Shown piece after piece: positions 1 through 64,000 of a stretch of 64,000 nucleotides of DNA. Source of the DNA: an uncultured Saccharothrix sp. (GTDB lineage: Bacteria > Actinomycetota > Actinomycetes > Mycobacteriales > Pseudonocardiaceae); assembly GCA_965995405.1 (NCBI GenBank), contig CBHFOL010000007.1:174-64173 (forward strand). The letters are read 5' to 3'. Each line of letters opens with the position of its first letter. Within the stretch, counting starts at the first letter, position 1. The position numbers and the translations under genes are program-made. The notes below the pieces were generated by a model that saw nothing but the letters and a program-made list of their open reading frames with translations, had not been told where the DNA came from and searched no databases.

Positions 1-865
1 CGGCGACGCCGCGCTTCCAGTAGCCGGTGATGTCGTGGTCGGCCTTGGCGAGGCCCAGTTCGTCGCGCACCCAGCGGCGCAGCGGCTTGATCGAGCCCGC
101 CTCGCCCGCGACCCAGACGTAGAGCCGTTCGCCTTCGGGGACGCGCACCTCGCGCACCGCGTCGGCCAGCAGGGTGTTCGCGCCCGGCGGGACGTCACCC
201 CGGTGCAGCCAGTGCACCTCGACGCCTTCGGGCGCGGACAGCTCGATCTGCTCATCGGGGCCGGTGACCTCGATGAACGCCCAGCCCGCCGCGTCGCGCG
301 GCAGTTCCTCAAGCCAGCGGGCGATCGCGGGCAGGGCGGTGATGTCGCCGGCGAGCAGGTACCGGTCGTAGTTGTGCGGCACGATCAGGCCACCGGGCGG
401 ACCCGCGACGTGCACGGTGTCGCCGGGTCGGGCGGCACGCGCCCAGTCCGAGCCGAGGCCGCCATCGTGCAGCGCGACGTCGATGTCCAGTTCGCCGGTC
501 GCCGGGTCGTAGCGGCGCACCGTGTACTCGCGGGAGATCGGCGAGGGCTTGGGCCAGCGCAGCATGTGGCCGTTCGGTTCGGGGAGCCGCAGCGTGCCGT
601 CCGGGTCCGGGAACAGGAACTTGACGTGCTCGTCGGGCGAGTGCGCCTCGAACCCGGCCGTGCCCGGTCCGCCGAGGGTGACCCGCAGCAGCGCGCTGCC
701 CAGCATCGTGGTGCGGACGACGGCCGCCTCGCGGACGCCGATCGGGTAGCCGACCTTCTCGGCGCTGCGGCCCGCGCGCACTTCGGCGATGCGCTCCAGG
801 TGCCGGTCGCGGTGGTCGGTGCGGGCCGGGCGCGGGCCGGTGGTCGACCGCTCGGTGGTGCTCAA
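1..865 (-). CDS. Siderophore-interacting protein (ViuB/SIP, FAD-binding), 3' end runs off the window
   Basis: Manual translation from TTG at 865 (absent from ORF track): DEHVKFLFP, SREYTVRRYD, LDIDVALH, VAGPPG, LLAGDITALPAI, WVAGE, ITGYWKRG are SIP-family motifs. Confidence 0.9.
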   Translation of the reverse strand, partial: MSTTERSTTGPRPARTDHRDRHLERIAEVRAGRSAEKVGYPIGVREAAVVRTTMLGSALLRVTLGGPGTAGFEAHSPDEHVKFLFPDPDGTLRLPEPNGHMLRWPKPSPISREYTVRRYDPATGELDIDVALHDGGLGSDWARAARPGDTVHVAGPPGGLIVPHNYDRYLLAGDITALPAIARWLEELPRDAAGWAFIEVTGPDEQIELSAPEGVEVHWLHRGDVPPGANTLLADAVREVRVPEGERLYVWVAGEAGSIKPLRRWVRDELGLAKADHDITGYWKRGVA

Positions 866-1114
866 CGTGGTGCTCCCGCTTGGATCGGGGCCGACCGCGC
901 GGTGCGCGCGTCGGCGGTGGTGAGTGCGCCGCGGCGGATGTCCGGGACCACCTCGCCCGGACGCGTGCGGCAGGCCGGAGCAGCTGCGGACACCTCGTGG
1001 ATTCCCTTTCGGCACACGGAAGAAAGCGCTTACCACAGATGGCACGCAAGTACCGTGGAGCGCCCGGACGTACCCGGTGACACCGTTCGGCGGCACCGGT
1101 AGCGGCTATTCGAT

Positions 1115-1133
1115 TTAGGTTAACCTAACCTAA
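1115..1133. promoter_or_regulatory. IdeR/DmdR1 (DtxR-family) iron box
   Basis: TTAGGTTAACCTAACCTAA, 17/19 match to consensus TTAGGTTAGGCTAACCTAA, upstream of an iron-utilisation gene. Confidence 0.88.
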
Positions 1134-1236
1134 GGGTGCACCCGCAGTCCAGCACCTGCTCGCGATTTCACTCGCCCAACGCGGCCCCGGTTAGGTTGTG
1201 CCGTGTGAGTGGTCGGAACGAGGGCGGCTGAGTCAC

Positions 1237-4230
1237 GTGCTGCTGCGCATCCTGGGGTCGCTGGAGATCCGGCGCGACGGGCACCGGGTCACGCCCGTGC
1301 GGCGGCGGGCGCGGGTGCTGTTGGGCCTGTTGTGCCTGCGTGCCAACGTCTCCACCGCCACCGACGTCCTGGTCGACGCCCTCTGGGACGGCTCGCCGCC
1401 CGCGTCGGCGGCGGCCAACCTGCGTTCGTCGGTCGCCGAGTTGCGTCGATTGCTGCCCGGAATCGAGTCGACGGCCGGCGGATATGTGCTCCACGCCACT
1501 TCGGAAACGCTCGACGTGCTCGCCTTCACCGAATCCGCCGACGAAGGTCGGAAACACCTGGCCGCCGGCGCGTTCCAGGACGCCGCCGCGAAGCTGACCG
1601 CAGCCGCCGACCTGTGGCGCGGGCCGGTGCTCGACGGACTGCCGGTGCCCGAGGTCGCGCGGCCCGAGGCGCGGTGGCTGGAGGACCGGCGGCTCGACGT
1701 CGTGGAGGACGCCGTCGAGGCGCGGCTGGCGCTGGGCGACGAGACCCGGCTCGCGGACGAGCTGCGCCTGCTGACCGGCCGGCACGGGCTGCGCGAACGG
1801 TTGTGGCGGCAGTTGATGCTCGCGCTCTACCGGTGCGGGCGGCAGGCCGAGGCGACCGCCGCCTACCAGGAGCTGCACCGGTTGCTGGACGACGAGCTCG
1901 GGGTGCGGCCGAGCCCCGAGACGCAGCGGCTGCACCAGCGGCTGCTGTCGGCGGACCCGGCGCTCGACCCGGCGCGTCCCGTTCCGGTCCACCGCCCGCT
2001 CCGCCAGCTGCCGCCGGACATCGCCGCGTTCGTCGGCCGGACGGACCAGCTCGCCGAACTCGACCGGCCGGGCGGGACGGTGGTCATCTCCGCCGTCAGC
2101 GGCACGGCGGGCGTGGGCAAGACCGCGCTGGCCGTCCACTGGGCGCACCGGGCGCAGACCCGGTTCCCGGACGGCTGCCTGTACGTGGACCTGCGCGGCT
2201 ACGGTCCCGAGCCGCCGCTGGAGCCGGCCGAGGCGCTGACCGGTTTCCTGCGTGCGCTCGGGGTCGCCGATCCGCCGCTGGACACGGCCGGGCTGAGCGC
2301 CCGGTTCCGCTCCGAACTCGCCGACCGGCGGGTGCTCCTGGTGCTGGACAACGCCTGCTCCCCCAACCAGGTCCGTCCGCTGCTGCCCGCGTCACCGCAC
2401 TGCCGGGCGCTGGTCACCAGTCGCGACCGGCTCGCCGGGCTGGTCGCCCGGGACGGCGCGCACCGGATCGACCTGGACCTGCTGCCCGACGGGGACGCGC
2501 ACGACCTGCTCGGCCGGCTGATCGGCGCGCGGGCCGCGGCCGAGCCTTCGGCGGTCGCCCGGCTCGCCGACCTGTGCGCCCGGCTGCCGCTGGCCCTGCG
2601 GATCGCGGCCGAACTCGCCGTCGCGCGTCGGGATGTGTCCTTGTCGGCGTTGGCCGACGAGTTGGCGCACCGGCGGTTGGACCTGCTCGATGCCGACGGC
2701 GACGACCACACAGCCGTCCGTGCGGTGTTCTCGTGGTCGTTGGCCGCGCTGCCGGTGGCCGTTGGCCGGGCGTTCGCGGTGCTGGGCCTGCATCCCGGTC
2801 GGGACTTCGACCCGTACGCCGCCGCTGCTTTGCTGGACACCGACCTGGCCGGCGCGACGGCCCCCCTGGACCACCTGGCCCGCGCCCACCTGGTGCACCA
2901 GGTCGGTCCCGGCCGCTACGGGATGCACGACCTGCTGCGTGACTACGCCGTCGAGCTGGCCTCGTCCGAACGTGCCGTCGTCGTGCCGCGACTGCTGGGC
3001 CACTACCGGGCCACCGCCGCCGAGGCGATGGACCTGCTGTACCCGCACGAACGCGAACGCAGGCCCGCGGTGCCGGTCGTGGCCACGTCACCGCGACTCT
3101 CCGAGGCGAACGCCCAGGCGTGGCTGGACGCGGAGCGTGCCAACCTGGTGGCGGTGGCCGTGCACGCCGCCGAGCACGGGTGGGGCGAGCACACCGGGGA
3201 TCTGTCCGCGATCCTGTGGCGGGACTTCACGTCCGGCGCTTACTACGCCGAAGCGTTGACTCTGCACGGCCACGCCCAGCGCACCGCGCACGAACGCGGC
3301 GACGAGGCGGGTGAGGCCAACGCGCACAACCTGCTCGGGATCATCCGGTACCGGCTGGGTGATTACGGCGCGGCGTTGCGGCACTACGACCTGGCACGCG
3401 ACCTGCGGGTGCGGGTCGGGGACCGGCCCGGTGTGGCCAACACGTTGACCAACATCGGGGTGGTGCTGTGGCAGACCGGTGACCTGCCCCGGGCGTTGGA
3501 GCATTTGCAGAAGGCGCTGGCGCTGCACCGCGAGCTCGGTCAGCGTGGTGTGGAGGGCTCGACCCTGGGCAACATCGGGGTGGTGCACTGGTACCTCGGT
3601 CGATTCGACCAGGCGATCGAGTACAACCGGCAGGCGTTGGAGATCCACCGCGAGGTCGGCGACCGGGTCGGTGCGGCGATGAACCTCAACAACCTGGCCG
3701 CCGCGTTCCGCCGGCTCGGCCGGTATGCCGAGGCCGAGGAGCACAGCGTCCGGGAGCTCGAACTGGCCAGGGAGCACGGCAACCGGGACAGCGAGGCGGC
3801 GGCGTTGACCGGGCTCGGTGTGCTCGCCGGGCCGGATGCCGAGCGGCGGTTGGTGGCCGCGTTGGAGATCTACCGCGAGGCGGGGAGTGCGGCGGGTGAG
3901 GGCGAGGTGCTGACCGCGTTGGGCAGGCTGCGCGGTGACGTCGGGCTGCTGCGCCGGGCGTTGGAGATCACCCGTGGTCTGGGTGCGCTGCCGTTGGAGG
4001 CGACCGCGTCGATCGACCTCGCGGGCGTGCTGCTGGCACGGGGTGAGCGGGCCGAGTCCCTGGCGCTGGCCCGTTCGGCGTTCGACCTCGCGGAACGGGC
4101 CGGTGACCGTTACGAGCAGGCGCGGGCGCTCGAAGCCGCCGCGCGGGCGCTGGGTTCCCGGGAGTCGGACTCGTGGGCGGAGGCCGTGCGCCGATACACC
4201 GAGATGGGTGTGCCGGTGCCCGTGTGGTGA
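1237..4230 (+). CDS. AfsR/SARP-family regulator (wHTH-BTAD-NB-ARC-TPR)
   Basis: LRILGSLEI start, BTAD (LRERLWRQLMLALYRCGRQAEA), Walker A GTAGVGKT, Walker B LLVLDNA, MHDLLR, TPR repeats; start taken at GTG 1237. Confidence 0.93.
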   Translation: MLLRILGSLEIRRDGHRVTPVRRRARVLLGLLCLRANVSTATDVLVDALWDGSPPASAAANLRSSVAELRRLLPGIESTAGGYVLHATSETLDVLAFTESADEGRKHLAAGAFQDAAAKLTAAADLWRGPVLDGLPVPEVARPEARWLEDRRLDVVEDAVEARLALGDETRLADELRLLTGRHGLRERLWRQLMLALYRCGRQAEATAAYQELHRLLDDELGVRPSPETQRLHQRLLSADPALDPARPVPVHRPLRQLPPDIAAFVGRTDQLAELDRPGGTVVISAVSGTAGVGKTALAVHWAHRAQTRFPDGCLYVDLRGYGPEPPLEPAEALTGFLRALGVADPPLDTAGLSARFRSELADRRVLLVLDNACSPNQVRPLLPASPHCRALVTSRDRLAGLVARDGAHRIDLDLLPDGDAHDLLGRLIGARAAAEPSAVARLADLCARLPLALRIAAELAVARRDVSLSALADELAHRRLDLLDADGDDHTAVRAVFSWSLAALPVAVGRAFAVLGLHPGRDFDPYAAAALLDTDLAGATAPLDHLARAHLVHQVGPGRYGMHDLLRDYAVELASSERAVVVPRLLGHYRATAAEAMDLLYPHERERRPAVPVVATSPRLSEANAQAWLDAERANLVAVAVHAAEHGWGEHTGDLSAILWRDFTSGAYYAEALTLHGHAQRTAHERGDEAGEANAHNLLGIIRYRLGDYGAALRHYDLARDLRVRVGDRPGVANTLTNIGVVLWQTGDLPRALEHLQKALALHRELGQRGVEGSTLGNIGVVHWYLGRFDQAIEYNRQALEIHREVGDRVGAAMNLNNLAAAFRRLGRYAEAEEHSVRELELAREHGNRDSEAAALTGLGVLAGPDAERRLVAALEIYREAGSAAGEGEVLTALGRLRGDVGLLRRALEITRGLGALPLEATASIDLAGVLLARGERAESLALARSAFDLAERAGDRYEQARALEAAARALGSRESDSWAEAVRRYTEMGVPVPVW

Positions 4231-4308
4231 CGTGTGTGCGCGGTTGTGTGCACGGGATGCCGACGATGGCACCGCTTCGTCAACGCACACGTCAGGAGTA
4301 CCGGACTG

Positions 4309-4755
4309 ATGTCCTCGGTTGTGAACACGTCCCGGCGCGGGGTGGCCGCCGTTCTGCTCGGCATCGCGGTGTTCGGCGCGTCCGGTTGCGCGAACAGCGT
4401 GACCGTCGCCGGCGAAACCGTCGCCACGACGACCAGTACCCGGCAGACCGGTGCCGCGACGACCACCAGTGCGGACGCCGAGCCGGCCGGCAAGGCGTCC
4501 GTCGAGGTGCCGGCGGACCTGCCGAGCGGTCTGCCGCTGCCCAAGGGCGACCTGGTGGACGTCTCCAGCGGCACGGGTGAGCGGGTGCTGGTCTACCGGG
4601 GCGACGCCGAGCTGGCGAAGTCCTACTTCACCGCGCTCACCGGCCAGGGGTACACCACCATCGGGGACCCCACTGCGTTCACGGCGACCAAGGGCACGTC
4701 CACGGTCGTCGTCGCGGCCGGCGGCGGCACGGTGACCGTCACGGTGGCCGGCTAG
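4309..4755 (+). CDS. Lipoprotein of unknown function
   Basis: AGGAG upstream, signal peptide with lipobox ASG-C, Thr-rich linker. Confidence 0.7.
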   Translation: MSSVVNTSRRGVAAVLLGIAVFGASGCANSVTVAGETVATTTSTRQTGAATTTSADAEPAGKASVEVPADLPSGLPLPKGDLVDVSSGTGERVLVYRGDAELAKSYFTALTGQGYTTIGDPTAFTATKGTSTVVVAAGGGTVTVTVAG

Positions 4756-4756
4756 G

Positions 4757-4919
4757 CGGTATTTCAAAGGCAGTAGACAGAAGTTCTCCGCAGTTCTACG
4801 CAGCGGGACCACGCTGCCGTGGTCCCGCTGCGTAGAAGAGCTTTGAACGCACGGCGCCGGTCTGCTCTTCGGGCGGTGTCGCTGCCGGCGACACCTTGCT
4901 ATGTCGCTTTGAAACACCG
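4757..4919. repeat. MITE/REP-like palindromic element between convergent genes; probable bidirectional terminator
   Basis: Terminal inverted repeats CGGTATTTCAAAG / CTTTGAAACACCG (12/13); perfect 20-bp stem 4794-4813/4818-4837; second hairpin GGTGTCGC..GCGACACC. Confidence 0.55.
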
Positions 4920-4930
4920 GCCAGGACCGT

Positions 4931-5527
4931 TCAGCCGGTCCGCGGCCGGCGGCAGACGTAGGTGAGCGCGGGTGGCGTGTTCAACCAGACGGACCTGCTG
5001 GTGATCACCTCGTCGAACCCGGCGTGCAGCAGGGCACGCAACCTGCGGGCGCCCTTCATCCGCAGCGCGTGCAGGTACGCGAACGTGGTGAAAGCCGCAC
5101 CGGGTGCGAGCGCCCCCGCGACACCGTCCAGGATCCGGCGCTGGTCGGCCGGTGGGATCAAGGACCACGGCAACCCGCTGACCACCGCGTCCACCGGCCC
5201 GACGCCCAGCCCGCCGAGGATCTCGGCCAGGTCGGCGGCGTTCCCGGTGACGACCTCGATGTCCGGCCTGGTCGCCCGCACCCGGTCGGCCAGCTCGGCG
5301 TCCAGTTCGATCGCGATGTGCCGGGACCCCTCGGGCAGCCGGCGGGCGATGGCGGTGCTCACCGCGCCGGTACCGGGTCCCAACTCCACCACCACGGCCG
5401 GCCGGTCGGTCGGCACGATCTCGGCGAGCTGGGCGCACAGCCGGGGTGAGCTCGGCGCGACCGCACCGATGAGCCTGGGGTTGCGCACGGCCGCGCCGAG
5501 GAACACGCCGAGATCACTGGAAACCAT
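4931..5527 (-). CDS. Class I SAM-dependent methyltransferase (phospholipid N-methyltransferase PmtA-like)
   Basis: GAVAPSSPRL, VVELGPGTG, VVSGLPW, FTTFAY motifs. Confidence 0.85.
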   Translation of the reverse strand: MVSSDLGVFLGAAVRNPRLIGAVAPSSPRLCAQLAEIVPTDRPAVVVELGPGTGAVSTAIARRLPEGSRHIAIELDAELADRVRATRPDIEVVTGNAADLAEILGGLGVGPVDAVVSGLPWSLIPPADQRRILDGVAGALAPGAAFTTFAYLHALRMKGARRLRALLHAGFDEVITSRSVWLNTPPALTYVCRRPRTG

Positions 5528-5618
5528 GGCGTCCAGCCTGGTTCGGCGTCCGGCGCGGCACCTCGGGATTCCGGTCGGACCGGTCGACCTGAAGGAGGAG
5601 GCCGGTTCCTCCCCGAGC

Positions 5619-6860
5619 ATGACTCCGAGCTACGCCGGGAAGACCTACCGTCGGCCCGTGGCCGTCGATTCCCCCCGACCTGTACCGGGCAGGTCCGCGC
5701 TGTTCGTGCTGCGGCTGATGCCGCTGCTGATCACGCTGGTCTTCCTGGTGCTGAGCCTGCTGAACAAGCCGGCCCCGATGTGGCACTGGGTCCTCGGGCT
5801 GCTGACCAGCGCGCTGCCGCTGGTCGACCGGGGCCGCCCGCTGCTCGGGATCATCGTGCTGAACGTGGTGCTGACGGTGGCCAGGGTGCGCGGGGTGAAC
5901 GTCGACCTGCTGGTCATGCTGCCGGTCACGGTGTGGCTGGTGGACCTGGTGGTGGAACAGCGCGGCAGGCGGCTGGTGGTCGGCGTGCTCGCCGGTGTCG
6001 CCACCATGGCGGCGAGCCTGCTCAACGGCCAGTTCGACGCCGAGGCACCCCGGGTCTGGTTCGCCATCGCGGTCTTCCTCGCCTGCGCCGCCGGGATTCC
6101 CGTGCTGATCGGGCTCAACCTGCGGTCGGCCCGACTGGCGGCGCAGCAGGCGGAGGACCGGGCGGAGGAGGTCGAGCGACGCCGGGCGTCGGAGACCAAG
6201 GCGGCTCGGGCCGAGGAGCGCGCCGCGATCGCCCGTGAGCTGCACGACCTGGTGGCGCACCACGTGGCCTCGATCGTGCTGCGGGTCGGCGTCGCCAGGC
6301 ACGTGGTCGGCGGCCGGGACCCGGCCGTCACCGAGGTGCTGGACGACGTGCACGCGACCGGCAGCGCGGTGCTCGGCGACCTGCGCAGGCTGGTGGCCGT
6401 GCTGCGCGACCCGACCACGGCCGGTGCCGACAACGCGCCGCTGCTGCACCCGGCCGACCTGCCCGATTCGCTGGAGGACACCATCGCCAGGAGCAGGCAG
6501 GCGGGCCTGACGGTGGTTTCGTCGATGGATCCCGCGACGGCGGAACTGGACGCGGTGCGCGGGCTCACCGTGTTGCGGGTGGTCCAGGAGGGACTGACCA
6601 ATGTGCTCAAACACGCGGGCCCCGGCGCGTCCGCGACCGTGCGGGTGGCCGCCGAGGAGGACGAGGTGCTGGTCGAGGTGAGCGACGACGGCGCGGGGAG
6701 CAGACCGCAGTTCGCCGAGTCCGGCGGCCACGGGCTGCTGGGGCTGCGGGAGCGGGTGGACCTGGTCGGCGGCACGCTGGACGCCGGGCCGGCGGAGTCG
6801 GGTTGGCGGGTGGTGGCGTTGCTGCCGTCGGCGATCGAGCCGGGCGGGTCGGTCCGATGA
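5619..6860 (+). CDS. Membrane sensor histidine kinase (HisKA_3)
   Basis: TM helices, ELHDLVAHH H-box, QEGLTNVLKHA N-box, GHGLLGLRER; start uncertain (5619 or GTG 5658). Confidence 0.92.
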   Translation: MTPSYAGKTYRRPVAVDSPRPVPGRSALFVLRLMPLLITLVFLVLSLLNKPAPMWHWVLGLLTSALPLVDRGRPLLGIIVLNVVLTVARVRGVNVDLLVMLPVTVWLVDLVVEQRGRRLVVGVLAGVATMAASLLNGQFDAEAPRVWFAIAVFLACAAGIPVLIGLNLRSARLAAQQAEDRAEEVERRRASETKAARAEERAAIARELHDLVAHHVASIVLRVGVARHVVGGRDPAVTEVLDDVHATGSAVLGDLRRLVAVLRDPTTAGADNAPLLHPADLPDSLEDTIARSRQAGLTVVSSMDPATAELDAVRGLTVLRVVQEGLTNVLKHAGPGASATVRVAAEEDEVLVEVSDDGAGSRPQFAESGGHGLLGLRERVDLVGGTLDAGPAESGWRVVALLPSAIEPGGSVR

Positions 6861-7507
6861 TCAGGGTGCTGTTGGTGGACGACCACCGGCTGATCAGGGC
6901 GGGCCTGCGCGCGCTGTGCGAGTCCGAGTCGGACATCGAGGTGGTCGGCGAGGCGTCGGACGGGCGAGAGGCGGTGCAGTTGGCCGCGTCCACCGCTCCG
7001 GACGTGGTGCTGATGGACCTGCGGATGCCCAAGCAGGACGGCATCAGGACGACCCGGACGATCCTGGGTGCGCGGCCGTCGATCCGGGTGCTGGTGCTGA
7101 CGACGTTCGACGACGACGACCACCTCTACCCGGCGCTGGAGGCGGGTGCGTGCGGGTTCCTGGTGAAGGACGCCGCGCCGGCCGAACTGCTCGACAGCAT
7201 CCGGCGGGCGGCGCGGGACGAGAACCCGTACAGCCCGTCGGTGTTGCGCAGGCTGGTGGGGCAGGCGACCCGGTCCAGGGAGAACCTGGACACGGGTGTG
7301 CGGGCCGACGACCTGACCGGGCGGGAACGGGAGGTGCTGGCGTTGCTCAGTGCGGGACTGTCGAACGCGGAGATCGGCGAGCGGCTGAGTCTGGGTTTGA
7401 CGACCGTGAAGACGCACGTCGCGAACCTGCTGACCAAGACGGACCGGCTCAACCGGGTGCAGCTGGCCGTGCTCGCGGTGCATCTCGGGCTGCACGGGGA
7501 CGGGTGA
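6857..7507 (+). CDS. NarL/LuxR-family response regulator
   Basis: MIRVLLVDDH, VLMDLRMP, LTGREREVL..GLSNAEI HTH; ATGA overlap with kinase stop. Confidence 0.95.
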   Translation: MIRVLLVDDHRLIRAGLRALCESESDIEVVGEASDGREAVQLAASTAPDVVLMDLRMPKQDGIRTTRTILGARPSIRVLVLTTFDDDDHLYPALEAGACGFLVKDAAPAELLDSIRRAARDENPYSPSVLRRLVGQATRSRENLDTGVRADDLTGREREVLALLSAGLSNAEIGERLSLGLTTVKTHVANLLTKTDRLNRVQLAVLAVHLGLHGDG

Positions 7508-7656
7508 CCGGGGAGTTTCCCGGCACCTGACCGGCTCATCCCGGATCGGCGGGTGCGTCGACGGGCGTGCGGGTCAGCAGCAGGATCGCCAGGTCGGCAC
7601 TGTGGCGTTCAGCCCGCACGCCGCACACCAGTCCGCTGCGCCAGGGCAGCCGGACG

Positions 7657-8256
7657 TCATCGACGGCGGACGATCCGGACCCGCCGCCGCGTGCCTTCCC
7701 GCGGTTCCGCCCCGGAGCCGGCCGGGCCGGACACCGTGCGGGTCGCCCCGCCCTCGGTCTCCCACCGGCTCACGTCGTCGGAGAAAGGCTTCCGCGCCTG
7801 CGGCACGCTGATCACGCCGACGCCGTTGCCGGTCAGGAGTTCCTCGACGGTCGTGGTGGCGTTCGAGGTCGACGCCGAGCGCAGCACGGCCCGCGCCGCA
7901 CCGCCCGGCGTCCCCGGCGGAACCACGACCAGCCGGATCCGCGAGTGGTCCGACCTGATCAGGGTCACGGTGTCGGGTTGCGCCGAGTGGAAGCCCTCCA
8001 TGCGCACCACCTGGTCACCGACGGTGAGCCTGCGGCCGGCCCCGGGCCAGGCGTCGAGGTGGTAGGACACCCGCCGGATGGGACCGTAGGACTCCAGTGC
8101 CGCGATCAGCGGGGGAAACTCGGCTCCGGGGTCGGTCGACCGGGGCCACCAGGCACCGTCGACCAGTCCGCCGAGCTCCGCGTCGGGTTTCATCGTCAGC
8201 CGTGGCTCGTGCGGCGTGATCACGTCGGTCGTGGTGCCGATCAGGTCCGAGATCAT
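7657..8256 (-). CDS. DUF5994-family protein
   Basis: PRLTMKP..GLVDGAWWPRSTD, RLVVVPP; exact start uncertain. Confidence 0.75.
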   Translation of the reverse strand: MISDLIGTTTDVITPHEPRLTMKPDAELGGLVDGAWWPRSTDPGAEFPPLIAALESYGPIRRVSYHLDAWPGAGRRLTVGDQVVRMEGFHSAQPDTVTLIRSDHSRIRLVVVPPGTPGGAARAVLRSASTSNATTTVEELLTGNGVGVISVPQARKPFSDDVSRWETEGGATRTVSGPAGSGAEPREGTRRRVRIVRRR

Positions 8257-8576
8257 CTCGGCGCTTCCCGCCTCCGGCCGGACCGGCCGACCGGACTTCG
8301 TGGTGCGCCCAAGGTGGCGTCGGCTTGACCGTCGACGCTCGACATACCCTCGGTACCTCGCATTCTACGCCGGACGACCGACATCGCCGCGCGGAAACCG
8401 CGTCGAGCACGGCCCCGCGGTGTCGTGCGCGGCTCCCCACCGGAGTACGGTCAGTGGCGACGGGACCACGTCACGCGCCACCTCCTCGGGTGCCTGCCGT
8501 GCCATCGATCCCGTGGGGCAGCCGTCCGGGTTTCCCCCTGGACATCCTGTCTTCCGCACCGCTCATCGGAGCACGT

Positions 8577-8741
8577 ATGACCCCCGTCCTCCCGCAAGAA
8601 GTGAAGACCGACATCCGAGCAGGCGCCGACGACCGCTGCGCCGCCTGCGACCACCCGTGGAGCGAGCACGACGCCCTGGGCATGAGGTTCTGCACCGCCA
8701 CCGTCACCTCGTCGCTGTCCCGTGGCTGCATCTGCCGGTAG
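8577..8741 (+). CDS. RGCVC-family small Cys/His protein (54 aa)
   Basis: CAACDHPWSEHDALGMRFCTAT...RGCICR. Confidence 0.8.
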   Translation: MTPVLPQEVKTDIRAGADDRCAACDHPWSEHDALGMRFCTATVTSSLSRGCICR

Positions 8742-8764
8742 CCGAACGTCCCGGTAGCCGAACG

Positions 8765-10228
8765 TCACTGCCGGTCCATGGCGCCCAACAGCTCGGGCAG
8801 CGACGCGGTGCACAGCGCGATGGTGGAATCCGCGGCACCGTAAGGGATCACGAGCGTGTCGCCGTGCAACAGGCCGCCGCACGAGTAGACGACGTTGGGC
8901 ACGTACCCGTCGCGTTCGGCGGCGGCGGGCAGCAGCAGCGGTTCCGGCAACGTGGCCACGACACGTTCGGGGTGCTCCAGGTCGAGCAGGAGTGCGCCGA
9001 TCGAGTAGACCCGCATCGGGCCGACGCCGTGGGTCAGCACGAGCCAGCCGTCCGGGGTCTCGATCGGCGAGCCGCAGTTGCCGACCTGGACCAGGTCCCA
9101 GGGCCGGGCGGGCGACTGCACCGGCCGCGGTGAGGTCCACGACCTGATGTCGTCGGACGTCACCACGGACGTGCTCTCGCCGTCGCCGCGCGTCAGCGCC
9201 GCGTAACGGCCCCCGATCAGGCGCGGGAACAGCGCCATGCCCTTGTTGCGCGCGGCGGAGCCCGTGGTCTGGGAGAAGTGGAACGTGCGGAAGTCGTCGG
9301 TCTGCACGAGCTGTGGCGCGACATCGGCACCGTCGTAGGCGGTGTACGTGGCGTAGTAGGTCTGCCGGCCGTTGTCGGTGAAGCGCACGAACCGGGCGTC
9401 CTCGATGCCCTGGCGCTCCGACGGACCGCACGGCCACAGCACGCGCTCGCCGAGCACGGTGTCCTCCGCGAACTCCGACGTGTAGTTGCACGCGGCGATC
9501 CAGCGGATCAGCTCGACGGTCCGGTGCGCCTCCTGCCGGGCGACCAGGCTCGGGTGCAGGGTCGACAGCAACAGGTCCAGCTCGCCTCCGGTGAACCGCT
9601 CGGGCAGGTACCGGTTCAGCACCGCCGACACCTCGTCGCCGTGGCCGAACTCGGCGAGCTTGCCCCGGAACAGGCTCTTCTCGTACACCGCGTCCCGGCG
9701 GACGCCGACGGTGACCGACGTCGAGGCCCGGTCCACGGCGAGCACGCCGTCGGGGCCGACCAAACCGGTGCGGAAGCCGACCGACGACAGGTGGCCCTCG
9801 CCGATGCCCCGCACGCTCAGGACGACCCGCAGGTGCCCCGCCGGCACCGCGTTCTGATCGGGGTGGGCGACCATCGACGGGTTGCACAGCGCCGCGGCCT
9901 CCACGGCGTATTCGTGCGTGAAGTAGGCCCCGATCAGCAGTCTGCGGGCGTCCGACAGCTCGACATCGGCGGCCAGGCGGTGGCTGACGCTCTCGAAGTG
10001 GTCGGTGAAGGTCTCCCGGAGGTTGCGGTGCCGCCGCGCGAACAGCCGCACGGTGCGGGTCAGCGCGGTGCGCACCGCCTCCTCGTCCAGTGCCATCACC
10101 CGGCGGATCACCGCCGCCGACCGCGACTCGTGCTCGGGCCGTTCCTCGCCCGGCACGAACAGCTTCGTGTCGACCCGGCGCGGGTCGGGCCGCAGCCGCA
10201 GCGCCGTGCGGGTCACGAGCGGCGTCAT
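8765..10228 (-). CDS. Glycoside hydrolase family 130 (mannoside phosphorylase/mannosidase-like)
   Basis: AALCNPS, EDARFVRF, NKGMALFPR, GNCGSPIET, GYVPNVVYSCG. Confidence 0.88.
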   Translation of the reverse strand: MTPLVTRTALRLRPDPRRVDTKLFVPGEERPEHESRSAAVIRRVMALDEEAVRTALTRTVRLFARRHRNLRETFTDHFESVSHRLAADVELSDARRLLIGAYFTHEYAVEAAALCNPSMVAHPDQNAVPAGHLRVVLSVRGIGEGHLSSVGFRTGLVGPDGVLAVDRASTSVTVGVRRDAVYEKSLFRGKLAEFGHGDEVSAVLNRYLPERFTGGELDLLLSTLHPSLVARQEAHRTVELIRWIAACNYTSEFAEDTVLGERVLWPCGPSERQGIEDARFVRFTDNGRQTYYATYTAYDGADVAPQLVQTDDFRTFHFSQTTGSAARNKGMALFPRLIGGRYAALTRGDGESTSVVTSDDIRSWTSPRPVQSPARPWDLVQVGNCGSPIETPDGWLVLTHGVGPMRVYSIGALLLDLEHPERVVATLPEPLLLPAAAERDGYVPNVVYSCGGLLHGDTLVIPYGAADSTIALCTASLPELLGAMDRQ

Positions 10229-11235
10229 CCGGTGCTCGCCGACAGGGCCCGACCGTGTTGCAGGGTCGAGATCAGTGCCAGCGTGGACTCCGCGCCCTGG
10301 TTGTGGCTGCACCCGTCACGCTCCAGTCCGTCGCGACCGCCTCCGGTGTCCCGGTCCAGCAGCGGCATGCCGATGTCGTTGACGCCCACGAACCAGGCCA
10401 CCGCGCGGCGGACGCCGACCAGCCACGTCCGGTCGCCGGTCACCCGGTGGGCGCGGACGCAGGCGTCGGCGAGCGCCGCCGGCTCGATGGGCTGCTGGGC
10501 GAACGCCGGCCGGGGCTCGCCGACCCGCCAGCCGCCGGCGGGGGTCGGCGACCGCCGGTCGTCCCGGGATTCGACGGTCAGCAGCCAGGCCAGCAGCAGC
10601 AGGCCGTCGTCGCGGACCTTCCGGTCGTGCAGCAGGTCGCCCGCGGCGATCAGTGCCTCGGGCAGCACGGCGTTGGCGTAGAACAGTCGTTCCTCCGGCC
10701 ACGGCCAGTCCCGGTCGCCGGTCGGCGCGCCGATCGTCCCCGGGATGTCGGCGAGCAGTTTCGCCGCGAGATCGTGCCCCGGCACGGCACGCAGCACCTC
10801 GGCCGCACCGAGCGCCGCGAAGCACGTCGAACGGACCGACGGCGGGCGGTGGTGGGCACTCGCCTCGAAGCGCGCCAACGCGACCGTGCGCATCCACGGC
10901 TGCGGAGCGCGCGCTGCGACGGTGCCCAGCCCCCACAGCGCGCGTCCCCACCAGTCGCCCAGGCCCGGGTCGTCGTGCCACGTGCGGTCGGGGCCGAGCC
11001 GGTTGTGGAACCGGCCGTCGTCGGACTGCGCGTGGGCGGTGAAGGCGAGGTAGCGCTCCAGGACGGCGATCAGGTCGTCGCCGGGATCCGGCTCGCGGCA
11101 CAGGACGACCAGCCCGCGCGCCACGTCGTCCAGGCAGTAGCCGTGGCTGCGGAGCGGCAACGGTCCGGACGCGTGCTCGTGCAGGCCCGTGTCGTCGCTG
11201 AGCCGCACCAGGTGGGCGAAGCTCGGGCCGTTCAC
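10225..11235 (-). CDS. Six-hairpin glycosidase-like protein (resembles the domain often fused to GT4)
   Basis: GYCLDDVAR, GRFHN, WWGRALWGLG, FAQQPIE, NQGAESTL; coupled to both neighbours by 4-nt overlaps. Confidence 0.7.
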   Translation of the reverse strand: MNGPSFAHLVRLSDDTGLHEHASGPLPLRSHGYCLDDVARGLVVLCREPDPGDDLIAVLERYLAFTAHAQSDDGRFHNRLGPDRTWHDDPGLGDWWGRALWGLGTVAARAPQPWMRTVALARFEASAHHRPPSVRSTCFAALGAAEVLRAVPGHDLAAKLLADIPGTIGAPTGDRDWPWPEERLFYANAVLPEALIAAGDLLHDRKVRDDGLLLLAWLLTVESRDDRRSPTPAGGWRVGEPRPAFAQQPIEPAALADACVRAHRVTGDRTWLVGVRRAVAWFVGVNDIGMPLLDRDTGGGRDGLERDGCSHNQGAESTLALISTLQHGRALSASTG

Positions 11236-12365
11236 GTGGTGATCACGGCGCGGGCGTCGGACAGGCTCTCCGCCAAGCCGCGATAGCGCGCGGCGACCGC
11301 CCGCCAGCTCACGGTCGGCGCGAGCCGGGCCGCCCGGTCGACCATCCCGGCGGTGAGGCCCGGCTCGGTCAGCACGCGCCGCAGCGCCGAGGCGATGGCG
11401 ACCGGGTCCCGGTGCGGCACCAGCAGGCCCGCGCCGTCGGACAGCAGTTCCACGGCGTGCGGGAACTCGGTCGCCACCACCGGCTTGCCCGCCGCCAGCG
11501 CCTCGATGAGCACCCCGGAGGTCACCTGCTCGGACGAGTCGTAGGGCAGCAGGACGACGTCCGCCCGGCCGACCAGTTCCGCCAGCGCGCCGGCCTCGTG
11601 ATAGGTCCCGTCGAACTCGACCAGGTCGGCCACGCCGAACGCGGCGGCCCGGCCGCGCAGGGTCTCCCGGTACGCCTCGCCGTCCCGCATCAACACCTTC
11701 GGGTGGGTCTGGCCGGCCACCAGGTAGCGCGGCCTCAGGTCACGCAGGCTGCCCAGCGCCGAGATGCCCCACTCGACGCCCTTGCCGGGGCCGAGCAGCC
11801 CCCACGTGAGGATCACCGGCCGGCCGGTCGACGGTCGGCGGGCGGACGGCTTGACGGGCAGCGCCCCGTGCGGGATGACAACCACCTCTTCGGGGCGTTC
11901 GACGGTGTGACCGGCCACGAGCCGGTCCTTCGCCGCCTCGGACATGGTCACCACCGCGTCCGCGCGGCCGACCACCTCGTCCAGCACCCGGCGCTGCCCG
12001 GGCGTGGGCGCGGTGAGCACCGTGTGCAGCACGACGATCACCGGGACGCGCAGCCGGGCGAGCACACCGAGCACGTCGTCGCCGTCGCGGCCGGCGTAGA
12101 TGCCGTACTCGTGCTGCACCACGACCACGTCACAGCGGTTGAGTGCATCGGCCGCGGTCTCGGCCGCGCCGGGAGCCAGGTGGTGCACGACCGGGGGTCT
12201 CGCGGTGGCTGCCCGGTCGTCGTCCGACTCCGCGAGCACCCGGACCACCCGCCCCCGTCCGCCGGGGGTCGCCGCGACGAGGTGGTGCAGCAAGGCGGCG
12301 GTGAACGTGGCGAGGCCGCACTGCGTCGGCGGGTACGTGCTCAGGAAACCGTAGGTTCGAGCCAT
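11232..12365 (-). CDS. Glycosyltransferase family 4
   Basis: STYPPTQCGLATF, QHEYGIY, GLLGPGKGVE, QVTSGVL, KPVVATEF. Confidence 0.9.
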   Translation of the reverse strand: MARTYGFLSTYPPTQCGLATFTAALLHHLVAATPGGRGRVVRVLAESDDDRAATARPPVVHHLAPGAAETAADALNRCDVVVVQHEYGIYAGRDGDDVLGVLARLRVPVIVVLHTVLTAPTPGQRRVLDEVVGRADAVVTMSEAAKDRLVAGHTVERPEEVVVIPHGALPVKPSARRPSTGRPVILTWGLLGPGKGVEWGISALGSLRDLRPRYLVAGQTHPKVLMRDGEAYRETLRGRAAAFGVADLVEFDGTYHEAGALAELVGRADVVLLPYDSSEQVTSGVLIEALAAGKPVVATEFPHAVELLSDGAGLLVPHRDPVAIASALRRVLTEPGLTAGMVDRAARLAPTVSWRAVAARYRGLAESLSDARAVITT

Positions 12366-12720
12366 GGAGCGGACCTTTCGGTTCGACGGGGACGGACCGG
12401 TGTCGTGACGAAAGCCGGGCTCCGCCCCGCAGCGGGAACCACTCGGATGGTCCGGGCGGCCGGCGCGTCCGGGGGGACGATCGCGGTCGGTTGAACGTCC
12501 ACCGTGGACGGCTTCGAAGTGGCCGTCTCCGCACGGGGCTCGGTCGGGTGGTGAAGCCTGCTCCGCAGCCCGACCCTCCCACCGTACGCGGTGCCGCCGT
12601 GAGGTGTAGCGTCGGTGTGTCGGGCGCACTCGCCTGAGTCACCCGAAACCCCGCGCCGACAGGCGGTCTCGACACCGTTCGCGATGAGCGCCGGCGGGGC
12701 GCGGAGAAAGCTGGAAAACC

Positions 12721-12873
12721 ATGTCACCCAAGTACGTTTCACGGTATGACGCACGGGTCGACCTCGTGCGGACCACCCTTCAGGAGCTGTCGGGCCTGGA
12801 CGACAAGACCGCGCGCGATGTCGCGGTGCGGGTCGTGCACGTGTTGGACCACCTGCCCGAGCAAGTCCGGTGA
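12721..12873 (+). CDS. DUF6307-like small protein (50 aa)
   Basis: Manual translation MSPKYVSRYDARVDLVRTTLQELSGLDDKTARDVAVRVVHVLDHLPEQVR; below ORF-track cutoff; family recalled from similarity. Confidence 0.7.
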   Translation: MSPKYVSRYDARVDLVRTTLQELSGLDDKTARDVAVRVVHVLDHLPEQVR

Positions 12874-13046
12874 CGGCGCACTCCGAGAACTCGCTGTTCA
12901 GTCACCCGGACGTGCACCACCCGGCGACGCGGCCCACCCCGTCCGACGAGGAGGGCCGCCCGTACGCCGACCTGTTCCGGGAACCGACCGACGCCCCCGC
13001 CGACGGTCCGGAGCCCGGTCGGCGGGGTGCTCGCGAGTCGGCGTAG
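12870..13046 (+). CDS. Small hypothetical protein (58 aa)
   Basis: GTGA overlap with upstream stop; VTAHSENSLFSHPDVHHP...RPYADLFRE; high GC3. Confidence 0.55.
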   Translation: MTAHSENSLFSHPDVHHPATRPTPSDEEGRPYADLFREPTDAPADGPEPGRRGARESA

Positions 13047-13061
13047 CCAGGCGGCCGGCCG

Positions 13062-13994
13062 TCACCGCCCGTCCCTGCTCATCGCCGCCAGCCGGGCCGC
13101 GCGCGGCCACCGCACCTGTGACACCCAGCCGAGCTTCTCGAACAGCCGGATGACCAGTGCGGAGATGTCCACCTGGCCGCGGCGCACACCGTGTCGGGCG
13201 CACGTGGGGTCGGCGTGGTGGGAGTTGTGCCAGGACTCCCCCATCGACAGGATCGCCAGCGGCCAGAAGTTGGCGGACTTGTCGCGCGCGGTGAAGGGCC
13301 GGTCGCCGATCATGTGGCAGATCGAGTTCACCGACCACGTCACGTGGTGCTGGAACGCGATCCGCGCGAGGCCGGCCCACAGGAACGCGGTCAACGCGCC
13401 CCACCACGACAGCGTGATCACGCCGCCGAGCACGGCCGGCACGCCCGCGGTGAGCGCCACCCACAGCGGGAAGAGCCGGTCGACCAGGCGGATGTCCTTG
13501 TCCGCCTTGAGATCCGGCGCGAAGCGGTCGACGTTCGTGTTGTCCCGGCCGAACAGCCAACCCATGTGCGCGTGCCAGAAACCCCGGGCGAGTGCCAGCG
13601 GGGAGGTGCCGAACAGCCACGGCGAGTGCGGGTCGCCCTCGCGGTCGGAGAACGCGTGGTGGCGGCGGTGGTCGGCCACCCAGCCGATCACCGGCCCCTG
13701 CGCCGCGAGGCCGCCGGCGATGGCCAACGCGACCCGGAGCGGCCGTTTGGCCTTGAACGCGCCGTGCGTGAAGTAGCGGTGGTAGCCGACCGTGACGCCC
13801 AGCGTGGAAATGGTGTAGAACACGGCGGCGATCGCCACGTCCACCCAGCTCAGGCCCCATCCCCAGGTGAGCGGCCCGGCCGCGAGCAGCGCGGCGAACG
13901 GGATCACCAGGAACAGCCGGATGACCAGCAGTTCGGTGCCGGTGCGCGGTTCGGCCAGCATGGGTTTCGGTGCGGAAAGTGTCTCGGTGGTCAT
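13062..13994 (-). CDS. Acyl-CoA/acyl-lipid delta-9 fatty-acid desaturase
   Basis: His boxes GYHRYFTH, HRRHH, WHNSHH; WNAHMGW-type motif (FWHAHMGW). Confidence 0.93.
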   Translation of the reverse strand: MTTETLSAPKPMLAEPRTGTELLVIRLFLVIPFAALLAAGPLTWGWGLSWVDVAIAAVFYTISTLGVTVGYHRYFTHGAFKAKRPLRVALAIAGGLAAQGPVIGWVADHRRHHAFSDREGDPHSPWLFGTSPLALARGFWHAHMGWLFGRDNTNVDRFAPDLKADKDIRLVDRLFPLWVALTAGVPAVLGGVITLSWWGALTAFLWAGLARIAFQHHVTWSVNSICHMIGDRPFTARDKSANFWPLAILSMGESWHNSHHADPTCARHGVRRGQVDISALVIRLFEKLGWVSQVRWPRAARLAAMSRDGR

Positions 13995-14424
13995 CGGCCT
14001 TACCTGACTGACGGGGAGCGGCACGTCCCGTGTGCGTGCGTCCGGATCGTCTCGAAGCGAGCTGGAATCGACGACGGACGGGGGCCGGGTCCGCGACGCA
14101 GTGACGAGCAGCGCTCGGCCACCCACGGGCGGTGGTCAGGCACATCCGGACACACCGCGCGTACCGCCGGTCGGAAGAACGACGAAGTGGCGTGCGTGCC
14201 GGGTCTGGATGGCGGCCTTTCGAAATGCCTGACACCAACGCTACACCCGGCGTCGGCGGTCCACCGTTTTCAGCCCACCGCGGGTGGACGGGTCCGCCCT
14301 GGGACCGGTGGTCGAGTTACGTCTGCCGGGTGAAGCCTCGTGCGGTGGTTCCGGCCGACCGGCTTCGCCGCTAACGTGAAGTTCACGCGGTCGTTCGGTT
14401 CCGAGGCACTCTGGAGGAGAACGC

Positions 14425-16332
14425 ATGCGAGGGGGCGGGATCCGGTTTGCGAGTCTGTCGGCGGCGGCGTGCGCGGCCGTGGTGGTGTTGTTGAGCGGGA
14501 CGGCGCCCGCACCGGCCGTTCAGGTGGCGGACGACTTGTACATGCAGGTTGTCGCACACCAGGACGACGACCTGTTGTTCATGAATCCCGACATCGCCGA
14601 GTCGATCCGGGCGAACGTCCCCAGTGTCACGGTGTTCGTCACCGCCGGCCAGATCACCGGGGACGGCGGCAGCGACGAAGAGCGCGCACGCAACCGGCAG
14701 CGCGGCATCCAGGATTCCTACGCGCGGATGGCCGGAGTACCCGACGACGACCCCGACGCGCAGGAGGAGTGGACCGGACAAGCCTGGCCGGTCGCGGGTC
14801 GGCAGGTGGAGCGGTACATCCTCAACGACCGGCCGACGGTCCACTTGGTCTTCATGAACCTGCACGACGGCGCGCTCGGCTCGGTGCGCGACTCCGGCCA
14901 CACCGACCACACCGTGATTCCGCAGAACGGCGTGGTCTCCCAGTCCTTCCCGTACGTCCGCGCCGACGTGGTGGCGGTGCTGTCGGGGTTGATGCGGCAG
15001 TACCGCCCCAGCCTGCTGCGCGCCCAGGATCCCTTGCCGGACAGCCGTTACAGCCCCGACCACAGCGACCACATCGCGGCGGCGCGGTTCGCCGGCGACG
15101 CGGCCACCGCGGCGGGCCTGCCGCTGGTGCAGGTCAACTACCGCGACTACAACATCGGGGACGCCCCGGTGAACCTGGCCGGCCCCGCCCGCACCCACAA
15201 GCGGGACATCCTGGCCAACTACCTGCGCTACGACCACGGGTTCAACCCGGGCGGCTGGCCGGACCGCATGTACTACCGCTGGGACCGGGGCACGTCCTGG
15301 GCCGGGCGCAACGCCGACGGCCGACCCCAGATCTTCGTGGTGCGCAACGGTTCCGTGCACACCTACTGGCAGACCCCGCAAGGCGGCTGGGCCGGTCCGC
15401 AGCCGCTGGGCGGCACCGGAGGACTCGTGACGCCGGCGATCGCGGTCGGCCGCAACGCCGACGGACGGTTGCAGATCTTCGCCCGCCGACTGTCCGACCA
15501 CCACATCGTCACCACCCACCAGACCCAGCCGAACGGCGGCTGGGCGACCGGCTGGACCGACCTGGGCAACCCGAACGCCGGGCTGGGCAACGAAGCCCAG
15601 GTCGGCGTACCCGCCGTGGCCGCCAACGCCGACGGCCGGCTGGAGGTGTTCGTCAAGAACGGCGGCGGCGGGGTCAGCACCGCCGACCAGACCCAGCCGA
15701 ACGGCACCTGGGGCGGCTGGGTGGACCTCTACGGCACCGATGTCCAGGACGGTCTCAGCGCCGTCACCAACCCGCAGGGCCGCATCGAACTGTTCGCGTC
15801 CACCCGTGACCGCGTGCTGCACTGGTACCAGCCGCAACCCAACAGCGGCTTCGTCCTGAACACGGCGCTGCCCGCGCTCCGACCGGCGAGCCCGCCGTCG
15901 GCCGCGCTGTCCCAGGACGGCCGCATCGAGGTCGCCTACCGGAAGGCCGACACCGCCGAAACCGTGATCAGCCACCAGATCCAGGTCGGCGGGAGCTGGA
16001 GCCCGACCCCGGTCGTGATCGGCGGCCACGCGGGGGTCGGCGAACCGGCCCTGGTCACCGCGCCACCGGGCCCGGACGCCCGGATCATGGTCTTCCACCG
16101 CAACGGCGGCAACGGCGTGAGCATGGCCAAACAACTGGGCCCCGACAACAAGTACGGCCCGTGGACCGACCTGGGCGGCGTCATCATCGACTACCCGGCG
16201 GCCACCCTGACCGCCGGCGGCGCGGTGGTCCTGTTCACCATCGGCACCGACGGCGCGATCTACCTGAGGCAGCAGACCACACCCGGTGCCGACAGCCCGT
16301 TCGGCGACTGGCAGATGCTCAGCCGCGACTAG
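14425..16332 (+). CDS. Secreted PIG-L/LmbE-family deacetylase with C-terminal repeat (lectin-like beta-propeller) domain
   Basis: Signal peptide, VAHQDDDLLFMNPD, DHSDH; repeated NADGR(L/P)(E/Q)(V/I)F..W units. Confidence 0.8.
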   Translation: MRGGGIRFASLSAAACAAVVVLLSGTAPAPAVQVADDLYMQVVAHQDDDLLFMNPDIAESIRANVPSVTVFVTAGQITGDGGSDEERARNRQRGIQDSYARMAGVPDDDPDAQEEWTGQAWPVAGRQVERYILNDRPTVHLVFMNLHDGALGSVRDSGHTDHTVIPQNGVVSQSFPYVRADVVAVLSGLMRQYRPSLLRAQDPLPDSRYSPDHSDHIAAARFAGDAATAAGLPLVQVNYRDYNIGDAPVNLAGPARTHKRDILANYLRYDHGFNPGGWPDRMYYRWDRGTSWAGRNADGRPQIFVVRNGSVHTYWQTPQGGWAGPQPLGGTGGLVTPAIAVGRNADGRLQIFARRLSDHHIVTTHQTQPNGGWATGWTDLGNPNAGLGNEAQVGVPAVAANADGRLEVFVKNGGGGVSTADQTQPNGTWGGWVDLYGTDVQDGLSAVTNPQGRIELFASTRDRVLHWYQPQPNSGFVLNTALPALRPASPPSAALSQDGRIEVAYRKADTAETVISHQIQVGGSWSPTPVVIGGHAGVGEPALVTAPPGPDARIMVFHRNGGNGVSMAKQLGPDNKYGPWTDLGGVIIDYPAATLTAGGAVVLFTIGTDGAIYLRQQTTPGADSPFGDWQMLSRD

Positions 16333-17732
16333 CTCCCGACGAAGATGGACGACCCGGCGGCCGGGACGAAGCGGGCCTGGAAGAACCGCAGCACATGGGG
16401 TTCGTGCGTGAACGTGAGGCCGCTGGTGATCGTGTCGCGGTTGCGGTGGAGGTGGATGACGCTGTCCGCGACATGATCCATGTGGGTCTGGGTGTAGACG
16501 CGGCGCGGGATCGCCAACCGGAGCAGTTCCAGCGCCGGGAACCGGTTCTGCCCGGTCACCGGGTCCCGACCGGCGGACACCCCGCCACGTTCCACGCCAC
16601 GGATACCGCCGGACACGTAGAGCGCGGCGGCCAGAGTCTGCCCGGGGAACTCGTCCCGGGGAATGTCGGGCAGCATCGCGGCGGCGTCGATGCAGACGCA
16701 GTGGCCGCCGATGGGGCGGACCACGGGCACACCCGCGTCGTGCAGCCGGTCTCCCAGGTACTCGACCTGGGCCACACGAGCCCGGATGTGGTCCTCGTCC
16801 ACGGATTCCGCGATCCCCTGGGCAATCGCCTCCATGTCCCGCCCCGCCCTGCCGCCATATGTGTGCAGCCCCTCGTAGAGCAGGACCAAAGCACGGGCCT
16901 GCTCGGCGATCTCCGGGTCACGCAAGCCGATCCAGCCGCCGATGTTGGCAATACTGTCCTTTTTGGACGATACGACGGCACCATCCGTCGGCGCACACAA
17001 GGCAAGCAGGATCTCCGCCACCGAACGATCCGCCCAACCGGGTTCGCGTTGCTTGACGAACCAGGCGTTCTCCACGGCCCGCGCCGCGTCCAGGTAGACC
17101 GGGATCCCATTGGCGTGCGCCAGTTCGCACACCGCGGTCAGGTTCGCGACGCTGATGGGCTGGCCACCCGCCATGTTGACCGTCGCGGCGATCGACACGT
17201 ACGGGATCCCTTCCCGGCCGAACTTCGTGATCACGGTCTGGAGCTTGTCCAGATCCACATCACCCTTGAACGGGTGTTCCGACACGGGGTCGTGGGCCTC
17301 GTCGATGATGACGTCGTGGAAGGTCGCGCCGTTGGCTTCCTGGTGGGCGCGGGTACTCGCGAAGTACATGTTGCCGGGGATGTGGGTGTCCGGCCGGATC
17401 AGGCAGTGCGACAGGATGTTCTCCCCGCCGCGCCCCTGGTGCACCGGCACGATGTGCGGATAGCCGTAGTGGGACTGGATCGCCGCTTCGAGCACGTAGA
17501 AGCTGCGCGCCCCGGCATAGGCTTCGTCGCCGCGCATCAGGGCCGACCACTGGAGGTCCGACATGGCCCCGGTCCCGGAATCCGTGAACAGATCGATGTA
17601 CACGTCCTCCGCACGCAGCAGGCACGGGTTCCAGCCCGCCTCGCGGATCACGCGCTCCCGGTAGTCGCGGGTGGTGGCCCGCATGGGCTCCACCATCTTG
17701 ACGCGCCAAGGCTCGGGTTCGTAAGTGGTCAT
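16329..17732 (-). CDS. PLP-dependent beta-eliminating lyase (tyrosine phenol-lyase/tryptophanase family)
   Basis: EPWRVKMVEP, DLFTDSGTGAMS, GDEAYAG, HQGRGGE, SSKKD (PLP Lys), IPRRVYT, LRFFQARF. Confidence 0.93.
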   Translation of the reverse strand: MTTYEPEPWRVKMVEPMRATTRDYRERVIREAGWNPCLLRAEDVYIDLFTDSGTGAMSDLQWSALMRGDEAYAGARSFYVLEAAIQSHYGYPHIVPVHQGRGGENILSHCLIRPDTHIPGNMYFASTRAHQEANGATFHDVIIDEAHDPVSEHPFKGDVDLDKLQTVITKFGREGIPYVSIAATVNMAGGQPISVANLTAVCELAHANGIPVYLDAARAVENAWFVKQREPGWADRSVAEILLALCAPTDGAVVSSKKDSIANIGGWIGLRDPEIAEQARALVLLYEGLHTYGGRAGRDMEAIAQGIAESVDEDHIRARVAQVEYLGDRLHDAGVPVVRPIGGHCVCIDAAAMLPDIPRDEFPGQTLAAALYVSGGIRGVERGGVSAGRDPVTGQNRFPALELLRLAIPRRVYTQTHMDHVADSVIHLHRNRDTITSGLTFTHEPHVLRFFQARFVPAAGSSIFVGS

Positions 17733-18877
17733 GTCAGGACACCTCTTTCCGTTGTCGCGCCGACCTTCAGCCGGTCCAGCAGTGGTCCGGTCATCGCGGT
17801 CGTCACCAGCGCCATGACGACCATGGCGGTGTAGAAGGCGCTGTCGATGACGCCCAGCTCCAACCCGATGGCCACGAAGACGAGCTCGGTGATGCCGCGC
17901 GTGTTCATCAGGACGCCGAACACGGCGGCGGTCCGGGGTGGGTGCCCGGCGATCCGGGCCCCGAGGTAGCCGCCGCCGACCTTGCCGAGCACCGCGACCC
18001 CGACGACCGCGCCGATCTCCAGCAGCAGCAACGCGTCCAGGCTCCCGATGTCGACCCGCCGACCGACCTGGACGAAGTACAGCGGGGCGAGCAGCGCCGC
18101 GATCGGGACGACGAGCCCGGCGTTGCCCCGCCCGACGGCGATCCCGGCCAGGAACGCCCCGATGGCGCAGTGCAGACCGGCCGTCTCGGTGACCGCCGCG
18201 CACCCGCACGCCACCACGACCAGCAGCGTCACCGAACCGGAAATCCGGTCCGTCCGGCGCGCGATCCGGGCCAGTCCGAAGAGCAGCAACAGGAACGGGA
18301 CGACGAGCACCGTCGACCAGCTGCCGCCGTGCAGCCCGGCGACGACGACGGCGAGCGCGAGCCACGCGACGGCGTCCGTGATCGCCGCCACGACCAGCGC
18401 CCGCTGCCCGTCCTCCCGGTCGAGCAGACCCCGTTCGGCGAGAATCCTTGCCAGCACGGGAAAAGCGGTGACGGACATGGCCGCCCCGGCGAACAGCACG
18501 AACACCCACGTGCCCGCCGGGGCGTGCCGTGCGAGCGGCAACGCCAGTGCCGCACCCGCCACGAACGGCACAACCGTCACCCAGCACGCCAACGGCAGCG
18601 CGGCCGTGACGCGCCGACCGGACACCGACGGCGCGATGTGCGCACCCACGCAGAACACGAACAGCACCAGCCCGAGCTGCGCCACGGTGTCCACTGTGGA
18701 CTCCACTCGGTCGGGCAGCCGCACGCCGCCGGCCGCCAGGACGACCCCGAGCACCAGCCCGCACGCGATCTCCCCGACCACGGCGGGCTGGCCGACCCTC
18801 GTCGCCGCCGACCCGAACACCCGGGCCAGCCCGAGCAGTGCGGCCAGCACGCCGAGCAGGAGAGCGAGGTCGGTCAC
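17729..18877 (-). CDS. Cation/H+ antiporter (CPA2)
   Basis: GQPAVVGEI, AMSVTAFPVLARIL, TDAVAW, LMNTRGITELV; many TM helices. Confidence 0.88.
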   Translation of the reverse strand: MTDLALLLGVLAALLGLARVFGSAATRVGQPAVVGEIACGLVLGVVLAAGGVRLPDRVESTVDTVAQLGLVLFVFCVGAHIAPSVSGRRVTAALPLACWVTVVPFVAGAALALPLARHAPAGTWVFVLFAGAAMSVTAFPVLARILAERGLLDREDGQRALVVAAITDAVAWLALAVVVAGLHGGSWSTVLVVPFLLLLFGLARIARRTDRISGSVTLLVVVACGCAAVTETAGLHCAIGAFLAGIAVGRGNAGLVVPIAALLAPLYFVQVGRRVDIGSLDALLLLEIGAVVGVAVLGKVGGGYLGARIAGHPPRTAAVFGVLMNTRGITELVFVAIGLELGVIDSAFYTAMVVMALVTTAMTGPLLDRLKVGATTERGVLT

Positions 18878-20286
18878 GGCGTCGAGCCGGCGAGCGCGGG
18901 CACGACCCACCGCCTGCCGTCCGTCGACGGCACCAGACCACCGGGGAACACCGGCGGCTCGTCGCCCGCCGCCTCGCCCAGGACACCCCGCGCCTGGAGG
19001 CTCATGCCCTCCACCAGCATGTCGCCGAGCACGTCCGAGTCCAGCGCGGATTCCGGCCGCCGCGCGAAATCGGCCCCGGACACCCCGCCTACGAGGTCCA
19101 CGAACGCCTCCAGCCTGCTCCCCCGGTGCTCGGTGAGCTGCCTGGCCTGCCAGAAGTAGGACCGCTCGTCGGCGTGCAGCCCGTAGAACGCGACGAGGAA
19201 GTCCCGGAACAGCGCGAACTCCCGCCGGTACCGGGCCTCGAACTCGGCGAAGCTCCGCCCCTCGTCCAGATCCCCGGCCAGCACGCTGTTGACCGACCGG
19301 GCCGCGAGCAACGCGCTGTAGGTGGCCAGGTGCACCCCGGATGAGAACACCGGGTCGATGAAGCACGCGGCGTCGCCGACGAGCACCATCCCCGGTCCGA
19401 AAAGGACCGTCCGGTCGTACGAGTAGTCCTTGCGCACCCGCAACCGGTCGTAGGGCGGCTGCCCGGCCCGTCGCGCATCGCTCAGGTTCTCCGCGATCAT
19501 CGGACATTCACCGATCAGCGCGGCGTACGCGGCCTCCGGATCGCCCTGGACCTTCGCCGCCGCCTCACGTTTGACGACCGCGCCGACGCTGGTCAGCGTG
19601 TCCGACAGCGGAATGTACCAGAACCAGCCGGACCGGAACGCGACGCACAGGATGTTGCCGGAGTTCGGCGCGGGCATCCGCTTCCCGCCCTCGAAATACC
19701 CGAACAGGGCCAGGTTCCGGAAGAACGGCGAGTACTCGCGCAGCCCGCCGATGTCGTTGTGCAGCCGACTGCCGTGTCCCGACGCGTCCACCACGAACCG
19801 GGCCGTCGCGACCCGCTCGACACCGGAGTCGTCGATGTACCGCACGCCGCGAATCCGGTCGCCGTCCCGGACGGTGCCGATCGCGCGACTGCCCTGCCGG
19901 ACGTCCACGCCCACCCGCTTGGCGTTGTCCAGCAACAACTTGTCGAATTTCAAGCGCTCGACCTGGTAGGCGTAGGAACACGGCCCGGCCATCCGCTCCG
20001 ACGCGGCGAACGCGAACGTCCACGGCTCGGGGTTGGCACCCCACCGGAACGTCCCGCCGCGCTTGCGCGTGAACCCGGCCCGCTCGATCTCGTCCCGCAG
20101 CCCGAGCATCGGGCAGATCCCGTGCACGGTGGCCGGCAGCAGCGACTCCCCGATCTGGTACCGGGGGAAGACATCCTTGTCCAGCAACAGGACCCGGTGA
20201 CCATCCATTGTGGTCAGCGTCGCGGCGGTCGAACCGCCGGGGCCGCCGCCCACCACGATGACGTCGAATTCGTTGTCGACCGGCAT
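18874..20286 (-). CDS. Flavin-dependent halogenase, carrier-protein-dependent type
   Basis: GGGPGG, FPRYQIGESLLP, RKRGG (catalytic Lys region), WFWYIP, GDAACFIDPVFSSGVHLA. Confidence 0.92.
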   Translation of the reverse strand: MPVDNEFDVIVVGGGPGGSTAATLTTMDGHRVLLLDKDVFPRYQIGESLLPATVHGICPMLGLRDEIERAGFTRKRGGTFRWGANPEPWTFAFAASERMAGPCSYAYQVERLKFDKLLLDNAKRVGVDVRQGSRAIGTVRDGDRIRGVRYIDDSGVERVATARFVVDASGHGSRLHNDIGGLREYSPFFRNLALFGYFEGGKRMPAPNSGNILCVAFRSGWFWYIPLSDTLTSVGAVVKREAAAKVQGDPEAAYAALIGECPMIAENLSDARRAGQPPYDRLRVRKDYSYDRTVLFGPGMVLVGDAACFIDPVFSSGVHLATYSALLAARSVNSVLAGDLDEGRSFAEFEARYRREFALFRDFLVAFYGLHADERSYFWQARQLTEHRGSRLEAFVDLVGGVSGADFARRPESALDSDVLGDMLVEGMSLQARGVLGEAAGDEPPVFPGGLVPSTDGRRWVVPALAGSTP

Positions 20287-20290
20287 GTCC

Positions 20291-22066
20291 TCACGACTCC
20301 TTCACTGCGTCAAGGCGAAATCCGGGCACCAGCAGGGCAAGTCGCGCCACCGTGCGCAGGTTCAGCACGTCGCGCAACGAACACGGCACCCCCGCCGCAC
20401 GCAGGCGGGAGGCGATCGCGGCGGCGGACAGGCTGTGCCCGCCGAGTTCGAGGAAGTCGCTGTCGGCCGTGACGGCTTCGGCGTCGCCGAGCACCGCGCG
20501 GAACACGTCCGCCACCAGTTCCTGCTCCGGCGACATCCGGTCCGCCGGCTCGACCGGGGGCGCGAACAACGCCTCCCGGTCGATCTTCCCGTTGTGGCCC
20601 ACCGGCATCTCCGCCACCGGCACCACGGCCGACGGCACGAGGTACCCGGGCAGCGCCTCCCGCAGCAGCTCCCGCACGCCGGTCACGTCGGCACCCGGAA
20701 CGGGCACGACGTAGGCCACCAGCCGCCGGTCGACACACGTGCCCTCCACCCGTACCACCGCCTGGCGCACCTGCGGCAGCCCGCGCAGCACGTGCTCGGT
20801 CTCCCCCGGCTCGACCCGGTGACCGCGGATCTTGACCTGGTCGTCCAACCGCCCCAGCCACTCCAGCCGGCCACCGGCACCGGCCCGGCACAGGTCCCCG
20901 GTCCGGTACCAGCCGTCCACGAACCGCTCGGCGGTCAGCTCCGGCCGGTTCAGGTAGCCCTCGGCCACGCACCGCCCGCCGATCAGCAGCTCACCCGGCG
21001 CGCCTTGGGGCACCGGGCGCAGCCGGTCGTCCACGATCCGCACGCGGGTGTTGCCGATGGGACGCCCGATCGACGGCGTGTCGCACTCGTCCAGCCGGCA
21101 CGCCGTGGCGAACACCGCGCACTCCGTCGGCCCGTACAGGTTCACGGCGGCCAACCCGGGCGTGGTGCGCAGCCGCGACCACATCTCCTGGCAGGCCGCC
21201 TCTCCGCCGACGAGCAGCAGCCCCGGCCGGGTGCCGGGTTCCAGCAGCCCGGCCTCGGCGAGCGCCAACAGGTGGGCGGGCACGGTCTCCACGACCGATA
21301 TCCGGCGTTCGGCGACGAACCGCACGTACTGTTCCGGGTCGGCGCGGACGTCGTCGGGCACCAGGTGCACCTCGTGCCCGCCGACCATCCACAGGAGAGG
21401 GTCGAACGACGCGTCGAACGCCAGCGGCAGCCCGTGCGCCACCCTGGCACCGCGCCCCACGATCGGGAAGTACCGCGCCACCAGTTCCCGGTAGAGGTTG
21501 ACCAGGCTCGCGTTGCCGACGACCACGCCCTTCGGCGTGCCGGTGGAACCGGAGGTGTAGATGACGTACGCGGGCCCGTCCACCGCCTGGTACAGCGGAC
21601 GGTCGCTGTAGCCGTCGAGATCGGCCTGCCGGTTCTCGACGTCGAGCACCATCCGCACGCCGACGCCGACCTGCGCGGGCACGTCGGTCAGCACCACCAC
21701 GGGATCGGCGTCTGCCAGGACGACCTTGGCCCGGGCCGGCGGCAGGTCCGGGTCGACCGGCAGGTACGCGGCCCCGGTCTTCGCGACCGCGAGCAGCCCG
21801 ACCATCGCCCGCACGGAACGGGTCAGCGCGCACGCCACGATCGTGCCCGGCCCCGCACCGGCTTCCCGCAGCGCGCGCCCGAGCCGGTTGCTCCACCGGT
21901 CGAGCTCCCGGAACGTCCACTTGCGACCGTCCGCGACCAGGGCCACGTCCGACGGCCACACCTCGGCGTGCCGCTCGAACAGCTCCCACCAGCCGACCGG
22001 AGGAACCGCCCGCACCGGACCCGCCACCACCGCCTGCCGACCGGCGGCACCCATCCTGGAATCCAT
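20291..22066 (-). CDS. Stand-alone NRPS adenylation-PCP didomain
   Basis: YVIYTSGSTGTPKG, FDAS, NLYGPTE, YRTGDL, GRLDDQVKIRGHRVE, NGKIDR, PCP LGGHSL. Confidence 0.93.
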   Translation of the reverse strand: MDSRMGAAGRQAVVAGPVRAVPPVGWWELFERHAEVWPSDVALVADGRKWTFRELDRWSNRLGRALREAGAGPGTIVACALTRSVRAMVGLLAVAKTGAAYLPVDPDLPPARAKVVLADADPVVVLTDVPAQVGVGVRMVLDVENRQADLDGYSDRPLYQAVDGPAYVIYTSGSTGTPKGVVVGNASLVNLYRELVARYFPIVGRGARVAHGLPLAFDASFDPLLWMVGGHEVHLVPDDVRADPEQYVRFVAERRISVVETVPAHLLALAEAGLLEPGTRPGLLLVGGEAACQEMWSRLRTTPGLAAVNLYGPTECAVFATACRLDECDTPSIGRPIGNTRVRIVDDRLRPVPQGAPGELLIGGRCVAEGYLNRPELTAERFVDGWYRTGDLCRAGAGGRLEWLGRLDDQVKIRGHRVEPGETEHVLRGLPQVRQAVVRVEGTCVDRRLVAYVVPVPGADVTGVRELLREALPGYLVPSAVVPVAEMPVGHNGKIDREALFAPPVEPADRMSPEQELVADVFRAVLGDAEAVTADSDFLELGGHSLSAAAIASRLRAAGVPCSLRDVLNLRTVARLALLVPGFRLDAVKES

Positions 22067-22739
22067 CACGATTTCTCCTGACCCGACAGCACAGCGCGGA
22101 ATCGTCGCTCCACCCGTGGTGCGGCGCGCGGCGACTCGTCGAGCACCGGACCCACAAAAAGGCAGAGAATCCCGATCCGACCGCAACGCGTGCGGCCGAC
22201 AATTATTCGCCTTACCAGCTCAGCACACCCGATGAATGGCCGGCACCGGACGTACCACTCCACCCGGACCACACACCCGACGGTATTGGCCGACCGTGCG
22301 AACCGTGCTGAAAGCTTAAGTTCACCCGACCGGATGCAACGTAACGGTTGTATTGCAAACTATGGCGGACTCCGAGCCACCCGCCCTGACCAGGCACGGA
22401 CCCGCCAGAATGGCCTGAAGAATCTTCACAGGAGACCCTGGAAACCGAATTACCACCACTCCTGACAGTGTTATCCGCGGGCTCGTCCGCGCTTTTCACT
22501 CGAATAGGCGACCCGGCGGACCGGGAGCTTCGCCGGCAGACGCACTTAGGGTGTCTGCCATCCCTTTGGCGCACCCGGTTGTCCGGTCCGGGTGAGGTCG
22601 GCGCGGTCCCGCCGGTGCGCGGAGCGAGTGATAACCGTGCGTGAACGGCTGAACTCCGTCGCGGACATTGGTTTCACGCCGGCGGTGGCGCGACGATCGG
22701 ACGCCCGGCGTCGGGCCGGCCGTCCGGGCTGCGGCGCAC

Positions 22740-22933
22740 CGATCAGCGCGGTCGACGCGGACCGGGCGAAGTTCACGCCGCCCGTGCCCTGGCGACCGCT
22801 GTTGGACGCGCGGGGCGACCGCACCATCTGGCCCATCCAGTTCGCGCCGGCCGGGATGAACGCGCACATCAACCACGACCTGGCGCCGGCGGGCAAGCTG
22901 CTGCTCACCCCCGTGGTGCCGCCGCCCGAGTGA
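22740..22933 (+). pseudogene. DUF5995-like gene remnant (internally deleted)
   Basis: WRPLLDARGDRTIWPIQFAPAGMNAHINHDL joined directly to a C-terminal-like GKLLLTP; no plausible start; 5' limit approximate. Confidence 0.6.
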
Positions 22934-22953
22934 CGTCAGCCGGCCGTGTGACG

Positions 22954-23631
22954 TCAGGCAGTGTTCGTGACGTCGGATGTTCGCGCAGCGGCGAGGCTGA
23001 GCAGGCCGCAGCCGTAGGACTTGGCCCGGCCGATGCCGCTGACCAGCGCGTCCGCCAGCGCCGTCGGGTCGGTGACGATCAGGTGGCCGTCGAACCGCAC
23101 GGGTTCCACGGTGATCTTCCGGCGGTCCTTCCGCCCGGTCAGGGTCGGTACACCCGTCGGGGTGACGTCCGGTCGGCCGCGCCGGTCGGTGGGGATGACG
23201 AAGCCGTGCCGCTCGCCTTTCCCGACCAGCCACTCGATTTGCCGGTCCGGCCGCCGATGCGCGACCCGGCGCGCGACGCCCTGTTCGTCGCGGACACAAC
23301 GGGTCGGGTTGGCGAGCAATCGGAAAGCGAACTTCCGGCCCGGCGCGATGGCGTCGAGAACCGGTTGCAGGGACCGGACTTCGGCCGGGCGCGTCAAACG
23401 GTCGGCGGGAAGTCCGGTCCAGTCCGGCGTGGTGCGGCTTTGCACATACTGCACGCAGCCGCCGTCGAATGCGTCGATACGCCACAGCACGCCGTGCGCC
23501 TGGCGAAAAGTCTCGGTGTCGGACAGTTCCGGGTAGGCCGACATGACCGTGCGGTGCATGTCGTGCACGTCGGCCGCGTCACGGCGAAACGTGTGGGAGC
23601 GCGTGTTGACGGTGAGTTTGCTCAGGAACAC
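22954..23631 (-). CDS. cas6e: Type I-E crRNA endoribonuclease Cas6e
   Basis: DVHDMHRTVM, VLWRID, VQSRTTPDW, FRLLANPT, GIGRAKSYGCGLL G-loop. Confidence 0.95.
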   Translation of the reverse strand: MFLSKLTVNTRSHTFRRDAADVHDMHRTVMSAYPELSDTETFRQAHGVLWRIDAFDGGCVQYVQSRTTPDWTGLPADRLTRPAEVRSLQPVLDAIAPGRKFAFRLLANPTRCVRDEQGVARRVAHRRPDRQIEWLVGKGERHGFVIPTDRRGRPDVTPTGVPTLTGRKDRRKITVEPVRFDGHLIVTDPTALADALVSGIGRAKSYGCGLLSLAAARTSDVTNTA

Positions 23632-24305
23632 GTGTTCTCCCCGCGGTCTTCCGGGCGCACCTCGCCGATGCGGACCGACCGGGAACCGAAACGCCGGTTT
23701 CCCCGGGCGAAGCTGATGGGCTGATCGTGCCGGACCTGTGCCAACGGGTAGTCCGGCGCACATTCCACGACCGTCCGCAGCGGAACGGCGGTCCGGGCGT
23801 TCGTCTCCAGCCACGGGTGCTTGCGCAGCACCTCGTCCGTCGACCGTCCGGTCGGCCGCGCGTCGGGCCCCAGGAGCGGACGGGCGGGCACGTATGCCTT
23901 GCGCCCCAAGGACAAGGGCCAGTGCGGCTGCCGCACCGCCGATGCCACCCGGCCCAGCAGTCGGCCGTCTCCCGCCAGCACCACCAGGAACAGCGCGTCG
24001 GCCAGGTAGTAGCGCTCGCTGACGACGGTCCGGCGTCCGGTGCCCTGGGTGGTGGGCACGTTCTGCGTGGTCTGGAAATCGCGCTCCAGCACGCCTTCCC
24101 GGTCCACCCGCACCGCCAGCCGCAACCCGGCCAGTTCGGCGATCGCGAGTTCGTCGTCCCGCTCGACGCCGAGCGCCGCCGCCAGCAGCCCGACGACACC
24201 GGACTTGGTCGGCTCGGCCATGGTGTCCCGGACGATGCCACGGGACCGGATCCCCCACGACTGCATCGGCGCGTCGAAGCACAGCGCCAGCGTCCCGTCG
24301 GTCAT
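23622..24305 (-). CDS. cas5: Type I-E Cascade subunit Cas5
   Basis: DAPMQSWG, PTKSGVVGLLAAALG, VRVDREG, RYYLADA, LSLGRKAYVP. Confidence 0.95.
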   Translation of the reverse strand: MTDGTLALCFDAPMQSWGIRSRGIVRDTMAEPTKSGVVGLLAAALGVERDDELAIAELAGLRLAVRVDREGVLERDFQTTQNVPTTQGTGRRTVVSERYYLADALFLVVLAGDGRLLGRVASAVRQPHWPLSLGRKAYVPARPLLGPDARPTGRSTDEVLRKHPWLETNARTAVPLRTVVECAPDYPLAQVRHDQPISFARGNRRFGSRSVRIGEVRPEDRGENTCS

Positions 24306-24312
24306 CGGGCGA

Positions 24313-25428
24313 TCACCTCGTGGCGGCCAGGACCGTGTCGGCGAAGTCGTCGACACTCGACGCCTCCGTCACCCCGTCCGGGCAGGACAGCCCGCCGGTC
24401 ACCGACGCGGCGGTGGCGGTGCGGATGTCCTTGCCGCCGTAGAAGTCCTTTGTCTTCCCGAAGTGCGCCATGAGCAGCCTGGTCGAGTTGGCCATGAGGT
24501 CGTCGCGCACGGGGTTGAGGAACGCGTTGGCCAGGTTCCACGCGCCGCGGTCGCGGACGACACCGAGCAGGGTGTCCGGCATGGTGCGGGCCGCCGTCGA
24601 GTTCTGCATCCCGCCGGGCACGGCGTTGATGAACGCGTACAGCCAGGCGCGCGCCGCCCGTTCGGCGAGGTCCACATCGCCGCGCAGGTTCTTCGCCAGC
24701 TGGGTGAGGTCGACGTTGGCATAGCGGTAGTAGCAGGCGGAGTTGAAGTCGACGGTGCCGATCATGTCCGCGCCCGACTCGTCGTGGGGCTTGAGGTCGT
24801 CCACGGCGGTGTAGAAGTCGAACTCGGTGACCACGGTGTGCGTGGAGATCGCGTGCGCGACCTGGGAGGCGGCGTCGACGTTGAGGTCCTTGTTGTCGGC
24901 GATCATCCGGCCGAAGAGGGCGACGTCGGCGGCCCGGCCCGCGTCCAGGATCCGGCTCGCCTCGGCCTGGCCGGCCTTGTCCAGCTTGACCTTCGCCTGT
25001 TTGCCGGCGGTCTTGGCGGACGCGAGCCGTTCCAGGGCTTCCCAGTGGTCCAGGCAATGCCGGGCCAGGGTTTCGATGGATTCCTGGCTGACGAACAACA
25101 GGTACTCGGTCAGCCCCTTGTCCTGGTCGACGCCGAAACCGAGTTGCCGGATGGCCTCGATCACGACGGCCCGCGCCTGATCGCGGTCCTTCCTGCGGTC
25201 GACCAGGATCTCGACCACGTTGTCCAGCAACCGTTTGGTGCGGACACCGCTCTCGGACTTGTCCAGCCCGTAGTCGTTGAACAGCAGCCGCGCCGAACGT
25301 TTGATGCTCTGGCTGGAGATCCGGCCGCGCACGTGACCGCCGAAGGTGGCCGTCTTGGGCTGACCGGTGTCGTCCCGGTTCAGGTTGCTGACGGGGAACG
25401 ACTGGAGCAGGTGGAGTTCGATGATCAC
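24313..25428 (-). CDS. cas7: Type I-E Cascade backbone Cas7
   Basis: IELHLLQSFPVSNLNRDDTGQPK, RISSQSIKR, ALFGRM, VAHAISTH, DFYTAVDD, YYRYANV. Confidence 0.96.
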   Translation of the reverse strand: MIIELHLLQSFPVSNLNRDDTGQPKTATFGGHVRGRISSQSIKRSARLLFNDYGLDKSESGVRTKRLLDNVVEILVDRRKDRDQARAVVIEAIRQLGFGVDQDKGLTEYLLFVSQESIETLARHCLDHWEALERLASAKTAGKQAKVKLDKAGQAEASRILDAGRAADVALFGRMIADNKDLNVDAASQVAHAISTHTVVTEFDFYTAVDDLKPHDESGADMIGTVDFNSACYYRYANVDLTQLAKNLRGDVDLAERAARAWLYAFINAVPGGMQNSTAARTMPDTLLGVVRDRGAWNLANAFLNPVRDDLMANSTRLLMAHFGKTKDFYGGKDIRTATAASVTGGLSCPDGVTEASSVDDFADTVLAATR

Positions 25429-26027
25429 GTGGTTGGCTCCGGTGGCTCGGTGGTGTCGACCGGTTCCTCGTCGCGTTCGGCCGAGACCGGCATGTGGTAT
25501 TCGCGGGCCCACTTCAGGCGGATCCGACCCGCCCGGTCGCCGCGAGGGTCGTTTCCCAGCAGCACCACCAGGTCGTCCAACAGGGCGTGGTAGTCGACGG
25601 GCACGTCGTGCGCGGACAGCAGGCGGACGGCTTGCCGGAGGTGGTGCGGCAGGGCGGGCCCGTCCCTGGCGAGCAGCTGGGTGAACCGGCGGTGGACGGA
25701 GGTGTTGTCGAGCTTCTTGGCGAGTCGACCGAAGGAAGCGCCCAGCGTGCGTGGCCCTGGTCCCGACTTCCAGACCTTCGGGTGCAGGGCGTACAGGCCG
25801 CCGACGAGGAGCCAGGTGTCCTGTTCCGCCTCGTTGTCCGGCGGGTCGGCGCGGAACACGATCTCGTACGCCTCGACCTGCCTGCCGTCGGTGAAACTGT
25901 TGCGCAGCACGGCAAGTTGGCGACGCGACTGGGCCGCGACGGCCGGGTTGGCCGAACCTCGCGCGCCGTCGAGACCGTACAGGCGTTTGACGTAGTCGTT
26001 GCGCCGCTTGACGATCGGGTCAGTCAC
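25425..26027 (-). CDS. cas11: Type I-E small subunit Cas11 (Cse2/CasB)
   Basis: Position between cas8e and cas7; GLYALHP, RRFTQLL, HLRQAVRLL, VDYHALLDDL, WAREYH. Confidence 0.9.
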   Translation of the reverse strand: MTDPIVKRRNDYVKRLYGLDGARGSANPAVAAQSRRQLAVLRNSFTDGRQVEAYEIVFRADPPDNEAEQDTWLLVGGLYALHPKVWKSGPGPRTLGASFGRLAKKLDNTSVHRRFTQLLARDGPALPHHLRQAVRLLSAHDVPVDYHALLDDLVVLLGNDPRGDRAGRIRLKWAREYHMPVSAERDEEPVDTTEPPEPTT

Positions 26028-27636
26028 CCGGCTCCTCCGTTCCGGTGGAATAGGCGTGGGTATCGGCCAGGAACCTGTGCCGCGCGGTGGCGAGACGACT
26101 CCGGAACCGGCCCATGTGTTTGCCCAGCACCATCAGCTTGGACGCCTCCGTGGACGCGCCGGTGGCCCACCTGTCCGCCGTCGTCCGGGCGAGTTCTTCG
26201 ACGGTGTGCCCCCACCTTCGGGCGACGGGGTGTTCCGACCGGCCGTTGTTCCTCACCTCGCCGAGGCGGACCAGGAATTCACCGAACGGTCCGGGCAGCT
26301 GTGGCCAGTAGCCGAGGTCTATGTCTGCCAGGACCTTGGCCCTCAGCTCACGGCGGTATTCGGTCTGTAGGGCGCGCAGTGCCGAACCCGCTTCGTCGGC
26401 CAGGGTGATCGCGCAGCCCAGGAGCGCGCCGAGGCTCTCGTCCTTCGCCCGCACCAGCGCGACCGGCGCGGGTACCTCCTCCTCCAGCCACGCTTCCACC
26501 ACCGACGCCTTGGAGTCGAGTTGCTGTCCGAAGACGCGCAAGGTGTAGACCGTGTCGGCGGGCAGGTGCTCCGCCAGCTGTGCGATCTGGTCGAGCGCCG
26601 GCGGACGTTGCCGGGTCTTCTGCTCTTCCCAGAGGTCGACGAGGAGCAGTTCGACGCTGTGCCGCCAGATGCCACGGACTTGACGCAGCCGCACGGGCAG
26701 CAGGGGAACGTCCCGCTTGGGTTTGCCCTTGGTGTCCCGGGGAATCCGGAAGGCCGCCATCTTCTCCTCGTCGGAGAGCCTGACGTCCAGCCGGGTGCCC
26801 GGGGTGAGCACGACTCCGTCGACCATCGGAGGGCTGCTCGTGCGGTCGACGGAGAGCAGGATGCGCCTCGACGGCCAGGTCAGCAGATCGGTCCAGCCGC
26901 GCGCCGTGCGTTTGTCGGGAGTCGGGGGCGGGGCCGCCCTTTCCCAGGCCGGGGCGTCGGCGACCGTGGTCATGGCCGGCTTTTCGAGTTCCGGCTCGTA
27001 CACCAGGGCGTTGAGCAGCAAGGTCTCCTTGAGGTTCTTACCTTCCACAAGCACGATGCCCAACGAGTTGCCGGGCGCTTTCTCGGACGATTTGTCCTTC
27101 TGGTACGGGGTCTTCATGCCGCCGGGGTCGAAGGCTTGGGCGGTGACCAGCCACCGGGCCGCTTCCGCGGGGCTGAGCAGCAGACGGTCGCTCGACGTCG
27201 TGTGGTCGAACAACGTGACGTTGTTGCCGACAGCCCGATACGGCACGAGTTTGCCCGGTGAGGAAGGTGCCAGGGTGGACAGACCCGGGCATTGCAGAAA
27301 CGGCCGTTCGGGGTGGAACAGGTCGAACCTATCCGGGTGCCGGTCCAGGTACTGGCGTAACGGTTCGGCCGGAAGTCGGCCGTCCTGCCACAACTCCACC
27401 CACGCGGTTTCGGTCGACGGGCCGTAGACCCGGTGGAACAAGGCGATGACCAGCCGGTGCAGCGCCGCCGTCATCGTCGGCGCTTCCGCCGCGATCCGCC
27501 GGAATTCGTGGGCCTGGCGAAGGAGGTCCGCCAGGTTGACCAGGTCCGGTTCACCGCTGAGCCGGACGACAGGTACCCACGGTTCCGCCGTGAGATCGAA
27601 GGACCGGGACAGTTCAGCGCCGTCAGGTGTGTTCAT
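26020..27636 (-). CDS. cas8e: Type I-E large subunit Cas8e (Cse1/CasA)
   Basis: FDLTAEPWVPV, LHRLVIAL, RFDLFHPERPFLQ, LFDH, AARWLV, NLKETLLLN, TWPSRRI. Confidence 0.94.
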   Translation of the reverse strand: MNTPDGAELSRSFDLTAEPWVPVVRLSGEPDLVNLADLLRQAHEFRRIAAEAPTMTAALHRLVIALFHRVYGPSTETAWVELWQDGRLPAEPLRQYLDRHPDRFDLFHPERPFLQCPGLSTLAPSSPGKLVPYRAVGNNVTLFDHTTSSDRLLLSPAEAARWLVTAQAFDPGGMKTPYQKDKSSEKAPGNSLGIVLVEGKNLKETLLLNALVYEPELEKPAMTTVADAPAWERAAPPPTPDKRTARGWTDLLTWPSRRILLSVDRTSSPPMVDGVVLTPGTRLDVRLSDEEKMAAFRIPRDTKGKPKRDVPLLPVRLRQVRGIWRHSVELLLVDLWEEQKTRQRPPALDQIAQLAEHLPADTVYTLRVFGQQLDSKASVVEAWLEEEVPAPVALVRAKDESLGALLGCAITLADEAGSALRALQTEYRRELRAKVLADIDLGYWPQLPGPFGEFLVRLGEVRNNGRSEHPVARRWGHTVEELARTTADRWATGASTEASKLMVLGKHMGRFRSRLATARHRFLADTHAYSTGTEEPGD

Positions 27637-29993
27637 GCTGTGCTGTACTTCTCCCGGGTGCGGCTGGAGTCCTTGCTGTTCCTGGTCAGTTCGTCCAGTC
27701 GGCTGACCGCGAGCGGTGCCGGGAGGTACATCAGACGGGCCTCGCGACCGGACGCCTCACGGGAGCGGGTCAGTTTCTCGTCGGCCGCCTGCCACGCCGT
27801 TTCCCAGCCCGGTGGGCAGGCGACTGCTTCCGGCGGCCCGTACAGCGCGTCGACCAACGTGGGCACTTCTCCGGGAAGTTCCAGCGACTTCCGGTCGCGC
27901 AGGAGAGCCCAGGTCCGCAGCACCGTCATCGGTGCGTAGACCTTGTCCAGGTAGCGGGGGAACTCCGGCCCCGCGTCGGTATCCGTGACGCCCGCGATGG
28001 CCAGGACGGGCGTGCCTCGGACGGCGTGCCGGTGCAGTCGTCCGGCGCGCTGGATCAACCGGTCCACCGGGGCGAGGTCGGTGAGCATCGCGTCGAAGTC
28101 GAGATCGAGGCCCCCTTCGAGTACCTGGGTGCCGATCACGATCGCCCGTGGTCGCGTCCCGCCGGGGCCGAAGGAGGTGCGGAGTTCCTCCTCCGCCTTT
28201 CGCCGGTCGGACGCGGTCAGCTTGCCGTGGATCATGATCAGCCGGGGCCGCTGCCGTGTCGGGAGGAGCGCGATCCGATCGGCCAGGGTGTCGTGGGTGG
28301 CGGTCACCCTGCCTCTGAGGTTGTGCATGACCACGGCGCAGCCGCCGTCCGCCACCCGGTCCAGCGCCCAGTCGGCGATCCCGTCGTCGGTGACCCGGGC
28401 GAGGACGAGCCTGCGACCGCTGTTCAGGTCGGAGAGGCCGGCCGGTTCGACCGCCGGCCGGCCGGTGCCCGCCACGGTGACCCTCGGGTAGTCGGCCGAC
28501 GCTTCGAGCCTCGGGACCTCCCTGGGCAGGCAGCCGAGGAGTCCGGACTGCCAGGCGGCCACCAGGTCCTGGCGGCGGGCGGCGGGCAGGGTGGCGGTGA
28601 GCAGGACGACGGACACGCCGAGTCTGCCGAGCCAGTTCAGGAGCCGGTCGAGCAGCGTCGACATGTAGGTCGCGTAGGCGTCGACCTCGTCCACCACCAG
28701 GACTTTGTTGGTCAACGCGGTCAGCCGCACGAAGCCGTGCCCCGATCGCAGCACGGCTTTGAGCGCCTGGTCGACCGTGCCGACGCCGATCGTCGCCAGC
28801 AGGCTCTTCTTCCGGGTGAACCACTCCTGCGCTTGGAGGTCGGAGTCGTCCTCGTCGTCCCGGCCGATGTCGGTGGGCGTGGTGGCGCGCTTGTCGAGGT
28901 GTTCCTTGGCGTTGGAGTGGATCAGGCTCACCGACACGCCGGCGTCATGGCCCTTCACCAGGGCTTCGAGTTCATCGAACAGTTGGTTGCCGGTGGCCTG
29001 GGTGGGCATGGCGACGTATGTGCCGACGAGCCCGAGGTTGCGGACGAGCGCCGCCGCCGCTTGGAGCGCGGCCTTGGTCTTCCCTTCGCCGGTCGGTGCC
29101 TCGATCACCACCAGCGTGGGTTCGTCGCGGTCGACGGTCATCCGTTCCACCACGGTCTGCACCGGTCGCGGTCGGTCGGGGAACAGTTCGGCGAACTGTC
29201 GGGGCGGCGTCCACGCGCGGAGGTCGAGTCGGTCGACGGCGTTGTCCGCCAGCTCGGCCAGTGTTCCGGCGTAGTGGCGGAGGTCGGTGGTGTCGGCGAA
29301 CGGGAAGTTCCCGGTGTCCGAGGCGATCCAGTCGCTGATGGTCGCCAGCGCGGCGAGCCCCACCGCTGCGGGGACGCTGACGTGCACGTCCGACCACGGC
29401 AACGTGCTCGGGTCGGGCAGGCCGCGCAGTTGTGCGATCTGCCGGACGAAGTCGCCGCGCCAACCCTGCCAGGTGGCCCGGCCGTGGTTGTTGACCTCCA
29501 GCCGTGCCTGCTGGAGTGCGGACGCGGCGGGAAAGTGCCCGTGATGGCCGCCGAGCGCGACCGCGAGCCAGTCGGCGCTCTGCGCGGGCGCTCCCCAGGA
29601 CAGCAGGAGTTCCTTGAGCTGCACGGCAGTCAGCACCCCGTGGGGCGTGTCGATCCGCCGCCCGATCCCTTCCCGTTTCCGCACCCGCCTGATGTCGGCC
29701 GCGGCCACTTCGCCGAACCGGGACACCGCGAGGTCGGCTTGGAGGCCCTGGAACGTCGGGGCGTACTTGCCCAGGTCGTGCAGGCCGCACAGGGTGGCGA
29801 TCCACGAATCCACCTGCCCGAGCGGGTGGAACGCCGTGCGTAACTCGTCCCGGCAGCGCGGCCCGATGAACAGGTCGAAGGCACGTTCCGCCACGGCTGC
29901 GGTATCGAGCACGTGACATGCCAGAGGGTGGCTCGACTCTCGTCGGGACTTTCCCCAAGGTGCCCAAGCCGGTGGGGTTTCGTTTTTCGTCAT
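27633..29993 (-). CDS. cas3: Cas3 HD nuclease-helicase (786 aa; DEVD variant; short C-terminus)
   Basis: HPLACHVLD, LHDLGK, GGHHG, SDWIAS, APTGEGKT, DEVD, TATLP, QRAGRLHRH. Confidence 0.93.
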   Translation of the reverse strand: MTKNETPPAWAPWGKSRRESSHPLACHVLDTAAVAERAFDLFIGPRCRDELRTAFHPLGQVDSWIATLCGLHDLGKYAPTFQGLQADLAVSRFGEVAAADIRRVRKREGIGRRIDTPHGVLTAVQLKELLLSWGAPAQSADWLAVALGGHHGHFPAASALQQARLEVNNHGRATWQGWRGDFVRQIAQLRGLPDPSTLPWSDVHVSVPAAVGLAALATISDWIASDTGNFPFADTTDLRHYAGTLAELADNAVDRLDLRAWTPPRQFAELFPDRPRPVQTVVERMTVDRDEPTLVVIEAPTGEGKTKAALQAAAALVRNLGLVGTYVAMPTQATGNQLFDELEALVKGHDAGVSVSLIHSNAKEHLDKRATTPTDIGRDDEDDSDLQAQEWFTRKKSLLATIGVGTVDQALKAVLRSGHGFVRLTALTNKVLVVDEVDAYATYMSTLLDRLLNWLGRLGVSVVLLTATLPAARRQDLVAAWQSGLLGCLPREVPRLEASADYPRVTVAGTGRPAVEPAGLSDLNSGRRLVLARVTDDGIADWALDRVADGGCAVVMHNLRGRVTATHDTLADRIALLPTRQRPRLIMIHGKLTASDRRKAEEELRTSFGPGGTRPRAIVIGTQVLEGGLDLDFDAMLTDLAPVDRLIQRAGRLHRHAVRGTPVLAIAGVTDTDAGPEFPRYLDKVYAPMTVLRTWALLRDRKSLELPGEVPTLVDALYGPPEAVACPPGWETAWQAADEKLTRSREASGREARLMYLPAPLAVSRLDELTRNSKDSSRTREKYSTA

Positions 29994-30152
29994 CGTCTCG
30001 CTGCATTGGGGACAATGGCGGGGAGCGTAGCGCAGCGAGCAGTCCGCAAATATCGGGTCACCACACGGCGGTTGTTGAGTCTGGTGTGGACAGTGCCGTA
30101 TACCAACGGTCCTATGCATACCGTTGGAGCCGCAATCCACCGGTCGGGTAAC

Positions 30153-30229
30153 GAAGTTTCCCCACGACCGGGAATTTCCCGCTCGCCACAGGGGTGGTCC
30201 ATGAGCTCCCCTTGGCGCGGGATTCATCG
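30153..30229 (+). CRISPR. Degenerate type I-E repeat-like motifs (possible mini-array/CRISPR-like RNA or eroded array); not a canonical array
   Basis: GAAGTTTCCCCACGACCGGGAATTTCCCG, 21-nt gap, GAGCTCCCCTTGGCGCGGGATTCATCG; both have a TCCC..GGGA stem and an 8-nt AT....CG tail. Confidence 0.35.
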
Positions 30230-30248
30230 AATGGAGCACGCAGGTTTG

Positions 30249-30264
30249 CATCGACTTCCGTCAA
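30249..30264. promoter_or_regulatory. Putative ArsR operator upstream of arsR
   Basis: ATCGA-CTTCCG-TCAAT; the same ATCGA-N6-TCNAT motif recurs before pstS and in the flavoprotein/ArsR-GNAT spacer. Confidence 0.55.
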
Positions 30265-30287
30265 TCCAGGCCCTACCCTCGGGGCCC

Positions 30288-30650
30288 ATGGCGAAGCTCC
30301 CGGGTGAACCGCGAGTCGACGGCGCACCGCTCGCGAGTCACCCGACCAGTTGCAGTTCGGCCGCGAACCCGCTGCCCGCCGAACAGGCCCGGTCGATCGC
30401 CGCCGTGTTCAAGGCCCTGTCGAGCCCCACTCGGGTCCGGGCGCTGTGGCTGCTGGAGGCCGGCGAACGGTGCGTCCACGATCTCGTGACGGGCCTCGAC
30501 GTCGCCCAACCGACCATGAGTCACCACTTGCGCGTGCTGGCCGAAGCCGGTCTGGTGCAAGGAGAACGGCGCGGGAACCGGGTCTGGTACGCGGTCGTGC
30601 CGGAGACCATGGCGGCCGTGCGCGGTCTGCTCGGCTGCGATTTCCGGTAA
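30288..30650 (+). CDS. ArsR/SmtB-family repressor
   Basis: VFKALSSPTRV, RCVHDL, QPTMSHHLRVL, ERRGNRVWY. Confidence 0.9.
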   Translation: MAKLPGEPRVDGAPLASHPTSCSSAANPLPAEQARSIAAVFKALSSPTRVRALWLLEAGERCVHDLVTGLDVAQPTMSHHLRVLAEAGLVQGERRGNRVWYAVVPETMAAVRGLLGCDFR

Positions 30651-30670
30651 CAGCACCACCCCTATGTAGG

Positions 30671-30742
30671 ATCGAGATTTTTCAATCCCAGGTCTCCTCG
30701 TCATGCCGCGTTCACCTGTCGTTTAGAACGAAATACTTCGAT
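30671..30742. promoter_or_regulatory. pstS control region: ArsR-like operators plus PHO-box-like direct repeat
   Basis: ATCGAGATTTTTCAAT (30671-30686); 11-bp units CGTCATGCCGC/GTTCACCTGTC (30699-30720); reverse-strand ATCGAAGTATTTCGTT near 30727-30742. Confidence 0.5.
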
Positions 30743-30789
30743 GCAAGAGTCCCGGGAACAGGTCCGGGCGTCGAGCAGGAGGCACGTCA

Positions 30790-31764
30790 GTGACCATCCG
30801 CCAGGTGAAGCGTGCGCACATGATCGCGGTCGGGGCCGTCGCCGTCCTGACCCTGGCCGCCTGTGGTGGCGGCCGGAACGACGGCGGCGCGGCGCAGGGC
30901 GGTGTGAAGCTGTCCGGCCCGGTCGTGGTCGACGGGTCCAGCACGGTCGAACCGCTGTCCGCCGCGGCGGGCGAGTTGTTCATGGGGGCCAACCCCGATG
31001 TCAGGGTCACCGTCGGCACGTCCGGGACCGGCGGCGGCTTCAAGAAGTTCTGCGCGGGCGAGACCGACATCTCCGACGCGTCGCGTCCGATCAAGGACGA
31101 GGAGAAGAAGCTGTGCTCGGACAAGAGCATCAGCTTCACCGAGATCCAGGTGGCCAACGACGCACTGACCGTGGTGGTGAACAAGGACAACAGCTGGGTC
31201 GACTGTCTGACCGTGGCGCAGCTGAAGAAGATCTGGGAGCCGGAGTCGAAGGTCAAGACCTGGAAGGACGTCGACCCGTCGTACCCGGACGAGCCGCTGG
31301 GCCTGTACGGGGCGGGCGCGGACTCGGGCACGTTCGACTACTTCACGGGCGCGGTCAACGGCAAGGAAGGCGCGAGCCGCAAGGACTACAACCCGTCCGA
31401 GGACGACAACATCACCGTCCAGGGCGTGTCCGGCGCGAAGGGTGCGTTGGGGTACTTCGGTTTCTCCTACTTCGAGGAGAACACGGCCAAGCTCAAGGCG
31501 CTCAAGATCGACAGTGGCAAGGGGTGCGTCGAGCCGTCGGTGAAAACCGCGCAGGACGGCACCTACAAGCCGTTGGCCCGGCCGCTGTTCATCTACCCGT
31601 CCGATACCGCGCTGAAGAAGACCCAGGTCGAGGGATTCGTGGAGTACTACCTGGAGCACAACGACGAAATCGTGCAGGCGGCGCGGTTCGTGCCGCTGAC
31701 CGAGGCGCAGAAGACCACGGCGAAGGACGCCCTGACGCAGCTCAGGGCCAAGGCGGGCAAGTGA
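30790..31764 (+). CDS. pstS: Phosphate ABC transporter substrate-binding lipoprotein
   Basis: Lipobox LAAC, DGSSTV, SGTGGGFKKFC, ASRPIK, DSGTFDYF, RPLFIY. Confidence 0.95.
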   Translation: MTIRQVKRAHMIAVGAVAVLTLAACGGGRNDGGAAQGGVKLSGPVVVDGSSTVEPLSAAAGELFMGANPDVRVTVGTSGTGGGFKKFCAGETDISDASRPIKDEEKKLCSDKSISFTEIQVANDALTVVVNKDNSWVDCLTVAQLKKIWEPESKVKTWKDVDPSYPDEPLGLYGAGADSGTFDYFTGAVNGKEGASRKDYNPSEDDNITVQGVSGAKGALGYFGFSYFEENTAKLKALKIDSGKGCVEPSVKTAQDGTYKPLARPLFIYPSDTALKKTQVEGFVEYYLEHNDEIVQAARFVPLTEAQKTTAKDALTQLRAKAGK

Positions 31765-32744
31765 CCGGTGGTCGTCGCACGGGTGGTCTTCCGGACGCGG
31801 GAGACCACCCGGCCCGTTGGCGTGGCACGGCCGTCGACCTGACGTCGCAACGTTCCCGGATCGGCGAGAAGGCCGTCCGGCTCGGGCTGATGTCGGCCGC
31901 GCTGCTGTCGGTCGCGGTCACCGTCGGCATCGTGCTGTCCCTGCTCACCCCACTGGTCAGCTTCTTCGAGCACGTCGGGGTGGACGACTTCCTGTTCGGC
32001 ACGGAGTGGACGGCGGCGTTCGGCGACAAGTTCGGCTGGGACGACAAGTCCTGGGGCGTGCTGCCACTGGTGGTGTCCACGCTGATGATCACGCTGATCG
32101 CGTTGCTGGTCGCGGTGCCGCTCGGGTTGGGCGCGGCGATCTACCTCAGCGAGTACGCGTCCGGCACGCTGCGCAAGATCCTCAAGCCGGTGCTGGAGGT
32201 GCTGGCCGGCATTCCGACGGTGGTGTACGGGTTCCTGGCGTTGACGATCGTGACGCCGATCCTGGGCACGGTGTTCGACTTCGACGGGATCTACACGAAC
32301 CTGTCGCCGGGGATCGTGATGGGCTTCATGATCGTGCCGACGGTCGCGTCGTTGAGCGAGGACGCCATGTCGGCGGTGCCGTTGGCGTTGCGGCAGGGCT
32401 CGTATGCGTTGGGGGCCAACAGGATGAAGACGACGCTGCGGGTGGTGTTCCCGGCCGCGCTGTCCGGGATCGTGGCGGCCATCGTGCTCGCCATCTCGCG
32501 GGCCGTGGGCGAGACGATGATCGTGACCATCGCAGCGGGCAGCAAGGCGCACCTGTCGTTCGACCCGCGCGAAGGAGCGCAGACGATGACCGGGTTCATC
32601 GCGCAGATCGCGTCCGGCGACGCACCGCAGGGCAGTCCCGTCTACTACTCGCTGTTCGCGGTGGGCGCGCTGCTGTTCGTGCTGACCCTGCTGATCAACG
32701 TGGTCAGCATCCGGCTGGTCCGCAAGTACCGGCAGGCATACTGA
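31761..32744 (+). CDS. pstC: Phosphate ABC permease PstC
   Basis: LAGIPTVVYG, SLSEDAMSAVP, SRAVGETMIV; start assumed at GTG overlapping pstS stop. Confidence 0.93.
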   Translation: MTGGRRTGGLPDAGDHPARWRGTAVDLTSQRSRIGEKAVRLGLMSAALLSVAVTVGIVLSLLTPLVSFFEHVGVDDFLFGTEWTAAFGDKFGWDDKSWGVLPLVVSTLMITLIALLVAVPLGLGAAIYLSEYASGTLRKILKPVLEVLAGIPTVVYGFLALTIVTPILGTVFDFDGIYTNLSPGIVMGFMIVPTVASLSEDAMSAVPLALRQGSYALGANRMKTTLRVVFPAALSGIVAAIVLAISRAVGETMIVTIAAGSKAHLSFDPREGAQTMTGFIAQIASGDAPQGSPVYYSLFAVGALLFVLTLLINVVSIRLVRKYRQAY

Positions 32745-33628
32745 TGAGCACCGCGACCGTCACTTCCGGCCTGCGCGGCGGGCGACGCGACATGGGGCCG
32801 AGGCTGTTCGCCGTCACGCTGTGGGCGTGCCTGGCGATCATCTGCGTTTTCCTGTTCTTCATCCTCGCCATCATCGTCTACAAAGGACTGGCCAGGTTCG
32901 ATCCGGGTCTGGTCACCGCGCAGCCGTCGAAGATCCGACCGGAGACCGCCGGTGTCGCGTCGGCGCTGTACGGCACGCTGTGGGTCAGCGCGCTGACCGC
33001 GTTCATCGCACTGCCGCTGGGGATCGCGGCGGCGGTGTACCTGGAGGAGTACGCCGACCCGCGCTCGTGGTGGAACCGGCTGATCGAGCTGAACATCCAG
33101 AACCTCGCCGCCGTGCCGACCGTGATCTACGGCATCCTGACGCTGGCGTTCGTGGTGCGCGGCCCGGTGTCCGTCGGCGGTGTGGTGCTCGCGGGCGGGG
33201 TCGCGTTGTCGTTGCTGATCCTGCCGGTGGTGATCATCACGACGCGCGAGGCGCTGCGAGCCGTACCTGAAGAGATCCGGTCCGGGTCGCTGGCGCTCGG
33301 GGCGACGCTGTGGCAGACGACGTGGCGGCAGACGTTGCCCGCCGCGGTGCCGGGTATCGCGACCGGCTCGATCCTGGCGCTGTCGCGGGCGATCGGCGAG
33401 GCCGCACCACTGATCCTGGTCGGTGCCACGACGTTCGTGACGTTCAACCCCGACGGGATCTTCTCCCGCTACACCACGCTCCCGGTGCAGATCTACAACC
33501 TGGTGCCGCAGGACCGCCAGGAGTTCCGCGACCTCGCCTACGCCGCGATCCTGCTGCTGATCATCGTCCTGCTGGCCATGAACGCGCTCGCGATCTGGCT
33601 GCGCAACCACTACCAGCGCCGGTGGTGA
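32744..33628 (+). CDS. pstA: Phosphate ABC permease PstA
   Basis: [34 protein letters not shown]; TGATG coupling. Confidence 0.94.
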
Positions 33629-33651
33629 GGCGCGTCGTGAAGGAGTTCCCG

Positions 33652-34533
33652 GTGACCAGAGCGAAGCAGGAACCCTTGGCCCACAACGACGACCGGCCCG
33701 CGACGCACGTCGGCGTGCGACGGGAGAACACCCTGCGGCCCGTGGAGGGCGAACCCGACGGCGTGATCACGTTGCAGGACCTGGAGGTCTTCTACGGCGA
33801 CTTCCGCGCCGTCACCGACGTCGACATGACCTTCGGCAGCCGCGAGATCACCGCCCTGATCGGCCCGTCCGGCTGCGGCAAGTCCACCGTGCTGCGCTGC
33901 CTGAACCGGATGAACGACCTCGTGCCCGGCGCACGCGTCGAAGGCTCGGTCACCTACCACGGAACCGACATCTACGACCCCGAGGTCGACGTCATCGAGG
34001 TACGGCGGCGGATCGGCATGGTGTTCCAGAAACCCAACCCGTTCCCCAAGTCCATCTACGACAACGTCGCCTACGGACCACGCGTCACCGGCATGAAGGT
34101 CGACAGCATGGACACCGTAGTCGAACACGCCCTGCGCGCCGCCGCCCTGTGGGACGAGGTCAAGGACAAGCTCAAACAGAACGCCTTCGGCCTGTCCGGC
34201 GGCCAACAGCAGCGGCTGTGCATCGCCCGTGCCATCGCAACTTCGCCCGAGGTGATCCTGATGGACGAGCCGTGCTCCGCGCTGGACCCGATCGCCACCG
34301 CCAAGATCGAGGACCTGATGGTCGGACTCGCCGCCGAGTTCACCATCATCATCGTCACCCACAACATGCAGCAGGCCGCCCGCGTCTCCCAACGCACCGG
34401 GTTCTTCACCGCCGAAGCCGACGAGAAGGGCCACCGCACCGGGCGGCTGGTCGAGTTCGCCACCACCGAGCACATCTTCGGCAACCCGTCCGACGCCCGG
34501 ACCGAGGCGTACATCACGGGCAGGTTCGGCTGA
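33652..34533 (+). CDS. pstB: Phosphate ABC ATPase PstB
   Basis: [54 protein letters not shown]. Confidence 0.97.
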
Positions 34534-34716
34534 CGTGGCACGCTCGCCGGTTCGGGCGTGGGGCCCGGCTGTGGGCGTGCCGGTGGATCCAGGTGGTCCG
34601 CGGTCGGGGAATCCGGTTCTCCGTACCGGCTTGTTCACCGGACGTTCAGACCCGCTGATGAATATGCGACGATCGGATCGACAGATCCCGAACCAGCGAG
34701 GGGGGCAGCGCCACAC

Positions 34717-35043
34717 ATGGCGGACGACCGCGACCCGGCCACGGCGGCGCACCTCTTCAAAGCCCTCGCCGACCCCGTACGGGTACAGCTGCTGGCGCTG
34801 GTGCGTCGGGCACCGGTCGGCGAGGCGTGCTTCTGCGACCTCGCCGACGAGTTCGACATGCCACAGTCCACGCTGAGCCACCACCTCAAGATCCTGGTCA
34901 ACGCGGGCGTGCTGAGCCGGGAACGCCGGGGCACCTGGAGCTGGTACCGCGTCGAACACGCCACTCTGGACACCATGGAACGGATGCTGCGGCCCGGCGG
35001 CCCGTTGCGTGACGAACCGGTCACCCAGGAGCAGGGCGGCTGA
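34717..35043 (+). CDS. ArsR/SmtB-family repressor
   Basis: LFKALADPVRV, EACFCDL (CxC), QSTLSHHLK, RRGTWSWY. Confidence 0.9.
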   Translation: MADDRDPATAAHLFKALADPVRVQLLALVRRAPVGEACFCDLADEFDMPQSTLSHHLKILVNAGVLSRERRGTWSWYRVEHATLDTMERMLRPGGPLRDEPVTQEQGG

Positions 35044-35168
35044 AACCGCCGCAGGGCCGGGCACGAGTCCCGACAGGACAGTCGTGACCGACGCTGCGGC
35101 GGGGATGGCGACCGTGCGGTGATCCGGGTCGGGCAACGTGGCCCTCGACGGTGCCGGGCTGTCCGGTC

Positions 35169-36473
35169 TCAGGGGCGCGCACTCGGGGCGGACAGGGTCA
35201 GTTCCGTGGTGGCCGGTGCGGCGCAGCAGCCGCCCGAGGCTTCGGGTGCGGTGTCGAAGTCGCCGGAGCCGCCGCATACGCCGGTCTCGGGGAGGACCAG
35301 TTCGACCCGTGCGGCGGAGTCGTGGTCGCCGGCGATCTCGGCGACGACGCTGCGGACCTGTTCGTAGCCGGTGAGGGTGAGGAAGGTGGGGGCGCGTCCG
35401 TAGCTCTTCATCCCGACCAGGTAGACGCCGGGCTCGGGGTGGCGCAGTTCATTCGCGCCGTGCGGGTACACCGTGCCGCAGGAGTGGACGTTCGGGTCGA
35501 TCAGTGGCGCGAGCCGCACCGGGGCCTGCAACACCGGGTCCAGGTCCAGGCGGACCTCGGACAGCCAGGAGAGATCGGGGCGGAACCCGGTCAGCGCGAC
35601 GACCTCGTCCACCGGGTCCAGGCGGTGCCCGTCCTGCGACTCCAGCACCAGACCGGCGTCGGTCACCTCCACCGACGCGGTGCGGAACCCCGTGACGACC
35701 TCCACGTGACCGGCCCGTGCCGCGGCCTTCGCCCGCAGTCCCAGCGCCCCGCGTGCCGGGAGTTGGTCGGCCTCGCCACCGCCGAACACGTTGCCGACCG
35801 CGCCCCTTCGCAGCAGCCACGTCACGTGCGTACCCGGATGCGTCCCGGCCAGACCGGCGAGCGCCACCAGCGCCGTCAGCGCGGAATGCCCACTGCCCGC
35901 GACCGCGATCCGCCTGCCCGCGTACCGACCCGACTCGGTCTCCACGTCCGGCACCCGGTAGGCGATCCGGTCCGCCGCCGCGAGTTCTCCCAGCGCGGGC
36001 AGTCCGTCCCCGCCCAGCGGGTTGGGCGACCCCCACGTGCCCGACGCGTCGATCACCGCCCGCGCCTCGATCCGTTCCCCGGCCAGGTGCACGGTCAACG
36101 GCTCGCTGTCCCGCCCGGCGTCCACCACGCGGTCACGACCACGCCGTGCCACGCCGACGACCCGCGCGTCGTACCGGATGTGGTCGGCCAGCACGCGCGA
36201 CAGTGGCTCCAGGTACCGGGACACCCACTCCGCGCCGGTCGGGTAGCCCTCCGGGGCCTGCCAGCCGGTCGGCTCCAGCAGCCTGCGCGCGGCCGGGTCG
36301 ACCAGCTCCGACCACCGCGAGAACAGGCGCACGTGACGCCACTGCGCGACCGCCGCGCCCGCCCGTGACCCGGCTTCCAGCACCAACGGCCGGATACCCC
36401 GTTCCAGCAGGTGCGCCGCCGCGGCCAACCCCGCCGGACCCGCACCGACCACGACCACCGGAAGCCCGCTCAC
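35169..36473 (-). CDS. Arsenic-island FAD/NAD(P)-dependent oxidoreductase (ArsO-like flavin monooxygenase)
   Basis: GAGPAG, GSGHSA, HSCGTV, GMKSYGRAPTFL, C-terminal VCGG..GCC. Confidence 0.8.
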   Translation of the reverse strand: MSGLPVVVVGAGPAGLAAAAHLLERGIRPLVLEAGSRAGAAVAQWRHVRLFSRWSELVDPAARRLLEPTGWQAPEGYPTGAEWVSRYLEPLSRVLADHIRYDARVVGVARRGRDRVVDAGRDSEPLTVHLAGERIEARAVIDASGTWGSPNPLGGDGLPALGELAAADRIAYRVPDVETESGRYAGRRIAVAGSGHSALTALVALAGLAGTHPGTHVTWLLRRGAVGNVFGGGEADQLPARGALGLRAKAAARAGHVEVVTGFRTASVEVTDAGLVLESQDGHRLDPVDEVVALTGFRPDLSWLSEVRLDLDPVLQAPVRLAPLIDPNVHSCGTVYPHGANELRHPEPGVYLVGMKSYGRAPTFLTLTGYEQVRSVVAEIAGDHDSAARVELVLPETGVCGGSGDFDTAPEASGGCCAAPATTELTLSAPSARP

Positions 36474-36486
36474 AAGCCACCCCTTT

Positions 36487-36566
36487 CATCGACAACGCTC
36501 TATCAAGTCAGGCGGAACTCTATCGACGACCTTCTATTGATGCAACCATCGACGAGGATCTATAGA
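36487..36566. promoter_or_regulatory. Three tandem putative ArsR operators in the divergent promoter
   Basis: CATCGACAACGCTCTATCAA, TATCGACGACCTTCTATTGA, CATCGACGAGGATCTATAGA. Confidence 0.65.
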
Positions 36567-36574
36567 GTGTCACC

Positions 36575-37423
36575 ATGACGACGCTGCCCACGGTCGGCCT
36601 CCCGGTCCATGACGCGACCACCTACGCCCAGTGGTTCGCCTGCCTCGCCGACCCCACCCGCGTCCGACTCCTGCACGCCGTCGCCACCAGCCCCGGCGAG
36701 ATCACCGTCGGCGCGCTGTCCGAGGCGATCGGCGTCACTCAGCCCACCTGCTCCCACCACCTGCGCAAACTCGCCGACACCGGCTTCGTGCGGCTGCGCA
36801 GGGAGGGCACGACGACGTTGGTGTCGGTCAATCCCGCCTGCTGCACCGGACTTCCGCACGCCGCCGACGCCGTCATGGGCACCATCACCACCCGGCCCTG
36901 CTGCCCCACCGACCTGCCCGCCGACGTCACCGTCCGCGCCATGACCGACGACGACTGGCCCGACGTCCGCCGCATCTACACCGAAGGCATCGCCACCGGC
37001 AACGCCACCTTCGACACCGACACCCCCAGCCGCCGCACCCTCGACGCCCGATGGCTGCCCGACCACCGCTGGACCGCGGAGATCGACGGCCAGGTCGTCG
37101 GCTGGACCGCCGCCTCCCCCACCTCGCCCCGCGACTGCTACTCGGGCGTCGCCGAGACCTCGACCTACGTCGCCGATGGCTTCCGCCACCGGGGCGTCGG
37201 CAAGTCGTTGCTGCACAAACAGGTAACCGCCGCCGACGCCGCCGGGCTCTGGACGTTGCAGACCGCGATCTTCCCCGAGAACCGCATCAGCATCGCCCTG
37301 CACCACTCCGCCGGCTACCGCACCATCGGCCTGCGCGAACGCATCGCCCGACACCACGGCACCTGGCGCAACACCGTCCTGCTCGAACGCCGCACCCAGA
37401 CCGGCCCGAGCTGCGACTGCTGA
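36575..37423 (+). CDS. ArsR-GNAT fusion (phosphinothricin/arsinothricin acetyltransferase ArsN/Pat-like)
   Basis: ArsR ACLADPTRV..QPTCSHHL with ACC and PCC; GNAT IYTEGIATGNATF, RHRGVGK, QTAIFPEN. Confidence 0.85.
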   Translation: MTTLPTVGLPVHDATTYAQWFACLADPTRVRLLHAVATSPGEITVGALSEAIGVTQPTCSHHLRKLADTGFVRLRREGTTTLVSVNPACCTGLPHAADAVMGTITTRPCCPTDLPADVTVRAMTDDDWPDVRRIYTEGIATGNATFDTDTPSRRTLDARWLPDHRWTAEIDGQVVGWTAASPTSPRDCYSGVAETSTYVADGFRHRGVGKSLLHKQVTAADAAGLWTLQTAIFPENRISIALHHSAGYRTIGLRERIARHHGTWRNTVLLERRTQTGPSCDC

Positions 37424-37449
37424 CACCCCTGTCTGCCGACAACCGCAGC

Positions 37450-37477
37450 GGGGCGGCCCGGCGCACCGGGCCGCCCC
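37450..37477. terminator. Hairpin terminator between convergent genes
   Basis: GGGGCGGCCCGG-CGCA-CCGGGCCGCCCC perfect 12-bp stem. Confidence 0.7.
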
Positions 37478-37494
37478 ATGTCACACGGTCGCCG

Positions 37495-37971
37495 TCAGCC
37501 GCCGTTGACCAACTCCCGCTTGCGACGCAGGAGTGCGGCGCGGCGGGTGTGGGCCGACACCACCAGTCCCAGTGCGAGCACGACGGCGCAGGCCCCGATC
37601 ACCAGGACCTGCATCGTGTTCGCGTCGCGCTGGACGGCCACCGTCGCCACGAGCGCGGTCGTGGCGACCGAGGCGGTCAGTGCCAGCCAGGCCGCCACCA
37701 CCTGTTCGCCGGCGAACAGCGGCACCCGCCGGGTGAGCAGCCAGCCGCCGTAGCACGCCCAGGCCAGGCACAGCACGGTGAACAGGCCGAACGCCAGGTT
37801 GGTGTGGCCCGGCAGCGGTCCCGGTTCGGTCAGCCACAGCGTGCCGACGAACGCCAGGCCGGCCAGCCCGGCGAGCAACGCCACCACCGCGCGGAACCTC
37901 TTCTTCGGCGACAACACCGACTCCAGCTGTTCGATCATCTGCTGCGCCGACAGGCGCGGCTCGTCCGTCAT
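37495..37971 (-). CDS. Four-helix membrane protein, probable anti-sigma partner
   Basis: Four hydrophobic segments; TGATG-coupled to the upstream ECF sigma gene. Confidence 0.7.
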   Translation of the reverse strand: MTDEPRLSAQQMIEQLESVLSPKKRFRAVVALLAGLAGLAFVGTLWLTEPGPLPGHTNLAFGLFTVLCLAWACYGGWLLTRRVPLFAGEQVVAAWLALTASVATTALVATVAVQRDANTMQVLVIGACAVVLALGLVVSAHTRRAALLRRKRELVNGG

Positions 37972-38486
37972 CACCGATACCCCTTCTCCGCCAAGTGTTC
38001 CCGCAGGAGGCGACGGGCCCGGCCGAGCCGCGACTTGACCGTGCCCACCGGAATCCCGCAGACCTGCGCGCACTCCTGCACCGACAGGTCCTCCAGGTAG
38101 AACAGGACGAGAACCTCCCGCTCGACCACCGGGACCGCCGACAGCGCGGCGAGGACCTCCGTGCGTTCCACCGTCGCGTCGGCCAGGTCCTCGGCAACCG
38201 GTTCGTCCGCCGAAACCGCCGCCCGGGCGTACTCCGCACGCAGACAATCCGCCACCGACCGCCGGGCAATCGTGAACAACCACGGCTTGAACCGGTCGCT
38301 ATCCCTCAATCGGGGCAACCCCCGAACCACCGCCAACCACACCTCCTGCGCAACGTCGTCGGCGCGCTCGGCATCCAACATCCGCCGCACAAACGCCCAC
38401 ACCGGCACCCGCCACCGCCGCACCAACGCCGCAAACGCCGCCCGCTCACCGAGCTGGGCACGCACGACCAGCAGCTCATCGGTCAT
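37971..38486 (-). CDS. ECF RNA polymerase sigma-70 factor
   Basis: DDVAQEVW (region 2), FKPWLFTIARR, CGIPVGTVKSRLGRAR (region 4). Confidence 0.92.
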   Translation of the reverse strand: MTDELLVVRAQLGERAAFAALVRRWRVPVWAFVRRMLDAERADDVAQEVWLAVVRGLPRLRDSDRFKPWLFTIARRSVADCLRAEYARAAVSADEPVAEDLADATVERTEVLAALSAVPVVEREVLVLFYLEDLSVQECAQVCGIPVGTVKSRLGRARRLLREHLAEKGYR

Positions 38487-38619
38487 CTCTGCCCTCCCAT
38501 CACCCAGCACAGTCGGGCGAGCAGGCAATCCGGTTCACGCCCCCGAGAGCATCGTTCATCCACAAGCCAAGTTCATCCACAGGCCAACGGCCCACGAGCC
38601 CGGACCGACCGAGGCCCCG

Positions 38620-38671
38620 CCCTTCGCCCCACGTGCCCGGCCCCACCCTTCGCCTCACGTGCCCGGCCCCA
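38620..38671. repeat. 26-bp tandem repeat, two copies
   Basis: CCCTTCGCC(C/T)CACGTGCCCGGCCCCA twice. Confidence 0.8.
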
Positions 38672-39816
38672 CCCCTCCGCTGTCGCTGCGGAAGCCCCGG
38701 CCGGCACGCGCCCGACGCCCTCCAATGCCAATGCACTGGCCGTCGACACCGCCGAAACGCTCGCGCTGCCGTACCCAGTCGCGCCGGGACGGCTCGCGGC
38801 GCTTCGCCAACTCGCCGGGACACCGGGACACCTGCCACGCGCTTCGACTCCCCGATCAAGCGGGCCCGGCGTCCCGGCCAACGCGCCCGGCGTGCCGGCA
38901 GACGACGCCCGGCGGCCTGGCGACGGTGGCGGTGACCGGGTCGGCCGGGTGTGGCGGGACGACTTCGCCGCGATCCGCTTCCGGCTGCCCGGCGAGTCCA
39001 GTCGGTCGGCCAGGCTGTCGGGCCAGGCGACGAGGTGCTCGCCGTGCCGCTCGCCGACGCCAACCCGGCTGCGTGGGCGAGATGCTCGCCGCGCGGTCCC
39101 GCCGGCGGCCGGTCGGTCGTGTCGCGCGAGGTGTGCGCGGGGGCGGGGAGGTGGGCGCGGAGGCGAACACGTCTGATGTCGACTGGCGCTGGGTCGGTGG
39201 GTCGGTGGGTCGGGTCGTGCACCTCCTCCTGGTGTGCCTGGGCCATGTGTCCCGCCGTGGGGGCCGCTTCCTTCTATTTACGGCAACGCGCCTGGGTACC
39301 GAAAAATGCCCTCGCACTTATGACTGGATCGGGTGATCCTTCGGCGTTCTCCGAGCAGGGTCGACACCAACCAGGCGCCGGGGCTCCCGATCGGCTTTCC
39401 GTCGTCAGACGTAGACATTTAGCCGCCCCCGAGTCTACAAGGTCGCGCATAGACGTGAAAAAGTTCCAAATCGGCAGGGCGGCAATTTCCGCAATCTTAC
39501 GGGCACCGAGGTTCGCTCGAAGATGCCTGCTCAGCACCACCGGACAGCCGGTGAAGAGTCGGGGCGAACGTCAGCCTGACCGTCCGTACAAGTTCCCCGG
39601 TAGGGTGACACTCGACCGGGCACCACAGGCGGCCGTCCGACTCCGGGAAGTTGACCCCACGAATCCGTCGTGTCCGATACGAACGGGTCGTCAAGGCGCA
39701 TATCCCCAGCGACAGACGCCTACGGCCCGGTCGTCGGACACCGTCGCGAATTGCCGATCATGACCTCGCGAAAGTGGAATTTGCCGGGGAGACTTCAAAT
39801 AGGCCAGTCTTCCGCC

Positions 39817-41034
39817 ATGAACCACGCACCACCGGCACTGGGCGACTGGGAGGACCCCGAGGACCCCACGGCACTGCCCGAGCCGCTGCGCGGTCTGCGC
39901 GTCCACCGCCCACGCCCGCTGCCCGTCGACCTCGACCTGCCTACGCGGACCCACCGCAACCTCGCCGAGGCCGAACACGCCCTGGGCAGTCTCAACGAGG
40001 CCGCCGAACGCATCGCCAACCGGCCGATGCTCGTGCTGGGCAGCCAGATCCACGACGCCCGCAGCTCCGCCGCCATGGCGGGCGTGGACTCGGATCTGGT
40101 CGAGGCGCTGATGTTCCATCTTCTCCTCGGCCGCACTGACGGGGACTCGCTGCCCGAACTGATCAGCCGACACCCGGTCGGCCGGTTCATCGTCGCCGCC
40201 GAGTACGGCTCCCGGCAGGTCGCCGCCGGCGTGCGGATCGACGGACACCTGCTCGGCGCGATCAGCGCGCTGATGACCGGGCGGCCCGACCGCGACCTGG
40301 CGGCCGGTCTGCGGTCGTGCCAGGGCTGGCTGGGCGGACGGGACATGGCCGACGCCTACCTGCTGACCGTGCCACCCGGTGACGGCCTCCGCGTGGCCGT
40401 CGCGGACTGGTCCGAGCAGGTCCACGCGGCCGGCCCGCTCTCCCGGCTCGCCCGGATCGCCCTGGCCCACCTGCACCTGGAGCTGCTCCAGCCCTACCCG
40501 GAGGCCAACGGCCACCTCGCGCGGCTGTTCAGCTCCCTGGAGATGGTCCGCACCGGACTGCTCCGCGACCAGATCCTGCCGCTGTCCTACTGGCTCGACA
40601 CCCACCGCCGGCAGTACCACGAGCACATCCAGGCGGTCGTCCACAACGGACCGGTCCACGAGTGGATCGACTTCTTCGCCGAGGGTGTCCGCCGCCAGGC
40701 GCTGGCCCAGCTCGCGCTGATCGACGAGCTCGACGGGTTGCGGCGGCGGCACATCGCGCTGGTGCCCCGGCCGTTGAGCGCGCACCGGGTGGCGGCCGAC
40801 CTGGTGACGACACCGATGCTGACCCACCGCACCATCGTGGAGCGGTACGGGGTCACCACCACAACCGCGATTCAGGTGACCGGGCACCTGATGGGCCTCG
40901 GTCTGCTCTCCGCGCTGGACGACCGGGTCTACGACAAGGTCTTCGTCAGCCGGCCGGTGCTGCGGGCGCTGACCACCGAACGGCCGGTGGAGCAGTCGAA
41001 CCGGGACGGCGAGGTGTTCACGGATCGGACGTGA
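39817..41034 (+). CDS. Fic-family protein (Fic_N + Fic + wHTH) with degenerate catalytic motif, copy 1
   Basis: PRPLP..LAEAEHALGSL Fic_N; QPYPEANGHLAR in place of HPFxDGNGRxxR; C-terminal HTH. Confidence 0.8.
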   Translation: MNHAPPALGDWEDPEDPTALPEPLRGLRVHRPRPLPVDLDLPTRTHRNLAEAEHALGSLNEAAERIANRPMLVLGSQIHDARSSAAMAGVDSDLVEALMFHLLLGRTDGDSLPELISRHPVGRFIVAAEYGSRQVAAGVRIDGHLLGAISALMTGRPDRDLAAGLRSCQGWLGGRDMADAYLLTVPPGDGLRVAVADWSEQVHAAGPLSRLARIALAHLHLELLQPYPEANGHLARLFSSLEMVRTGLLRDQILPLSYWLDTHRRQYHEHIQAVVHNGPVHEWIDFFAEGVRRQALAQLALIDELDGLRRRHIALVPRPLSAHRVAADLVTTPMLTHRTIVERYGVTTTTAIQVTGHLMGLGLLSALDDRVYDKVFVSRPVLRALTTERPVEQSNRDGEVFTDRT

Positions 41035-41045
41035 TCGGTGCCCCG

Positions 41046-42250
41046 TCAGGCGTCGGGTAACGACTCGTCGGGTGCGGTGGCGCGCAGCCGCCGGATCCGG
41101 GCCGCCGCCGGTTCGTCCACGTCGACCAGCAGGCTGAGCGCCTCGTCGAACCGGTCTCGCCCAGTTCCCACAGTGCCCGGCCCAGCTGTTCCAGGACCGA
41201 AGCGTGATCCAGGACCGAAGCGCCGTCCGAGGCCGAAGCGTGGTCGACGGGCTGCCGGTCGTGGGTGACGGCGGCTCGGCGCAACTGTTCCACGGCCGCG
41301 TCCGGCCGGCCCGACGCCAGCAGGGTGACCCCGGTGGCGGCCAGCGCGCGGGCCAGGCCGCGGCGGTCGCCCCGGTCCTGGCAGTCCGCGGACAGTTCCC
41401 GGTAGCAGTCCAACGCGAAGTGCGCGTGCCCCGCCCGCCGGTAGATGTGCGCCCGCCGCCACAACGCGTCGGCGATGCCCTCCGCATCGCCGATGCCGCG
41501 GCGGACCCTGGACTCGCGCACACCGTGCACCTCCGCCGTGGCGAAGTCCCCGGCGTCGGCGAACCAGCGTGCGCTCAACGCGAGCAGGCCGGCCAACGAC
41601 TCGGGCTCGCGGGCCTCGGTCGCGGCCTCCGTGCCGTACAGGGCCACGTCGTGCGCCCAGTCGGTGTCGTCGTGCGGCGGCAGGTGCCAGAGCCGGGCGG
41701 CCAGCGCGCTCGTCAGCCGATGCAGACCCGCCCGGAGGGTGGCGCGGAGCAGGCTCCGTGACAACCGGCGGGACCGGATCGACCAGGCCGCGACCTCGGC
41801 CCGGCCCGCGAACTCGACGGCGGGCAGCACCGGCTCGGAGACCTTGTGGGAGCACCCCGCCACGGCCGCCGCACAGGCCGTGTCGAGTTGGCCTCCGGCT
41901 CCTCCTGGTGCTTGGCCGGCGCAGATCCCCGCCTCGACGGCCGTGTCGAGGGTGGTGAGGAAGTCCTCGCCGAGTCGGCGGACCAGCGCTCGCACCGGCT
42001 CCTGCCGCGGGTCGACCTGCCCGTCCGGCACGGGTTCGAGCGTGTACCGGCCGCCGCCGGTGGAACGCAGCGTCGCCCCGGAGTCGTCCAGCGGCCGGCC
42101 GACGAGACCCGCGAGCACCTCGTCCGCCTGCCGGAGATCGAGGTCTACGGCCACCGCGATGACCCGCGTGGGCAGTTCATCCGCTTCCAGCGCTTGGAAA
42201 GTGTGGATCAGGGCAGCGTGGATCGAAGGTCTGTCCCACTCCCGACTCAC
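41046..42250 (-). pseudogene. NTPase-less STAND-type wHTH/TPR protein, copy 1, frameshifted near 41155
   Basis: N-terminal frame to LGRALWELGET; C-terminal RFDEALSLLVDVDEPAA lies in another frame and matches the paralog at 50734-51864. Confidence 0.65.
41191..41244. repeat. 18-bp imperfect tandem repeat, three copies, in coding frame
   Basis: CCAGGACCGAAGCGTGAT / CCAGGACCGAAGCGCCGT / CCGAGGCCGAAGCGTGGT. Confidence 0.75.
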
Positions 42251-42565
42251 CCGCAACAACCCCTCAGCCGCCCCCGGCCGGCACCGCGACCGCCTCCGCC
42301 CTTGCGTCCTCCTCTCCGCCGCCCCGCCTCCGATCATGCAGCCTCGGCACGGGGCACGCCATCACACCTCGCCGGCAATAGGGCACCGCCGATTCGAGAC
42401 GCGAATCAGTCATCTTTGTCGCCACCCATTTTCGCACGACGTGGACCAGGTATCGGCATATCGCGGCGGCCGAGTATCGCTGTTAGCGGCAGTTGTAACC
42501 CGATCTGGTGAATTGACCCGGGCCCTCGGCACTCGGTGACAACACCGGGCGGAAACCACCCGCGA

Positions 42566-45370
42566 TCACGAACGCGGGCACGGCGGTTGGAAGGGCAGGC
42601 CGGGGAAATAGGCTGCCCAGTCGTCCGAGGTCATCAGCTTGTCCGCCTGTGTGCACAGCCAGTCCGCCGCCTGCGCCGGGTCGATCGAGTCCGGCCAGCC
42701 GCGCGGGATGGACCACAGCATCGCGGTGTTGTCGTCGCTGCCGGTGGCGAGCGTGCCGCCGTCCGGGCCGAACCACACCGAGACCACCGGTCCCAGGTGG
42801 GCCTCCAGCACGGCCAGCTGACGGGCTCCGACCGGCCCCGACACGTCCCACAGCCGCGCGGTGCCGTCCTCGCCGGCCGTGGCGAGACGACCGTCCGGGC
42901 CGAACGCGACCGACCGGACGATCCGGTGGTGGCCCAGCAGCACGGCCAGCTGACCGCCGCTCACCGGGTCCCAGATCCGCGCGGTGCCGTCCTGGCCCGC
43001 GGACGCCAGCCTGGTGCCGCGCGCGTCGAACGCGACCCACGTCGCCCCGCTGCCGTGACCGGTGAGGAAACGCGGCGCGCCGGACCCGGCCAGGTCCCAC
43101 AGCCCCACGGAGTGGTCGAAGCTCGCGGTGGCCAGGGTGCGGCCGTGCGGGGCGAACGCGACCGACACCACCGCGTCGGTGTGCCCGGCCAACGTGGTCG
43201 GCGCACCGGGCGCGCGCGGGTTCGTGACGTCCCACAGCCGGGCGGTGTTGTCGCTGCCCGCGGTCGCCAGGGTGCGGCCGTCCGGGCTGAACGCCACCGC
43301 GTTGACCTCGTCGGTGTGCCCGCTGAGGGTGGCCAGTTCGACGGGGTGCCGCGGGTCGCCGATGTCCCACAGCTTGGCCTGGTGGTCCCAGCCCGCCGTC
43401 GCCACCACCGCTCCGTCCGGCCGGAACACCGCCGCGTTCACGGTGGCGGTGTGCCCGCGGAGCTCGGACAGCTGGACGGCTCGGTGCGGATCGCGCACGT
43501 CCCACAGGCGCGCGGTGCCGTCGTGGCTCGACGTGAGCAGCAGCCGGCCGTCGGGGCTGAGCGACACCGCGTTGACGTGGCCGGTGTGCCCGCGCAGGGT
43601 CGGCAGGTTGGGGAACGGGATCGCGCCGAGCAGGCTCGCGCGGGCCTCGTCGGTCGGCGAGAGGCGGAGGGCGGCGACGCTGAGCTGCGCGGCCAGCGAC
43701 GGGTCCGACCGGCGCAGCGCGGTGGCCTTGCCCGCGACGATCTGCGACAACGCGGTGTTGCGCTGCGAGGCGGCGACGCGTTCCGCCTCGAACGCGTACG
43801 CCGTGGCGGTGACGGCCAGCAGCAACAGCAGGCTGAGCAGCGCCACCAGCTGTTTCAGCCTTCTGCCGTGTCTCCTGGTCTGCGCGTGCTCGGCCTGGGC
43901 GGTGGCCCAGCTGGCGTCCAGGAAGTCGCGTTCCCGCACGGAGAGCGCGTCCGCCCGGTGGGCGGCCCACTCGTGGGCGCGTTCCAGCCGGACGCCCCGG
44001 TACAGCGCGCCCCGGTCGCGGTCCAGCGCCTCCCAGCCGTCGGTCGCCTCGGTCAGCTCGCGGTGCAGCCGCAGTCCCTCGCGGTCCTCGGCCAGCCAGC
44101 CGCGCAGCCTGGGCCACGAGGCGATCATCGCCTCGTGCGCGATCTCCACGCTGTCGTGGTCCAGGGTGATCAGGCGGGCGCGGGCGAACAGGTCGAGCAC
44201 CAGGCCGGTGTCCGGGTCGTCGGCCAGTTCGCCGCGCGCGACCCGCCGTTTGGTGTCCTCGGTGCCGTCGCCGAGCGCGGTCAGCCGCAGCATCAGGTTC
44301 CGCACCAGGTCGCGCTGCCGCTCGGTCAGCCGTTCGAGGACCGATTCGGCGGTCTGCGCGAGCGCGCCCTCGATGCCGCCGGCGACCTGGTAGCCGGTCA
44401 GCGACAGCGTCCGGCCCCGCCGCCTGCGCCACGTCTCCAGCAGCGCGTGCGACAGCAGCGGCAGCACGCCCACCTGGCCCTTGGCCTGCGCGACCAGCTC
44501 GGTGACCAGGGCGGTCTCCACCATCAGGCCGACCCGGGCGGCGGGTGAGGTGATCGCCCGGCGCAGCTCGTCGGGCGTCATCGGCCCGACCGTCACCTGG
44601 CCCTCGCGCACCGCGTCGACCAGCTCGGGGAACGCCGTGCAGTGCGCGTAGAAGTCGGCACGCACCCCCAGCACGACCCGGCACCGGCCCATCCGCGCCG
44701 TGGTGAGCAGCGTGTCGATGAACCGGCACCGCTCCTCGTGGTCACGGCACAGCGTGAAGATCTCCTCGAACTGGTCCACGACGATCGCCAGGTCCCGATC
44801 ATCGGGCGCTTCGTCGCCGGGGACCGCGGAGAGGTGCCGAGCGCACTCCGCCAACGGGTGCGCGCCGGGCGTGAACACCACCACGCGGCCGTCCAGCCGG
44901 GGTATCAGCCCGGCCCGCAGCAGGGACGACTTGCCCACGCCGGAAGCGCCGACCACCACGACCACGCGCTGCCGCTCCAGCCGGGACTCCAGCTCCCGCA
45001 CCAGCCGTTCCCGGCCGAAGAACCGGTCGGCGTCGCCGGGCTGGAACGCGTTGAGCCCGACGTACGGCGGGTCGGACCGGTCGTCGTCGTCCGGTGGGGG
45101 CGGCGCGAGTTCCGCCGCCACTTCGCGCCAGCGCCGCTCCCAGTCCTCCTCCGCGCCGCCGCACGCCCGCACGTAGGCCAGCGTGATCGGCAGGGTCGGC
45201 AGCTTGCGCCCCGCCGCCGCCTGCGACAGCGCCGCCTCCGAGTAGTGGGCCTGCGCGCTGAGCTCCCGGTAGGTCGGCTTGCCCGCCTTCTCCCGCAACA
45301 GCCGCAGATCCCGTGCGAACCGCAGTAACGGGCTGTCTCCGTCGTCAAGTGGACGCTCTCCACGCGGCAT
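42566..45370 (-). CDS. XRE-HTH + nSTAND1 NTPase + TM + WD40 repeat protein
   Basis: LRLLREKAGKPTYREL, PYVGLNAF, FFGRE, GASGVGKSSLLRAGL, VVDQFEEIF, HEAMIASWPRL, about 8 GH..WD repeats. Confidence 0.92.
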   Translation of the reverse strand: MPRGERPLDDGDSPLLRFARDLRLLREKAGKPTYRELSAQAHYSEAALSQAAAGRKLPTLPITLAYVRACGGAEEDWERRWREVAAELAPPPPDDDDRSDPPYVGLNAFQPGDADRFFGRERLVRELESRLERQRVVVVVGASGVGKSSLLRAGLIPRLDGRVVVFTPGAHPLAECARHLSAVPGDEAPDDRDLAIVVDQFEEIFTLCRDHEERCRFIDTLLTTARMGRCRVVLGVRADFYAHCTAFPELVDAVREGQVTVGPMTPDELRRAITSPAARVGLMVETALVTELVAQAKGQVGVLPLLSHALLETWRRRRGRTLSLTGYQVAGGIEGALAQTAESVLERLTERQRDLVRNLMLRLTALGDGTEDTKRRVARGELADDPDTGLVLDLFARARLITLDHDSVEIAHEAMIASWPRLRGWLAEDREGLRLHRELTEATDGWEALDRDRGALYRGVRLERAHEWAAHRADALSVRERDFLDASWATAQAEHAQTRRHGRRLKQLVALLSLLLLLAVTATAYAFEAERVAASQRNTALSQIVAGKATALRRSDPSLAAQLSVAALRLSPTDEARASLLGAIPFPNLPTLRGHTGHVNAVSLSPDGRLLLTSSHDGTARLWDVRDPHRAVQLSELRGHTATVNAAVFRPDGAVVATAGWDHQAKLWDIGDPRHPVELATLSGHTDEVNAVAFSPDGRTLATAGSDNTARLWDVTNPRAPGAPTTLAGHTDAVVSVAFAPHGRTLATASFDHSVGLWDLAGSGAPRFLTGHGSGATWVAFDARGTRLASAGQDGTARIWDPVSGGQLAVLLGHHRIVRSVAFGPDGRLATAGEDGTARLWDVSGPVGARQLAVLEAHLGPVVSVWFGPDGGTLATGSDDNTAMLWSIPRGWPDSIDPAQAADWLCTQADKLMTSDDWAAYFPGLPFQPPCPRS

Positions 45371-45575
45371 TCGCGCCACCTCCCCCGGGAAGATTCTTCA
45401 GCGTTTCTTTCTTCACGTCCACCGGCGGGCCGTGAACAACGCGCGGGCAGTACGGATGAGCTGCGACGCCAAGGGGAACCGGGACGAACGCGAAAACAAT
45501 TGTCGCCCTGTCGTGCAGTCACCGTATCGGGACCCGACCGGACCGGTCGGGGATTTCCAGTCGAGGAGGAATGAG

Positions 45576-46079
45576 ATGGTTGCCGTCCGGCGGATAGCGC
45601 TCATCGTGGTGGACACGGCCCTGCTGCTCACGGCCTGGGCACTCCCGGCAGTCGCGCAGCACGCACCGGCGACCGTGGCGCGGATCGCGGGTGCGGCGAA
45701 CCCGTTGCCGGGCTGTGCGGTCACCTTCGCGCCGGACGTGGGCAGCGACGAGGGGAGGTCGTGTCTGACACCCGCGTCCGGGACCGGCGTCCAGGCGCAG
45801 AGCTGCGCGTTCACCTACTACGAGAACGGCCCGTACGGTTCGCCCGACTGGCGGAACGGCTGGAGCGTGTGCGTGGCCGGCTGGGGCAACTACTACGTGC
45901 CGCTCGCCCTCAACGACAAGGCCAGCTCCTGGGACTCCTGCGCCACCGGCACGTTCTACGCCAACCAGCCCAACACCGATCCCCGTGCGGGCTTCCCGCC
46001 CGACAGCGCCGGGAACTTCCCCCGGGGCGGCGTCGCCAACGACGCGCTGTCCTCGGCCTACGTCAACTACCCGTGCTGA
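45576..46079 (+). CDS. Secreted Cys-containing protein with beta/gamma-crystallin or peptidase-inhibitor-I36-like motifs
   Basis: Signal peptide (AVA-Q), NDKASSW and NDALSS motifs; GAGGAGG upstream. Confidence 0.55.
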   Translation: MVAVRRIALIVVDTALLLTAWALPAVAQHAPATVARIAGAANPLPGCAVTFAPDVGSDEGRSCLTPASGTGVQAQSCAFTYYENGPYGSPDWRNGWSVCVAGWGNYYVPLALNDKASSWDSCATGTFYANQPNTDPRAGFPPDSAGNFPRGGVANDALSSAYVNYPC

Positions 46080-46107
46080 TCACGACGAGCCCGGAGGAGG
46101 ACCGACC

Positions 46108-47628
46108 ATGTTCCGCTTGACCGCGTTCGCCGCGGGAATCGCGTTGTGCGCCATGGCTTTGCCCGCATCGGCCCAGCCGGAGCCCGCCGCCCTGTCCCCG
46201 GCCCGGCCGGTGGCCCTGGTGGCGGGTCAGGGCGTGGGCGACATCAACCACACCAGGGACCGCTTCACCGTGTACGCCACGGATCTCGGGATCATGTGGC
46301 GCGACAGCCAGGGGCGGGTAGCGACCGCGTTCGGCGACACCTACGGCGCGGACTGGGTCGGCAACGGCGCGGGCGGCCCCGCCGACTGGCGCTTCAACAC
46401 CCTGGCCCACTCCACCGACCCGGACCTGACCGACGGCATGACCATCGACTCGATGGTCACCGACCGGCCCGGCCACGCCAAGGAGATCCTGCCGCGCGAC
46501 CCGTCCGTGCCCGAGGAGACCGAGATCCCGACGGCGGGGATCAGCGCCGGTTCGCGGGACTACCTGCACTACATGTCGGTGCGCCGGTGGGGTCCCGCCG
46601 AAGGCCACTGGCAGACCAACTACGCGGGCCTCGCCTACTCCGACGACGGCGGCCGGACCTGGGTCAAACCGGCTTCCGCGCGCTGGGCGAACGTCGGCGG
46701 CACGGGCCGGTTCCAGGTGGGCGCGTTCGCGAAGAAGGACGGGTACGTGTACCTCTTCGGCACGCCGAACGGCCGGTTCGGCAACGCCCAGGTCGCCCGG
46801 GTCCCCGAGTCGCGGGTGCTGGACGTGCCGGCCTACGAGTACTGGACCGCCGGCGGCTGGCGGGCGGGCCCGGCGGACGACGCGGTGCCGGTGCTGTCCG
46901 GCCCGGTCGGCGAGCTTTCGGTGCTGTACAACAACAACCTGGGCCGCTGGGTCGCGCTGCACCTGGACCTGGACCGGCGAGCCATCGTGCTGCGCACCGC
47001 GCCCGCGCCGAACGGGCCGTGGACCGGCGGTCAGATCGTGGCGCACAACGACGACTACCCCGGGCTCTACGGGTCGTACCTGCACCCGGACAGCGCCGAC
47101 GGGCCGGACCTGTACTTCGCGATGTCCCAGTGGGCGCCGTACCACGTGCGGCTGATGCGACTCCGGCTCGCCGACCTCGCGTTGAGCGACAACCTGGTGC
47201 AGGACGGCGGTTTCGAGGACCGACCGGCGGGCGCGGGACCGGCTCCGTGGCGGATCAACGGCCGGGGCGGCGTGGACTACGGCGGGCAGTCGCACTCGGG
47301 GACGAACAACGGGTGGGTCCGGCACGATTCCGGGTGGAACGACCTGTACCAGCACATCGTCGTGCAGCCGGGTGGGCGGTACCGGCTCACCGGGTGGCTG
47401 CGCAGCTCGGACACGAACACGGCCGGGTACTTCGGCGTCCGGAAGCCGTTCGGGCAGGGTGTGGTGGCGGAACAGCCGTTCGGCCACCTCGCCGGGTACA
47501 CGCGGCTGAGTGTCGACTTCACGGCGGGCGCCGACCCGGACCTCGAAGTGTTCGCGGGCGGGTGGTCGCCGGCCGGCCGGGACTTCTGGATCCAGCTGGA
47601 CGACGTGGTGCTGAGCCGGATCGGCTGA
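46108..47628 (+). CDS. Secreted DUF4185 protein (GH183 endo-D-arabinanase-like) with C-terminal CBM-like domain
   Basis: Signal peptide, ATDLG, FGDT, IPTAG, YPGLYGSY, MSQWAPY; DGGFE..W CBM4/9-like tail. Confidence 0.8.
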   Translation: MFRLTAFAAGIALCAMALPASAQPEPAALSPARPVALVAGQGVGDINHTRDRFTVYATDLGIMWRDSQGRVATAFGDTYGADWVGNGAGGPADWRFNTLAHSTDPDLTDGMTIDSMVTDRPGHAKEILPRDPSVPEETEIPTAGISAGSRDYLHYMSVRRWGPAEGHWQTNYAGLAYSDDGGRTWVKPASARWANVGGTGRFQVGAFAKKDGYVYLFGTPNGRFGNAQVARVPESRVLDVPAYEYWTAGGWRAGPADDAVPVLSGPVGELSVLYNNNLGRWVALHLDLDRRAIVLRTAPAPNGPWTGGQIVAHNDDYPGLYGSYLHPDSADGPDLYFAMSQWAPYHVRLMRLRLADLALSDNLVQDGGFEDRPAGAGPAPWRINGRGGVDYGGQSHSGTNNGWVRHDSGWNDLYQHIVVQPGGRYRLTGWLRSSDTNTAGYFGVRKPFGQGVVAEQPFGHLAGYTRLSVDFTAGADPDLEVFAGGWSPAGRDFWIQLDDVVLSRIG

Positions 47629-47711
47629 GCGGGGTCGTCGTACCTGCTCGGCGTCTTCCCCGGCGACCGCGTCCCGTGATGAGGTCAGGGCTCACTGCGG
47701 GGGAGGCGATC

Positions 47712-48884
47712 ATGGCTGAGACCACGGATGTGGTCGTGATCGGTGCGGGTGTGGCGGGCCTGACCGTGGCGAACCTGTTGCAGCGGGCCGGGATCGGCTG
47801 TGTGGTGCTGGAACGGCAGAGTCGGGCGCACGTGGAGCAGCGGCAGCGGGCCGGGGTGCTCGACTTCGCCGCCGAGCAGGTCTACGTGCGGGCGGGGTTC
47901 GAGGAGCGGCTGTTGGCCGGGGTGCCCCGGTCCGGCGTGATCGAGTTCCGGATCGACGGCGTGGGGCGGATGTTCGACGCCGCGCGGCACACCGACGGGC
48001 GGATCGGGCGGCTGTTACCGCAGCAGTTGTTGGTGCGGCGGCTCATCGCCGCGTTCCTGGACGGCGGTGGAGACCTGCGGTTCGAGGCGGCGGACGTCGT
48101 GCCGCACGGTCTCCCCGACCGGCCGTACGTCACCTACCGCGACCCGTCGGGTGTCGAGTACCGGGTCGACGGTGAGTACGTGGCCGGTTGCGACGGTTTC
48201 CACGGGGTCAGCCGCACCGCCGTGCCGCCGGACGCCGTCACCACCCACCGGTTCTCCGACGACGTCGGCTGGTTCACCGTGCTGGCCGACTCGCCGCCGC
48301 CGGCGCATCCGCTGATCGCGTTGAGCCGCCACGGGTTCGCCGCGCACTTCGGGCGTGGGCCGCAGGCGAGCCGGTTCTACCTCCAGTGCCCGGCGGCCGA
48401 CGATCCGCAGACGTGGTCGGACGACCGGGTGTGGCGGCAGTTGCGGTTGCGGTTGGCCGATGACGGGCTGCCCGGCGGTCCGATCGTGGAGAAGGCCGTG
48501 ATCGACGTGCGCAGCTTCGTGGTCGACCCCATGTCCTACGGCAGGCTGTACCTCGTCGGGGACGCGGCGCACATCGTCCCGCCGATGGGCGGCAAGGGGA
48601 TGAACCTCGCGATCGCCGACGCCGACGTGCTGGCCGGGGCGCTGTCCGCCGCCGTTCGCGACGGGGACGACCGGCTGTTGCGCGAGTACTCCCCCACCTG
48701 CCTGCGCCGGGTGTGGAACGACCAGGAGTTCTCCCGCTGGATGTCCGAGATGGTGTTCCACGGCGCGGACCCGACCACCGCCGGCCCGTTCCGATGGCAA
48801 CTCGCCCGGTCGCGGCTCGACCGGCTGTTCACGTCGGACTCGGCGGCGAAGGCGTTCGCCGAGCTGATGGCCGGGACGGCGTGA
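47712..48884 (+). CDS. 4-hydroxybenzoate 3-monooxygenase (PobA)-like flavoprotein hydroxylase
   Basis: GAGVAG, QRAGVL, GCDGFHGVSR, GDAAHIVPPMGGKGMNLA. Confidence 0.85.
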   Translation: MAETTDVVVIGAGVAGLTVANLLQRAGIGCVVLERQSRAHVEQRQRAGVLDFAAEQVYVRAGFEERLLAGVPRSGVIEFRIDGVGRMFDAARHTDGRIGRLLPQQLLVRRLIAAFLDGGGDLRFEAADVVPHGLPDRPYVTYRDPSGVEYRVDGEYVAGCDGFHGVSRTAVPPDAVTTHRFSDDVGWFTVLADSPPPAHPLIALSRHGFAAHFGRGPQASRFYLQCPAADDPQTWSDDRVWRQLRLRLADDGLPGGPIVEKAVIDVRSFVVDPMSYGRLYLVGDAAHIVPPMGGKGMNLAIADADVLAGALSAAVRDGDDRLLREYSPTCLRRVWNDQEFSRWMSEMVFHGADPTTAGPFRWQLARSRLDRLFTSDSAAKAFAELMAGTA

Positions 48885-49280
48885 CGCCGAGGTTGCCTCG
48901 GCGAGGTTGATCAGCCGATGCCGGCCCGGGGTTCGAGCGCGCCGCCGAAGTTCCTTCGCGGCGGCACGGTGGTACGGCCGCAGCTGTGGACGCCTCGATT
49001 TCACCCCTTCGTGCGACAAACCCGCCGAACCGCGGCCCCTGCTGCCCCCGTTCGGGAGGAATAGCCCAGGTCCGGGTGCTCCCGACGAATCAAAACAGCC
49101 CGATGAACAGTGCGCGAGAGTCGGCCGCAATAGGGCGGCCAACGCCGACTGCACCGGCTTCTGCACATCGAAATCGCTGGTCAGGCAGCTCATCACGATG
49201 CCCGGGTGTGATCAGATTTGATCTTGAAATGATCCAGACCGTGTTTGCGGGATTCCATGGCTGTCAGCCAGAGTTCCCAT

Positions 49281-50480
49281 ATGAGCAAGACCTCCGTGCC
49301 TCCTGGTGACGACGGCCTGCCGACGCACTACCCGTCGGTGCCGTCCGATGAGCCGACCCTCCCCGCCGGAACGCAGGGCGAGCTGTGCTTGGCGGAAAAT
49401 GCGGCAGGGGCACTTCAGCAGGCGCTCCAGGTTGTTCCCGACGTCCAGGCGTACTTGACGTGCCTCAAGCTGCGAGACGTGCTGAGGTCCGCGCGGCTGA
49501 CCGGGCTCACCGCCATGCCCACGGAAACGTGGGTGGCGGCGCTGAGGCTGTCGCCCCACCACCCCGAAGCGGAGTCCCAGCCCGATCCGGAGACCGAGGC
49601 ACGGATACGCGGCCACCTCGTCGGCCGGTTCATCCGGGGATCGGGACTGCTGGACCGGAAGATCGCCAAGGGTGGGCACAACGGCATCGAACTGCTGGGC
49701 GAAGTCAGCGCCGTGCTCACCGATCAACCGGTGCGGTCGTGGGAGGAGGGCCTCCGGCAGACGGAGGGTTTCCTCACCGCCGGGCCGGGCGGCGCACCCT
49801 ACGTGCGGACCGCGCCTCCGGGCGAGCCGCTGGTGCGGGCGGTGTTGGAGTGGGATCGGTGGGTCGCACGGGCCGGTGTCGGGCCACGCCTGGCCAAGAT
49901 CGCGGTGGCGCACCTGCTGCTGGAGTTGCTGCAACCGTACCCCCGGGCCAACGGGCACCTGGCGAGATTGTTCTCCAGCGGCGAGATGGTGCGTCAAGGC
50001 GTTGTACGGCAGCCGGTGTTGTCACTGGCACCGTGGCTGGACGACCACGCCGACGAGTACCGCACACGGATCCGGGCCGTCGTCGAAGGCGGGCCGTGGT
50101 GGGAGTGGATCGAGTTCTTCGCCCGTGGTGTGGGCGAACAGGCCAGGCGCAACCTCGCGCTGATCGGCAGGCTGGACGACCTGCGCACTGAACTGACCGA
50201 GCGCGTCACGGGGTCGCGCGCGTTGCGGGAAGTCCTGGCCGCGCTGCCCACGTCGCCGGTCACCAGCATCCAGGTGCTGGCCTTCCAGCACGGACTCAAG
50301 CCCAAGACAGCCGCCCAGTTCACCCGCCGACTGGTGGCCGAGCAAGTGCTGCGGGTGGTCGCCGAACACCCGATCAAGGTGTTCGTGTGCGAGGAGGCGA
50401 TGGACGTGTTGACCTTCGACGCCACCGTACCCCGAACCGATCTACCGGTGCTGTCGGCACCTGACACGAACGATCGATGA
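49281..50480 (+). CDS. Fic-family protein with degenerate catalytic motif, copy 2
   Basis: LAENAAGAL Fic_N, QPYPRANGHLAR, C-terminal HTH; start uncertain (49245 or 49281). Confidence 0.78.
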   Translation: MSKTSVPPGDDGLPTHYPSVPSDEPTLPAGTQGELCLAENAAGALQQALQVVPDVQAYLTCLKLRDVLRSARLTGLTAMPTETWVAALRLSPHHPEAESQPDPETEARIRGHLVGRFIRGSGLLDRKIAKGGHNGIELLGEVSAVLTDQPVRSWEEGLRQTEGFLTAGPGGAPYVRTAPPGEPLVRAVLEWDRWVARAGVGPRLAKIAVAHLLLELLQPYPRANGHLARLFSSGEMVRQGVVRQPVLSLAPWLDDHADEYRTRIRAVVEGGPWWEWIEFFARGVGEQARRNLALIGRLDDLRTELTERVTGSRALREVLAALPTSPVTSIQVLAFQHGLKPKTAAQFTRRLVAEQVLRVVAEHPIKVFVCEEAMDVLTFDATVPRTDLPVLSAPDTNDR

Positions 50481-50505
50481 AAACCCCTCTCCAGGAAGAT
50501 TCAAC

Positions 50506-50748
50506 GTGACCGAGTCCGAGCCTCCCCGTTCCCCTCGTCCTGCTTCGGTTCCGCCGCCCCGGCGGAACGCCCCACGCCTACGTCGCCCCTCCGGTGGCTA
50601 CCGCTACCGGCGCGCCTCCCGACCGCGCCCGACCGGACCATGGCCGCGTTTGGTGGGTTCGACCGTGTTCAAAGGGGTTTCGATCGTGATCGGCGCACTG
50701 CACCTGGTTCTCGACCACCTGATCCCGTGGCTGTTACCCCGGGGCTGA
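50506..50748 (+). CDS. Small hypothetical Pro/Arg-rich protein with C-terminal hydrophobic helix
   Basis: AGGAAG upstream; KGVSIVIGALHLVLDHLIPWLL. Confidence 0.4.
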   Translation: MTESEPPRSPRPASVPPPRRNAPRLRRPSGGYRYRRASRPRPTGPWPRLVGSTVFKGVSIVIGALHLVLDHLIPWLLPRG

Positions 50749-51864
50749 GAAGCGGGGTGCCGGTGCCGGATAGCGGTCGGGCACCGCAGGCGGCAGCGGC
50801 CGGTCGTGGTCGTGGGCCAGCAGGCGACGGACGTGGTCGGCGGCATCGTCGTCCACGTCCACGAGCAGGGCCAAGGCGTCGCTGAACCGGCGCTTGGCCG
50901 CGCCGATCGCGCCGGAAGCCCACAGGGCGCGTCCGGACCACTCGAAGATCAGGGCCTGCTCGACCGGGGGGAAGTCCGTGAGCGCGCGAACGGCGTGCTC
51001 CGCGCGGCGCGCCCAGTCCACGGCCAGATCCGCCCGGTCGTAGGACAGCAGGGCCGCCGCGGTCCCCGCGCGGACCCGGGCCAGGGCGGCGCGGTCCTCA
51101 TCGTTGCCGTACAACGACTCCAGCCGCTCGTAGCAGCGCAGTTCGAGATCACCGCGGCCACGCCGGCGGAACATGTCCGCCCGCCACCACAACAACCACG
51201 CCGCCTCTGTCGTCCGACCCGCCCGTCGCCACAGGTCCCACTCCCGGAGCGCGTACTCCTCCGCCGAGGCGAGGTCTCCGCGGCCTTCGAACCACACCCA
51301 CGCCGAACGCAGCAGTCCCGCCATCGTCTCAGGAGCCCGCCCCGTCACCGCCGCGTGGACGCCCACCTCGGTCAGCGCCCGGACGAACCCGGAGTCGAAT
51401 GCCGCCGCGTCCGCCGCGTCCCACAGCAGTGTGGCCAAGGACGAGGCTGATGACGACCGGCCCACCGCGTTCGCCGCGCCGGCAACGCCCAGCACGCAGT
51501 CCCGGTGGTCATGCACCCAACGACGGGCGGCACCCTCGTCCCCGGCCGGATCCGCGCCGGATCCGCGCAGCGCCACCGAGGCATCCGCCAGGAGGCGCAG
51601 CGTTCCTTCGGCGATCCGCTCGACAACCTCGACCACACGCCCCGACCCGATGTCGACCGTCCGGGACGTCCCGCCGGAGACCAGTCGGCCGTCCGGTCTT
51701 CGCCGTACCGCGAACCGATCGCCGAGGGCCAGTCCGTCCACTACCGCCACCTCGACCCCGGCGGCCAGTGCCACCAGCCACGCGGGCAACGCGTCCACCG
51801 CGACAACCTCGAAGAGCACCGGTAATACGTCGATCACGGCGGACTCGTCCCGCGCCTGGCTCAC
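50734..51864 (-). CDS. NTPase-less STAND-type wHTH/TPR protein, copy 2
   Basis: AARRWVHDHR (cf. AQAWLDAER in AfsR), TPR-like helices, RFSDALALLVDVD; no P-loop. Confidence 0.65.
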   Translation of the reverse strand: MSQARDESAVIDVLPVLFEVVAVDALPAWLVALAAGVEVAVVDGLALGDRFAVRRRPDGRLVSGGTSRTVDIGSGRVVEVVERIAEGTLRLLADASVALRGSGADPAGDEGAARRWVHDHRDCVLGVAGAANAVGRSSSASSLATLLWDAADAAAFDSGFVRALTEVGVHAAVTGRAPETMAGLLRSAWVWFEGRGDLASAEEYALREWDLWRRAGRTTEAAWLLWWRADMFRRRGRGDLELRCYERLESLYGNDEDRAALARVRAGTAAALLSYDRADLAVDWARRAEHAVRALTDFPPVEQALIFEWSGRALWASGAIGAAKRRFSDALALLVDVDDDAADHVRRLLAHDHDRPLPPAVPDRYPAPAPRFSAPG

Positions 51865-52303
51865 CGGCAACAACTCCTCGGCCGCTCCTGCAACTCCACA
51901 CCCGGCCGCCGTCCACGGCCGCCCCGACTTCGCCGCTACTCGACGCAACCTCTGATCATCCCGTGAACACGTGCCGAAAGGATCCCCACTCGACCCTTCT
52001 CCGTAGTCCCATCCTCCACCCCGCTCCGCGCGACTCCGTCGGCGGCCAGCGGGAACACACCCCTAGTCATTCCACATGATGATCATCAAAGTCAACCGAA
52101 CGAGTGAATACGTCGAATGACGGGGTGACGCCGAACGCAACAGCCCGCGCGACCGGGACGACCATCGACCGTGACCGCACACGACCCGTGTCATCGGGGC
52201 CGCCCTGTCCTGAGGAGGAACCCGAGGCGTGACGTCAGGCGGCACATCGGCGTCACGCCTGTTCCTGTGCCGACGGGGCCGGCAAGGCTGAGGGGAGCTG
52301 CCG

Positions 52304-53050
52304 ATGTGCGCCGAAATACGCCTGCTGGGAACGCTCGATGTGACGGGGCCGCACGGGCCGGTGTCCTGGACCGGGGCACGGCGGAAGGCCGTGTTCGCCA
52401 TGTTCGCCCTGCGTCCCGGGCGGCTGGTGTCCCGGTCGTCGCTGATCGACGGGCTGTGGGCCGACGCGGTGCCGCCTACCGCGCTGAAGACGCTCCAAGG
52501 GCATGTCGCCCAGGTGCGCAAGGCACTGTCCGCCGCCGGGCTCGTCGGGGTGCTGGTCACCCGTGACCCCGGCTACCTGCTCCGGATCGACACCGCGCTC
52601 GTGGACATCCACCGCTTCGAGGAGCACGTCCGGGCCGGGCGGCACGCGTTGGAGCACGGCGACCCCGCCACCGCGATCGACCGGCTCGAAGCGGGGCTCG
52701 CGCTCTGGCGCGGCGATCCGCTGGCCGACTGCCCGGTCACCGGCTGGGCCGACGCCGAGCTCACCCGGCTGCGGGAAACCCGGGCCCTGGCGGAGGAACG
52801 GCTGGTCACCGCGCTGTGCCTGCTCGACCGGCACGCCGAGGCGATCGGCGAACTGGAGCGCTTGGTGGCCCGCTACCCGCTCCGGGAACGGCTGTGGGAA
52901 CTGCTCATGACCGCCCAGCACCGCTCCGGCCGGCCCGCCGACGCGTTGCGCACCTACCGACGCGTCCGCGCCGTCCTGGTGGACGGGTTCGGGCTGGAAC
53001 CGGGTCTCGGGCTGCGCCGGCTGGAGGCGGCGGTGCTGGACGGACGGTGA
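52304..53050 (+). CDS. SARP-family regulator (wHTH + BTAD only)
   Basis: IRLLGTLDV, LQGHVAQVRK, GYLLRID, LRERLWELLM. Confidence 0.92.
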   Translation: MCAEIRLLGTLDVTGPHGPVSWTGARRKAVFAMFALRPGRLVSRSSLIDGLWADAVPPTALKTLQGHVAQVRKALSAAGLVGVLVTRDPGYLLRIDTALVDIHRFEEHVRAGRHALEHGDPATAIDRLEAGLALWRGDPLADCPVTGWADAELTRLRETRALAEERLVTALCLLDRHAEAIGELERLVARYPLRERLWELLMTAQHRSGRPADALRTYRRVRAVLVDGFGLEPGLGLRRLEAAVLDGR

Positions 53051-53062
53051 GCGCGGACGACT

Positions 53063-53095
53063 CCCGCGTCCCGTCGGGTTTCGGCGGGACGCGGG
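53063..53095. terminator. Hairpin terminator between convergent genes
   Basis: CCCGCGTCCCGTCG-GGTTT-CGGCGGGACGCGGG. Confidence 0.7.
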
Positions 53096-53106
53096 GTCTG
53101 CTCACG

Positions 53107-53712
53107 TCAGCACGGGAGCGTGGTCACCGAGAAACCGTTGGTGCCGATGGACACGCCGGTCTTCGTGCCCGCTTCATTGCCGTTGGTGTCCCCCACGATG
53201 TTCCAGACCGAGACGAAGGTATTCGGGATCACGCTCGGGAGGACGTCGTCCGCGTGGTCGTCGTCGGTGTACCTGATCTCGTCGAAGGTGCCGACGCTCA
53301 CGTTCCGCACGCATTCGCCGACCGGAGCCACGAAGATCAGGAACGGCACGGAGCACCCGTTGACCTCGGTGAGGTCTCCCGGCGTCGCCTTGGCGCGCAT
53401 ACAGAGCACGATGGCCAGCCGCCGGCCGCTGTCGATGACGTTGAGCGTCGCCGTGGCGACGATGTCCGGCCCGTGGCCCTCGAAATCGTTGTTCCCGGTG
53501 CCGACCTTCGGCGGGATGAACCTCCCCGACACCGGGATCCGCAGCACCGGCACGTTGGTGACCGTCAACGGGGCGACGGTCTGCTCGGCCGGCCCGACCG
53601 CCGAGGCGGACGGCACGACCACCAGGCCGAGCGTGACCGCGGCCAGCCCGACGACGACCGCGAACCGCCGCCGGACCACCCTCCAGGACTTCAAAAATCG
53701 CCAGTTTTCCAT
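53107..53712 (-). CDS. Secreted hypothetical protein (beta-rich, 4 Cys)
   Basis: Arg-rich n-region, hydrophobic h-region, ASA cleavage site; AGGGAGGG upstream. Confidence 0.7.
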   Translation of the reverse strand: MENWRFLKSWRVVRRRFAVVVGLAAVTLGLVVVPSASAVGPAEQTVAPLTVTNVPVLRIPVSGRFIPPKVGTGNNDFEGHGPDIVATATLNVIDSGRRLAIVLCMRAKATPGDLTEVNGCSVPFLIFVAPVGECVRNVSVGTFDEIRYTDDDHADDVLPSVIPNTFVSVWNIVGDTNGNEAGTKTGVSIGTNGFSVTTLPC

Positions 53713-53819
53713 GCGCGACCCCTCCCTGTTCGAAATACTCCCCAGCACGCCGCGAACGAATCGAAAGGCGTGTCGGGAACATTTCTACGACCACCCGGTG
53801 GTGTGCCGGCAGTGAACCG

Positions 53820-64000: not shown

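Follow-up and report, generated by a model that had tools for sequence, protein, structure and literature searches.

We propose, from sequence comparison, that a compact operon of an uncultured Saccharothrix sp. would make a small ortho-chlorinated phenol from L-tyrosine (or from a para-hydroxy-aromatic amino acid very close to it), a reading to which we give an even chance. The operon consists of four intact and translationally coupled genes on the minus strand, at positions 16329-22066 of the window (the whole analysed stretch of 64,000 nucleotides), that encode successively an A-PCP didomain, a flavin halogenase of the CndH/BhaA type, a CPA2 antiporter and a PLP enzyme resembling tyrosine phenol-lyase (TPL). 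This cassette is a new arrangement of known enzyme families, and the searched literature does not describe a route from tyrosine to chlorophenol by a halogenase and a TPL-like lyase.

A conserved operon and its upstream region

The stop codon of the A-PCP gene and the ATG of the halogenase gene are separated by 4 nt (GGAC), the halogenase and antiporter genes overlap in GTGA and the antiporter and lyase genes in ATGA, which bears out the co-orientation, the 4-nt overlaps and the single 4-nt gap reported in the preliminary description. The search for the four-gene set that was proposed there yielded 26 further loci with the same tightly coupled order of A-PCP, halogenase, antiporter and lyase. 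Because this order recurs in 26 other genomes, the adjacency is far beyond chance and the four genes represent a genuine, conserved operon. The concern that the lyase might not be conserved together with the other genes can be dismissed, as it is present in 27/27 copies and the halogenase-linked lyases form one clade of their own (support 100/100).

All 26 other genomes belong to the Pseudonocardiaceae (Amycolatopsis, Saccharothrix, Kutzneria and Actinophytocola), and the genes that flank the cassette are unrelated from locus to locus. Counting a cassette lyase as present at an identity of at least 77%, we found it in 3 of the 47 species that the host genus comprises and, at the level of the family, in 4 of the 151 genomes sampled, the window genome included. 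A cassette that is conserved between unrelated flanks, yet rare, travels as a unit. In our best reading the operon is self-contained, horizontally mobile and scattered among soil actinomycetes.

A Pfam scan that took in 40 further predicted genes from all over the window revealed no condensation, thioesterase (TE) or KS domains. The earlier statement that such genes are lacking therefore holds for the window genes scanned, but as regards the TE it does not hold for the system as a whole, since a type II TE gene (PF00975) lies directly upstream of the cassette in 22 of the 27 copies and is fused to the A-PCP in one variant. An adjacent TE is lacking in five copies, that of the window among them, and the host genome contains no orthologue (best match 39% identity). 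The 887-bp intergenic region upstream of the window operon (22067..22953, minus strand), which is the presumed promoter site and the place where the 22 relatives have their TE gene, showed no TE homologue by tblastn, no Rfam match, no sigma-70 consensus and no resemblance at the DNA level to the corresponding regions elsewhere in the set of loci. All that it contains is a truncated piece of DUF5995 at 22592-22933, on the opposite strand.

The variant with the fused TE, locus L046 of Pseudonocardia eucalypti, encodes an A-PCP-TE-MbtH fusion followed by a halogenase, a Na_H_Exchanger and a lyase. Its A-domain code, DASTIAAVCK, is of the Tyr type and agrees at 7/10 positions with genuine Tyr codes from the vcm cluster of A. 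orientalis (M6 DASTLGAICK and BpsD-like DAATLAAVAK). Given the dedicated or fused TE of the relatives, a free amino acid is the expected intermediate, and we also count the conservation of the carboxylate-binding Arg404 of the lyase toward a free amino acid as its substrate.

The encoded enzymes and the remodelled lyase pocket

The A-PCP gene (20291..22066, minus strand, 591 aa, other possible start at 22030) encodes a stand-alone NRPS didomain with Pfam matches to AMP-binding (1e-77), AMP-binding_C and PP-binding (6e-12) and a TIGR01733 score of 359 (cutoff 317). It contains the motifs A3 TSGSTGTPKG (21527-21556), YGPTE (A5), YRTGD, GRLDDQVKIRG and A10 NGKIDR (20576-20593), and the PCP motif GGHS (20432-20443). 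The features of the stand-alone class, i.e. the core motifs A3, A5, A7 and A8, the A10 Lys, the PCP serine and the absence of a C domain, are thus all found. The protein is 55-66% identical to its orthologues at the 26 loci and shares 43% identity with the BpsD-like A. orientalis protein. The specificity code was extracted with a PheA reference fragment and reads DA[D/F]ELGLVFK, where position 239 is ambiguous through a one-residue gap. It agrees at 6/10 positions with the codes for Hpg in vcm modules 4 and 5 (DIFHLGLLCK and DAVHLGLLCK) and at 5/10 with the Tyr code of vcm module 6 (DASTLGAICK); it is not a recognised Tyr code and does not clearly read Tyr.

The second gene (18874..20286, minus strand, 470 aa; Trp_halogenase PF04820, 4e-66) encodes an FADH2-dependent halogenase whose nearest solved relative is CndH (3e1t, E 8e-158, residues 6-406). 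The motifs GGGPGG (20233-20250), WFWYIP (19609-19626) and FIDPVFSSG (19336-19362) and the catalytic Lys in KRGG (20053-20064) are all present and, together with the similarity to CndH, place the enzyme in the CndH/BhaA class; with the vcm-cluster halogenase of A. orientalis it shares 66% identity. This supports the earlier assignment to a type with PCP-bound substrates, in that the characterised glycopeptide halogenases of the group accept aminoacyl-PCP (PMC5620994). By analogy, the window halogenase would act on aminoacyl-S-PCP and not on the free amino acid.

The third gene (17729..18877, minus strand, GTG start, 382 aa) encodes a CPA2-family monovalent cation/proton antiporter (Na_H_Exchanger PF00999, 2e-38, profile positions 9-368 of 375) in which no further Pfam domain (no KTN/TrkA) was detected beyond the membrane domain; its TIGR00932 score of 96.8 is below the cutoff of 238. 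The antiporter is present in 26 of the 27 cassettes (it is absent from L006) and in the Pseudonocardia variant, and the window protein shares just 36-42% identity with other antiporters of A. orientalis, that of the vcm cluster among them. The association of such antiporters with glycopeptide clusters, as stated in the preliminary description, agrees with the literature, where ion antiporters are recurrent in these clusters (PMC11727664, PMC12049478).

The last gene (16329..17732, minus strand, 467 aa; Beta_elim_lyase PF01212, 1e-70) encodes the TPL-like PLP enzyme, whose aromatic pocket is remodelled. The protein aligns over its full length with the TPL structures 1c7g/2ez1 (E 1e-159, against 1e-130 for tryptophanase), at an identity of roughly 55-60% as estimated by eye from the alignment. 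Its score against the TPL equivalog TIGR02618 is 642.4 bits, below the cutoff of 720.7, and it passes only the broad 'tryptophanase' subfamily NF009709 (597 vs 285). The PLP-Lys is Lys257, in SKKD, and this residue, Tyr71, Arg100, Asn185, Asp214, Arg381, Arg404 and Phe448/449 are kept in the window lyase and invariant in all 27 cassette lyases. With these, intact catalytic motifs are found in the A-PCP, the halogenase and the lyase alike, as had been noted at the outset. An identity as tryptophanase was considered and rejected: the TIGR02617 score is 482 (cutoff 826), the tryptophanase features Asp137, Ile396 and His463 (E. coli numbering; TPL Thr124, Arg381 and Phe448) are absent, Arg381 and Phe448 being of the TPL type, and only Val379 agrees with the tryptophanase consensus (PMC5805759). 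Considering these residues and the closer match to TPL, the indole that had been suggested as a product besides phenol is unlikely.

The changes in the window lyase are F36C, T124A, T125S, M288L, S378G and M379V, of which we take position 36 (Phe in TPL) to be part of the TPL ring pocket. Within the cassette clade F36C, S378G and M379V occur in 27/27 lyases, T124P in 26/27 (Ala in the window) and T125S in 25/27, whereas non-actinomycete homologues have F36, T124 and M379. The TPL signature of Thr124 and Met379 (and Phe36) is thus replaced in the window by A124, V379 and C36. Met379 and Thr124, the residue that holds the phenol hydroxyl in place, are known as signature residues and Arg381, Phe448 and Phe449 as phenol-specific residues, while a Pro at the equivalent of position 124 was required in a laboratory-evolved phenol-lyase (PMC5805759). 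Thr124 has been described as crucial to the beta-elimination of tyrosine (PMC10170061), and an engineered M379V lets TPL accept 3-substituted tyrosines and is used in reverse to prepare such tyrosines for genetic-code expansion (PMC13578870). As wild-type TPL accepts o-chlorophenol (PMC10170061), a mono-chloro substrate does not strictly need a widened pocket.

The cassette lyases and the other actinomycete TPL-like lyases belong to one actinomycete clade of 42 members (support 100/100). We scanned nine loci of these sister lyases, with four more of the same gene layout, and at every locus scanned the lyase adjoins O-methyltransferases and/or a P450-A-PCP fusion plus a hydrolase. These operons follow the same logic as the cassette, in which the ring is modified on a carrier protein before a hydrolase and then a lyase act, and their lyases are likewise altered at positions 36 and 379 (G/T, S/A, C/V). 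They differ in that O-methyltransferases and a P450 take the place of the halogenase, the antiporter is absent and Thr124 is kept. The searched literature contained no description of these operons, whose neighbourhoods would fit a wider family releasing 2-substituted phenols from ring-modified tyrosine.

The proposed route and its alternatives

The pathway would start with adenylation of the amino acid by the A domain and its loading onto the adjoining PCP of the same protein; the domains and motifs for this step are observed, and its substrate is a prediction. The halogenase, judging by its homologues, would then chlorinate the tethered ring ortho to the hydroxyl with FADH2 from a reductase encoded elsewhere. 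In most genomes the halo-aminoacyl thioester would be hydrolysed by the type II or fused TE, which supplies the release step that had been left open before; in the window, where no TE adjoins, hydrolysis would have to occur in trans or spontaneously. The lyase would finally cleave free 3-chloro- (or 3,5-dichloro-) tyrosine at C-beta/C-gamma to 2-chlorophenol (or 2,6-dichlorophenol), pyruvate and ammonium, as suggested by an intact catalytic apparatus and a pocket widened at the exact position whose mutation admits 3-substituted tyrosines. The antiporter, an obligate partner, may provide ion/pH homeostasis against a protonophoric chlorophenol, or supply cations. The scheme of loading, halogenation and beta-elimination put forward in the preliminary description thus gains comparative support from the widened pocket and from the sister lyases that adjoin O-methyltransferases, whereas the A-domain code fails to point clearly to Tyr. 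Somewhat more tentatively, the cassette may be a mobile encoded route from tyrosine to free chlorophenols, with a natural '3-halotyrosine phenol-lyase' and an antiporter that protects the producer from its protonophoric product, and form one branch of a wider undescribed family releasing 2-substituted phenols (chloro, methoxy, hydroxy).

TPL chemistry is reversible and its direction cannot be read from sequence. The end product could accordingly be a free halogenated aromatic amino acid (e.g. 3-chlorotyrosine, as antimetabolite or signal), with the lyase acting in synthesis or beta-replacement and so providing the A domain with an unusual tyrosine analogue, or else simply balancing the pool. 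Chloro-, bromo-, methyl- and methoxy-tyrosines are indeed made by TPL from substituted phenols (PMC10170061, PMC13578870). The TE would release a free amino acid, and the non-standard A-domain code would fit a non-standard substrate. We nevertheless consider this outcome unlikely: the cassette has no gene that makes a phenolic arene for condensation by the lyase, the operon ends with the lyase gene in 27/27 copies and the pairing of its sisters with O-methyltransferases suits small phenol products. Moreover, synthesis by TPL needs high pyruvate, ammonium and phenol, and cleavage is therefore the physiological direction. A slightly smaller probability is given to a substrate other than tyrosine: the A-PCP and halogenase could use 4-hydroxyphenylglycine or some different aromatic amino acid, and the lyase an unrelated beta-substituted one. 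The resemblance of the code to those for Hpg, its nearest matches, and the loss of Thr124 point that way, and TPLs also eliminate S-alkylcysteines and beta-chloroalanine (PMC10170061). Yet Hpg-pathway genes are absent from the cassette, the phenol-specific Arg381, Phe448 and Phe449 are invariant (PMC5805759), the independently assembled Pseudonocardia variant has a Tyr-type code and the strict co-inheritance of lyase and halogenase implies a common substrate line.

Least probable in our view is that the cassette provides an NRPS elsewhere with chlorotyrosine in trans, either free or bound to the PCP, while the lyase destroys surplus halotyrosine before it can do harm or be misincorporated. Stand-alone A-PCP and tailoring cassettes such as bpsD/oxyD/bhp normally do serve larger lines (PMC12049478), five copies have no TE and many host genomes are rich in NRPSs (41 A-domain matches in A. 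orientalis). However, the flanks differ in every genome without a condensation-domain partner that co-travels, and the cassette moves alone among genera of very different NRPS repertoire. The dedicated TE in most copies argues for hydrolytic release over hand-over, and a remodelled, clade-specific lyase exceeds the needs of housekeeping salvage.

Significance and relation to known systems

Haloperoxidases acting on phenol are the current explanation for the chlorophenols of soil, wood and cork, among which are precursors of the chloroanisoles of cork taint; how 2,4,6-trichlorophenol arises in cork is described as not yet elucidated (PMC11724547). If true, a compact operon from tyrosine to chlorophenol would constitute a second, specific biogenic source. 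The lyase clade would be the natural counterpart of the engineered M379V enzyme (PMC13578870) and could be a starting point for the synthesis of 3-halo-tyrosines. In addition, halogenase and antiporter are paired both here and in glycopeptide clusters, which makes the cassette a simple genetic system for probing antiporter function.

Among the closest known systems is the bhp-bpsD-oxyD cassette (TE, A-PCP, P450) of glycopeptide clusters in the same host family, in which a stand-alone A-PCP loads Tyr, tailoring occurs on the tethered residue and a dedicated hydrolase frees beta-hydroxytyrosine (PMC12049478). There, tailoring is by a P450 and the amino acid goes to an NRPS, whereas here a halogenase is used and the amino acid is apparently cleaved by the lyase. 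The A-domain codes differ as well (DAATLAAVAK versus DA?ELGLVFK), and the window copy lacks the releasing TE that 22/27 relatives encode and L046 has fused. The window halogenase, with all FDH motifs and the catalytic Lys present, is akin to the tyrosyl halogenases CndH (chondrochloren) and BhaA/VhaA (glycopeptide), whose aminoacyl substrates are carrier-bound (PMC5620994), but these serve large PKS/NRPS lines and not a four- or five-gene cassette. The lyase shares Lys257, the Tyr71 acid, the Arg381 base, Arg404 and Phe448/449 with TPL (EC 4.1.99.2) of Citrobacter freundii and Erwinia herbicola, and differs in Ala124 (Pro in the relatives), Cys36 and Val379, the last equal to the engineered M379V (PMC13578870). 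Moreover, TPL is a TyrR-regulated catabolic enzyme, whereas the window lyase is operon-linked and appears to be biosynthetic.

Simple polyhalogenated phenols also arise in the marine bmp and cyanobacterial ambigol pathways, by carrier-protein-linked or flavin-dependent halogenation. Those routes start from chorismate-derived 4-hydroxybenzoate, which loses CO2. The cassette, which has neither a chorismate lyase nor a decarboxylating halogenase, would instead begin at tyrosine and lose the alanyl side chain via a PLP lyase.

A four-gene cassette in unrelated surroundings

Gene calling by third-position GC, cross-checked against the six-frame ORF list, revealed four co-oriented genes in the window, whose G+C content is ~71%. 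They encode an A-PCP protein (20291-22066, minus strand; 591 aa; Pfam AMP-binding 1e-77 and PP-binding 6e-12), a halogenase (18874-20286, minus; 470 aa; Trp_halogenase 4e-66), an antiporter (17729-18877, minus; 382 aa; Na_H_Exchanger 2e-38) and a lyase (16329-17732, minus; 467 aa; Beta_elim_lyase 1e-70). The genes succeed one another with a 4-nt gap, then an overlap of GTGA and finally one of ATGA, and their catalytic motifs are intact. The co-oriented cluster at 16329-22066 of the preliminary description is thus borne out, with exact coordinates and including the gap, the overlaps and the motifs.

A search with the lyase against one genome per prokaryotic species yielded 80 loci. At 26 of these the complete gene set is present, as tightly coupled genes in an unchanged order. 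Together with the window this amounts to 27 copies, and the expectation that the four genes, lyase included, are conserved together holds. The loci are found in 21 Amycolatopsis (among them A. orientalis DSM 40040, A. vancoresmycina and A. regifaucium), two Saccharothrix, one Kutzneria and one Actinophytocola, and among the 26 the antiporter is missing only in Actinophytocola. Two loci of Amycolatopsis sp. MtRt-6 (L022 and L023, scaffolds 19 and 28) both have the cassette, agree in the layout and coordinates of their called genes over ~21 kb and have identical lyases, as a result of either a large, recent duplication or redundancy in the assembly.

The cassette-type lyase occurs in 4 of the 151 sampled genomes of the family, the window's own genome counted, and in 3 of the 47 species of the host genus; the other two carriers in the genus have lyases 84% and 81% identical to that of the window. 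The two named Saccharothrix loci give equal values, which makes a Saccharothrix the most probable source of the window. Clustering of the flanking proteins revealed essentially no neighbours common to different cassette genomes. A chance adjacency is ruled out by the retention of the gene set in 27 genomes with unrelated flanks. Moreover, the conserved set, the unrelated flanks and the patchy occurrence together indicate that the cassette behaves as a self-contained, patchily inherited unit.

Upstream of the cassette, on the same strand, lies a type I-E cas3-cse1-cse2-cas7-cas5-cas6e operon (22954-29894); cas1 and cas2 are absent among the genes scanned, and the window showed no tandem-repeat array. 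The upstream region of the cassette begins directly after cas6e, and the two operons are separated by an 887-bp non-coding gap. A 113-aa ORF within it (22592-22933, plus strand) matches DUF5995 (PF19458) at 2e-13 over only profile positions 64-115 of 225 and looks like a gene remnant. There was no Rfam match to a riboswitch or leader RNA upstream of the cassette, the upstream DNA is not conserved across the cassette loci, and a promoter and terminator scan gave no sigma-70 consensus there.

According to Pfam, the cassette is followed downstream by a convergent PIG-L/repeat (lectin-like) protein, a desaturase, a glycosyltransferase and a GH130 enzyme, and elsewhere in the window are STAND NTPases, regulators and transporters. 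In an empty-site test for insertion, the flanking PIG-L gene had no syntenic orthologue in the genus, the best match being 62% identical and located on a 10.8-kb contig. Large STAND-type genes are abundant (1237-4230, 42566-45298 and 53820-56900; BTAD-NB-ARC-TPR, nSTAND1-WD40 and an AAA_16 protein of 1026 aa), a richness that fits a variable genomic region. The 40 flanking window genes scanned contain no condensation, thioesterase or ketosynthase domain, in line with the preliminary description, and neighbours of the above kinds, CRISPR-Cas included, rule out membership in a larger NRPS or PKS cluster for the window.

Proposed loading, halogenation and release of the amino acid

The specificity codes were read by aligning the cassette proteins to a PheA fragment and to the actual A domains of the A. 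orientalis vancomycin (vcm) cluster. The vcm codes read as expected: DAFYLGMMCK for Leu, DTSKVAAICK and DASTLGAICK for Tyr/Bht, DLTKLGEVGK for Asn, DIFHLGLLCK and DAVHLGLLCK for Hpg, DPYHGGTLCK for Dpg and DAATLAAVAK for the BpsD-like protein. The cassette code, DA[D/F]ELGLVFK, in which position 239 varies with the placement of a one-residue gap, is almost invariant over the 27 copies. It shares 6 of 10 positions with the vcm Hpg codes and 5 of 10 with the Tyr code of module 6, and has Glu where the vcm Hpg and Dpg domains have His. The code suggests that the A domain takes a para-hydroxy-aromatic amino acid, though not necessarily Tyr; a substrate other than tyrosine is a less likely alternative. 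With moderate confidence, we regard Tyr as the likely substrate: alone among these amino acids it requires no extra pathway genes and could be used by the adjacent lyase. The A domain of a variant in Pseudonocardia eucalypti (L046) has the code DASTIAAVCK, which is clearly of the Tyr type.

The closest solved relative of the halogenase is the chondrochloren tyrosyl halogenase CndH (E 8e-158 across 400 residues), with which it aligns at the flavin motif, the Lys in KRGGTFRWG, WFWYIP and FIDPVFSSG. Halogenases of glycopeptide clusters can use aminoacyl-PCP substrates (PMC5620994). In A. orientalis the cassette halogenase has two paralogues with 66-67% identity, one of which, on contig C62, is flanked by seven NRPS modules on one side and a stand-alone A-PCP on the other; an antiporter is encoded 15 kb away. 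This locus is the vancomycin cluster (strain DSM 40040, G151, C62:83882-132265, L113-L115; seven NRPS modules, halogenase at 116318, BpsD-like A-PCP at 125798, antiporter at 131081). A third CndH/BhaA-type halogenase of this organism (67% identical) is encoded on C42, adjoining very large NRPS genes.

The antiporter is conserved as well as the enzymes and therefore must matter. Ion antiporters are recurrent in glycopeptide clusters (PMC11727664, PMC12049478), in agreement with the statement at the outset that CPA2 antiporters accompany halogenases there; the cassette antiporter shares only 36-42% identity with the other A. orientalis antiporters. Three putative roles were considered: protection from a protonophoric chlorophenol, cation supply, given that tyrosine phenol-lyase (TPL) requires K+ (PMC10170061), and a halide-linked ion balance.

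A fifth gene is associated with the cassette. Directly upstream of the A-PCP gene and on the same strand, 22 of the 27 copies encode a thioesterase of PF00975 (7e-25), ~260 aa long and with the nucleophile elbow GFSMGA. No such gene adjoins the cassette in the window, in the two Saccharothrix, in Kutzneria or in A. anabasis, and judging from the lyase tree there seem to have been several separate losses. The P. eucalypti variant, independently built, combines an A-PCP-TE-MbtH fusion, in which TE is the thioesterase, with a halogenase (59% identical), a Na_H_Exchanger protein and a lyase. The thioesterase in 22 copies and its fused counterpart imply that hydrolytic release of the free amino acid belongs to the normal logic of the system. 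A hidden thioesterase was searched for and not found in the 887-bp gap of the window, and no orthologue is encoded in the host genome, whose assembly of 8.39 Mb in 573 contigs is 93% complete; the best match there is 39% identical. For the window copy, thioester hydrolysis would have to occur in trans or spontaneously.

The active site of the lyase

The E values of the lyase are 1e-159 against TPL structures and 1e-130 against tryptophanases (TnaA). It reaches 642 bits on the TPL equivalog model, under the cutoff of 720.7, and passes only the broad 'tryptophanase' subfamily model. In an alignment of 82 homologues, all placed on the numbering of the C. freundii TPL, the residues Tyr71, Arg100, Glu103, Asn185, Asp214, Lys256/257, Arg381, Arg404 and Phe448/449 are invariant. 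TPL and tryptophan indole-lyase are told apart by Thr124, Met288, Met379, Arg381 and Phe448 (PMC5805759), and in TPL Arg381 acts as general base and Tyr71 as acid, while Thr124 fixes the phenol hydroxyl (PMC10170061). Since Arg381 and Phe448 are present and the TPL scores exceed those for TnaA, a tryptophanase reading is rejected, and the indole that the preliminary description had listed as a possible product is unlikely.

The halogenase-linked lyases (n=27) have a series of changes in common that are missing from the non-actinomycete homologues. Y33W, T35P, F36C, L48F, A102G, S378G and M379V are found in all 27, T124P in 26 (Ala in the window) and T125S in 25; Met288 is replaced by Leu in the cassette lyases, but also in most homologues. 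At the Thr124 position the window lyase alone of the 27 has Ala instead of Pro (17355-17366, residues 123-126, YFAS). M379V is the mutation that is routinely engineered into TPL to make it accept 2-substituted phenols and 3-substituted tyrosines, and a mutation at the adjoining residue 378 was selected on 2-iodophenol (PMC13578870). In a laboratory-evolved phenol-lyase, Pro at the equivalent of position 124 is present and required (PMC5805759). The halogenase-linked clade has thus kept the phenol-cleaving machinery and changed the residues that touch the ring edge and the hydroxyl, as would be expected for an ortho-halogenated, more acidic phenol.

The proposed route and related operons

We infer a route, including its substrate, the number and position of the chlorines, the direction of the lyase and the product, in which the PCP would be loaded with Tyr, the ring chlorinated ortho to the hydroxyl, the thioester hydrolysed, and the amino acid cleaved to 2-chlorophenol or 2,6-dichlorophenol, pyruvate and ammonium. 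The genes of the cassette, their order, coupling, families and conservation, the pocket signature and the association with a thioesterase are directly observed. Alternatively, the lyase may run synthetically, the product being a free halogenated amino acid, or the cassette may supply an NRPS in trans, the lyase clearing the surplus. The chlorophenol route is well supported by comparison, if unproven. Each part of the cassette comes from a known family; no description of their combination, of the lyase clade or of the implied route was found in the literature searched. A full-text search (TPL or tryptophanase with halogenase, gene cluster, carrier protein, Streptomyces/Amycolatopsis or chlorophenol biosynthesis) returned only reviews and enzyme engineering, and no paper on the gene set.

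In a maximum-likelihood tree the 27 halogenase-linked lyases form one clade (support 100/100), the Saccharothrix pair being the sister group of the window lyase (100/96). The halogenase-linked clade is nested in a 42-member actinomycete clade (100/100), the sister of which consists of canonical-pocket TPLs of Gemmatimonadota. The other lyases of the actinomycete clade all reside in small operons (9 loci by Pfam and 4 by the same gene layout, with L029 outside the comparison). More specifically, six Streptomyces/Actinomadura loci (L031, L032 and L036-L039; for example L031:9968-17537) encode the lyase, an O-methyltransferase, a ~1040-aa P450-A-PCP fusion with the A-domain code DGAIAALVLK, an alpha/beta hydrolase and a second O-methyltransferase, and their lyases have the pocket G36/T379 (C379 in L032). 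This operon, of which no description was found, may represent a route to a guaiacol-type methoxylated phenol. In Kitasatospora (L028, L034), Nonomuraea (L027), Saccharopolyspora (L026), Halostreptopolyspora (L030) and Nocardia (L035) the lyase adjoins one or two O-methyltransferases, some of the catechol-OMT type. Likewise, a second TPL-like paralogue in the host genome (70% identical) lies directly downstream of an O-methyltransferase gene (L084, contig C149, 3457-5884, minus strand). The sister-operon lyases have G/T, S/A or C/V at positions 36/379, and no antiporter was found beside these non-halogenase TPL-like genes. The pattern that recurs is modification of the Tyr ring, often on a carrier protein, followed by release, cleavage by a widened TPL and sometimes methylation, and it provides the strongest comparative support for the cassette as a route to a substituted phenol.

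Follow-up and report, generated by a model that had tools for sequence, protein, structure and literature searches.

A type I-E CRISPR-Cas operon without adaptation genes or an adjacent array in an uncultured Saccharothrix sp.

What can a type I-E operon do when neither cas1-cas2 genes nor a CRISPR array lie beside it? The question is raised by a 64,000-nucleotide stretch of DNA from an uncultured Saccharothrix sp. (GCA_965995405.1, CBHFOL010000007.1:174-64173; hereafter the window), in which positions 22954-29993 of the minus strand carry six overlapping, unbroken type I-E genes in the order cas3, cse1, cse2, cas7, cas5 and cas6e. The genes were identified using NCBIfam models, each scoring over its curated cut-off:

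27633..29993, minus strand: cas3 core, 786 aa, HD nuclease and SF2 helicase (cas3_core, 176.8 bits; cas3_HD, 78 bits)
27630..27640, minus strand: cas3/cse1 junction, with ATGA common to the cas3 stop and the cse1 start
26020..27636, minus strand: cse1/cas8e, large Cascade subunit, 538 aa (TIGR02547, 197.9 bits; Pfam CRISPR_Cse1, 354.5 bits)
25425..26027, minus strand: cse2/cas11, small Cascade subunit, 200 aa (TIGR02548, 82.5 bits)
24313..25428, minus strand: cas7e, Cascade backbone, 371 aa (TIGR01869, 303.6 bits)
23622..24305, minus strand: cas5e, 227 aa (TIGR01868, 148.3 bits)
22954..23640, minus strand: cas6e, repeat-cleaving endoribonuclease, 228 aa (TIGR01907, 78.9 bits)

The presence of the five signature Cascade genes (cse1/cas8e, cse2/cas11, cas7e, cas5e and cas6e) assigns the locus to type I-E. 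Overlaps of 8 nt (cse1/cse2), 4 nt (cse2/cas7) and 19 nt (cas5/cas6e) link neighbouring genes, and the others overlap or nearly abut. Approximately 7 kb of coding sequence keeps its translational coupling with no frameshift or stop codon. These models and overlapping minus-strand frames bear out a preliminary description of the window, made from its sequence alone, as carrying six tightly coupled, apparently intact genes. Alignment of Cas6e with Thermus thermophilus Cse3 (2y8w) shows that the catalytic His is conserved within an MHRT motif. None of the six Cas proteins has an excess of unique substitutions at otherwise conserved or invariant sites compared with sister lineages, which argues for continued selection. 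Relaxed selection on Cas3 and the Cascade proteins was also considered and was rejected on the same ground.

No cas1 or cas2 follows cas6e in the window, as had been described previously. The same holds for I-E cas1 and cas2 elsewhere in the draft assembly, where profile searches (TIGR03638, PF09707) and tblastn with Cas1 and Cas2 queries from the same genus found no match; these genome-wide negatives cover a draft of 573 contigs that is 92.85% complete, which counts against the reading preferred below. The operon is the sole I-E cas set in the assembly. The only Cas1 of this genome, on contig C42, was rejected as a supplier for I-E arrays, as it is N-terminally truncated and forms part of a type I-C locus, whose repeats are 37 nt long.

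Searches of the window using Tandem Repeats Finder, a direct-repeat search and inexact matching to the I-E repeat of this genome revealed no array, in agreement with the preliminary description, the one qualification being a decayed leader and repeat remnant at about 30150-30200. Three I-E arrays were found on other contigs (C270, C342 and C14, with 12+, 4 and 3 repeats, respectively), comprising 19 repeats and 16 spacers in total. All three have 28/29-nt I-E repeats, 61-bp spacing and conserved leaders, and the repeats form a hairpin with a 7-bp stem and a folding energy of -13 to -14 kcal/mol. The C270 array contains 12 identical repeats behind an intact conserved leader and runs off the contig end. 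The array repeats match, exactly or almost exactly, the repeats that adjoin I-E operons of both clades distinguished below (clades A and B) in relatives. The arrays of relatives are larger, with 38-70 repeats in three and 16 in a fourth, and the small size of those found here also counts against the preferred reading.

Given canonical I-E arrays on three other contigs, a single I-E cas set and no I-E cas1 or cas2 anywhere in the draft, the earlier suggestion that the operon uses arrays in trans is therefore supported. That description had named cas1/cas2 together with matching arrays elsewhere in the genome as a finding that would speak against its interpretation; the arrays are there, whereas I-E cas1 and cas2 are not. 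The spacers themselves matched no phage, plasmid or viral contig searched, which counts against a demonstrated immune role. The full C270 array matched only other arrays through its repeats, a concatenate of the spacers had no plasmid match and, among phages, none better than chance (E about 8), and IMG/VR yielded nothing for three leader-proximal spacers in which each sixth position was left free.

Both flanks of the operon carry remnants:

30120..30200, plus strand: vestigial upstream array with transcription directed away from cas3, consisting of a leader-end motif, half a repeat and a decayed repeat
22592..22933, plus strand: DUF5995 gene fragment (Pfam PF19458, profile positions 64-115 of 225 only), converging on the cas6e stop

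The vestige was aligned with leaders and repeats from two sources, the arrays of this genome and those found upstream of cas3 in relatives. Its leader-end motif (...GTAACGAAGT) ends at about 30163, and the decayed repeat, GAATTTCCCGCTCGCCACAGGGGTGGTCC, occupies 30172-30200 just upstream of cas3. The local score of 28 was attained by 3 of 18276 sampled sequence windows. Unlike the array repeats, the decayed one does not fold into the hairpin, and no second repeat is present in the sequence 32 nt past it. On the other side, where relatives have arrays 90-700 bp past cas6e, the DUF5995 fragment marks a rearrangement and is followed on the same contig by an A-T didomain (NRPS-like) gene. The placement of the locus between a biosynthetic cluster and a putative arsenic island is broadly right, with a carrier-protein/halogenase/lyase cluster on one side and, on the other, a divergent ArsR-family regulator, a Pst-like ABC transporter and a flavoprotein.

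Cas3 matches the Pfam families Cas3_HD, DEAD and Cas3-like_C_2 without Cas3_C, and aligns to residues 40-795 of the 949 residues of Thermobaculum terrenum Cas3 (4q2c). It retains the HD motifs of the nuclease together with Walker A, motif III and motif VI of the SF2 helicase core. However, in a comparison with four relatives, two helicase motifs have substitutions unique to the window: motif II reads DEVD versus DE(V/I)H, and motif V reads EGGLD versus EQ(G/S)LD. In all 13 relatives having cas3, the Cas3 C-terminal domain is encoded by a separate gene of approximately 120-145 aa between cas3 and cse1; in Actinocrispum and Micromonospora sp. HM5-17 it is fused to the N-terminus of Cse1. This domain (PF18395) is absent from both Cas3 and Cse1 of the window, and neither the PF18395 profile nor tblastn detected a Cas3_C gene in the whole draft assembly. 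Thus, the window's locus, uniquely among the loci compared, has lost the gene for the Cas3 C-terminal domain.

The Cas3 C-terminal domain closes the single-stranded DNA channel and contacts Cse1. In Thermobifida fusca, its loss lowers the affinity of Cas3 for Cascade, according to the account of Huo et al. (2014) given in a review (PMC5965380). The deletion of the domain gene and the unique changes in motifs II and V make it probable that target degradation is weakened and that Cas3 activity is reduced; judging from the domain loss and the DEVH>DEVD and EQ(G/S)LD>EGGLD changes, Cas3 may no longer work, which weighs against the reading preferred below. The preliminary description of a complete Cascade plus Cas3 stands for the six genes, but, with the C-terminal domain of Cas3 lacking, "complete" says too much.

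The reading that we favour, and regard as rather probable, is a static, interference-only I-E operon fed by distant arrays and having a doubtful Cas3 arm. The flanking arrays would have been lost here, leaving the decayed leader and repeat upstream of cas3 and the truncated foreign gene abutting cas6e. Cas6e would process RNA transcribed from the arrays with leaders on C270, C342 and C14, and Cascade (Cse1, Cse2, Cas7, Cas5 and Cas6e) would take up the resulting crRNAs and bind matching invader DNA. Lacking I-E Cas1-Cas2, the genome would keep a static spacer repertoire, and new spacers could enter only via a canonical, often plasmid-borne, I-E system sharing the repeat and leader. It may be that the locus is on its way to acting by binding alone, or to decay.

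The absence of adaptation genes is not peculiar to this genome. The Cas proteins of the window group with a sublineage defined in this analysis as clade A (adaptation-less, split-Cas3 I-E loci), as distinct from the canonical I-E clade B. Identities within the genus are bimodal, reaching 59-64% for Cas6e and 52-57% for Cas3 within clade A, versus 32-41% (Cas6e) against clade B. Clade A was found in 13 of the 45 species of the genus and, with the same six-gene order and no cas1/2, in four other actinomycete genera (Actinocrispum, Micromonospora, Phytohabitans and "Nocardia" sp.), a comparison of four loci in which identities to the window range from 46 to 74%. For Cas7, identity to the proteins of four named actinomycetes is 62-74%. 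An adjacent cas1 is present at none of 13 clade A loci, versus 17 of 20 clade B loci; the clade A loci checked include those of 12 other species, seven of them represented by closed genomes. Five clade A genomes are without Cas1 of any type, and three of those keep 16-61 dispersed I-E repeats. Clade A loci never carry cas1-cas2, normally encode the Cas3 C-terminal domain separately, and often have their I-E arrays scattered round the chromosome. The window shares the absence of adjacent cas1-cas2, but not the separate or Cse1-fused Cas3_C. Elsewhere in the clade, cas3 is entirely lost at three sister loci (G010, G018 and G025), and cas6e has stop codons at two (G033 and G063).

Thus, an I-E operon without an array or cas1/2 need not reflect an assembly gap or a one-off deletion, as it is the standard state of a Cas lineage. 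Clade A could, tentatively, represent an undescribed, long-lived actinomycete I-E sublineage that has permanently shed cas1-cas2, has divided Cas3 between a core protein and a C-terminal domain that is free or fused to Cse1, and lives off dispersed arrays interchangeable with canonical, often plasmid-borne, I-E repeats and leaders, borrowing adaptation in trans from mobile I-E systems. Its persistence in genomes with many arrays yet without any Cas1 raises the question of how these arrays acquire their content and are maintained. Judging from the identical repeats and leaders, the source would be canonical I-E systems carried by mobile elements. The separate, sometimes Cse1-fused, C-terminal-domain gene amounts to a natural dissection of the interface between Cas3 and Cascade, and the window copy is a natural deletion mutant which, should the sublineage proposal be true, tests whether the domain is dispensable. 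Loci of this type are candidate endogenous genome-editing or silencing tools for actinomycetes, and surveys seeded on Cas1 (e.g. PMC11560957) miss them.

Compared with canonical type I-E systems (Escherichia coli K-12; the T. fusca and T. terrenum structures 4qqw, 6c66 and 4q2c; Streptomyces avermitilis, PMC4762764), the gene order cas3-cse1-cse2-cas7-cas5-cas6e is the same, as are the 28/29-nt hairpin repeat, 32/33-nt spacers, the HD and SF2 helicase domains of Cas3 and the catalytic His of Cas6e. In contrast, cas1e-cas2e are missing here and throughout the clade, the window has no adjacent array, and the Cas3 C-terminal domain is detached from Cas3 clade-wide and absent from the window. Distant arrays as such are common: about 23% of arrays in complete genomes are "distant", and 88% of cas clusters adjoin an array (Bernheim et al. 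2020, PMC7145637). Those cases resemble the present one in having a cas cluster more than 20 kb from arrays with subtype-matching repeats, but here the cluster is both array-less and adaptation-less as a lineage trait. Natural casA-cas3 (Cas3-Cse1) fusions occur in Streptomyces I-E systems (PMC11560957) and likewise link the C-terminal part of Cas3 physically to Cse1, as in Actinocrispum and Micromonospora sp. HM5-17; however, clade A detaches or fuses only the C-terminal domain, which the window lacks, and not the whole of Cas3.

An alternative is that the operon is a decaying relic, severed from its arrays by rearrangements and useless to the cell, with Cas3 function starting to go and the intact frames reflecting how recent these events were. 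The loss of both flanking arrays down to one decayed repeat, the gene fragment at cas6e, the deletion of the C-terminal-domain gene in this genome alone and the unique changes in two conserved helicase motifs are all consistent with decay, as are the small arrays and the further degradation of the sister loci mentioned above. A relic is nevertheless unlikely in view of the coding sequence without frameshifts or stops, the preserved translational coupling, the lack of excess unique substitutions at conserved sites in all six proteins, and the C270 array with its identical repeats and intact leader.

It is improbable that the operon has been repurposed for RNA-guided regulation, as the preliminary description proposed, with Cascade and a weakened Cas3 guided by spacers or by the degenerate upstream repeat to host promoters in a CreR/CreA-like manner. 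A compromised Cas3 arm, the existence of cas3-less sister loci and the position of the degenerate leader and repeat within the cas3 promoter region would fit such a role. This proposal is unsupported because the host genome contains no complete or almost complete match to any of the 16 spacers, partial matches of up to 25 nt being at chance level, and the decayed repeat provides neither a Cas6e hairpin nor a second repeat. The 32 nt past this repeat, examined as a putative regulatory "pseudo-spacer", have one seed match only, 11 nt long and with an AAG motif, near position 54853 of the window; the match lies inside a coding region, about 0.08 such PAM-bearing hits are expected by chance, and it was judged to be a chance occurrence.

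An ordinary complete I-E system, with cas1-cas2 and perhaps more arrays in the unassembled 7% or so of the draft, is very improbable. The fragmented assembly and the C270 array reaching a contig end leave room for missing sequence, but cas1-cas2 normally come directly after cas6e, where this contig carries the DUF5995 fragment and the NRPS-like gene. In addition, no adjacent cas1 occurs at the clade A loci of the 12 other species, and not one cas gene of clade B is present in the assembly.

We also compared the locus with two derived I-E groups of streptomycetes. The I-E CAST, or TnsBC-associated I-E, systems of Streptomycetaceae (Faure et al. 2019; bioRxiv 10.1101/2024.11.13.623437) likewise form their own Cas clade without Cas1-Cas2, have a Cas3 with an intact HD nuclease site and recall the window, whose sole local array trace is upstream of cas3, but a relationship to them, judged from their published description, is hardly credible: no tnsB or tnsC follows cas6e here or in the relatives examined (L017, L030), arrays flank both sides or are dispersed and directly follow cas6e in G027, G013, G035 and Actinocrispum, and the clade A loci of closed relatives are non-telomeric, lying 0.6-3.9 Mb from the record ends inside chromosomes. 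A genome-wide search for Mu-transposase (PF09299) was silent in control genomes. None of the low-identity plasmid matches was an I-E CAST; they proved to be canonical loci, a locus with Cascade only, and STAND and TPR/helicase variants. An adaptation module is likewise missing from another derived I-E locus, the Cas3-less, STAND-NTPase-associated variant described in Streptomyces by Shmakov et al. (2018), as far as it is summarised in PMC12231136. In contrast to that variant, the window has cas3 and is flanked by ArsR/Pst and biosynthetic genes with no STAND NTPase neighbour, and Cas7 of a plasmid-borne example (NZ_CP108204.1) is only 28.5% identical.

The six tightly coupled type I-E genes reported in the preliminary description, together with its statement that the window holds neither cas1/cas2 nor a CRISPR array, were confirmed. 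The window covers nearly all of one 64.3-kb contig (C7, positions 174-64173) of a draft genome (8.39 Mb in 573 contigs, ~71% G+C, 92.85% complete). Gene identities were assigned using curated type I-E models, and all six frames scored above the cut-offs:

27633-29993, minus strand, cas3
26020-27636, minus strand, cse1
25425-26027, minus strand, cse2
24313-25428, minus strand, cas7
23622-24305, minus strand, cas5
22954-23640, minus strand, cas6e

The stop of cas3 overlaps the start of cse1 within an ATGA, and the remaining junctions overlap or are at most 7 nt apart, so the six genes are translationally coupled. Array searches of the window were empty, and no cas1/cas2-like sequence was found 3' of cas6e.

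Scanning the whole draft for chained k-mers and for approximate repeat matches revealed three canonical I-E arrays on contigs other than C7, all with 61-bp spacing and with 16 complete spacers in sum:

C270:10164-10888, array of 12 identical repeats GTCTTCCCCGCGCGAGCGGGGGTGTTCC, continuing past the contig end
C342:7589-7738, array of 3 repeats with a GTGGTCC end, the last degenerate
C14:20739-20949, array of 4 repeats with a CACA loop

The repeats fold as the expected hairpin with a 7-bp stem (-13 to -14 kcal/mol), and the ~55 nt 5' of each first repeat hold a conserved block (...AACCGAAnCAAnAC...GTAAnC...CCAG...ACGAAGT) that is also present in relatives, in the leaders of arrays next to cas genes. 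Thus, these arrays are genuine, leader-bearing and available in trans, as had been suggested. On balance, we favor an interference-only I-E effector fed by the three distant arrays: Cascade would process and use their crRNAs, the spacer repertoire would be frozen because Cas1-Cas2 is missing, and the Cas3 arm would probably be weakened because the gene for its C-terminal domain has been lost.

Of the cas1/cas2 genes and matching arrays that the earlier reading had considered elsewhere in the genome, the arrays were therefore present, but I-E cas1/cas2 were not. The draft genome gave no HMM match to I-E Cas1 (TIGR03638) or I-E Cas2 (PF09707) and no tblastn match to Cas1 and Cas2 of a canonical I-E locus from the same genus; the six window Cas proteins matched contig C7 alone by tblastn. 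The sole Cas1 of this genome is part of a type I-C locus on contig C42 (C42:1029-8291, cas5c-cas8c-cas7c-cas3-cas1-cas2 followed by five copies of a 37-nt repeat with four spacers). This Cas1 lacks roughly its first 100 residues (N-terminal truncation; model match from position 104 to 339 of 340). The gene order of this I-C locus is unusual, no cas4 was seen, and a tyrosine recombinase gene lies nearby.

The window Cas3 has 786 residues, compared with 794-847 in the open frames of its relatives in the same I-E Cas sublineage, which is without cas1-cas2 (clade A), and 945-991 in the canonical I-E clade of the genus (clade B). Its alignment with Thermobaculum terrenum Cas3 (4q2c) ends at residue 795 of 949. 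In four clade A loci from other genera, cas3 and cse1 are separated by ~400 bp coding for a 120-145-aa protein matching the Cas3 C-terminal domain Cas3_C (PF18395; 33.7-42.9 bits, cut-off 27) and 4q2c residues 858-947. This is a separate ORF in two of the four and an in-frame fusion to the Cse1 N-terminus in the other two (L030:7436-7790, Actinocrispum; L031:7330-7730, Micromonospora sp. HM5-17), a fusion that naturally rearranges the Cas3-Cse1 interface. A third fusion is possibly present at G035:C1:3557489-3557809, in another species of the window's genus. Where free-standing in other clade A loci, the Cas3_C ORF has a start overlapping the cas3 stop, and each of the nine same-genus clade A loci with cas3 has a small Cas3_C gene directly after it (ORFs directly checked in G002 and G013). 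In the window, cas3 passes straight into cse1 with no gene between, and Cas3_C has no match anywhere in the own genome. Cas3_C closes the Cas3 ssDNA channel and contacts Cse1, and Thermobifida fusca Cas3 without it binds Cascade more weakly (Huo et al. 2014, Gong et al. 2014, as reviewed in PMC5965380).

The window Cas3 also carries two substitutions seen in none of four relatives and not in 4q2c (motif II DEVH to DEVD, motif V EQ(G/S)LD to EGGLD). Nevertheless, we regard it as unlikely that the operon is a non-functional relic. Wholesale decay is argued against by the intact HD motifs, Walker A and motifs III and VI of Cas3, by the retained catalytic His of Cas6e, and by the six proteins, whose unique changes at sites that are otherwise invariant show no excess over sister lineages (6.2% for the window Cas3, 5.9-9.5% for three of four relatives and 24% for the most divergent, L033).

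Repurposing of the operon for RNA-guided regulation, as proposed previously, gains no support from the spacers, since none of the 16 matches the host genome over its full or nearly its full length, and regulation of host genes is in our view very unlikely. The spacer content gives no positive proof of an immune role either; phage and plasmid collections contained no spacer match, nor did IMG/VR for the three leader-proximal spacers searched. Spacers without identifiable targets are common.

The 295-bp gap between cas3 and arsR holds three array-like elements in series, on the strand leading away from cas3:

cas3-arsR gap, first element, strand away from cas3, leader-end motif ...GTAACGAAGT
cas3-arsR gap, second element, strand away from cas3, half repeat TTCCCCACGACCGG
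30172-30200, third element, strand away from cas3, decayed repeat GAATTTCCCGCTCGCCACAGGGGTGGTCC, identical at 21 of 28 positions with one indel

The local score of the decayed repeat (28) was reached by 3 of 18276 sampled windows, and the site and orientation of the remnant are those of the upstream arrays in the congeneric genomes G013 and G027. We read it as a vestige of an array. A CreR/CreA-like regulatory RNA has little support here, as the remnant neither forms the repeat hairpin nor has a second repeat at spacer distance. Four relatives have an array 90-700 bp downstream of cas6e; the window carries a truncated DUF5995 gene there. At 54850-54885, an AAG precedes an 11-nt match to the sequence directly after the decayed repeat, probably by chance (about 0.08 expected).

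Cas6e homologues from 45 species genomes of the genus were bimodal, at 59-64% identity in clade A (13 genomes, counting the present one) and at 32-41% in clade B (20 loci). I-E Cas1 directly adjoins cas6e in 17 of the 20 clade B loci and in none of the 13 clade A genomes. It is absent from eight clade A genomes, and five of seven tested (G010, G013, G018, G027 and G063; four of them closed) lack Cas1 of any type. I-E repeats number 38 in G013, 16 in G018, 61 in G027 and 70 in G035, distributed among numerous arrays, of which some adjoin the operon and many are megabases away; genomes without I-E cas genes have 0-4. The six-gene set without cas1/cas2 also occurs, at 46-74% identity, in Actinocrispum wychmicini (array beginning 88 bp past cas6e), Micromonospora sp. 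HM5-17, Phytohabitans kaempferiae and 'Nocardia' sp. NRRL S-836, where a clade-B-type cas2 and array abut the operon. Thus, lack of cas1-cas2 and reliance on distant arrays characterize the lineage; neither is an assembly artefact or specific to this genome. It is highly improbable that the unassembled part of the draft conceals the cas1/2 genes of a canonical system.

G033 has, next to a canonical clade B operon, a repeat identical to that of C270, and therefore the two clades share repeats and leaders. From these identities, from composite or co-resident loci and from the many canonical I-E operons carried by Streptomyces plasmids (118 plasmid records), we infer that clade A is supplied with spacers in trans by canonical I-E systems. 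Three clade A loci are Cascade-only (G010:C1:2986179, G018:C1:3018249 and G025:C1:398461), with no clade A cas3 in these genomes and no array within 10 kb, though G018 retains its 16 dispersed repeats. The clade A cas6e of G033 and G063 has an internal stop codon.

Distant arrays acting in trans and array-less cas clusters are generally documented (PMC7145637). In Streptomycetaceae, two derived I-E variants lacking adaptation genes have been described, the tnsBC-associated I-E CAST (bioRxiv 10.1101/2024.11.13.623437) and a Cas3-less STAND-associated variant (summarised in PMC12231136). The window locus lacks the defining tnsBC of the former and, unlike the latter, has cas3. With tnsBC not found and the relatives' loci not telomeric, a remnant of an I-E CAST is scarcely credible. 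The literature, as incompletely covered here, contained no account of an I-E clade that lacks cas1/2 and carries Cas3 plus a separate Cas3_C gene; such a clade may cautiously be considered new. A derived I-E locus on a Streptomyces cellulosae plasmid (NZ_CP109454.1 156337-175461) encodes a TPR protein, a DEAD/DEAH helicase and a long Cse1, with separate Cse2 absent, then Cas7 (28% identical to the window Cas7), Cas5 and Cas6e, without cas3, cas1 or cas2. On a 772-kb linear plasmid of Kitasatospora sp. NBC_00070 (NZ_CP108248.1 685043-702020), an I-E locus consists of Cascade genes alone (cse1-cse2-cas7-cas5-cas6e); neither cas3 nor cas1 or cas2 is annotated nearby.

On its downstream side, cas6e faces the convergent DUF5995 gene fragment; beyond that lie a spacer of lower G+C and a gene for an adenylation-carrier protein, accompanied by halogenase and lyase genes. 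Upstream of cas3 (30288-36473), a divergent ArsR-family regulator, a PstS-like binding protein, two permeases and an ABC ATPase fit an ArsR-controlled Pst-like transporter; a Pyr_redox_3 flavoprotein follows on the opposite strand. G+C is 0.66-0.70 over the cas operon and Pst-like genes (22000-34000) versus 0.71-0.75 on both flanks, a composition consistent with the region having been acquired horizontally. Three copies of the palindrome TGACGTCA surround the cas6e stop codon (22921-22957) and belong to an 18-bp tandem duplication GCCGCCCGAGTGACGTCA exactly at the boundary between the operon and the DUF5995 fragment, which may be a junction or a binding site. A 135-bp tandem repeat (2.3 copies, 74% identity) lies at 43094-43404 within apparent coding sequence.

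Follow-up and report, generated by a model that had tools for sequence, protein, structure and literature searches.

Fic enzymes have been studied as toxins, effectors and regulators, and dead Fic domains are already known in AvrB and in the BID-type domains. The window, by which is meant the whole 64,000-nucleotide stretch of DNA from an uncultured Saccharothrix that was analysed here, encodes two Fic-like proteins, FicA and FicB, whose likeness is greatest to SoFic of Shewanella oneidensis (SO_4266; 3eqx, 3zcn and 3zec). Like FicA and FicB, SoFic consists of a Fic_N domain with the inhibitory-helix position, a Fic core and a C-terminal winged helix. It binds its own promoter (bioRxiv 10.64898/2026.07.09.737422), and SoFic/Sofic proteins are anti-phage abortive-infection proteins (PMC12249575). 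FicA and FicB, however, carry other residues in place of the catalytic His, the first Arg and the inhibitory Glu, and the pseudo-Fic clade to which they belong has a C-terminal tail of its own. The catalytic residues needed for the published SoFic anti-phage mechanism are absent from both, and what links them to the defence system is HMM homology. The neighbours also differ, as E. coli Sofic has a small downstream AS1 antitoxin (PMC12249575), while here the neighbour is a convergent gene for a wHTH-TPR protein of ~290–460 aa.

Three other systems share parts of this arrangement. CccR of Yersinia pseudotuberculosis (7xux) is a Fic-wHTH autorepressor (PMC9755527) that ranked 8–9 among the fold matches of the FicA model, though as a weaker match (TM ~0.5), and it differs in being catalytically active (it AMPylates FtsZ), secreted by a T6SS and without a TPR partner (PMC9755527). 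FICD (HYPE), the metazoan AMPylase/deAMPylase, combines Fic with TPR, and holds its target through the fused TPR domain (PMC8373988), whereas in the present clade the TPR comes from an adjacent gene or from a fusion; FICD is moreover an active enzyme with a canonical motif, an inhibitory Glu and an N-terminal TPR in the same chain (PMC8373988), and its Fic core is only remotely similar to the FicA model (TM ~0.45). The wHTH-TPR sensor halves of STAND NTPases (6mfv; AfsR, 8k60) resemble the partner in placing a TPR superhelix after a winged helix, and they match it weakly in profile and in fold, but the partner is without any NTPase domain and in fold comes closest to the eukaryotic LGN/Pins and KLC TPRs.

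Both pseudo-Fic genes exist as the original prediction had described them (Table 1), and both are intact. The FicA reading frame is open from 39670, and the ATG at 39817 agrees with the N-termini of orthologues and with a conserved block upstream; the FicB frame is open from a TTG at 49245. GC3 is 0.92 for FicA and 0.84 for FicB. The two proteins are 38% identical over 386 aligned positions, and since BLASTP aligns 385 residues with E = 4e-66, the earlier remark that they align poorly outside the active site was overstated. The PADLOC SoFic HMM matches FicA over its full length with E = 9e-43 and FicB with E = 8e-37, covering profile positions 9–359 of 361, and the PDB alignments to SoFic extend into the C-terminal domain. 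Neither protein matches Pfam Fic (PF02661; gathering threshold 24 bits) at E ≤ 0.1, the Fic_N match of FicA is below threshold (19.6 against 26.7 bits), and the scores against the NCBIfam SoFic equivalog NF046030 (69.1 and 72.2 bits) fall short of its cut-off of 550. The AF2 model of FicA (pLDDT 86, pTM 0.86) shows the complete SoFic architecture, and Foldseek ranks M. marinum Fic 7cb8 and SoFic 3zec/3eqx/3zcn at the top (TM 0.73–0.81, ~370 columns), with a probability of 1.00 to many Fic structures, which places it in the Fido/Fic fold superfamily. Profile, PDB alignments and model thus agree on the SoFic class, that is, Fic_N, Fic and a C-terminal winged helix in one chain of ~360–410 aa. 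The winged helix that the original prediction had described as kept is present in the model and in the alignments to SoFic, and a MarR_2 match lies at its position in the homologue P0041. Beyond it, the degenerate clade has a tail with the family consensus PxPPxxDxxxF that is absent from canonical relatives, with a median length of 28 against 17 residues.

Table 1. Positions in the window of the pseudo-Fic genes, their partners and associated features.
Feature	Position	Strand	Description
FicA	39817..41034	+	405-aa SoFic-class pseudo-Fic (ORF): Fic_N, Fic core, winged helix, disordered tail
FicA upstream block	39775..39808	+	TGGAATTTG...TAGGCCAGTC; conserved upstream of the start; common to C429, L008 and L010
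FicA inhibitory-motif position	40066..40083	+	SAAMAG at (S/T)xxxE(G/N); Glu to Ala; aligned to canonical STSALEG/LSSRIEG
FicA degenerate active-site segment	40477..40557	+	LELLQPYPEANGHLARLFSSLEMVRTG; QPYP begins at 40489
FicA C-terminal winged helix-turn-helix	40774..40974	+	Residues ~320–386; model secondary structure and alignment to SoFic C-terminal domain
FicA disordered C-terminal tail	40978..41031	+	Clade-specific motif RPVEQSNRDGEVF; pLDDT ~31
tprA	41018..42337	-	Convergent winged-helix and TPR partner of FicA; frameshifted near 3' end
XRE-HTH, nSTAND1 NTPase, WD40 protein	42566..45379	-	Pfam nSTAND1 (E = 5e-127) and WD40; directly upstream of tprA
FicB	49281..50480	+	399-aa SoFic-class pseudo-Fic (ORF)
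FicB inhibitory-motif position	49488..49505	+	SARLTG; Glu to Thr
FicB degenerate active-site segment	49920..50000	+	LELLQPYPRANGHLARLFSSGEMVRQG; QPYP begins at 49932
tprB	50734..51948	-	Convergent TPR partner of FicB; gene intact; C-terminal tail ALALLVDVDDDAADHVRRLL...PLP conserved (alignment)

The feature that drew attention to the pair, a nearly identical non-canonical active-site loop, was borne out. A 27-residue window around QPYPxANGHLAR is identical at 24 of 27 positions, against 38% overall, and is the best window of the alignment (binomial P ~6e-8, or ~2.5e-5 when corrected for the number of windows). Mapped onto HPFx(D/E)GNGRxxR by alignment to canonical relatives, both copies carry the predicted substitutions of His to Gln, Gly to Ala and the first Arg to His, while the Glu, Asn, Gly and second Arg of the motif are retained. 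QPYPEANGHLAR and QPYPRANGHLAR therefore depart from the AMPylating-Fic motif HxFx(D/E)GN(G/K)RxxR with its catalytic His. The inhibitory Glu, likewise said to be missing, is gone from both at the aligned position, although the helix is there, and by this motif the proteins fall outside the class II autoinhibited Fics.

The phylogeny gives these substitutions a different meaning from the one first proposed. All degenerate-loop proteins form one clade within the canonical SoFic-like enzymes (SH-aLRT 100, stem 0.75), seen here only in Pseudonocardiaceae, and FicA and FicB, which diverged from each other long ago within it, both fall in a subclade with the QP-type loop (16 sampled sequences, SH-aLRT 100). 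The original prediction had read identical substitutions in distant paralogs as a sign of selection; as they were inherited from a single ancestor, they are not evidence of repeated selection. Judged from the tree and the motifs, the catalytic site, and with it the predicted AMP-transfer chemistry, was lost once, at the base of the clade. The motif residues H, G, N, G, R, G and R do not vary among 98 canonical clusters, and 94 of 95 have the inhibitory Glu, whereas in the 46 degenerate clusters the entropy at those positions is 1.6–2.8 bits. No loop residue is invariant across the degenerate clade, the commonest state at the first-Arg position being His (30 of 46). Random decay of the motif in homologs, named beforehand as the outcome that would speak against a selected loop, is found in part: the exact loop is retained in 12 of the 16 QP-subclade sequences, but four lineages of the subclade have degraded it further (DPFEGTGRYLPV; PPFPDA with a deletion; QPFEVPDGHVAR; RPFPEANGHVAR), and in the sister clade (31 clusters) it is highly variable and often one residue shorter. 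Since the loop decays freely in sister lineages, it is not what the whole clade conserves. The features that the clade does keep throughout are the scaffold, the winged helix, the new C-terminal tail and a TPR partner gene, together with new clade-specific positions, and the dN/dS check that had been called for indicates purifying selection (ML 0.06–0.14; NG86 0.27–0.49).

The TPR partner is the main new point and was absent from the earlier account. A convergent TPR homologue lies downstream of the pseudo-Fic gene at 25 of 27 loci (6/6, 17/19 and both copies in the window); the two loci without one are copies with in-frame stops, so that all intact copies examined have the partner. Its length ranges from 289 to 460 aa, TPR_12 is matched in seven of eight partners, and it diverges in step with its pseudo-Fic (Mantel r = 0.84, a value that none of 2000 permutations reached). 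Being convergent, the two genes share no promoter, and the arrangement is not that of a Fic toxin–antitoxin pair with a small, co-oriented, adjacent antitoxin. The partner model (pLDDT 94.6) consists of a winged helix, a linker helix and a TPR region of 12 paired helices (residues 128–371), its nearest folds being the LGN/Pins and KLC peptide-binding TPRs; profile matches, model and fold matches thus agree on tandem repeats forming a superhelix. Profile searches and the model revealed no P-loop NTPase domain (NB-ARC/NACHT/AAA_16), so the partners are not STAND NTPases. In the window, tprA matches TPR_12 at 30.4 bits (cutoff 30.1) and is 55–59% identical to the partners in L008 and L010. Its conserved C-terminus, RFDEALSLLVDVDEPAAARIRRLRATAPDESLPDA, lies in another frame, ending at 41046, which may mean either that the FicA module is decaying or that the draft assembly is wrong. 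tprB has no Pfam match and was assigned by homology, with 35% identity to tprA over 178 aa and 35–42% to partners of other loci. The two proteins can also be joined in one chain, as TPR and pseudo-Fic are fused in C236 and C402 of the source genome and in P0099, P0062 and P0135, and in P0154 the pseudo-Fic is followed by the C-terminal repeats of the partner. P0041 is a fusion of XRE-HTH, M78 peptidase and pseudo-Fic.

Carriers make up 28 of 251 Pseudonocardiaceae genomes and 9 of 60 genera (E ≤ 1e-90), including 7 of 10 genomes of the same genus as the source. There are several pseudo-Fic paralogues per genome, in-frame stops occur in ~10% of the stronger matches, and genomic contexts vary. 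A patchy, multi-copy, partly pseudogenised distribution of this kind is more in keeping with a conflict or accessory system than with housekeeping regulation.

It is most likely that the pair acts by binding rather than by catalysis, and we give about an even chance to a two-protein sensor or regulator that does no catalysis, goes back to a toxin-type enzyme and uses the dead Fic as scaffold. The Fic domain would act as a docking or ligand-sensing platform and the pseudo-Fic winged helix would bind DNA, just as active SoFic and CccR use theirs to bind their own promoters. The partner, with its LGN/kinesin-light-chain-type peptide-binding superhelix, would close around an extended peptide, for which the clade-specific pseudo-Fic tail or a signal protein is the most plausible candidate, and the complex would thereby be switched. 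The physical complex, the DNA binding and the seating of the tail in the TPR groove are all inferred. The QPYPxANGH loop would be the least-decayed form of the former phosphate-binding loop; its strong conservation within the QP subclade could mean a retained ligand or chemistry, and there it may still hold a nucleotide or phosphate, while the clade as a whole does without it.

A stronger claim for the loop is that the QP[YF]PxANGH pocket still functions, as a sensor of a nucleotide or phosphorylated ligand or with altered chemistry, the work being done by the His that replaces the first Arg or by the kept Glu, Asn and second Arg. The conservation of the loop between paralogues of 38% identity and in most of the subclade, the kept residues and the prevalence of His at the first-Arg position all point that way, and with the inhibitory Glu absent the pocket would be open. 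The Gly to Ala change is compatible with this, as Doc and AnkX, whose motifs are active, have it at the same position. The pseudo-Fic of P0041 takes the place of the sensor domain of ImmA/IrrE-type regulators. We nevertheless consider a functional pocket unlikely, because the general base is missing, because no loop residue is kept clade-wide although partner and scaffold are, because the four subclade lineages that lost the loop (one with a four-residue deletion) retained intact reading frames and partners, and because other pocket-side positions that are invariant in canonical proteins are relaxed (E120, N123, P184, H218, Q220 and E222 in FicA numbering). Nor is it probable that the pair serves in conflict or immunity as a descendant of the SoFic abortive-infection toxin, with the dead Fic and TPR proteins detecting an invader protein and then either alerting an effector encoded elsewhere or activating genes through the winged helices. 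Its closest family is an anti-phage system (PADLOC SoFic; PMC12249575), carriage is accessory, neighbours include nSTAND1-WD40, AAA_16/nSTAND5, HicB and XRE proteins, and the partner looks like the wHTH-TPR portion of a STAND sensor, the STAND-TPR structure 6mfv being among its fold matches. However, profile searches recognise no effector domain in pseudo-Fic or partner, the PADLOC match reflects homology alone, to an enzyme whose activity is lost here, and STAND regulators are so abundant in carrier genomes that their adjacency may be chance.

A reading of the genes as remnants of a toxin-type SoFic gene, in decay and now functionless, could appeal to the wide loop variation, the in-frame stops in several homologues, the frameshift in tprA and the patchy carriage. 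This was already disfavoured and is very improbable given reading frames intact in at least nine genera, dN/dS well below 1, confident predicted folds for both proteins, new clade-specific conserved positions and tail motif, and a co-diverging partner. The decoy role among those first proposed, in which the pseudo-Fic would poison active SoFic in the same cell by heterodimerising with it or would titrate its inhibitors, draws on the dependence of SoFic activity on homodimerisation (PMC12249575; bioRxiv 10.64898/2026.07.09.737422) and on a canonical HPFLDGNGRVGR copy on contig C51 of the source genome. It is weakened to the point of being scarcely credible, as a canonical SoFic-like gene (at least 150 bits) is present in only 4 of the 28 carrier genomes and missing from 24, and the conserved neighbour is a TPR protein rather than an active Fic.

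A bolder form of the scaffold reading, for which we hold out only slim hopes, is an undescribed non-enzymatic sensing module made from a disarmed SoFic abortive-infection toxin. The dead Fic would retain its ancestral capacity to bind a conserved protein of cell or phage or, within the QP subclade, a nucleotide; the pseudo-Fic's new tail would make that state readable to the TPR partner, and both winged helices would pass it on as a transcriptional or immune response. If true, the module would be a bacterial counterpart to signalling by pseudokinases or decoys, expanded to 4 to 6 copies per genome in Pseudonocardiaceae. More generally, a single loss of catalysis inside the SoFic radiation, graded loop decay, a scaffold under purifying selection and a co-diverging TPR partner amount to a natural experiment that could reveal how the Fic scaffold is used without chemistry, and with its partner the pseudo-Fic recalls metazoan FICD, whose TPR-Fic design is here spread over two genes. 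On the practical side, these proteins are annotated by PGAP as "Fic family protein" and matched by the PADLOC SoFic profile (E = 1e-37 to 1e-43), so that counts of active SoFic defence systems in actinomycete genomes may wrongly include them.

The conserved block upstream of FicA is likely, from its position and conservation, to be a promoter or operator region. It carries a perfect 8-1-8 palindrome in two orthologues, and of 10 promoters subjected to dyad statistics four (L008, L010, L011 and L012) have significant dyads 17–20 bp upstream of the start, with none significant in FicA (a weak one with 5-bp arms) or C429. The XRE-HTH/nSTAND1/WD40 gene beyond tprA is treated here as a neighbour of the module, and AAA_16/nSTAND5, HicB and XRE genes are found next to pseudo-Fic genes at other loci.

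The pseudo-Fic proteins FicA and FicB are encoded in high-GC actinomycete DNA (about 72% GC across the window) by open reading frames whose codon-position GC is that of real genes, with third-position GC (GC3) of 0.92 for FicA and 0.84 for FicB. The ATG taken as the start of FicA agrees with the N-termini of its orthologues and is preceded by a conserved upstream block. The shared non-canonical loop of the original prediction is present in both plus-strand frames, with the QPYP codons at exactly the predicted nucleotides. Alignment with canonical relatives, that is, SoFic-like proteins with the motif HPFx(D/E)GNGRxxR, bore out the change of His to Gln, Gly to Ala and the first Arg to His, as well as the loss of the inhibitory Glu from the (S/T)xxxE(G/N) position, which reads SAAMAG in FicA and SARLTG in FicB; the second Arg is retained in both. 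What did not hold was the view that the remainder of the two proteins aligns poorly, since BLASTP aligned about 385 residues at 37-38% identity (E = 4e-66). The motif window is the top window of that alignment, with 24 of 27 residues identical (binomial P about 6e-8, or about 2.5e-5 once corrected for the number of windows).

Features of the two pseudo-Fic modules and the gene adjoining tprA, in window positions
Feature	Coordinates	Strand	Remarks
FicA	39817-41034	+	Start ATG 39817; frame open from 39670
FicA degenerate loop segment LELLQPYPEANGHLARLFSSLEMVRTG	40477-40557	+	QPYP codons at 40489
tprA	41018-42337	-	Convergent, downstream of FicA
XRE-HTH, nSTAND1 NTPase, WD40 beta-propeller protein, 937 aa	42566-45379	-	Directly upstream of tprA, same strand
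FicB	49281-50480	+	Frame open from TTG 49245; public gene call P0016 begins at 49281
FicB degenerate loop segment LELLQPYPRANGHLARLFSSGEMVRQG	49920-50000	+	QPYP codons at 49932
tprB	50734-51948		Convergent, downstream of FicB

In Pfam, the Fic domain went unrecognised in both proteins, the sole match being a sub-threshold Fic_N in FicA; Pfam and NCBIfam together gave no above-threshold family-level assignment for FicA, FicB or tprB, and the NCBIfam SoFic equivalog scored 69-72 bits for the two proteins against a cut-off of 550. The PADLOC SoFic profile is matched over the whole length by both (E = 9e-43 and 8e-37), the top PDB sequence matches are of the SoFic class (9vjc, 7cb8, 3eqx and 3zec), and an AlphaFold2 model of FicA (pLDDT 86, pTM 0.86, with disorder in the last 18 residues only) superposes on M. 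marinum Fic 7cb8 and SoFic with TM of 0.73-0.81 over about 370 columns. Because of the profile, the PDB matches, the model and its superposition, the architecture is that of a complete SoFic, with an N-terminal domain bearing the inhibitory-helix position, a Fic core and a C-terminal winged helix, the retention of which had been correctly predicted. The PADLOC matches are to catalytically dead proteins, which automated defence annotation may tally as SoFic systems.

Close homologues of FicA and FicB come from Saccharothrix, Actinosynnema and Amycolatopsis, each of the Pseudonocardiaceae. Searching 1.84 billion cluster representatives with a profile yielded 7803 matches; the best 150 comprise about 50 clusters with a degenerate loop and about 100 canonical ones. 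The canonical clusters (n = 98) have an invariant H, G, N, G, R, G and R in the motif, and 94 of 95 carry the inhibitory Glu. Among 46 degenerate clusters, the catalytic His position holds Ala in 12, Gln in 10 and Ser in 8, the first Arg is His in 30, the Gly next after it is Ala in 32, the second Arg is retained in 31, and the inhibitory Glu position is mainly Asp, Ser or Ala. In the maximum-likelihood tree the degenerate proteins all group together as a single clade (SH-aLRT 100, stem length 0.75) that lies within the canonical SoFic-like enzymes, and every protein with a QP[YF]PxANGH loop, FicA and FicB included, falls in one QP subclade of 16 sampled sequences with support of 100. The identical substitutions had been read as a sign of selection for a new role; with one degenerate clade and one QP subclade holding both paralogues, they were therefore inherited from a single ancestor, and a parallel or convergent origin is ruled out. 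The survey of homologues for motif decay gave a divided answer, as conservation of the loop stood for 12 of the 16 QP-subclade sequences and not for the other four, where it is further degraded (DPFEGTGRYLPV, PPFPDA with four residues deleted, QPFEVPDGHVAR and RPFPEANGHVAR), nor elsewhere in the degenerate clade, where it decays freely; loops in the sister clade of 31 clusters are quite different and often shorter (e.g., APFA-GADHLAR, SPVA-HADHLSR and APLE-HADELVY). Judged from these sequences, the exact QPYPxANGH loop is therefore not what the degenerate clade as a whole conserves.

Both pseudo-Fic genes are followed by a convergent partner gene for a protein with a winged helix and TPR repeats, and the two partners, tprA and tprB, are homologous (35% identity over 178 residues). 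Such a partner lies downstream in all six public homologue loci, the remaining neighbours of which are wholly different between loci, and in 17 of the 19 additional loci taken from a family search, the two without it being those with an in-frame TGA in the pseudo-Fic. It also accompanies a His-retaining Amycolatopsis branch (HPFAGGNGYVAR) and branches with fully decayed loops, and it was not found beside the three canonical relatives inspected. The pairwise distances of pseudo-Fic and partner co-vary over 25 pairs (Mantel r 0.84), with none of 2000 permutations as high. The partner of a Saccharothrix orthologue, 55% identical to tprA, was modelled (pLDDT 94.6) as a winged helix at the N-terminus followed by a linker helix and then a TPR superhelix. 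Among solved structures the model comes closest in fold to LGN/Pins and kinesin light chain, whose TPRs clamp peptides, with a STAND-TPR protein ranking below them. Neither domain searches nor the model revealed an NTPase domain in the partner, and its assignment as a STAND protein was rejected for that reason. Conserved among the partners is their C-terminal stretch, a helix and tail with the sequence ALALLVDVDDxAADRVRxLLATPxxxPLP. In tprA there is an apparent frameshift about 35 codons ahead of its end (41018-41220, minus strand): past ...LGRALWELGETG, the annotated frame enters an unrelated Arg/Pro-rich tail, and the conserved family C-terminus, RFDEALSLLVDVDEPAAARIRRLRATAPDESLPDA followed by a stop, sits in a different frame that ends at 41046. 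Comparison with homologues makes a short out-of-frame deletion likely, which may reflect true decay of the gene or a mistake in the draft assembly of 573 contigs.

When FicA, its paralogue on contig C429 of the window's genome and the orthologues from Saccharothrix were compared in pairs, maximum-likelihood dN/dS came to 0.06-0.14 and NG86 gave 0.27-0.49; dS is high, which makes these values rough. Unambiguous members (E <= 1e-90) occur in 28 of 251 sampled genomes of the family and 9 of 60 genera, with a pseudo-Fic member in 7 of 10 genomes from the genus to which the window belongs, figures that describe genome samples in which E-value thresholds overlap for weak degenerate and canonical members. 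Around one tenth of the stronger family matches have an in-frame stop. A search of 400 other Actinomycetes genomes at E <= 1e-70, a threshold that could miss weaker degenerate members outside the Pseudonocardiaceae, found three canonical proteins only, none with a TPR partner. The window's genome carries four QP-type copies (FicA, FicB and those on C429 and C143) and one canonical copy, HPFLDGNGRVGR, on C51. Because of the dN/dS values, patchy carriage, in-frame stops and number of paralogues, the pseudo-Fic family is regarded as accessory and multi-copy, yet constrained. The C429 and C143 paralogues (C429:175-1371 and C143:564-1778) are at contig ends with the TPR-partner side cut off, which suggests that the assembly breaks off within or close to the partner genes.

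Fusions of pseudo-Fic and TPR are known in both orders. TPR comes before pseudo-Fic on contigs C236 and C402 of the window's genome and in the public representatives P0099, P0062 and P0135, and P0154 has the last repeats of the partner after its pseudo-Fic. The genes at C236:3166-5894 and C402:2170-4296 encode two relatives that have degenerated further, with GPFQDGNDHIAR and QPLRRGNPAVAR as their loops, and that carry N-terminal TPR repeats, and on C236 a separate TPR-partner homologue lies directly upstream of the fusion gene on the same strand. A further public representative, P0041 (757 aa), has its QP-type pseudo-Fic (QPFPTANGQVAR) fused after an XRE HTH and an M78 peptidase domain of the ImmA/IrrE type, the place where ImmA/IrrE-type regulators usually bear a sensor domain. 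The C-terminal extension past the winged helix has a median of 28 residues in the degenerate proteins versus 17 in the canonical ones, with a recurring proline-rich, acidic and aromatic motif (e.g., PTPPDHDGDAF, and RPVEQSNRDGEVF in FicA), and it is disordered in the FicA model. Six positions of FicA (21, 28, 165, 201, 255 and 288) are conserved in the degenerate clade and not in canonical proteins.

SoFic itself AMPylates EF-Tu and has also been found bound to its own promoter (bioRxiv 10.64898/2026.07.09.737422), Sofic works as a toxin in abortive infection and is paired with the small antitoxin AS1 (PMC12249575), the Fic-wHTH protein CccR represses its own promoter (PMC9755527), and the target of FICD is held by a TPR domain (PMC8373988). 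With the general base gone, the degenerate clade is left with docking, DNA binding and dimerisation. The reading that we put forward, and hold to be about evenly balanced between right and wrong, is that pseudo-Fic and TPR partner act together as a two-protein sensor or regulator without catalysis. In this pair the dead Fic domain would be a scaffold for docking or ligand sensing, the winged helices would contact DNA, and the TPR partner would control the complex by clamping a peptide, for which the pseudo-Fic's new C-terminal tail is the most plausible candidate. The evidence establishes the fold, the missing catalytic residues, selection, gene linkage, co-divergence and fusions; that the two proteins form a complex, bind DNA and hold the tail in the TPR groove is inferred.

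The conserved loop of the QP subclade, with its Glu, Asn, Gly and second Arg kept and its pocket open, might instead mean that this subclade retains a nucleotide or phosphate pocket, or has altered chemistry; this seems unlikely, as the loop decays freely elsewhere in the degenerate clade and other pocket positions are relaxed. Equally doubtful is a conflict or immune module, which would fit the ancestry, the patchy carriage and paralogue number, and neighbours such as the nSTAND1-WD40 gene, but lacks an effector domain. Pure decay of the genes is contradicted by both selection and co-divergence, leaving it very improbable, and the decoy role entertained in the original prediction is barely credible and largely rejected, as a canonical SoFic-like gene was counted in just 4 of the 28 carrier genomes for such a decoy to act upon. 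As a category, dead Fic domains were known before, and so were dead Fic-wHTH proteins of the SoFic class; conserved degenerate Fic clades were discussed by Khater and Mohanty (PMC4454073). Searches of the literature for an actinobacterial Fic that is degenerate, characterised and accompanied by a TPR partner turned up none, and neither a description of the present actinobacterial clade nor one of its obligate partner was found.

Significant dyads that end 17-20 bp ahead of the start codon were present in 4 of 10 orthologous promoters. The Saccharothrix loci L008 and L010 share ATGTGGAG-A-CTCCACAT, which sits some 17-33 bp ahead of the start at 8001, and loci L011 and L012 have TCGAGCA-N12-TGCTCGA and GGAGAACG-N13-CGTTCTCC. 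These inverted repeats are lineage-specific, and they were kept out of the main evidence because no significant upstream dyad was found in FicA, where it is a weak one of 5 bp, or in C429. The block TGGAATTTG...TAGGTCAGTC (window 39775-39808) is common to FicA, C429, L008 and L010, and the repeats and the block are, on their sequence, candidate operators or promoters. Scans for sigma-70 promoters and intrinsic terminators around both gene pairs, which are uninformative for high-GC actinomycetes, gave nothing useful. Genes of the AAA_16/nSTAND5 type also adjoin the module in L008 and L010. GC3 across FicB and tprB (49281-51948) is 0.84-0.85, lower than the 0.92-0.95 of FicA and the surrounding genes, a possible sign that this module differs in its history or its level of expression. 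The FicB-tprB pair is flanked (47700-48884 and 52292-53050) by a FAD_binding_3 monooxygenase and SARP/BTAD regulators, as is the Saccharothrix australiensis module (L010 10877-17203); the two pseudo-Fic proteins belong to different branches despite these common flanking genes, which may be there by chance or as a remnant of synteny.
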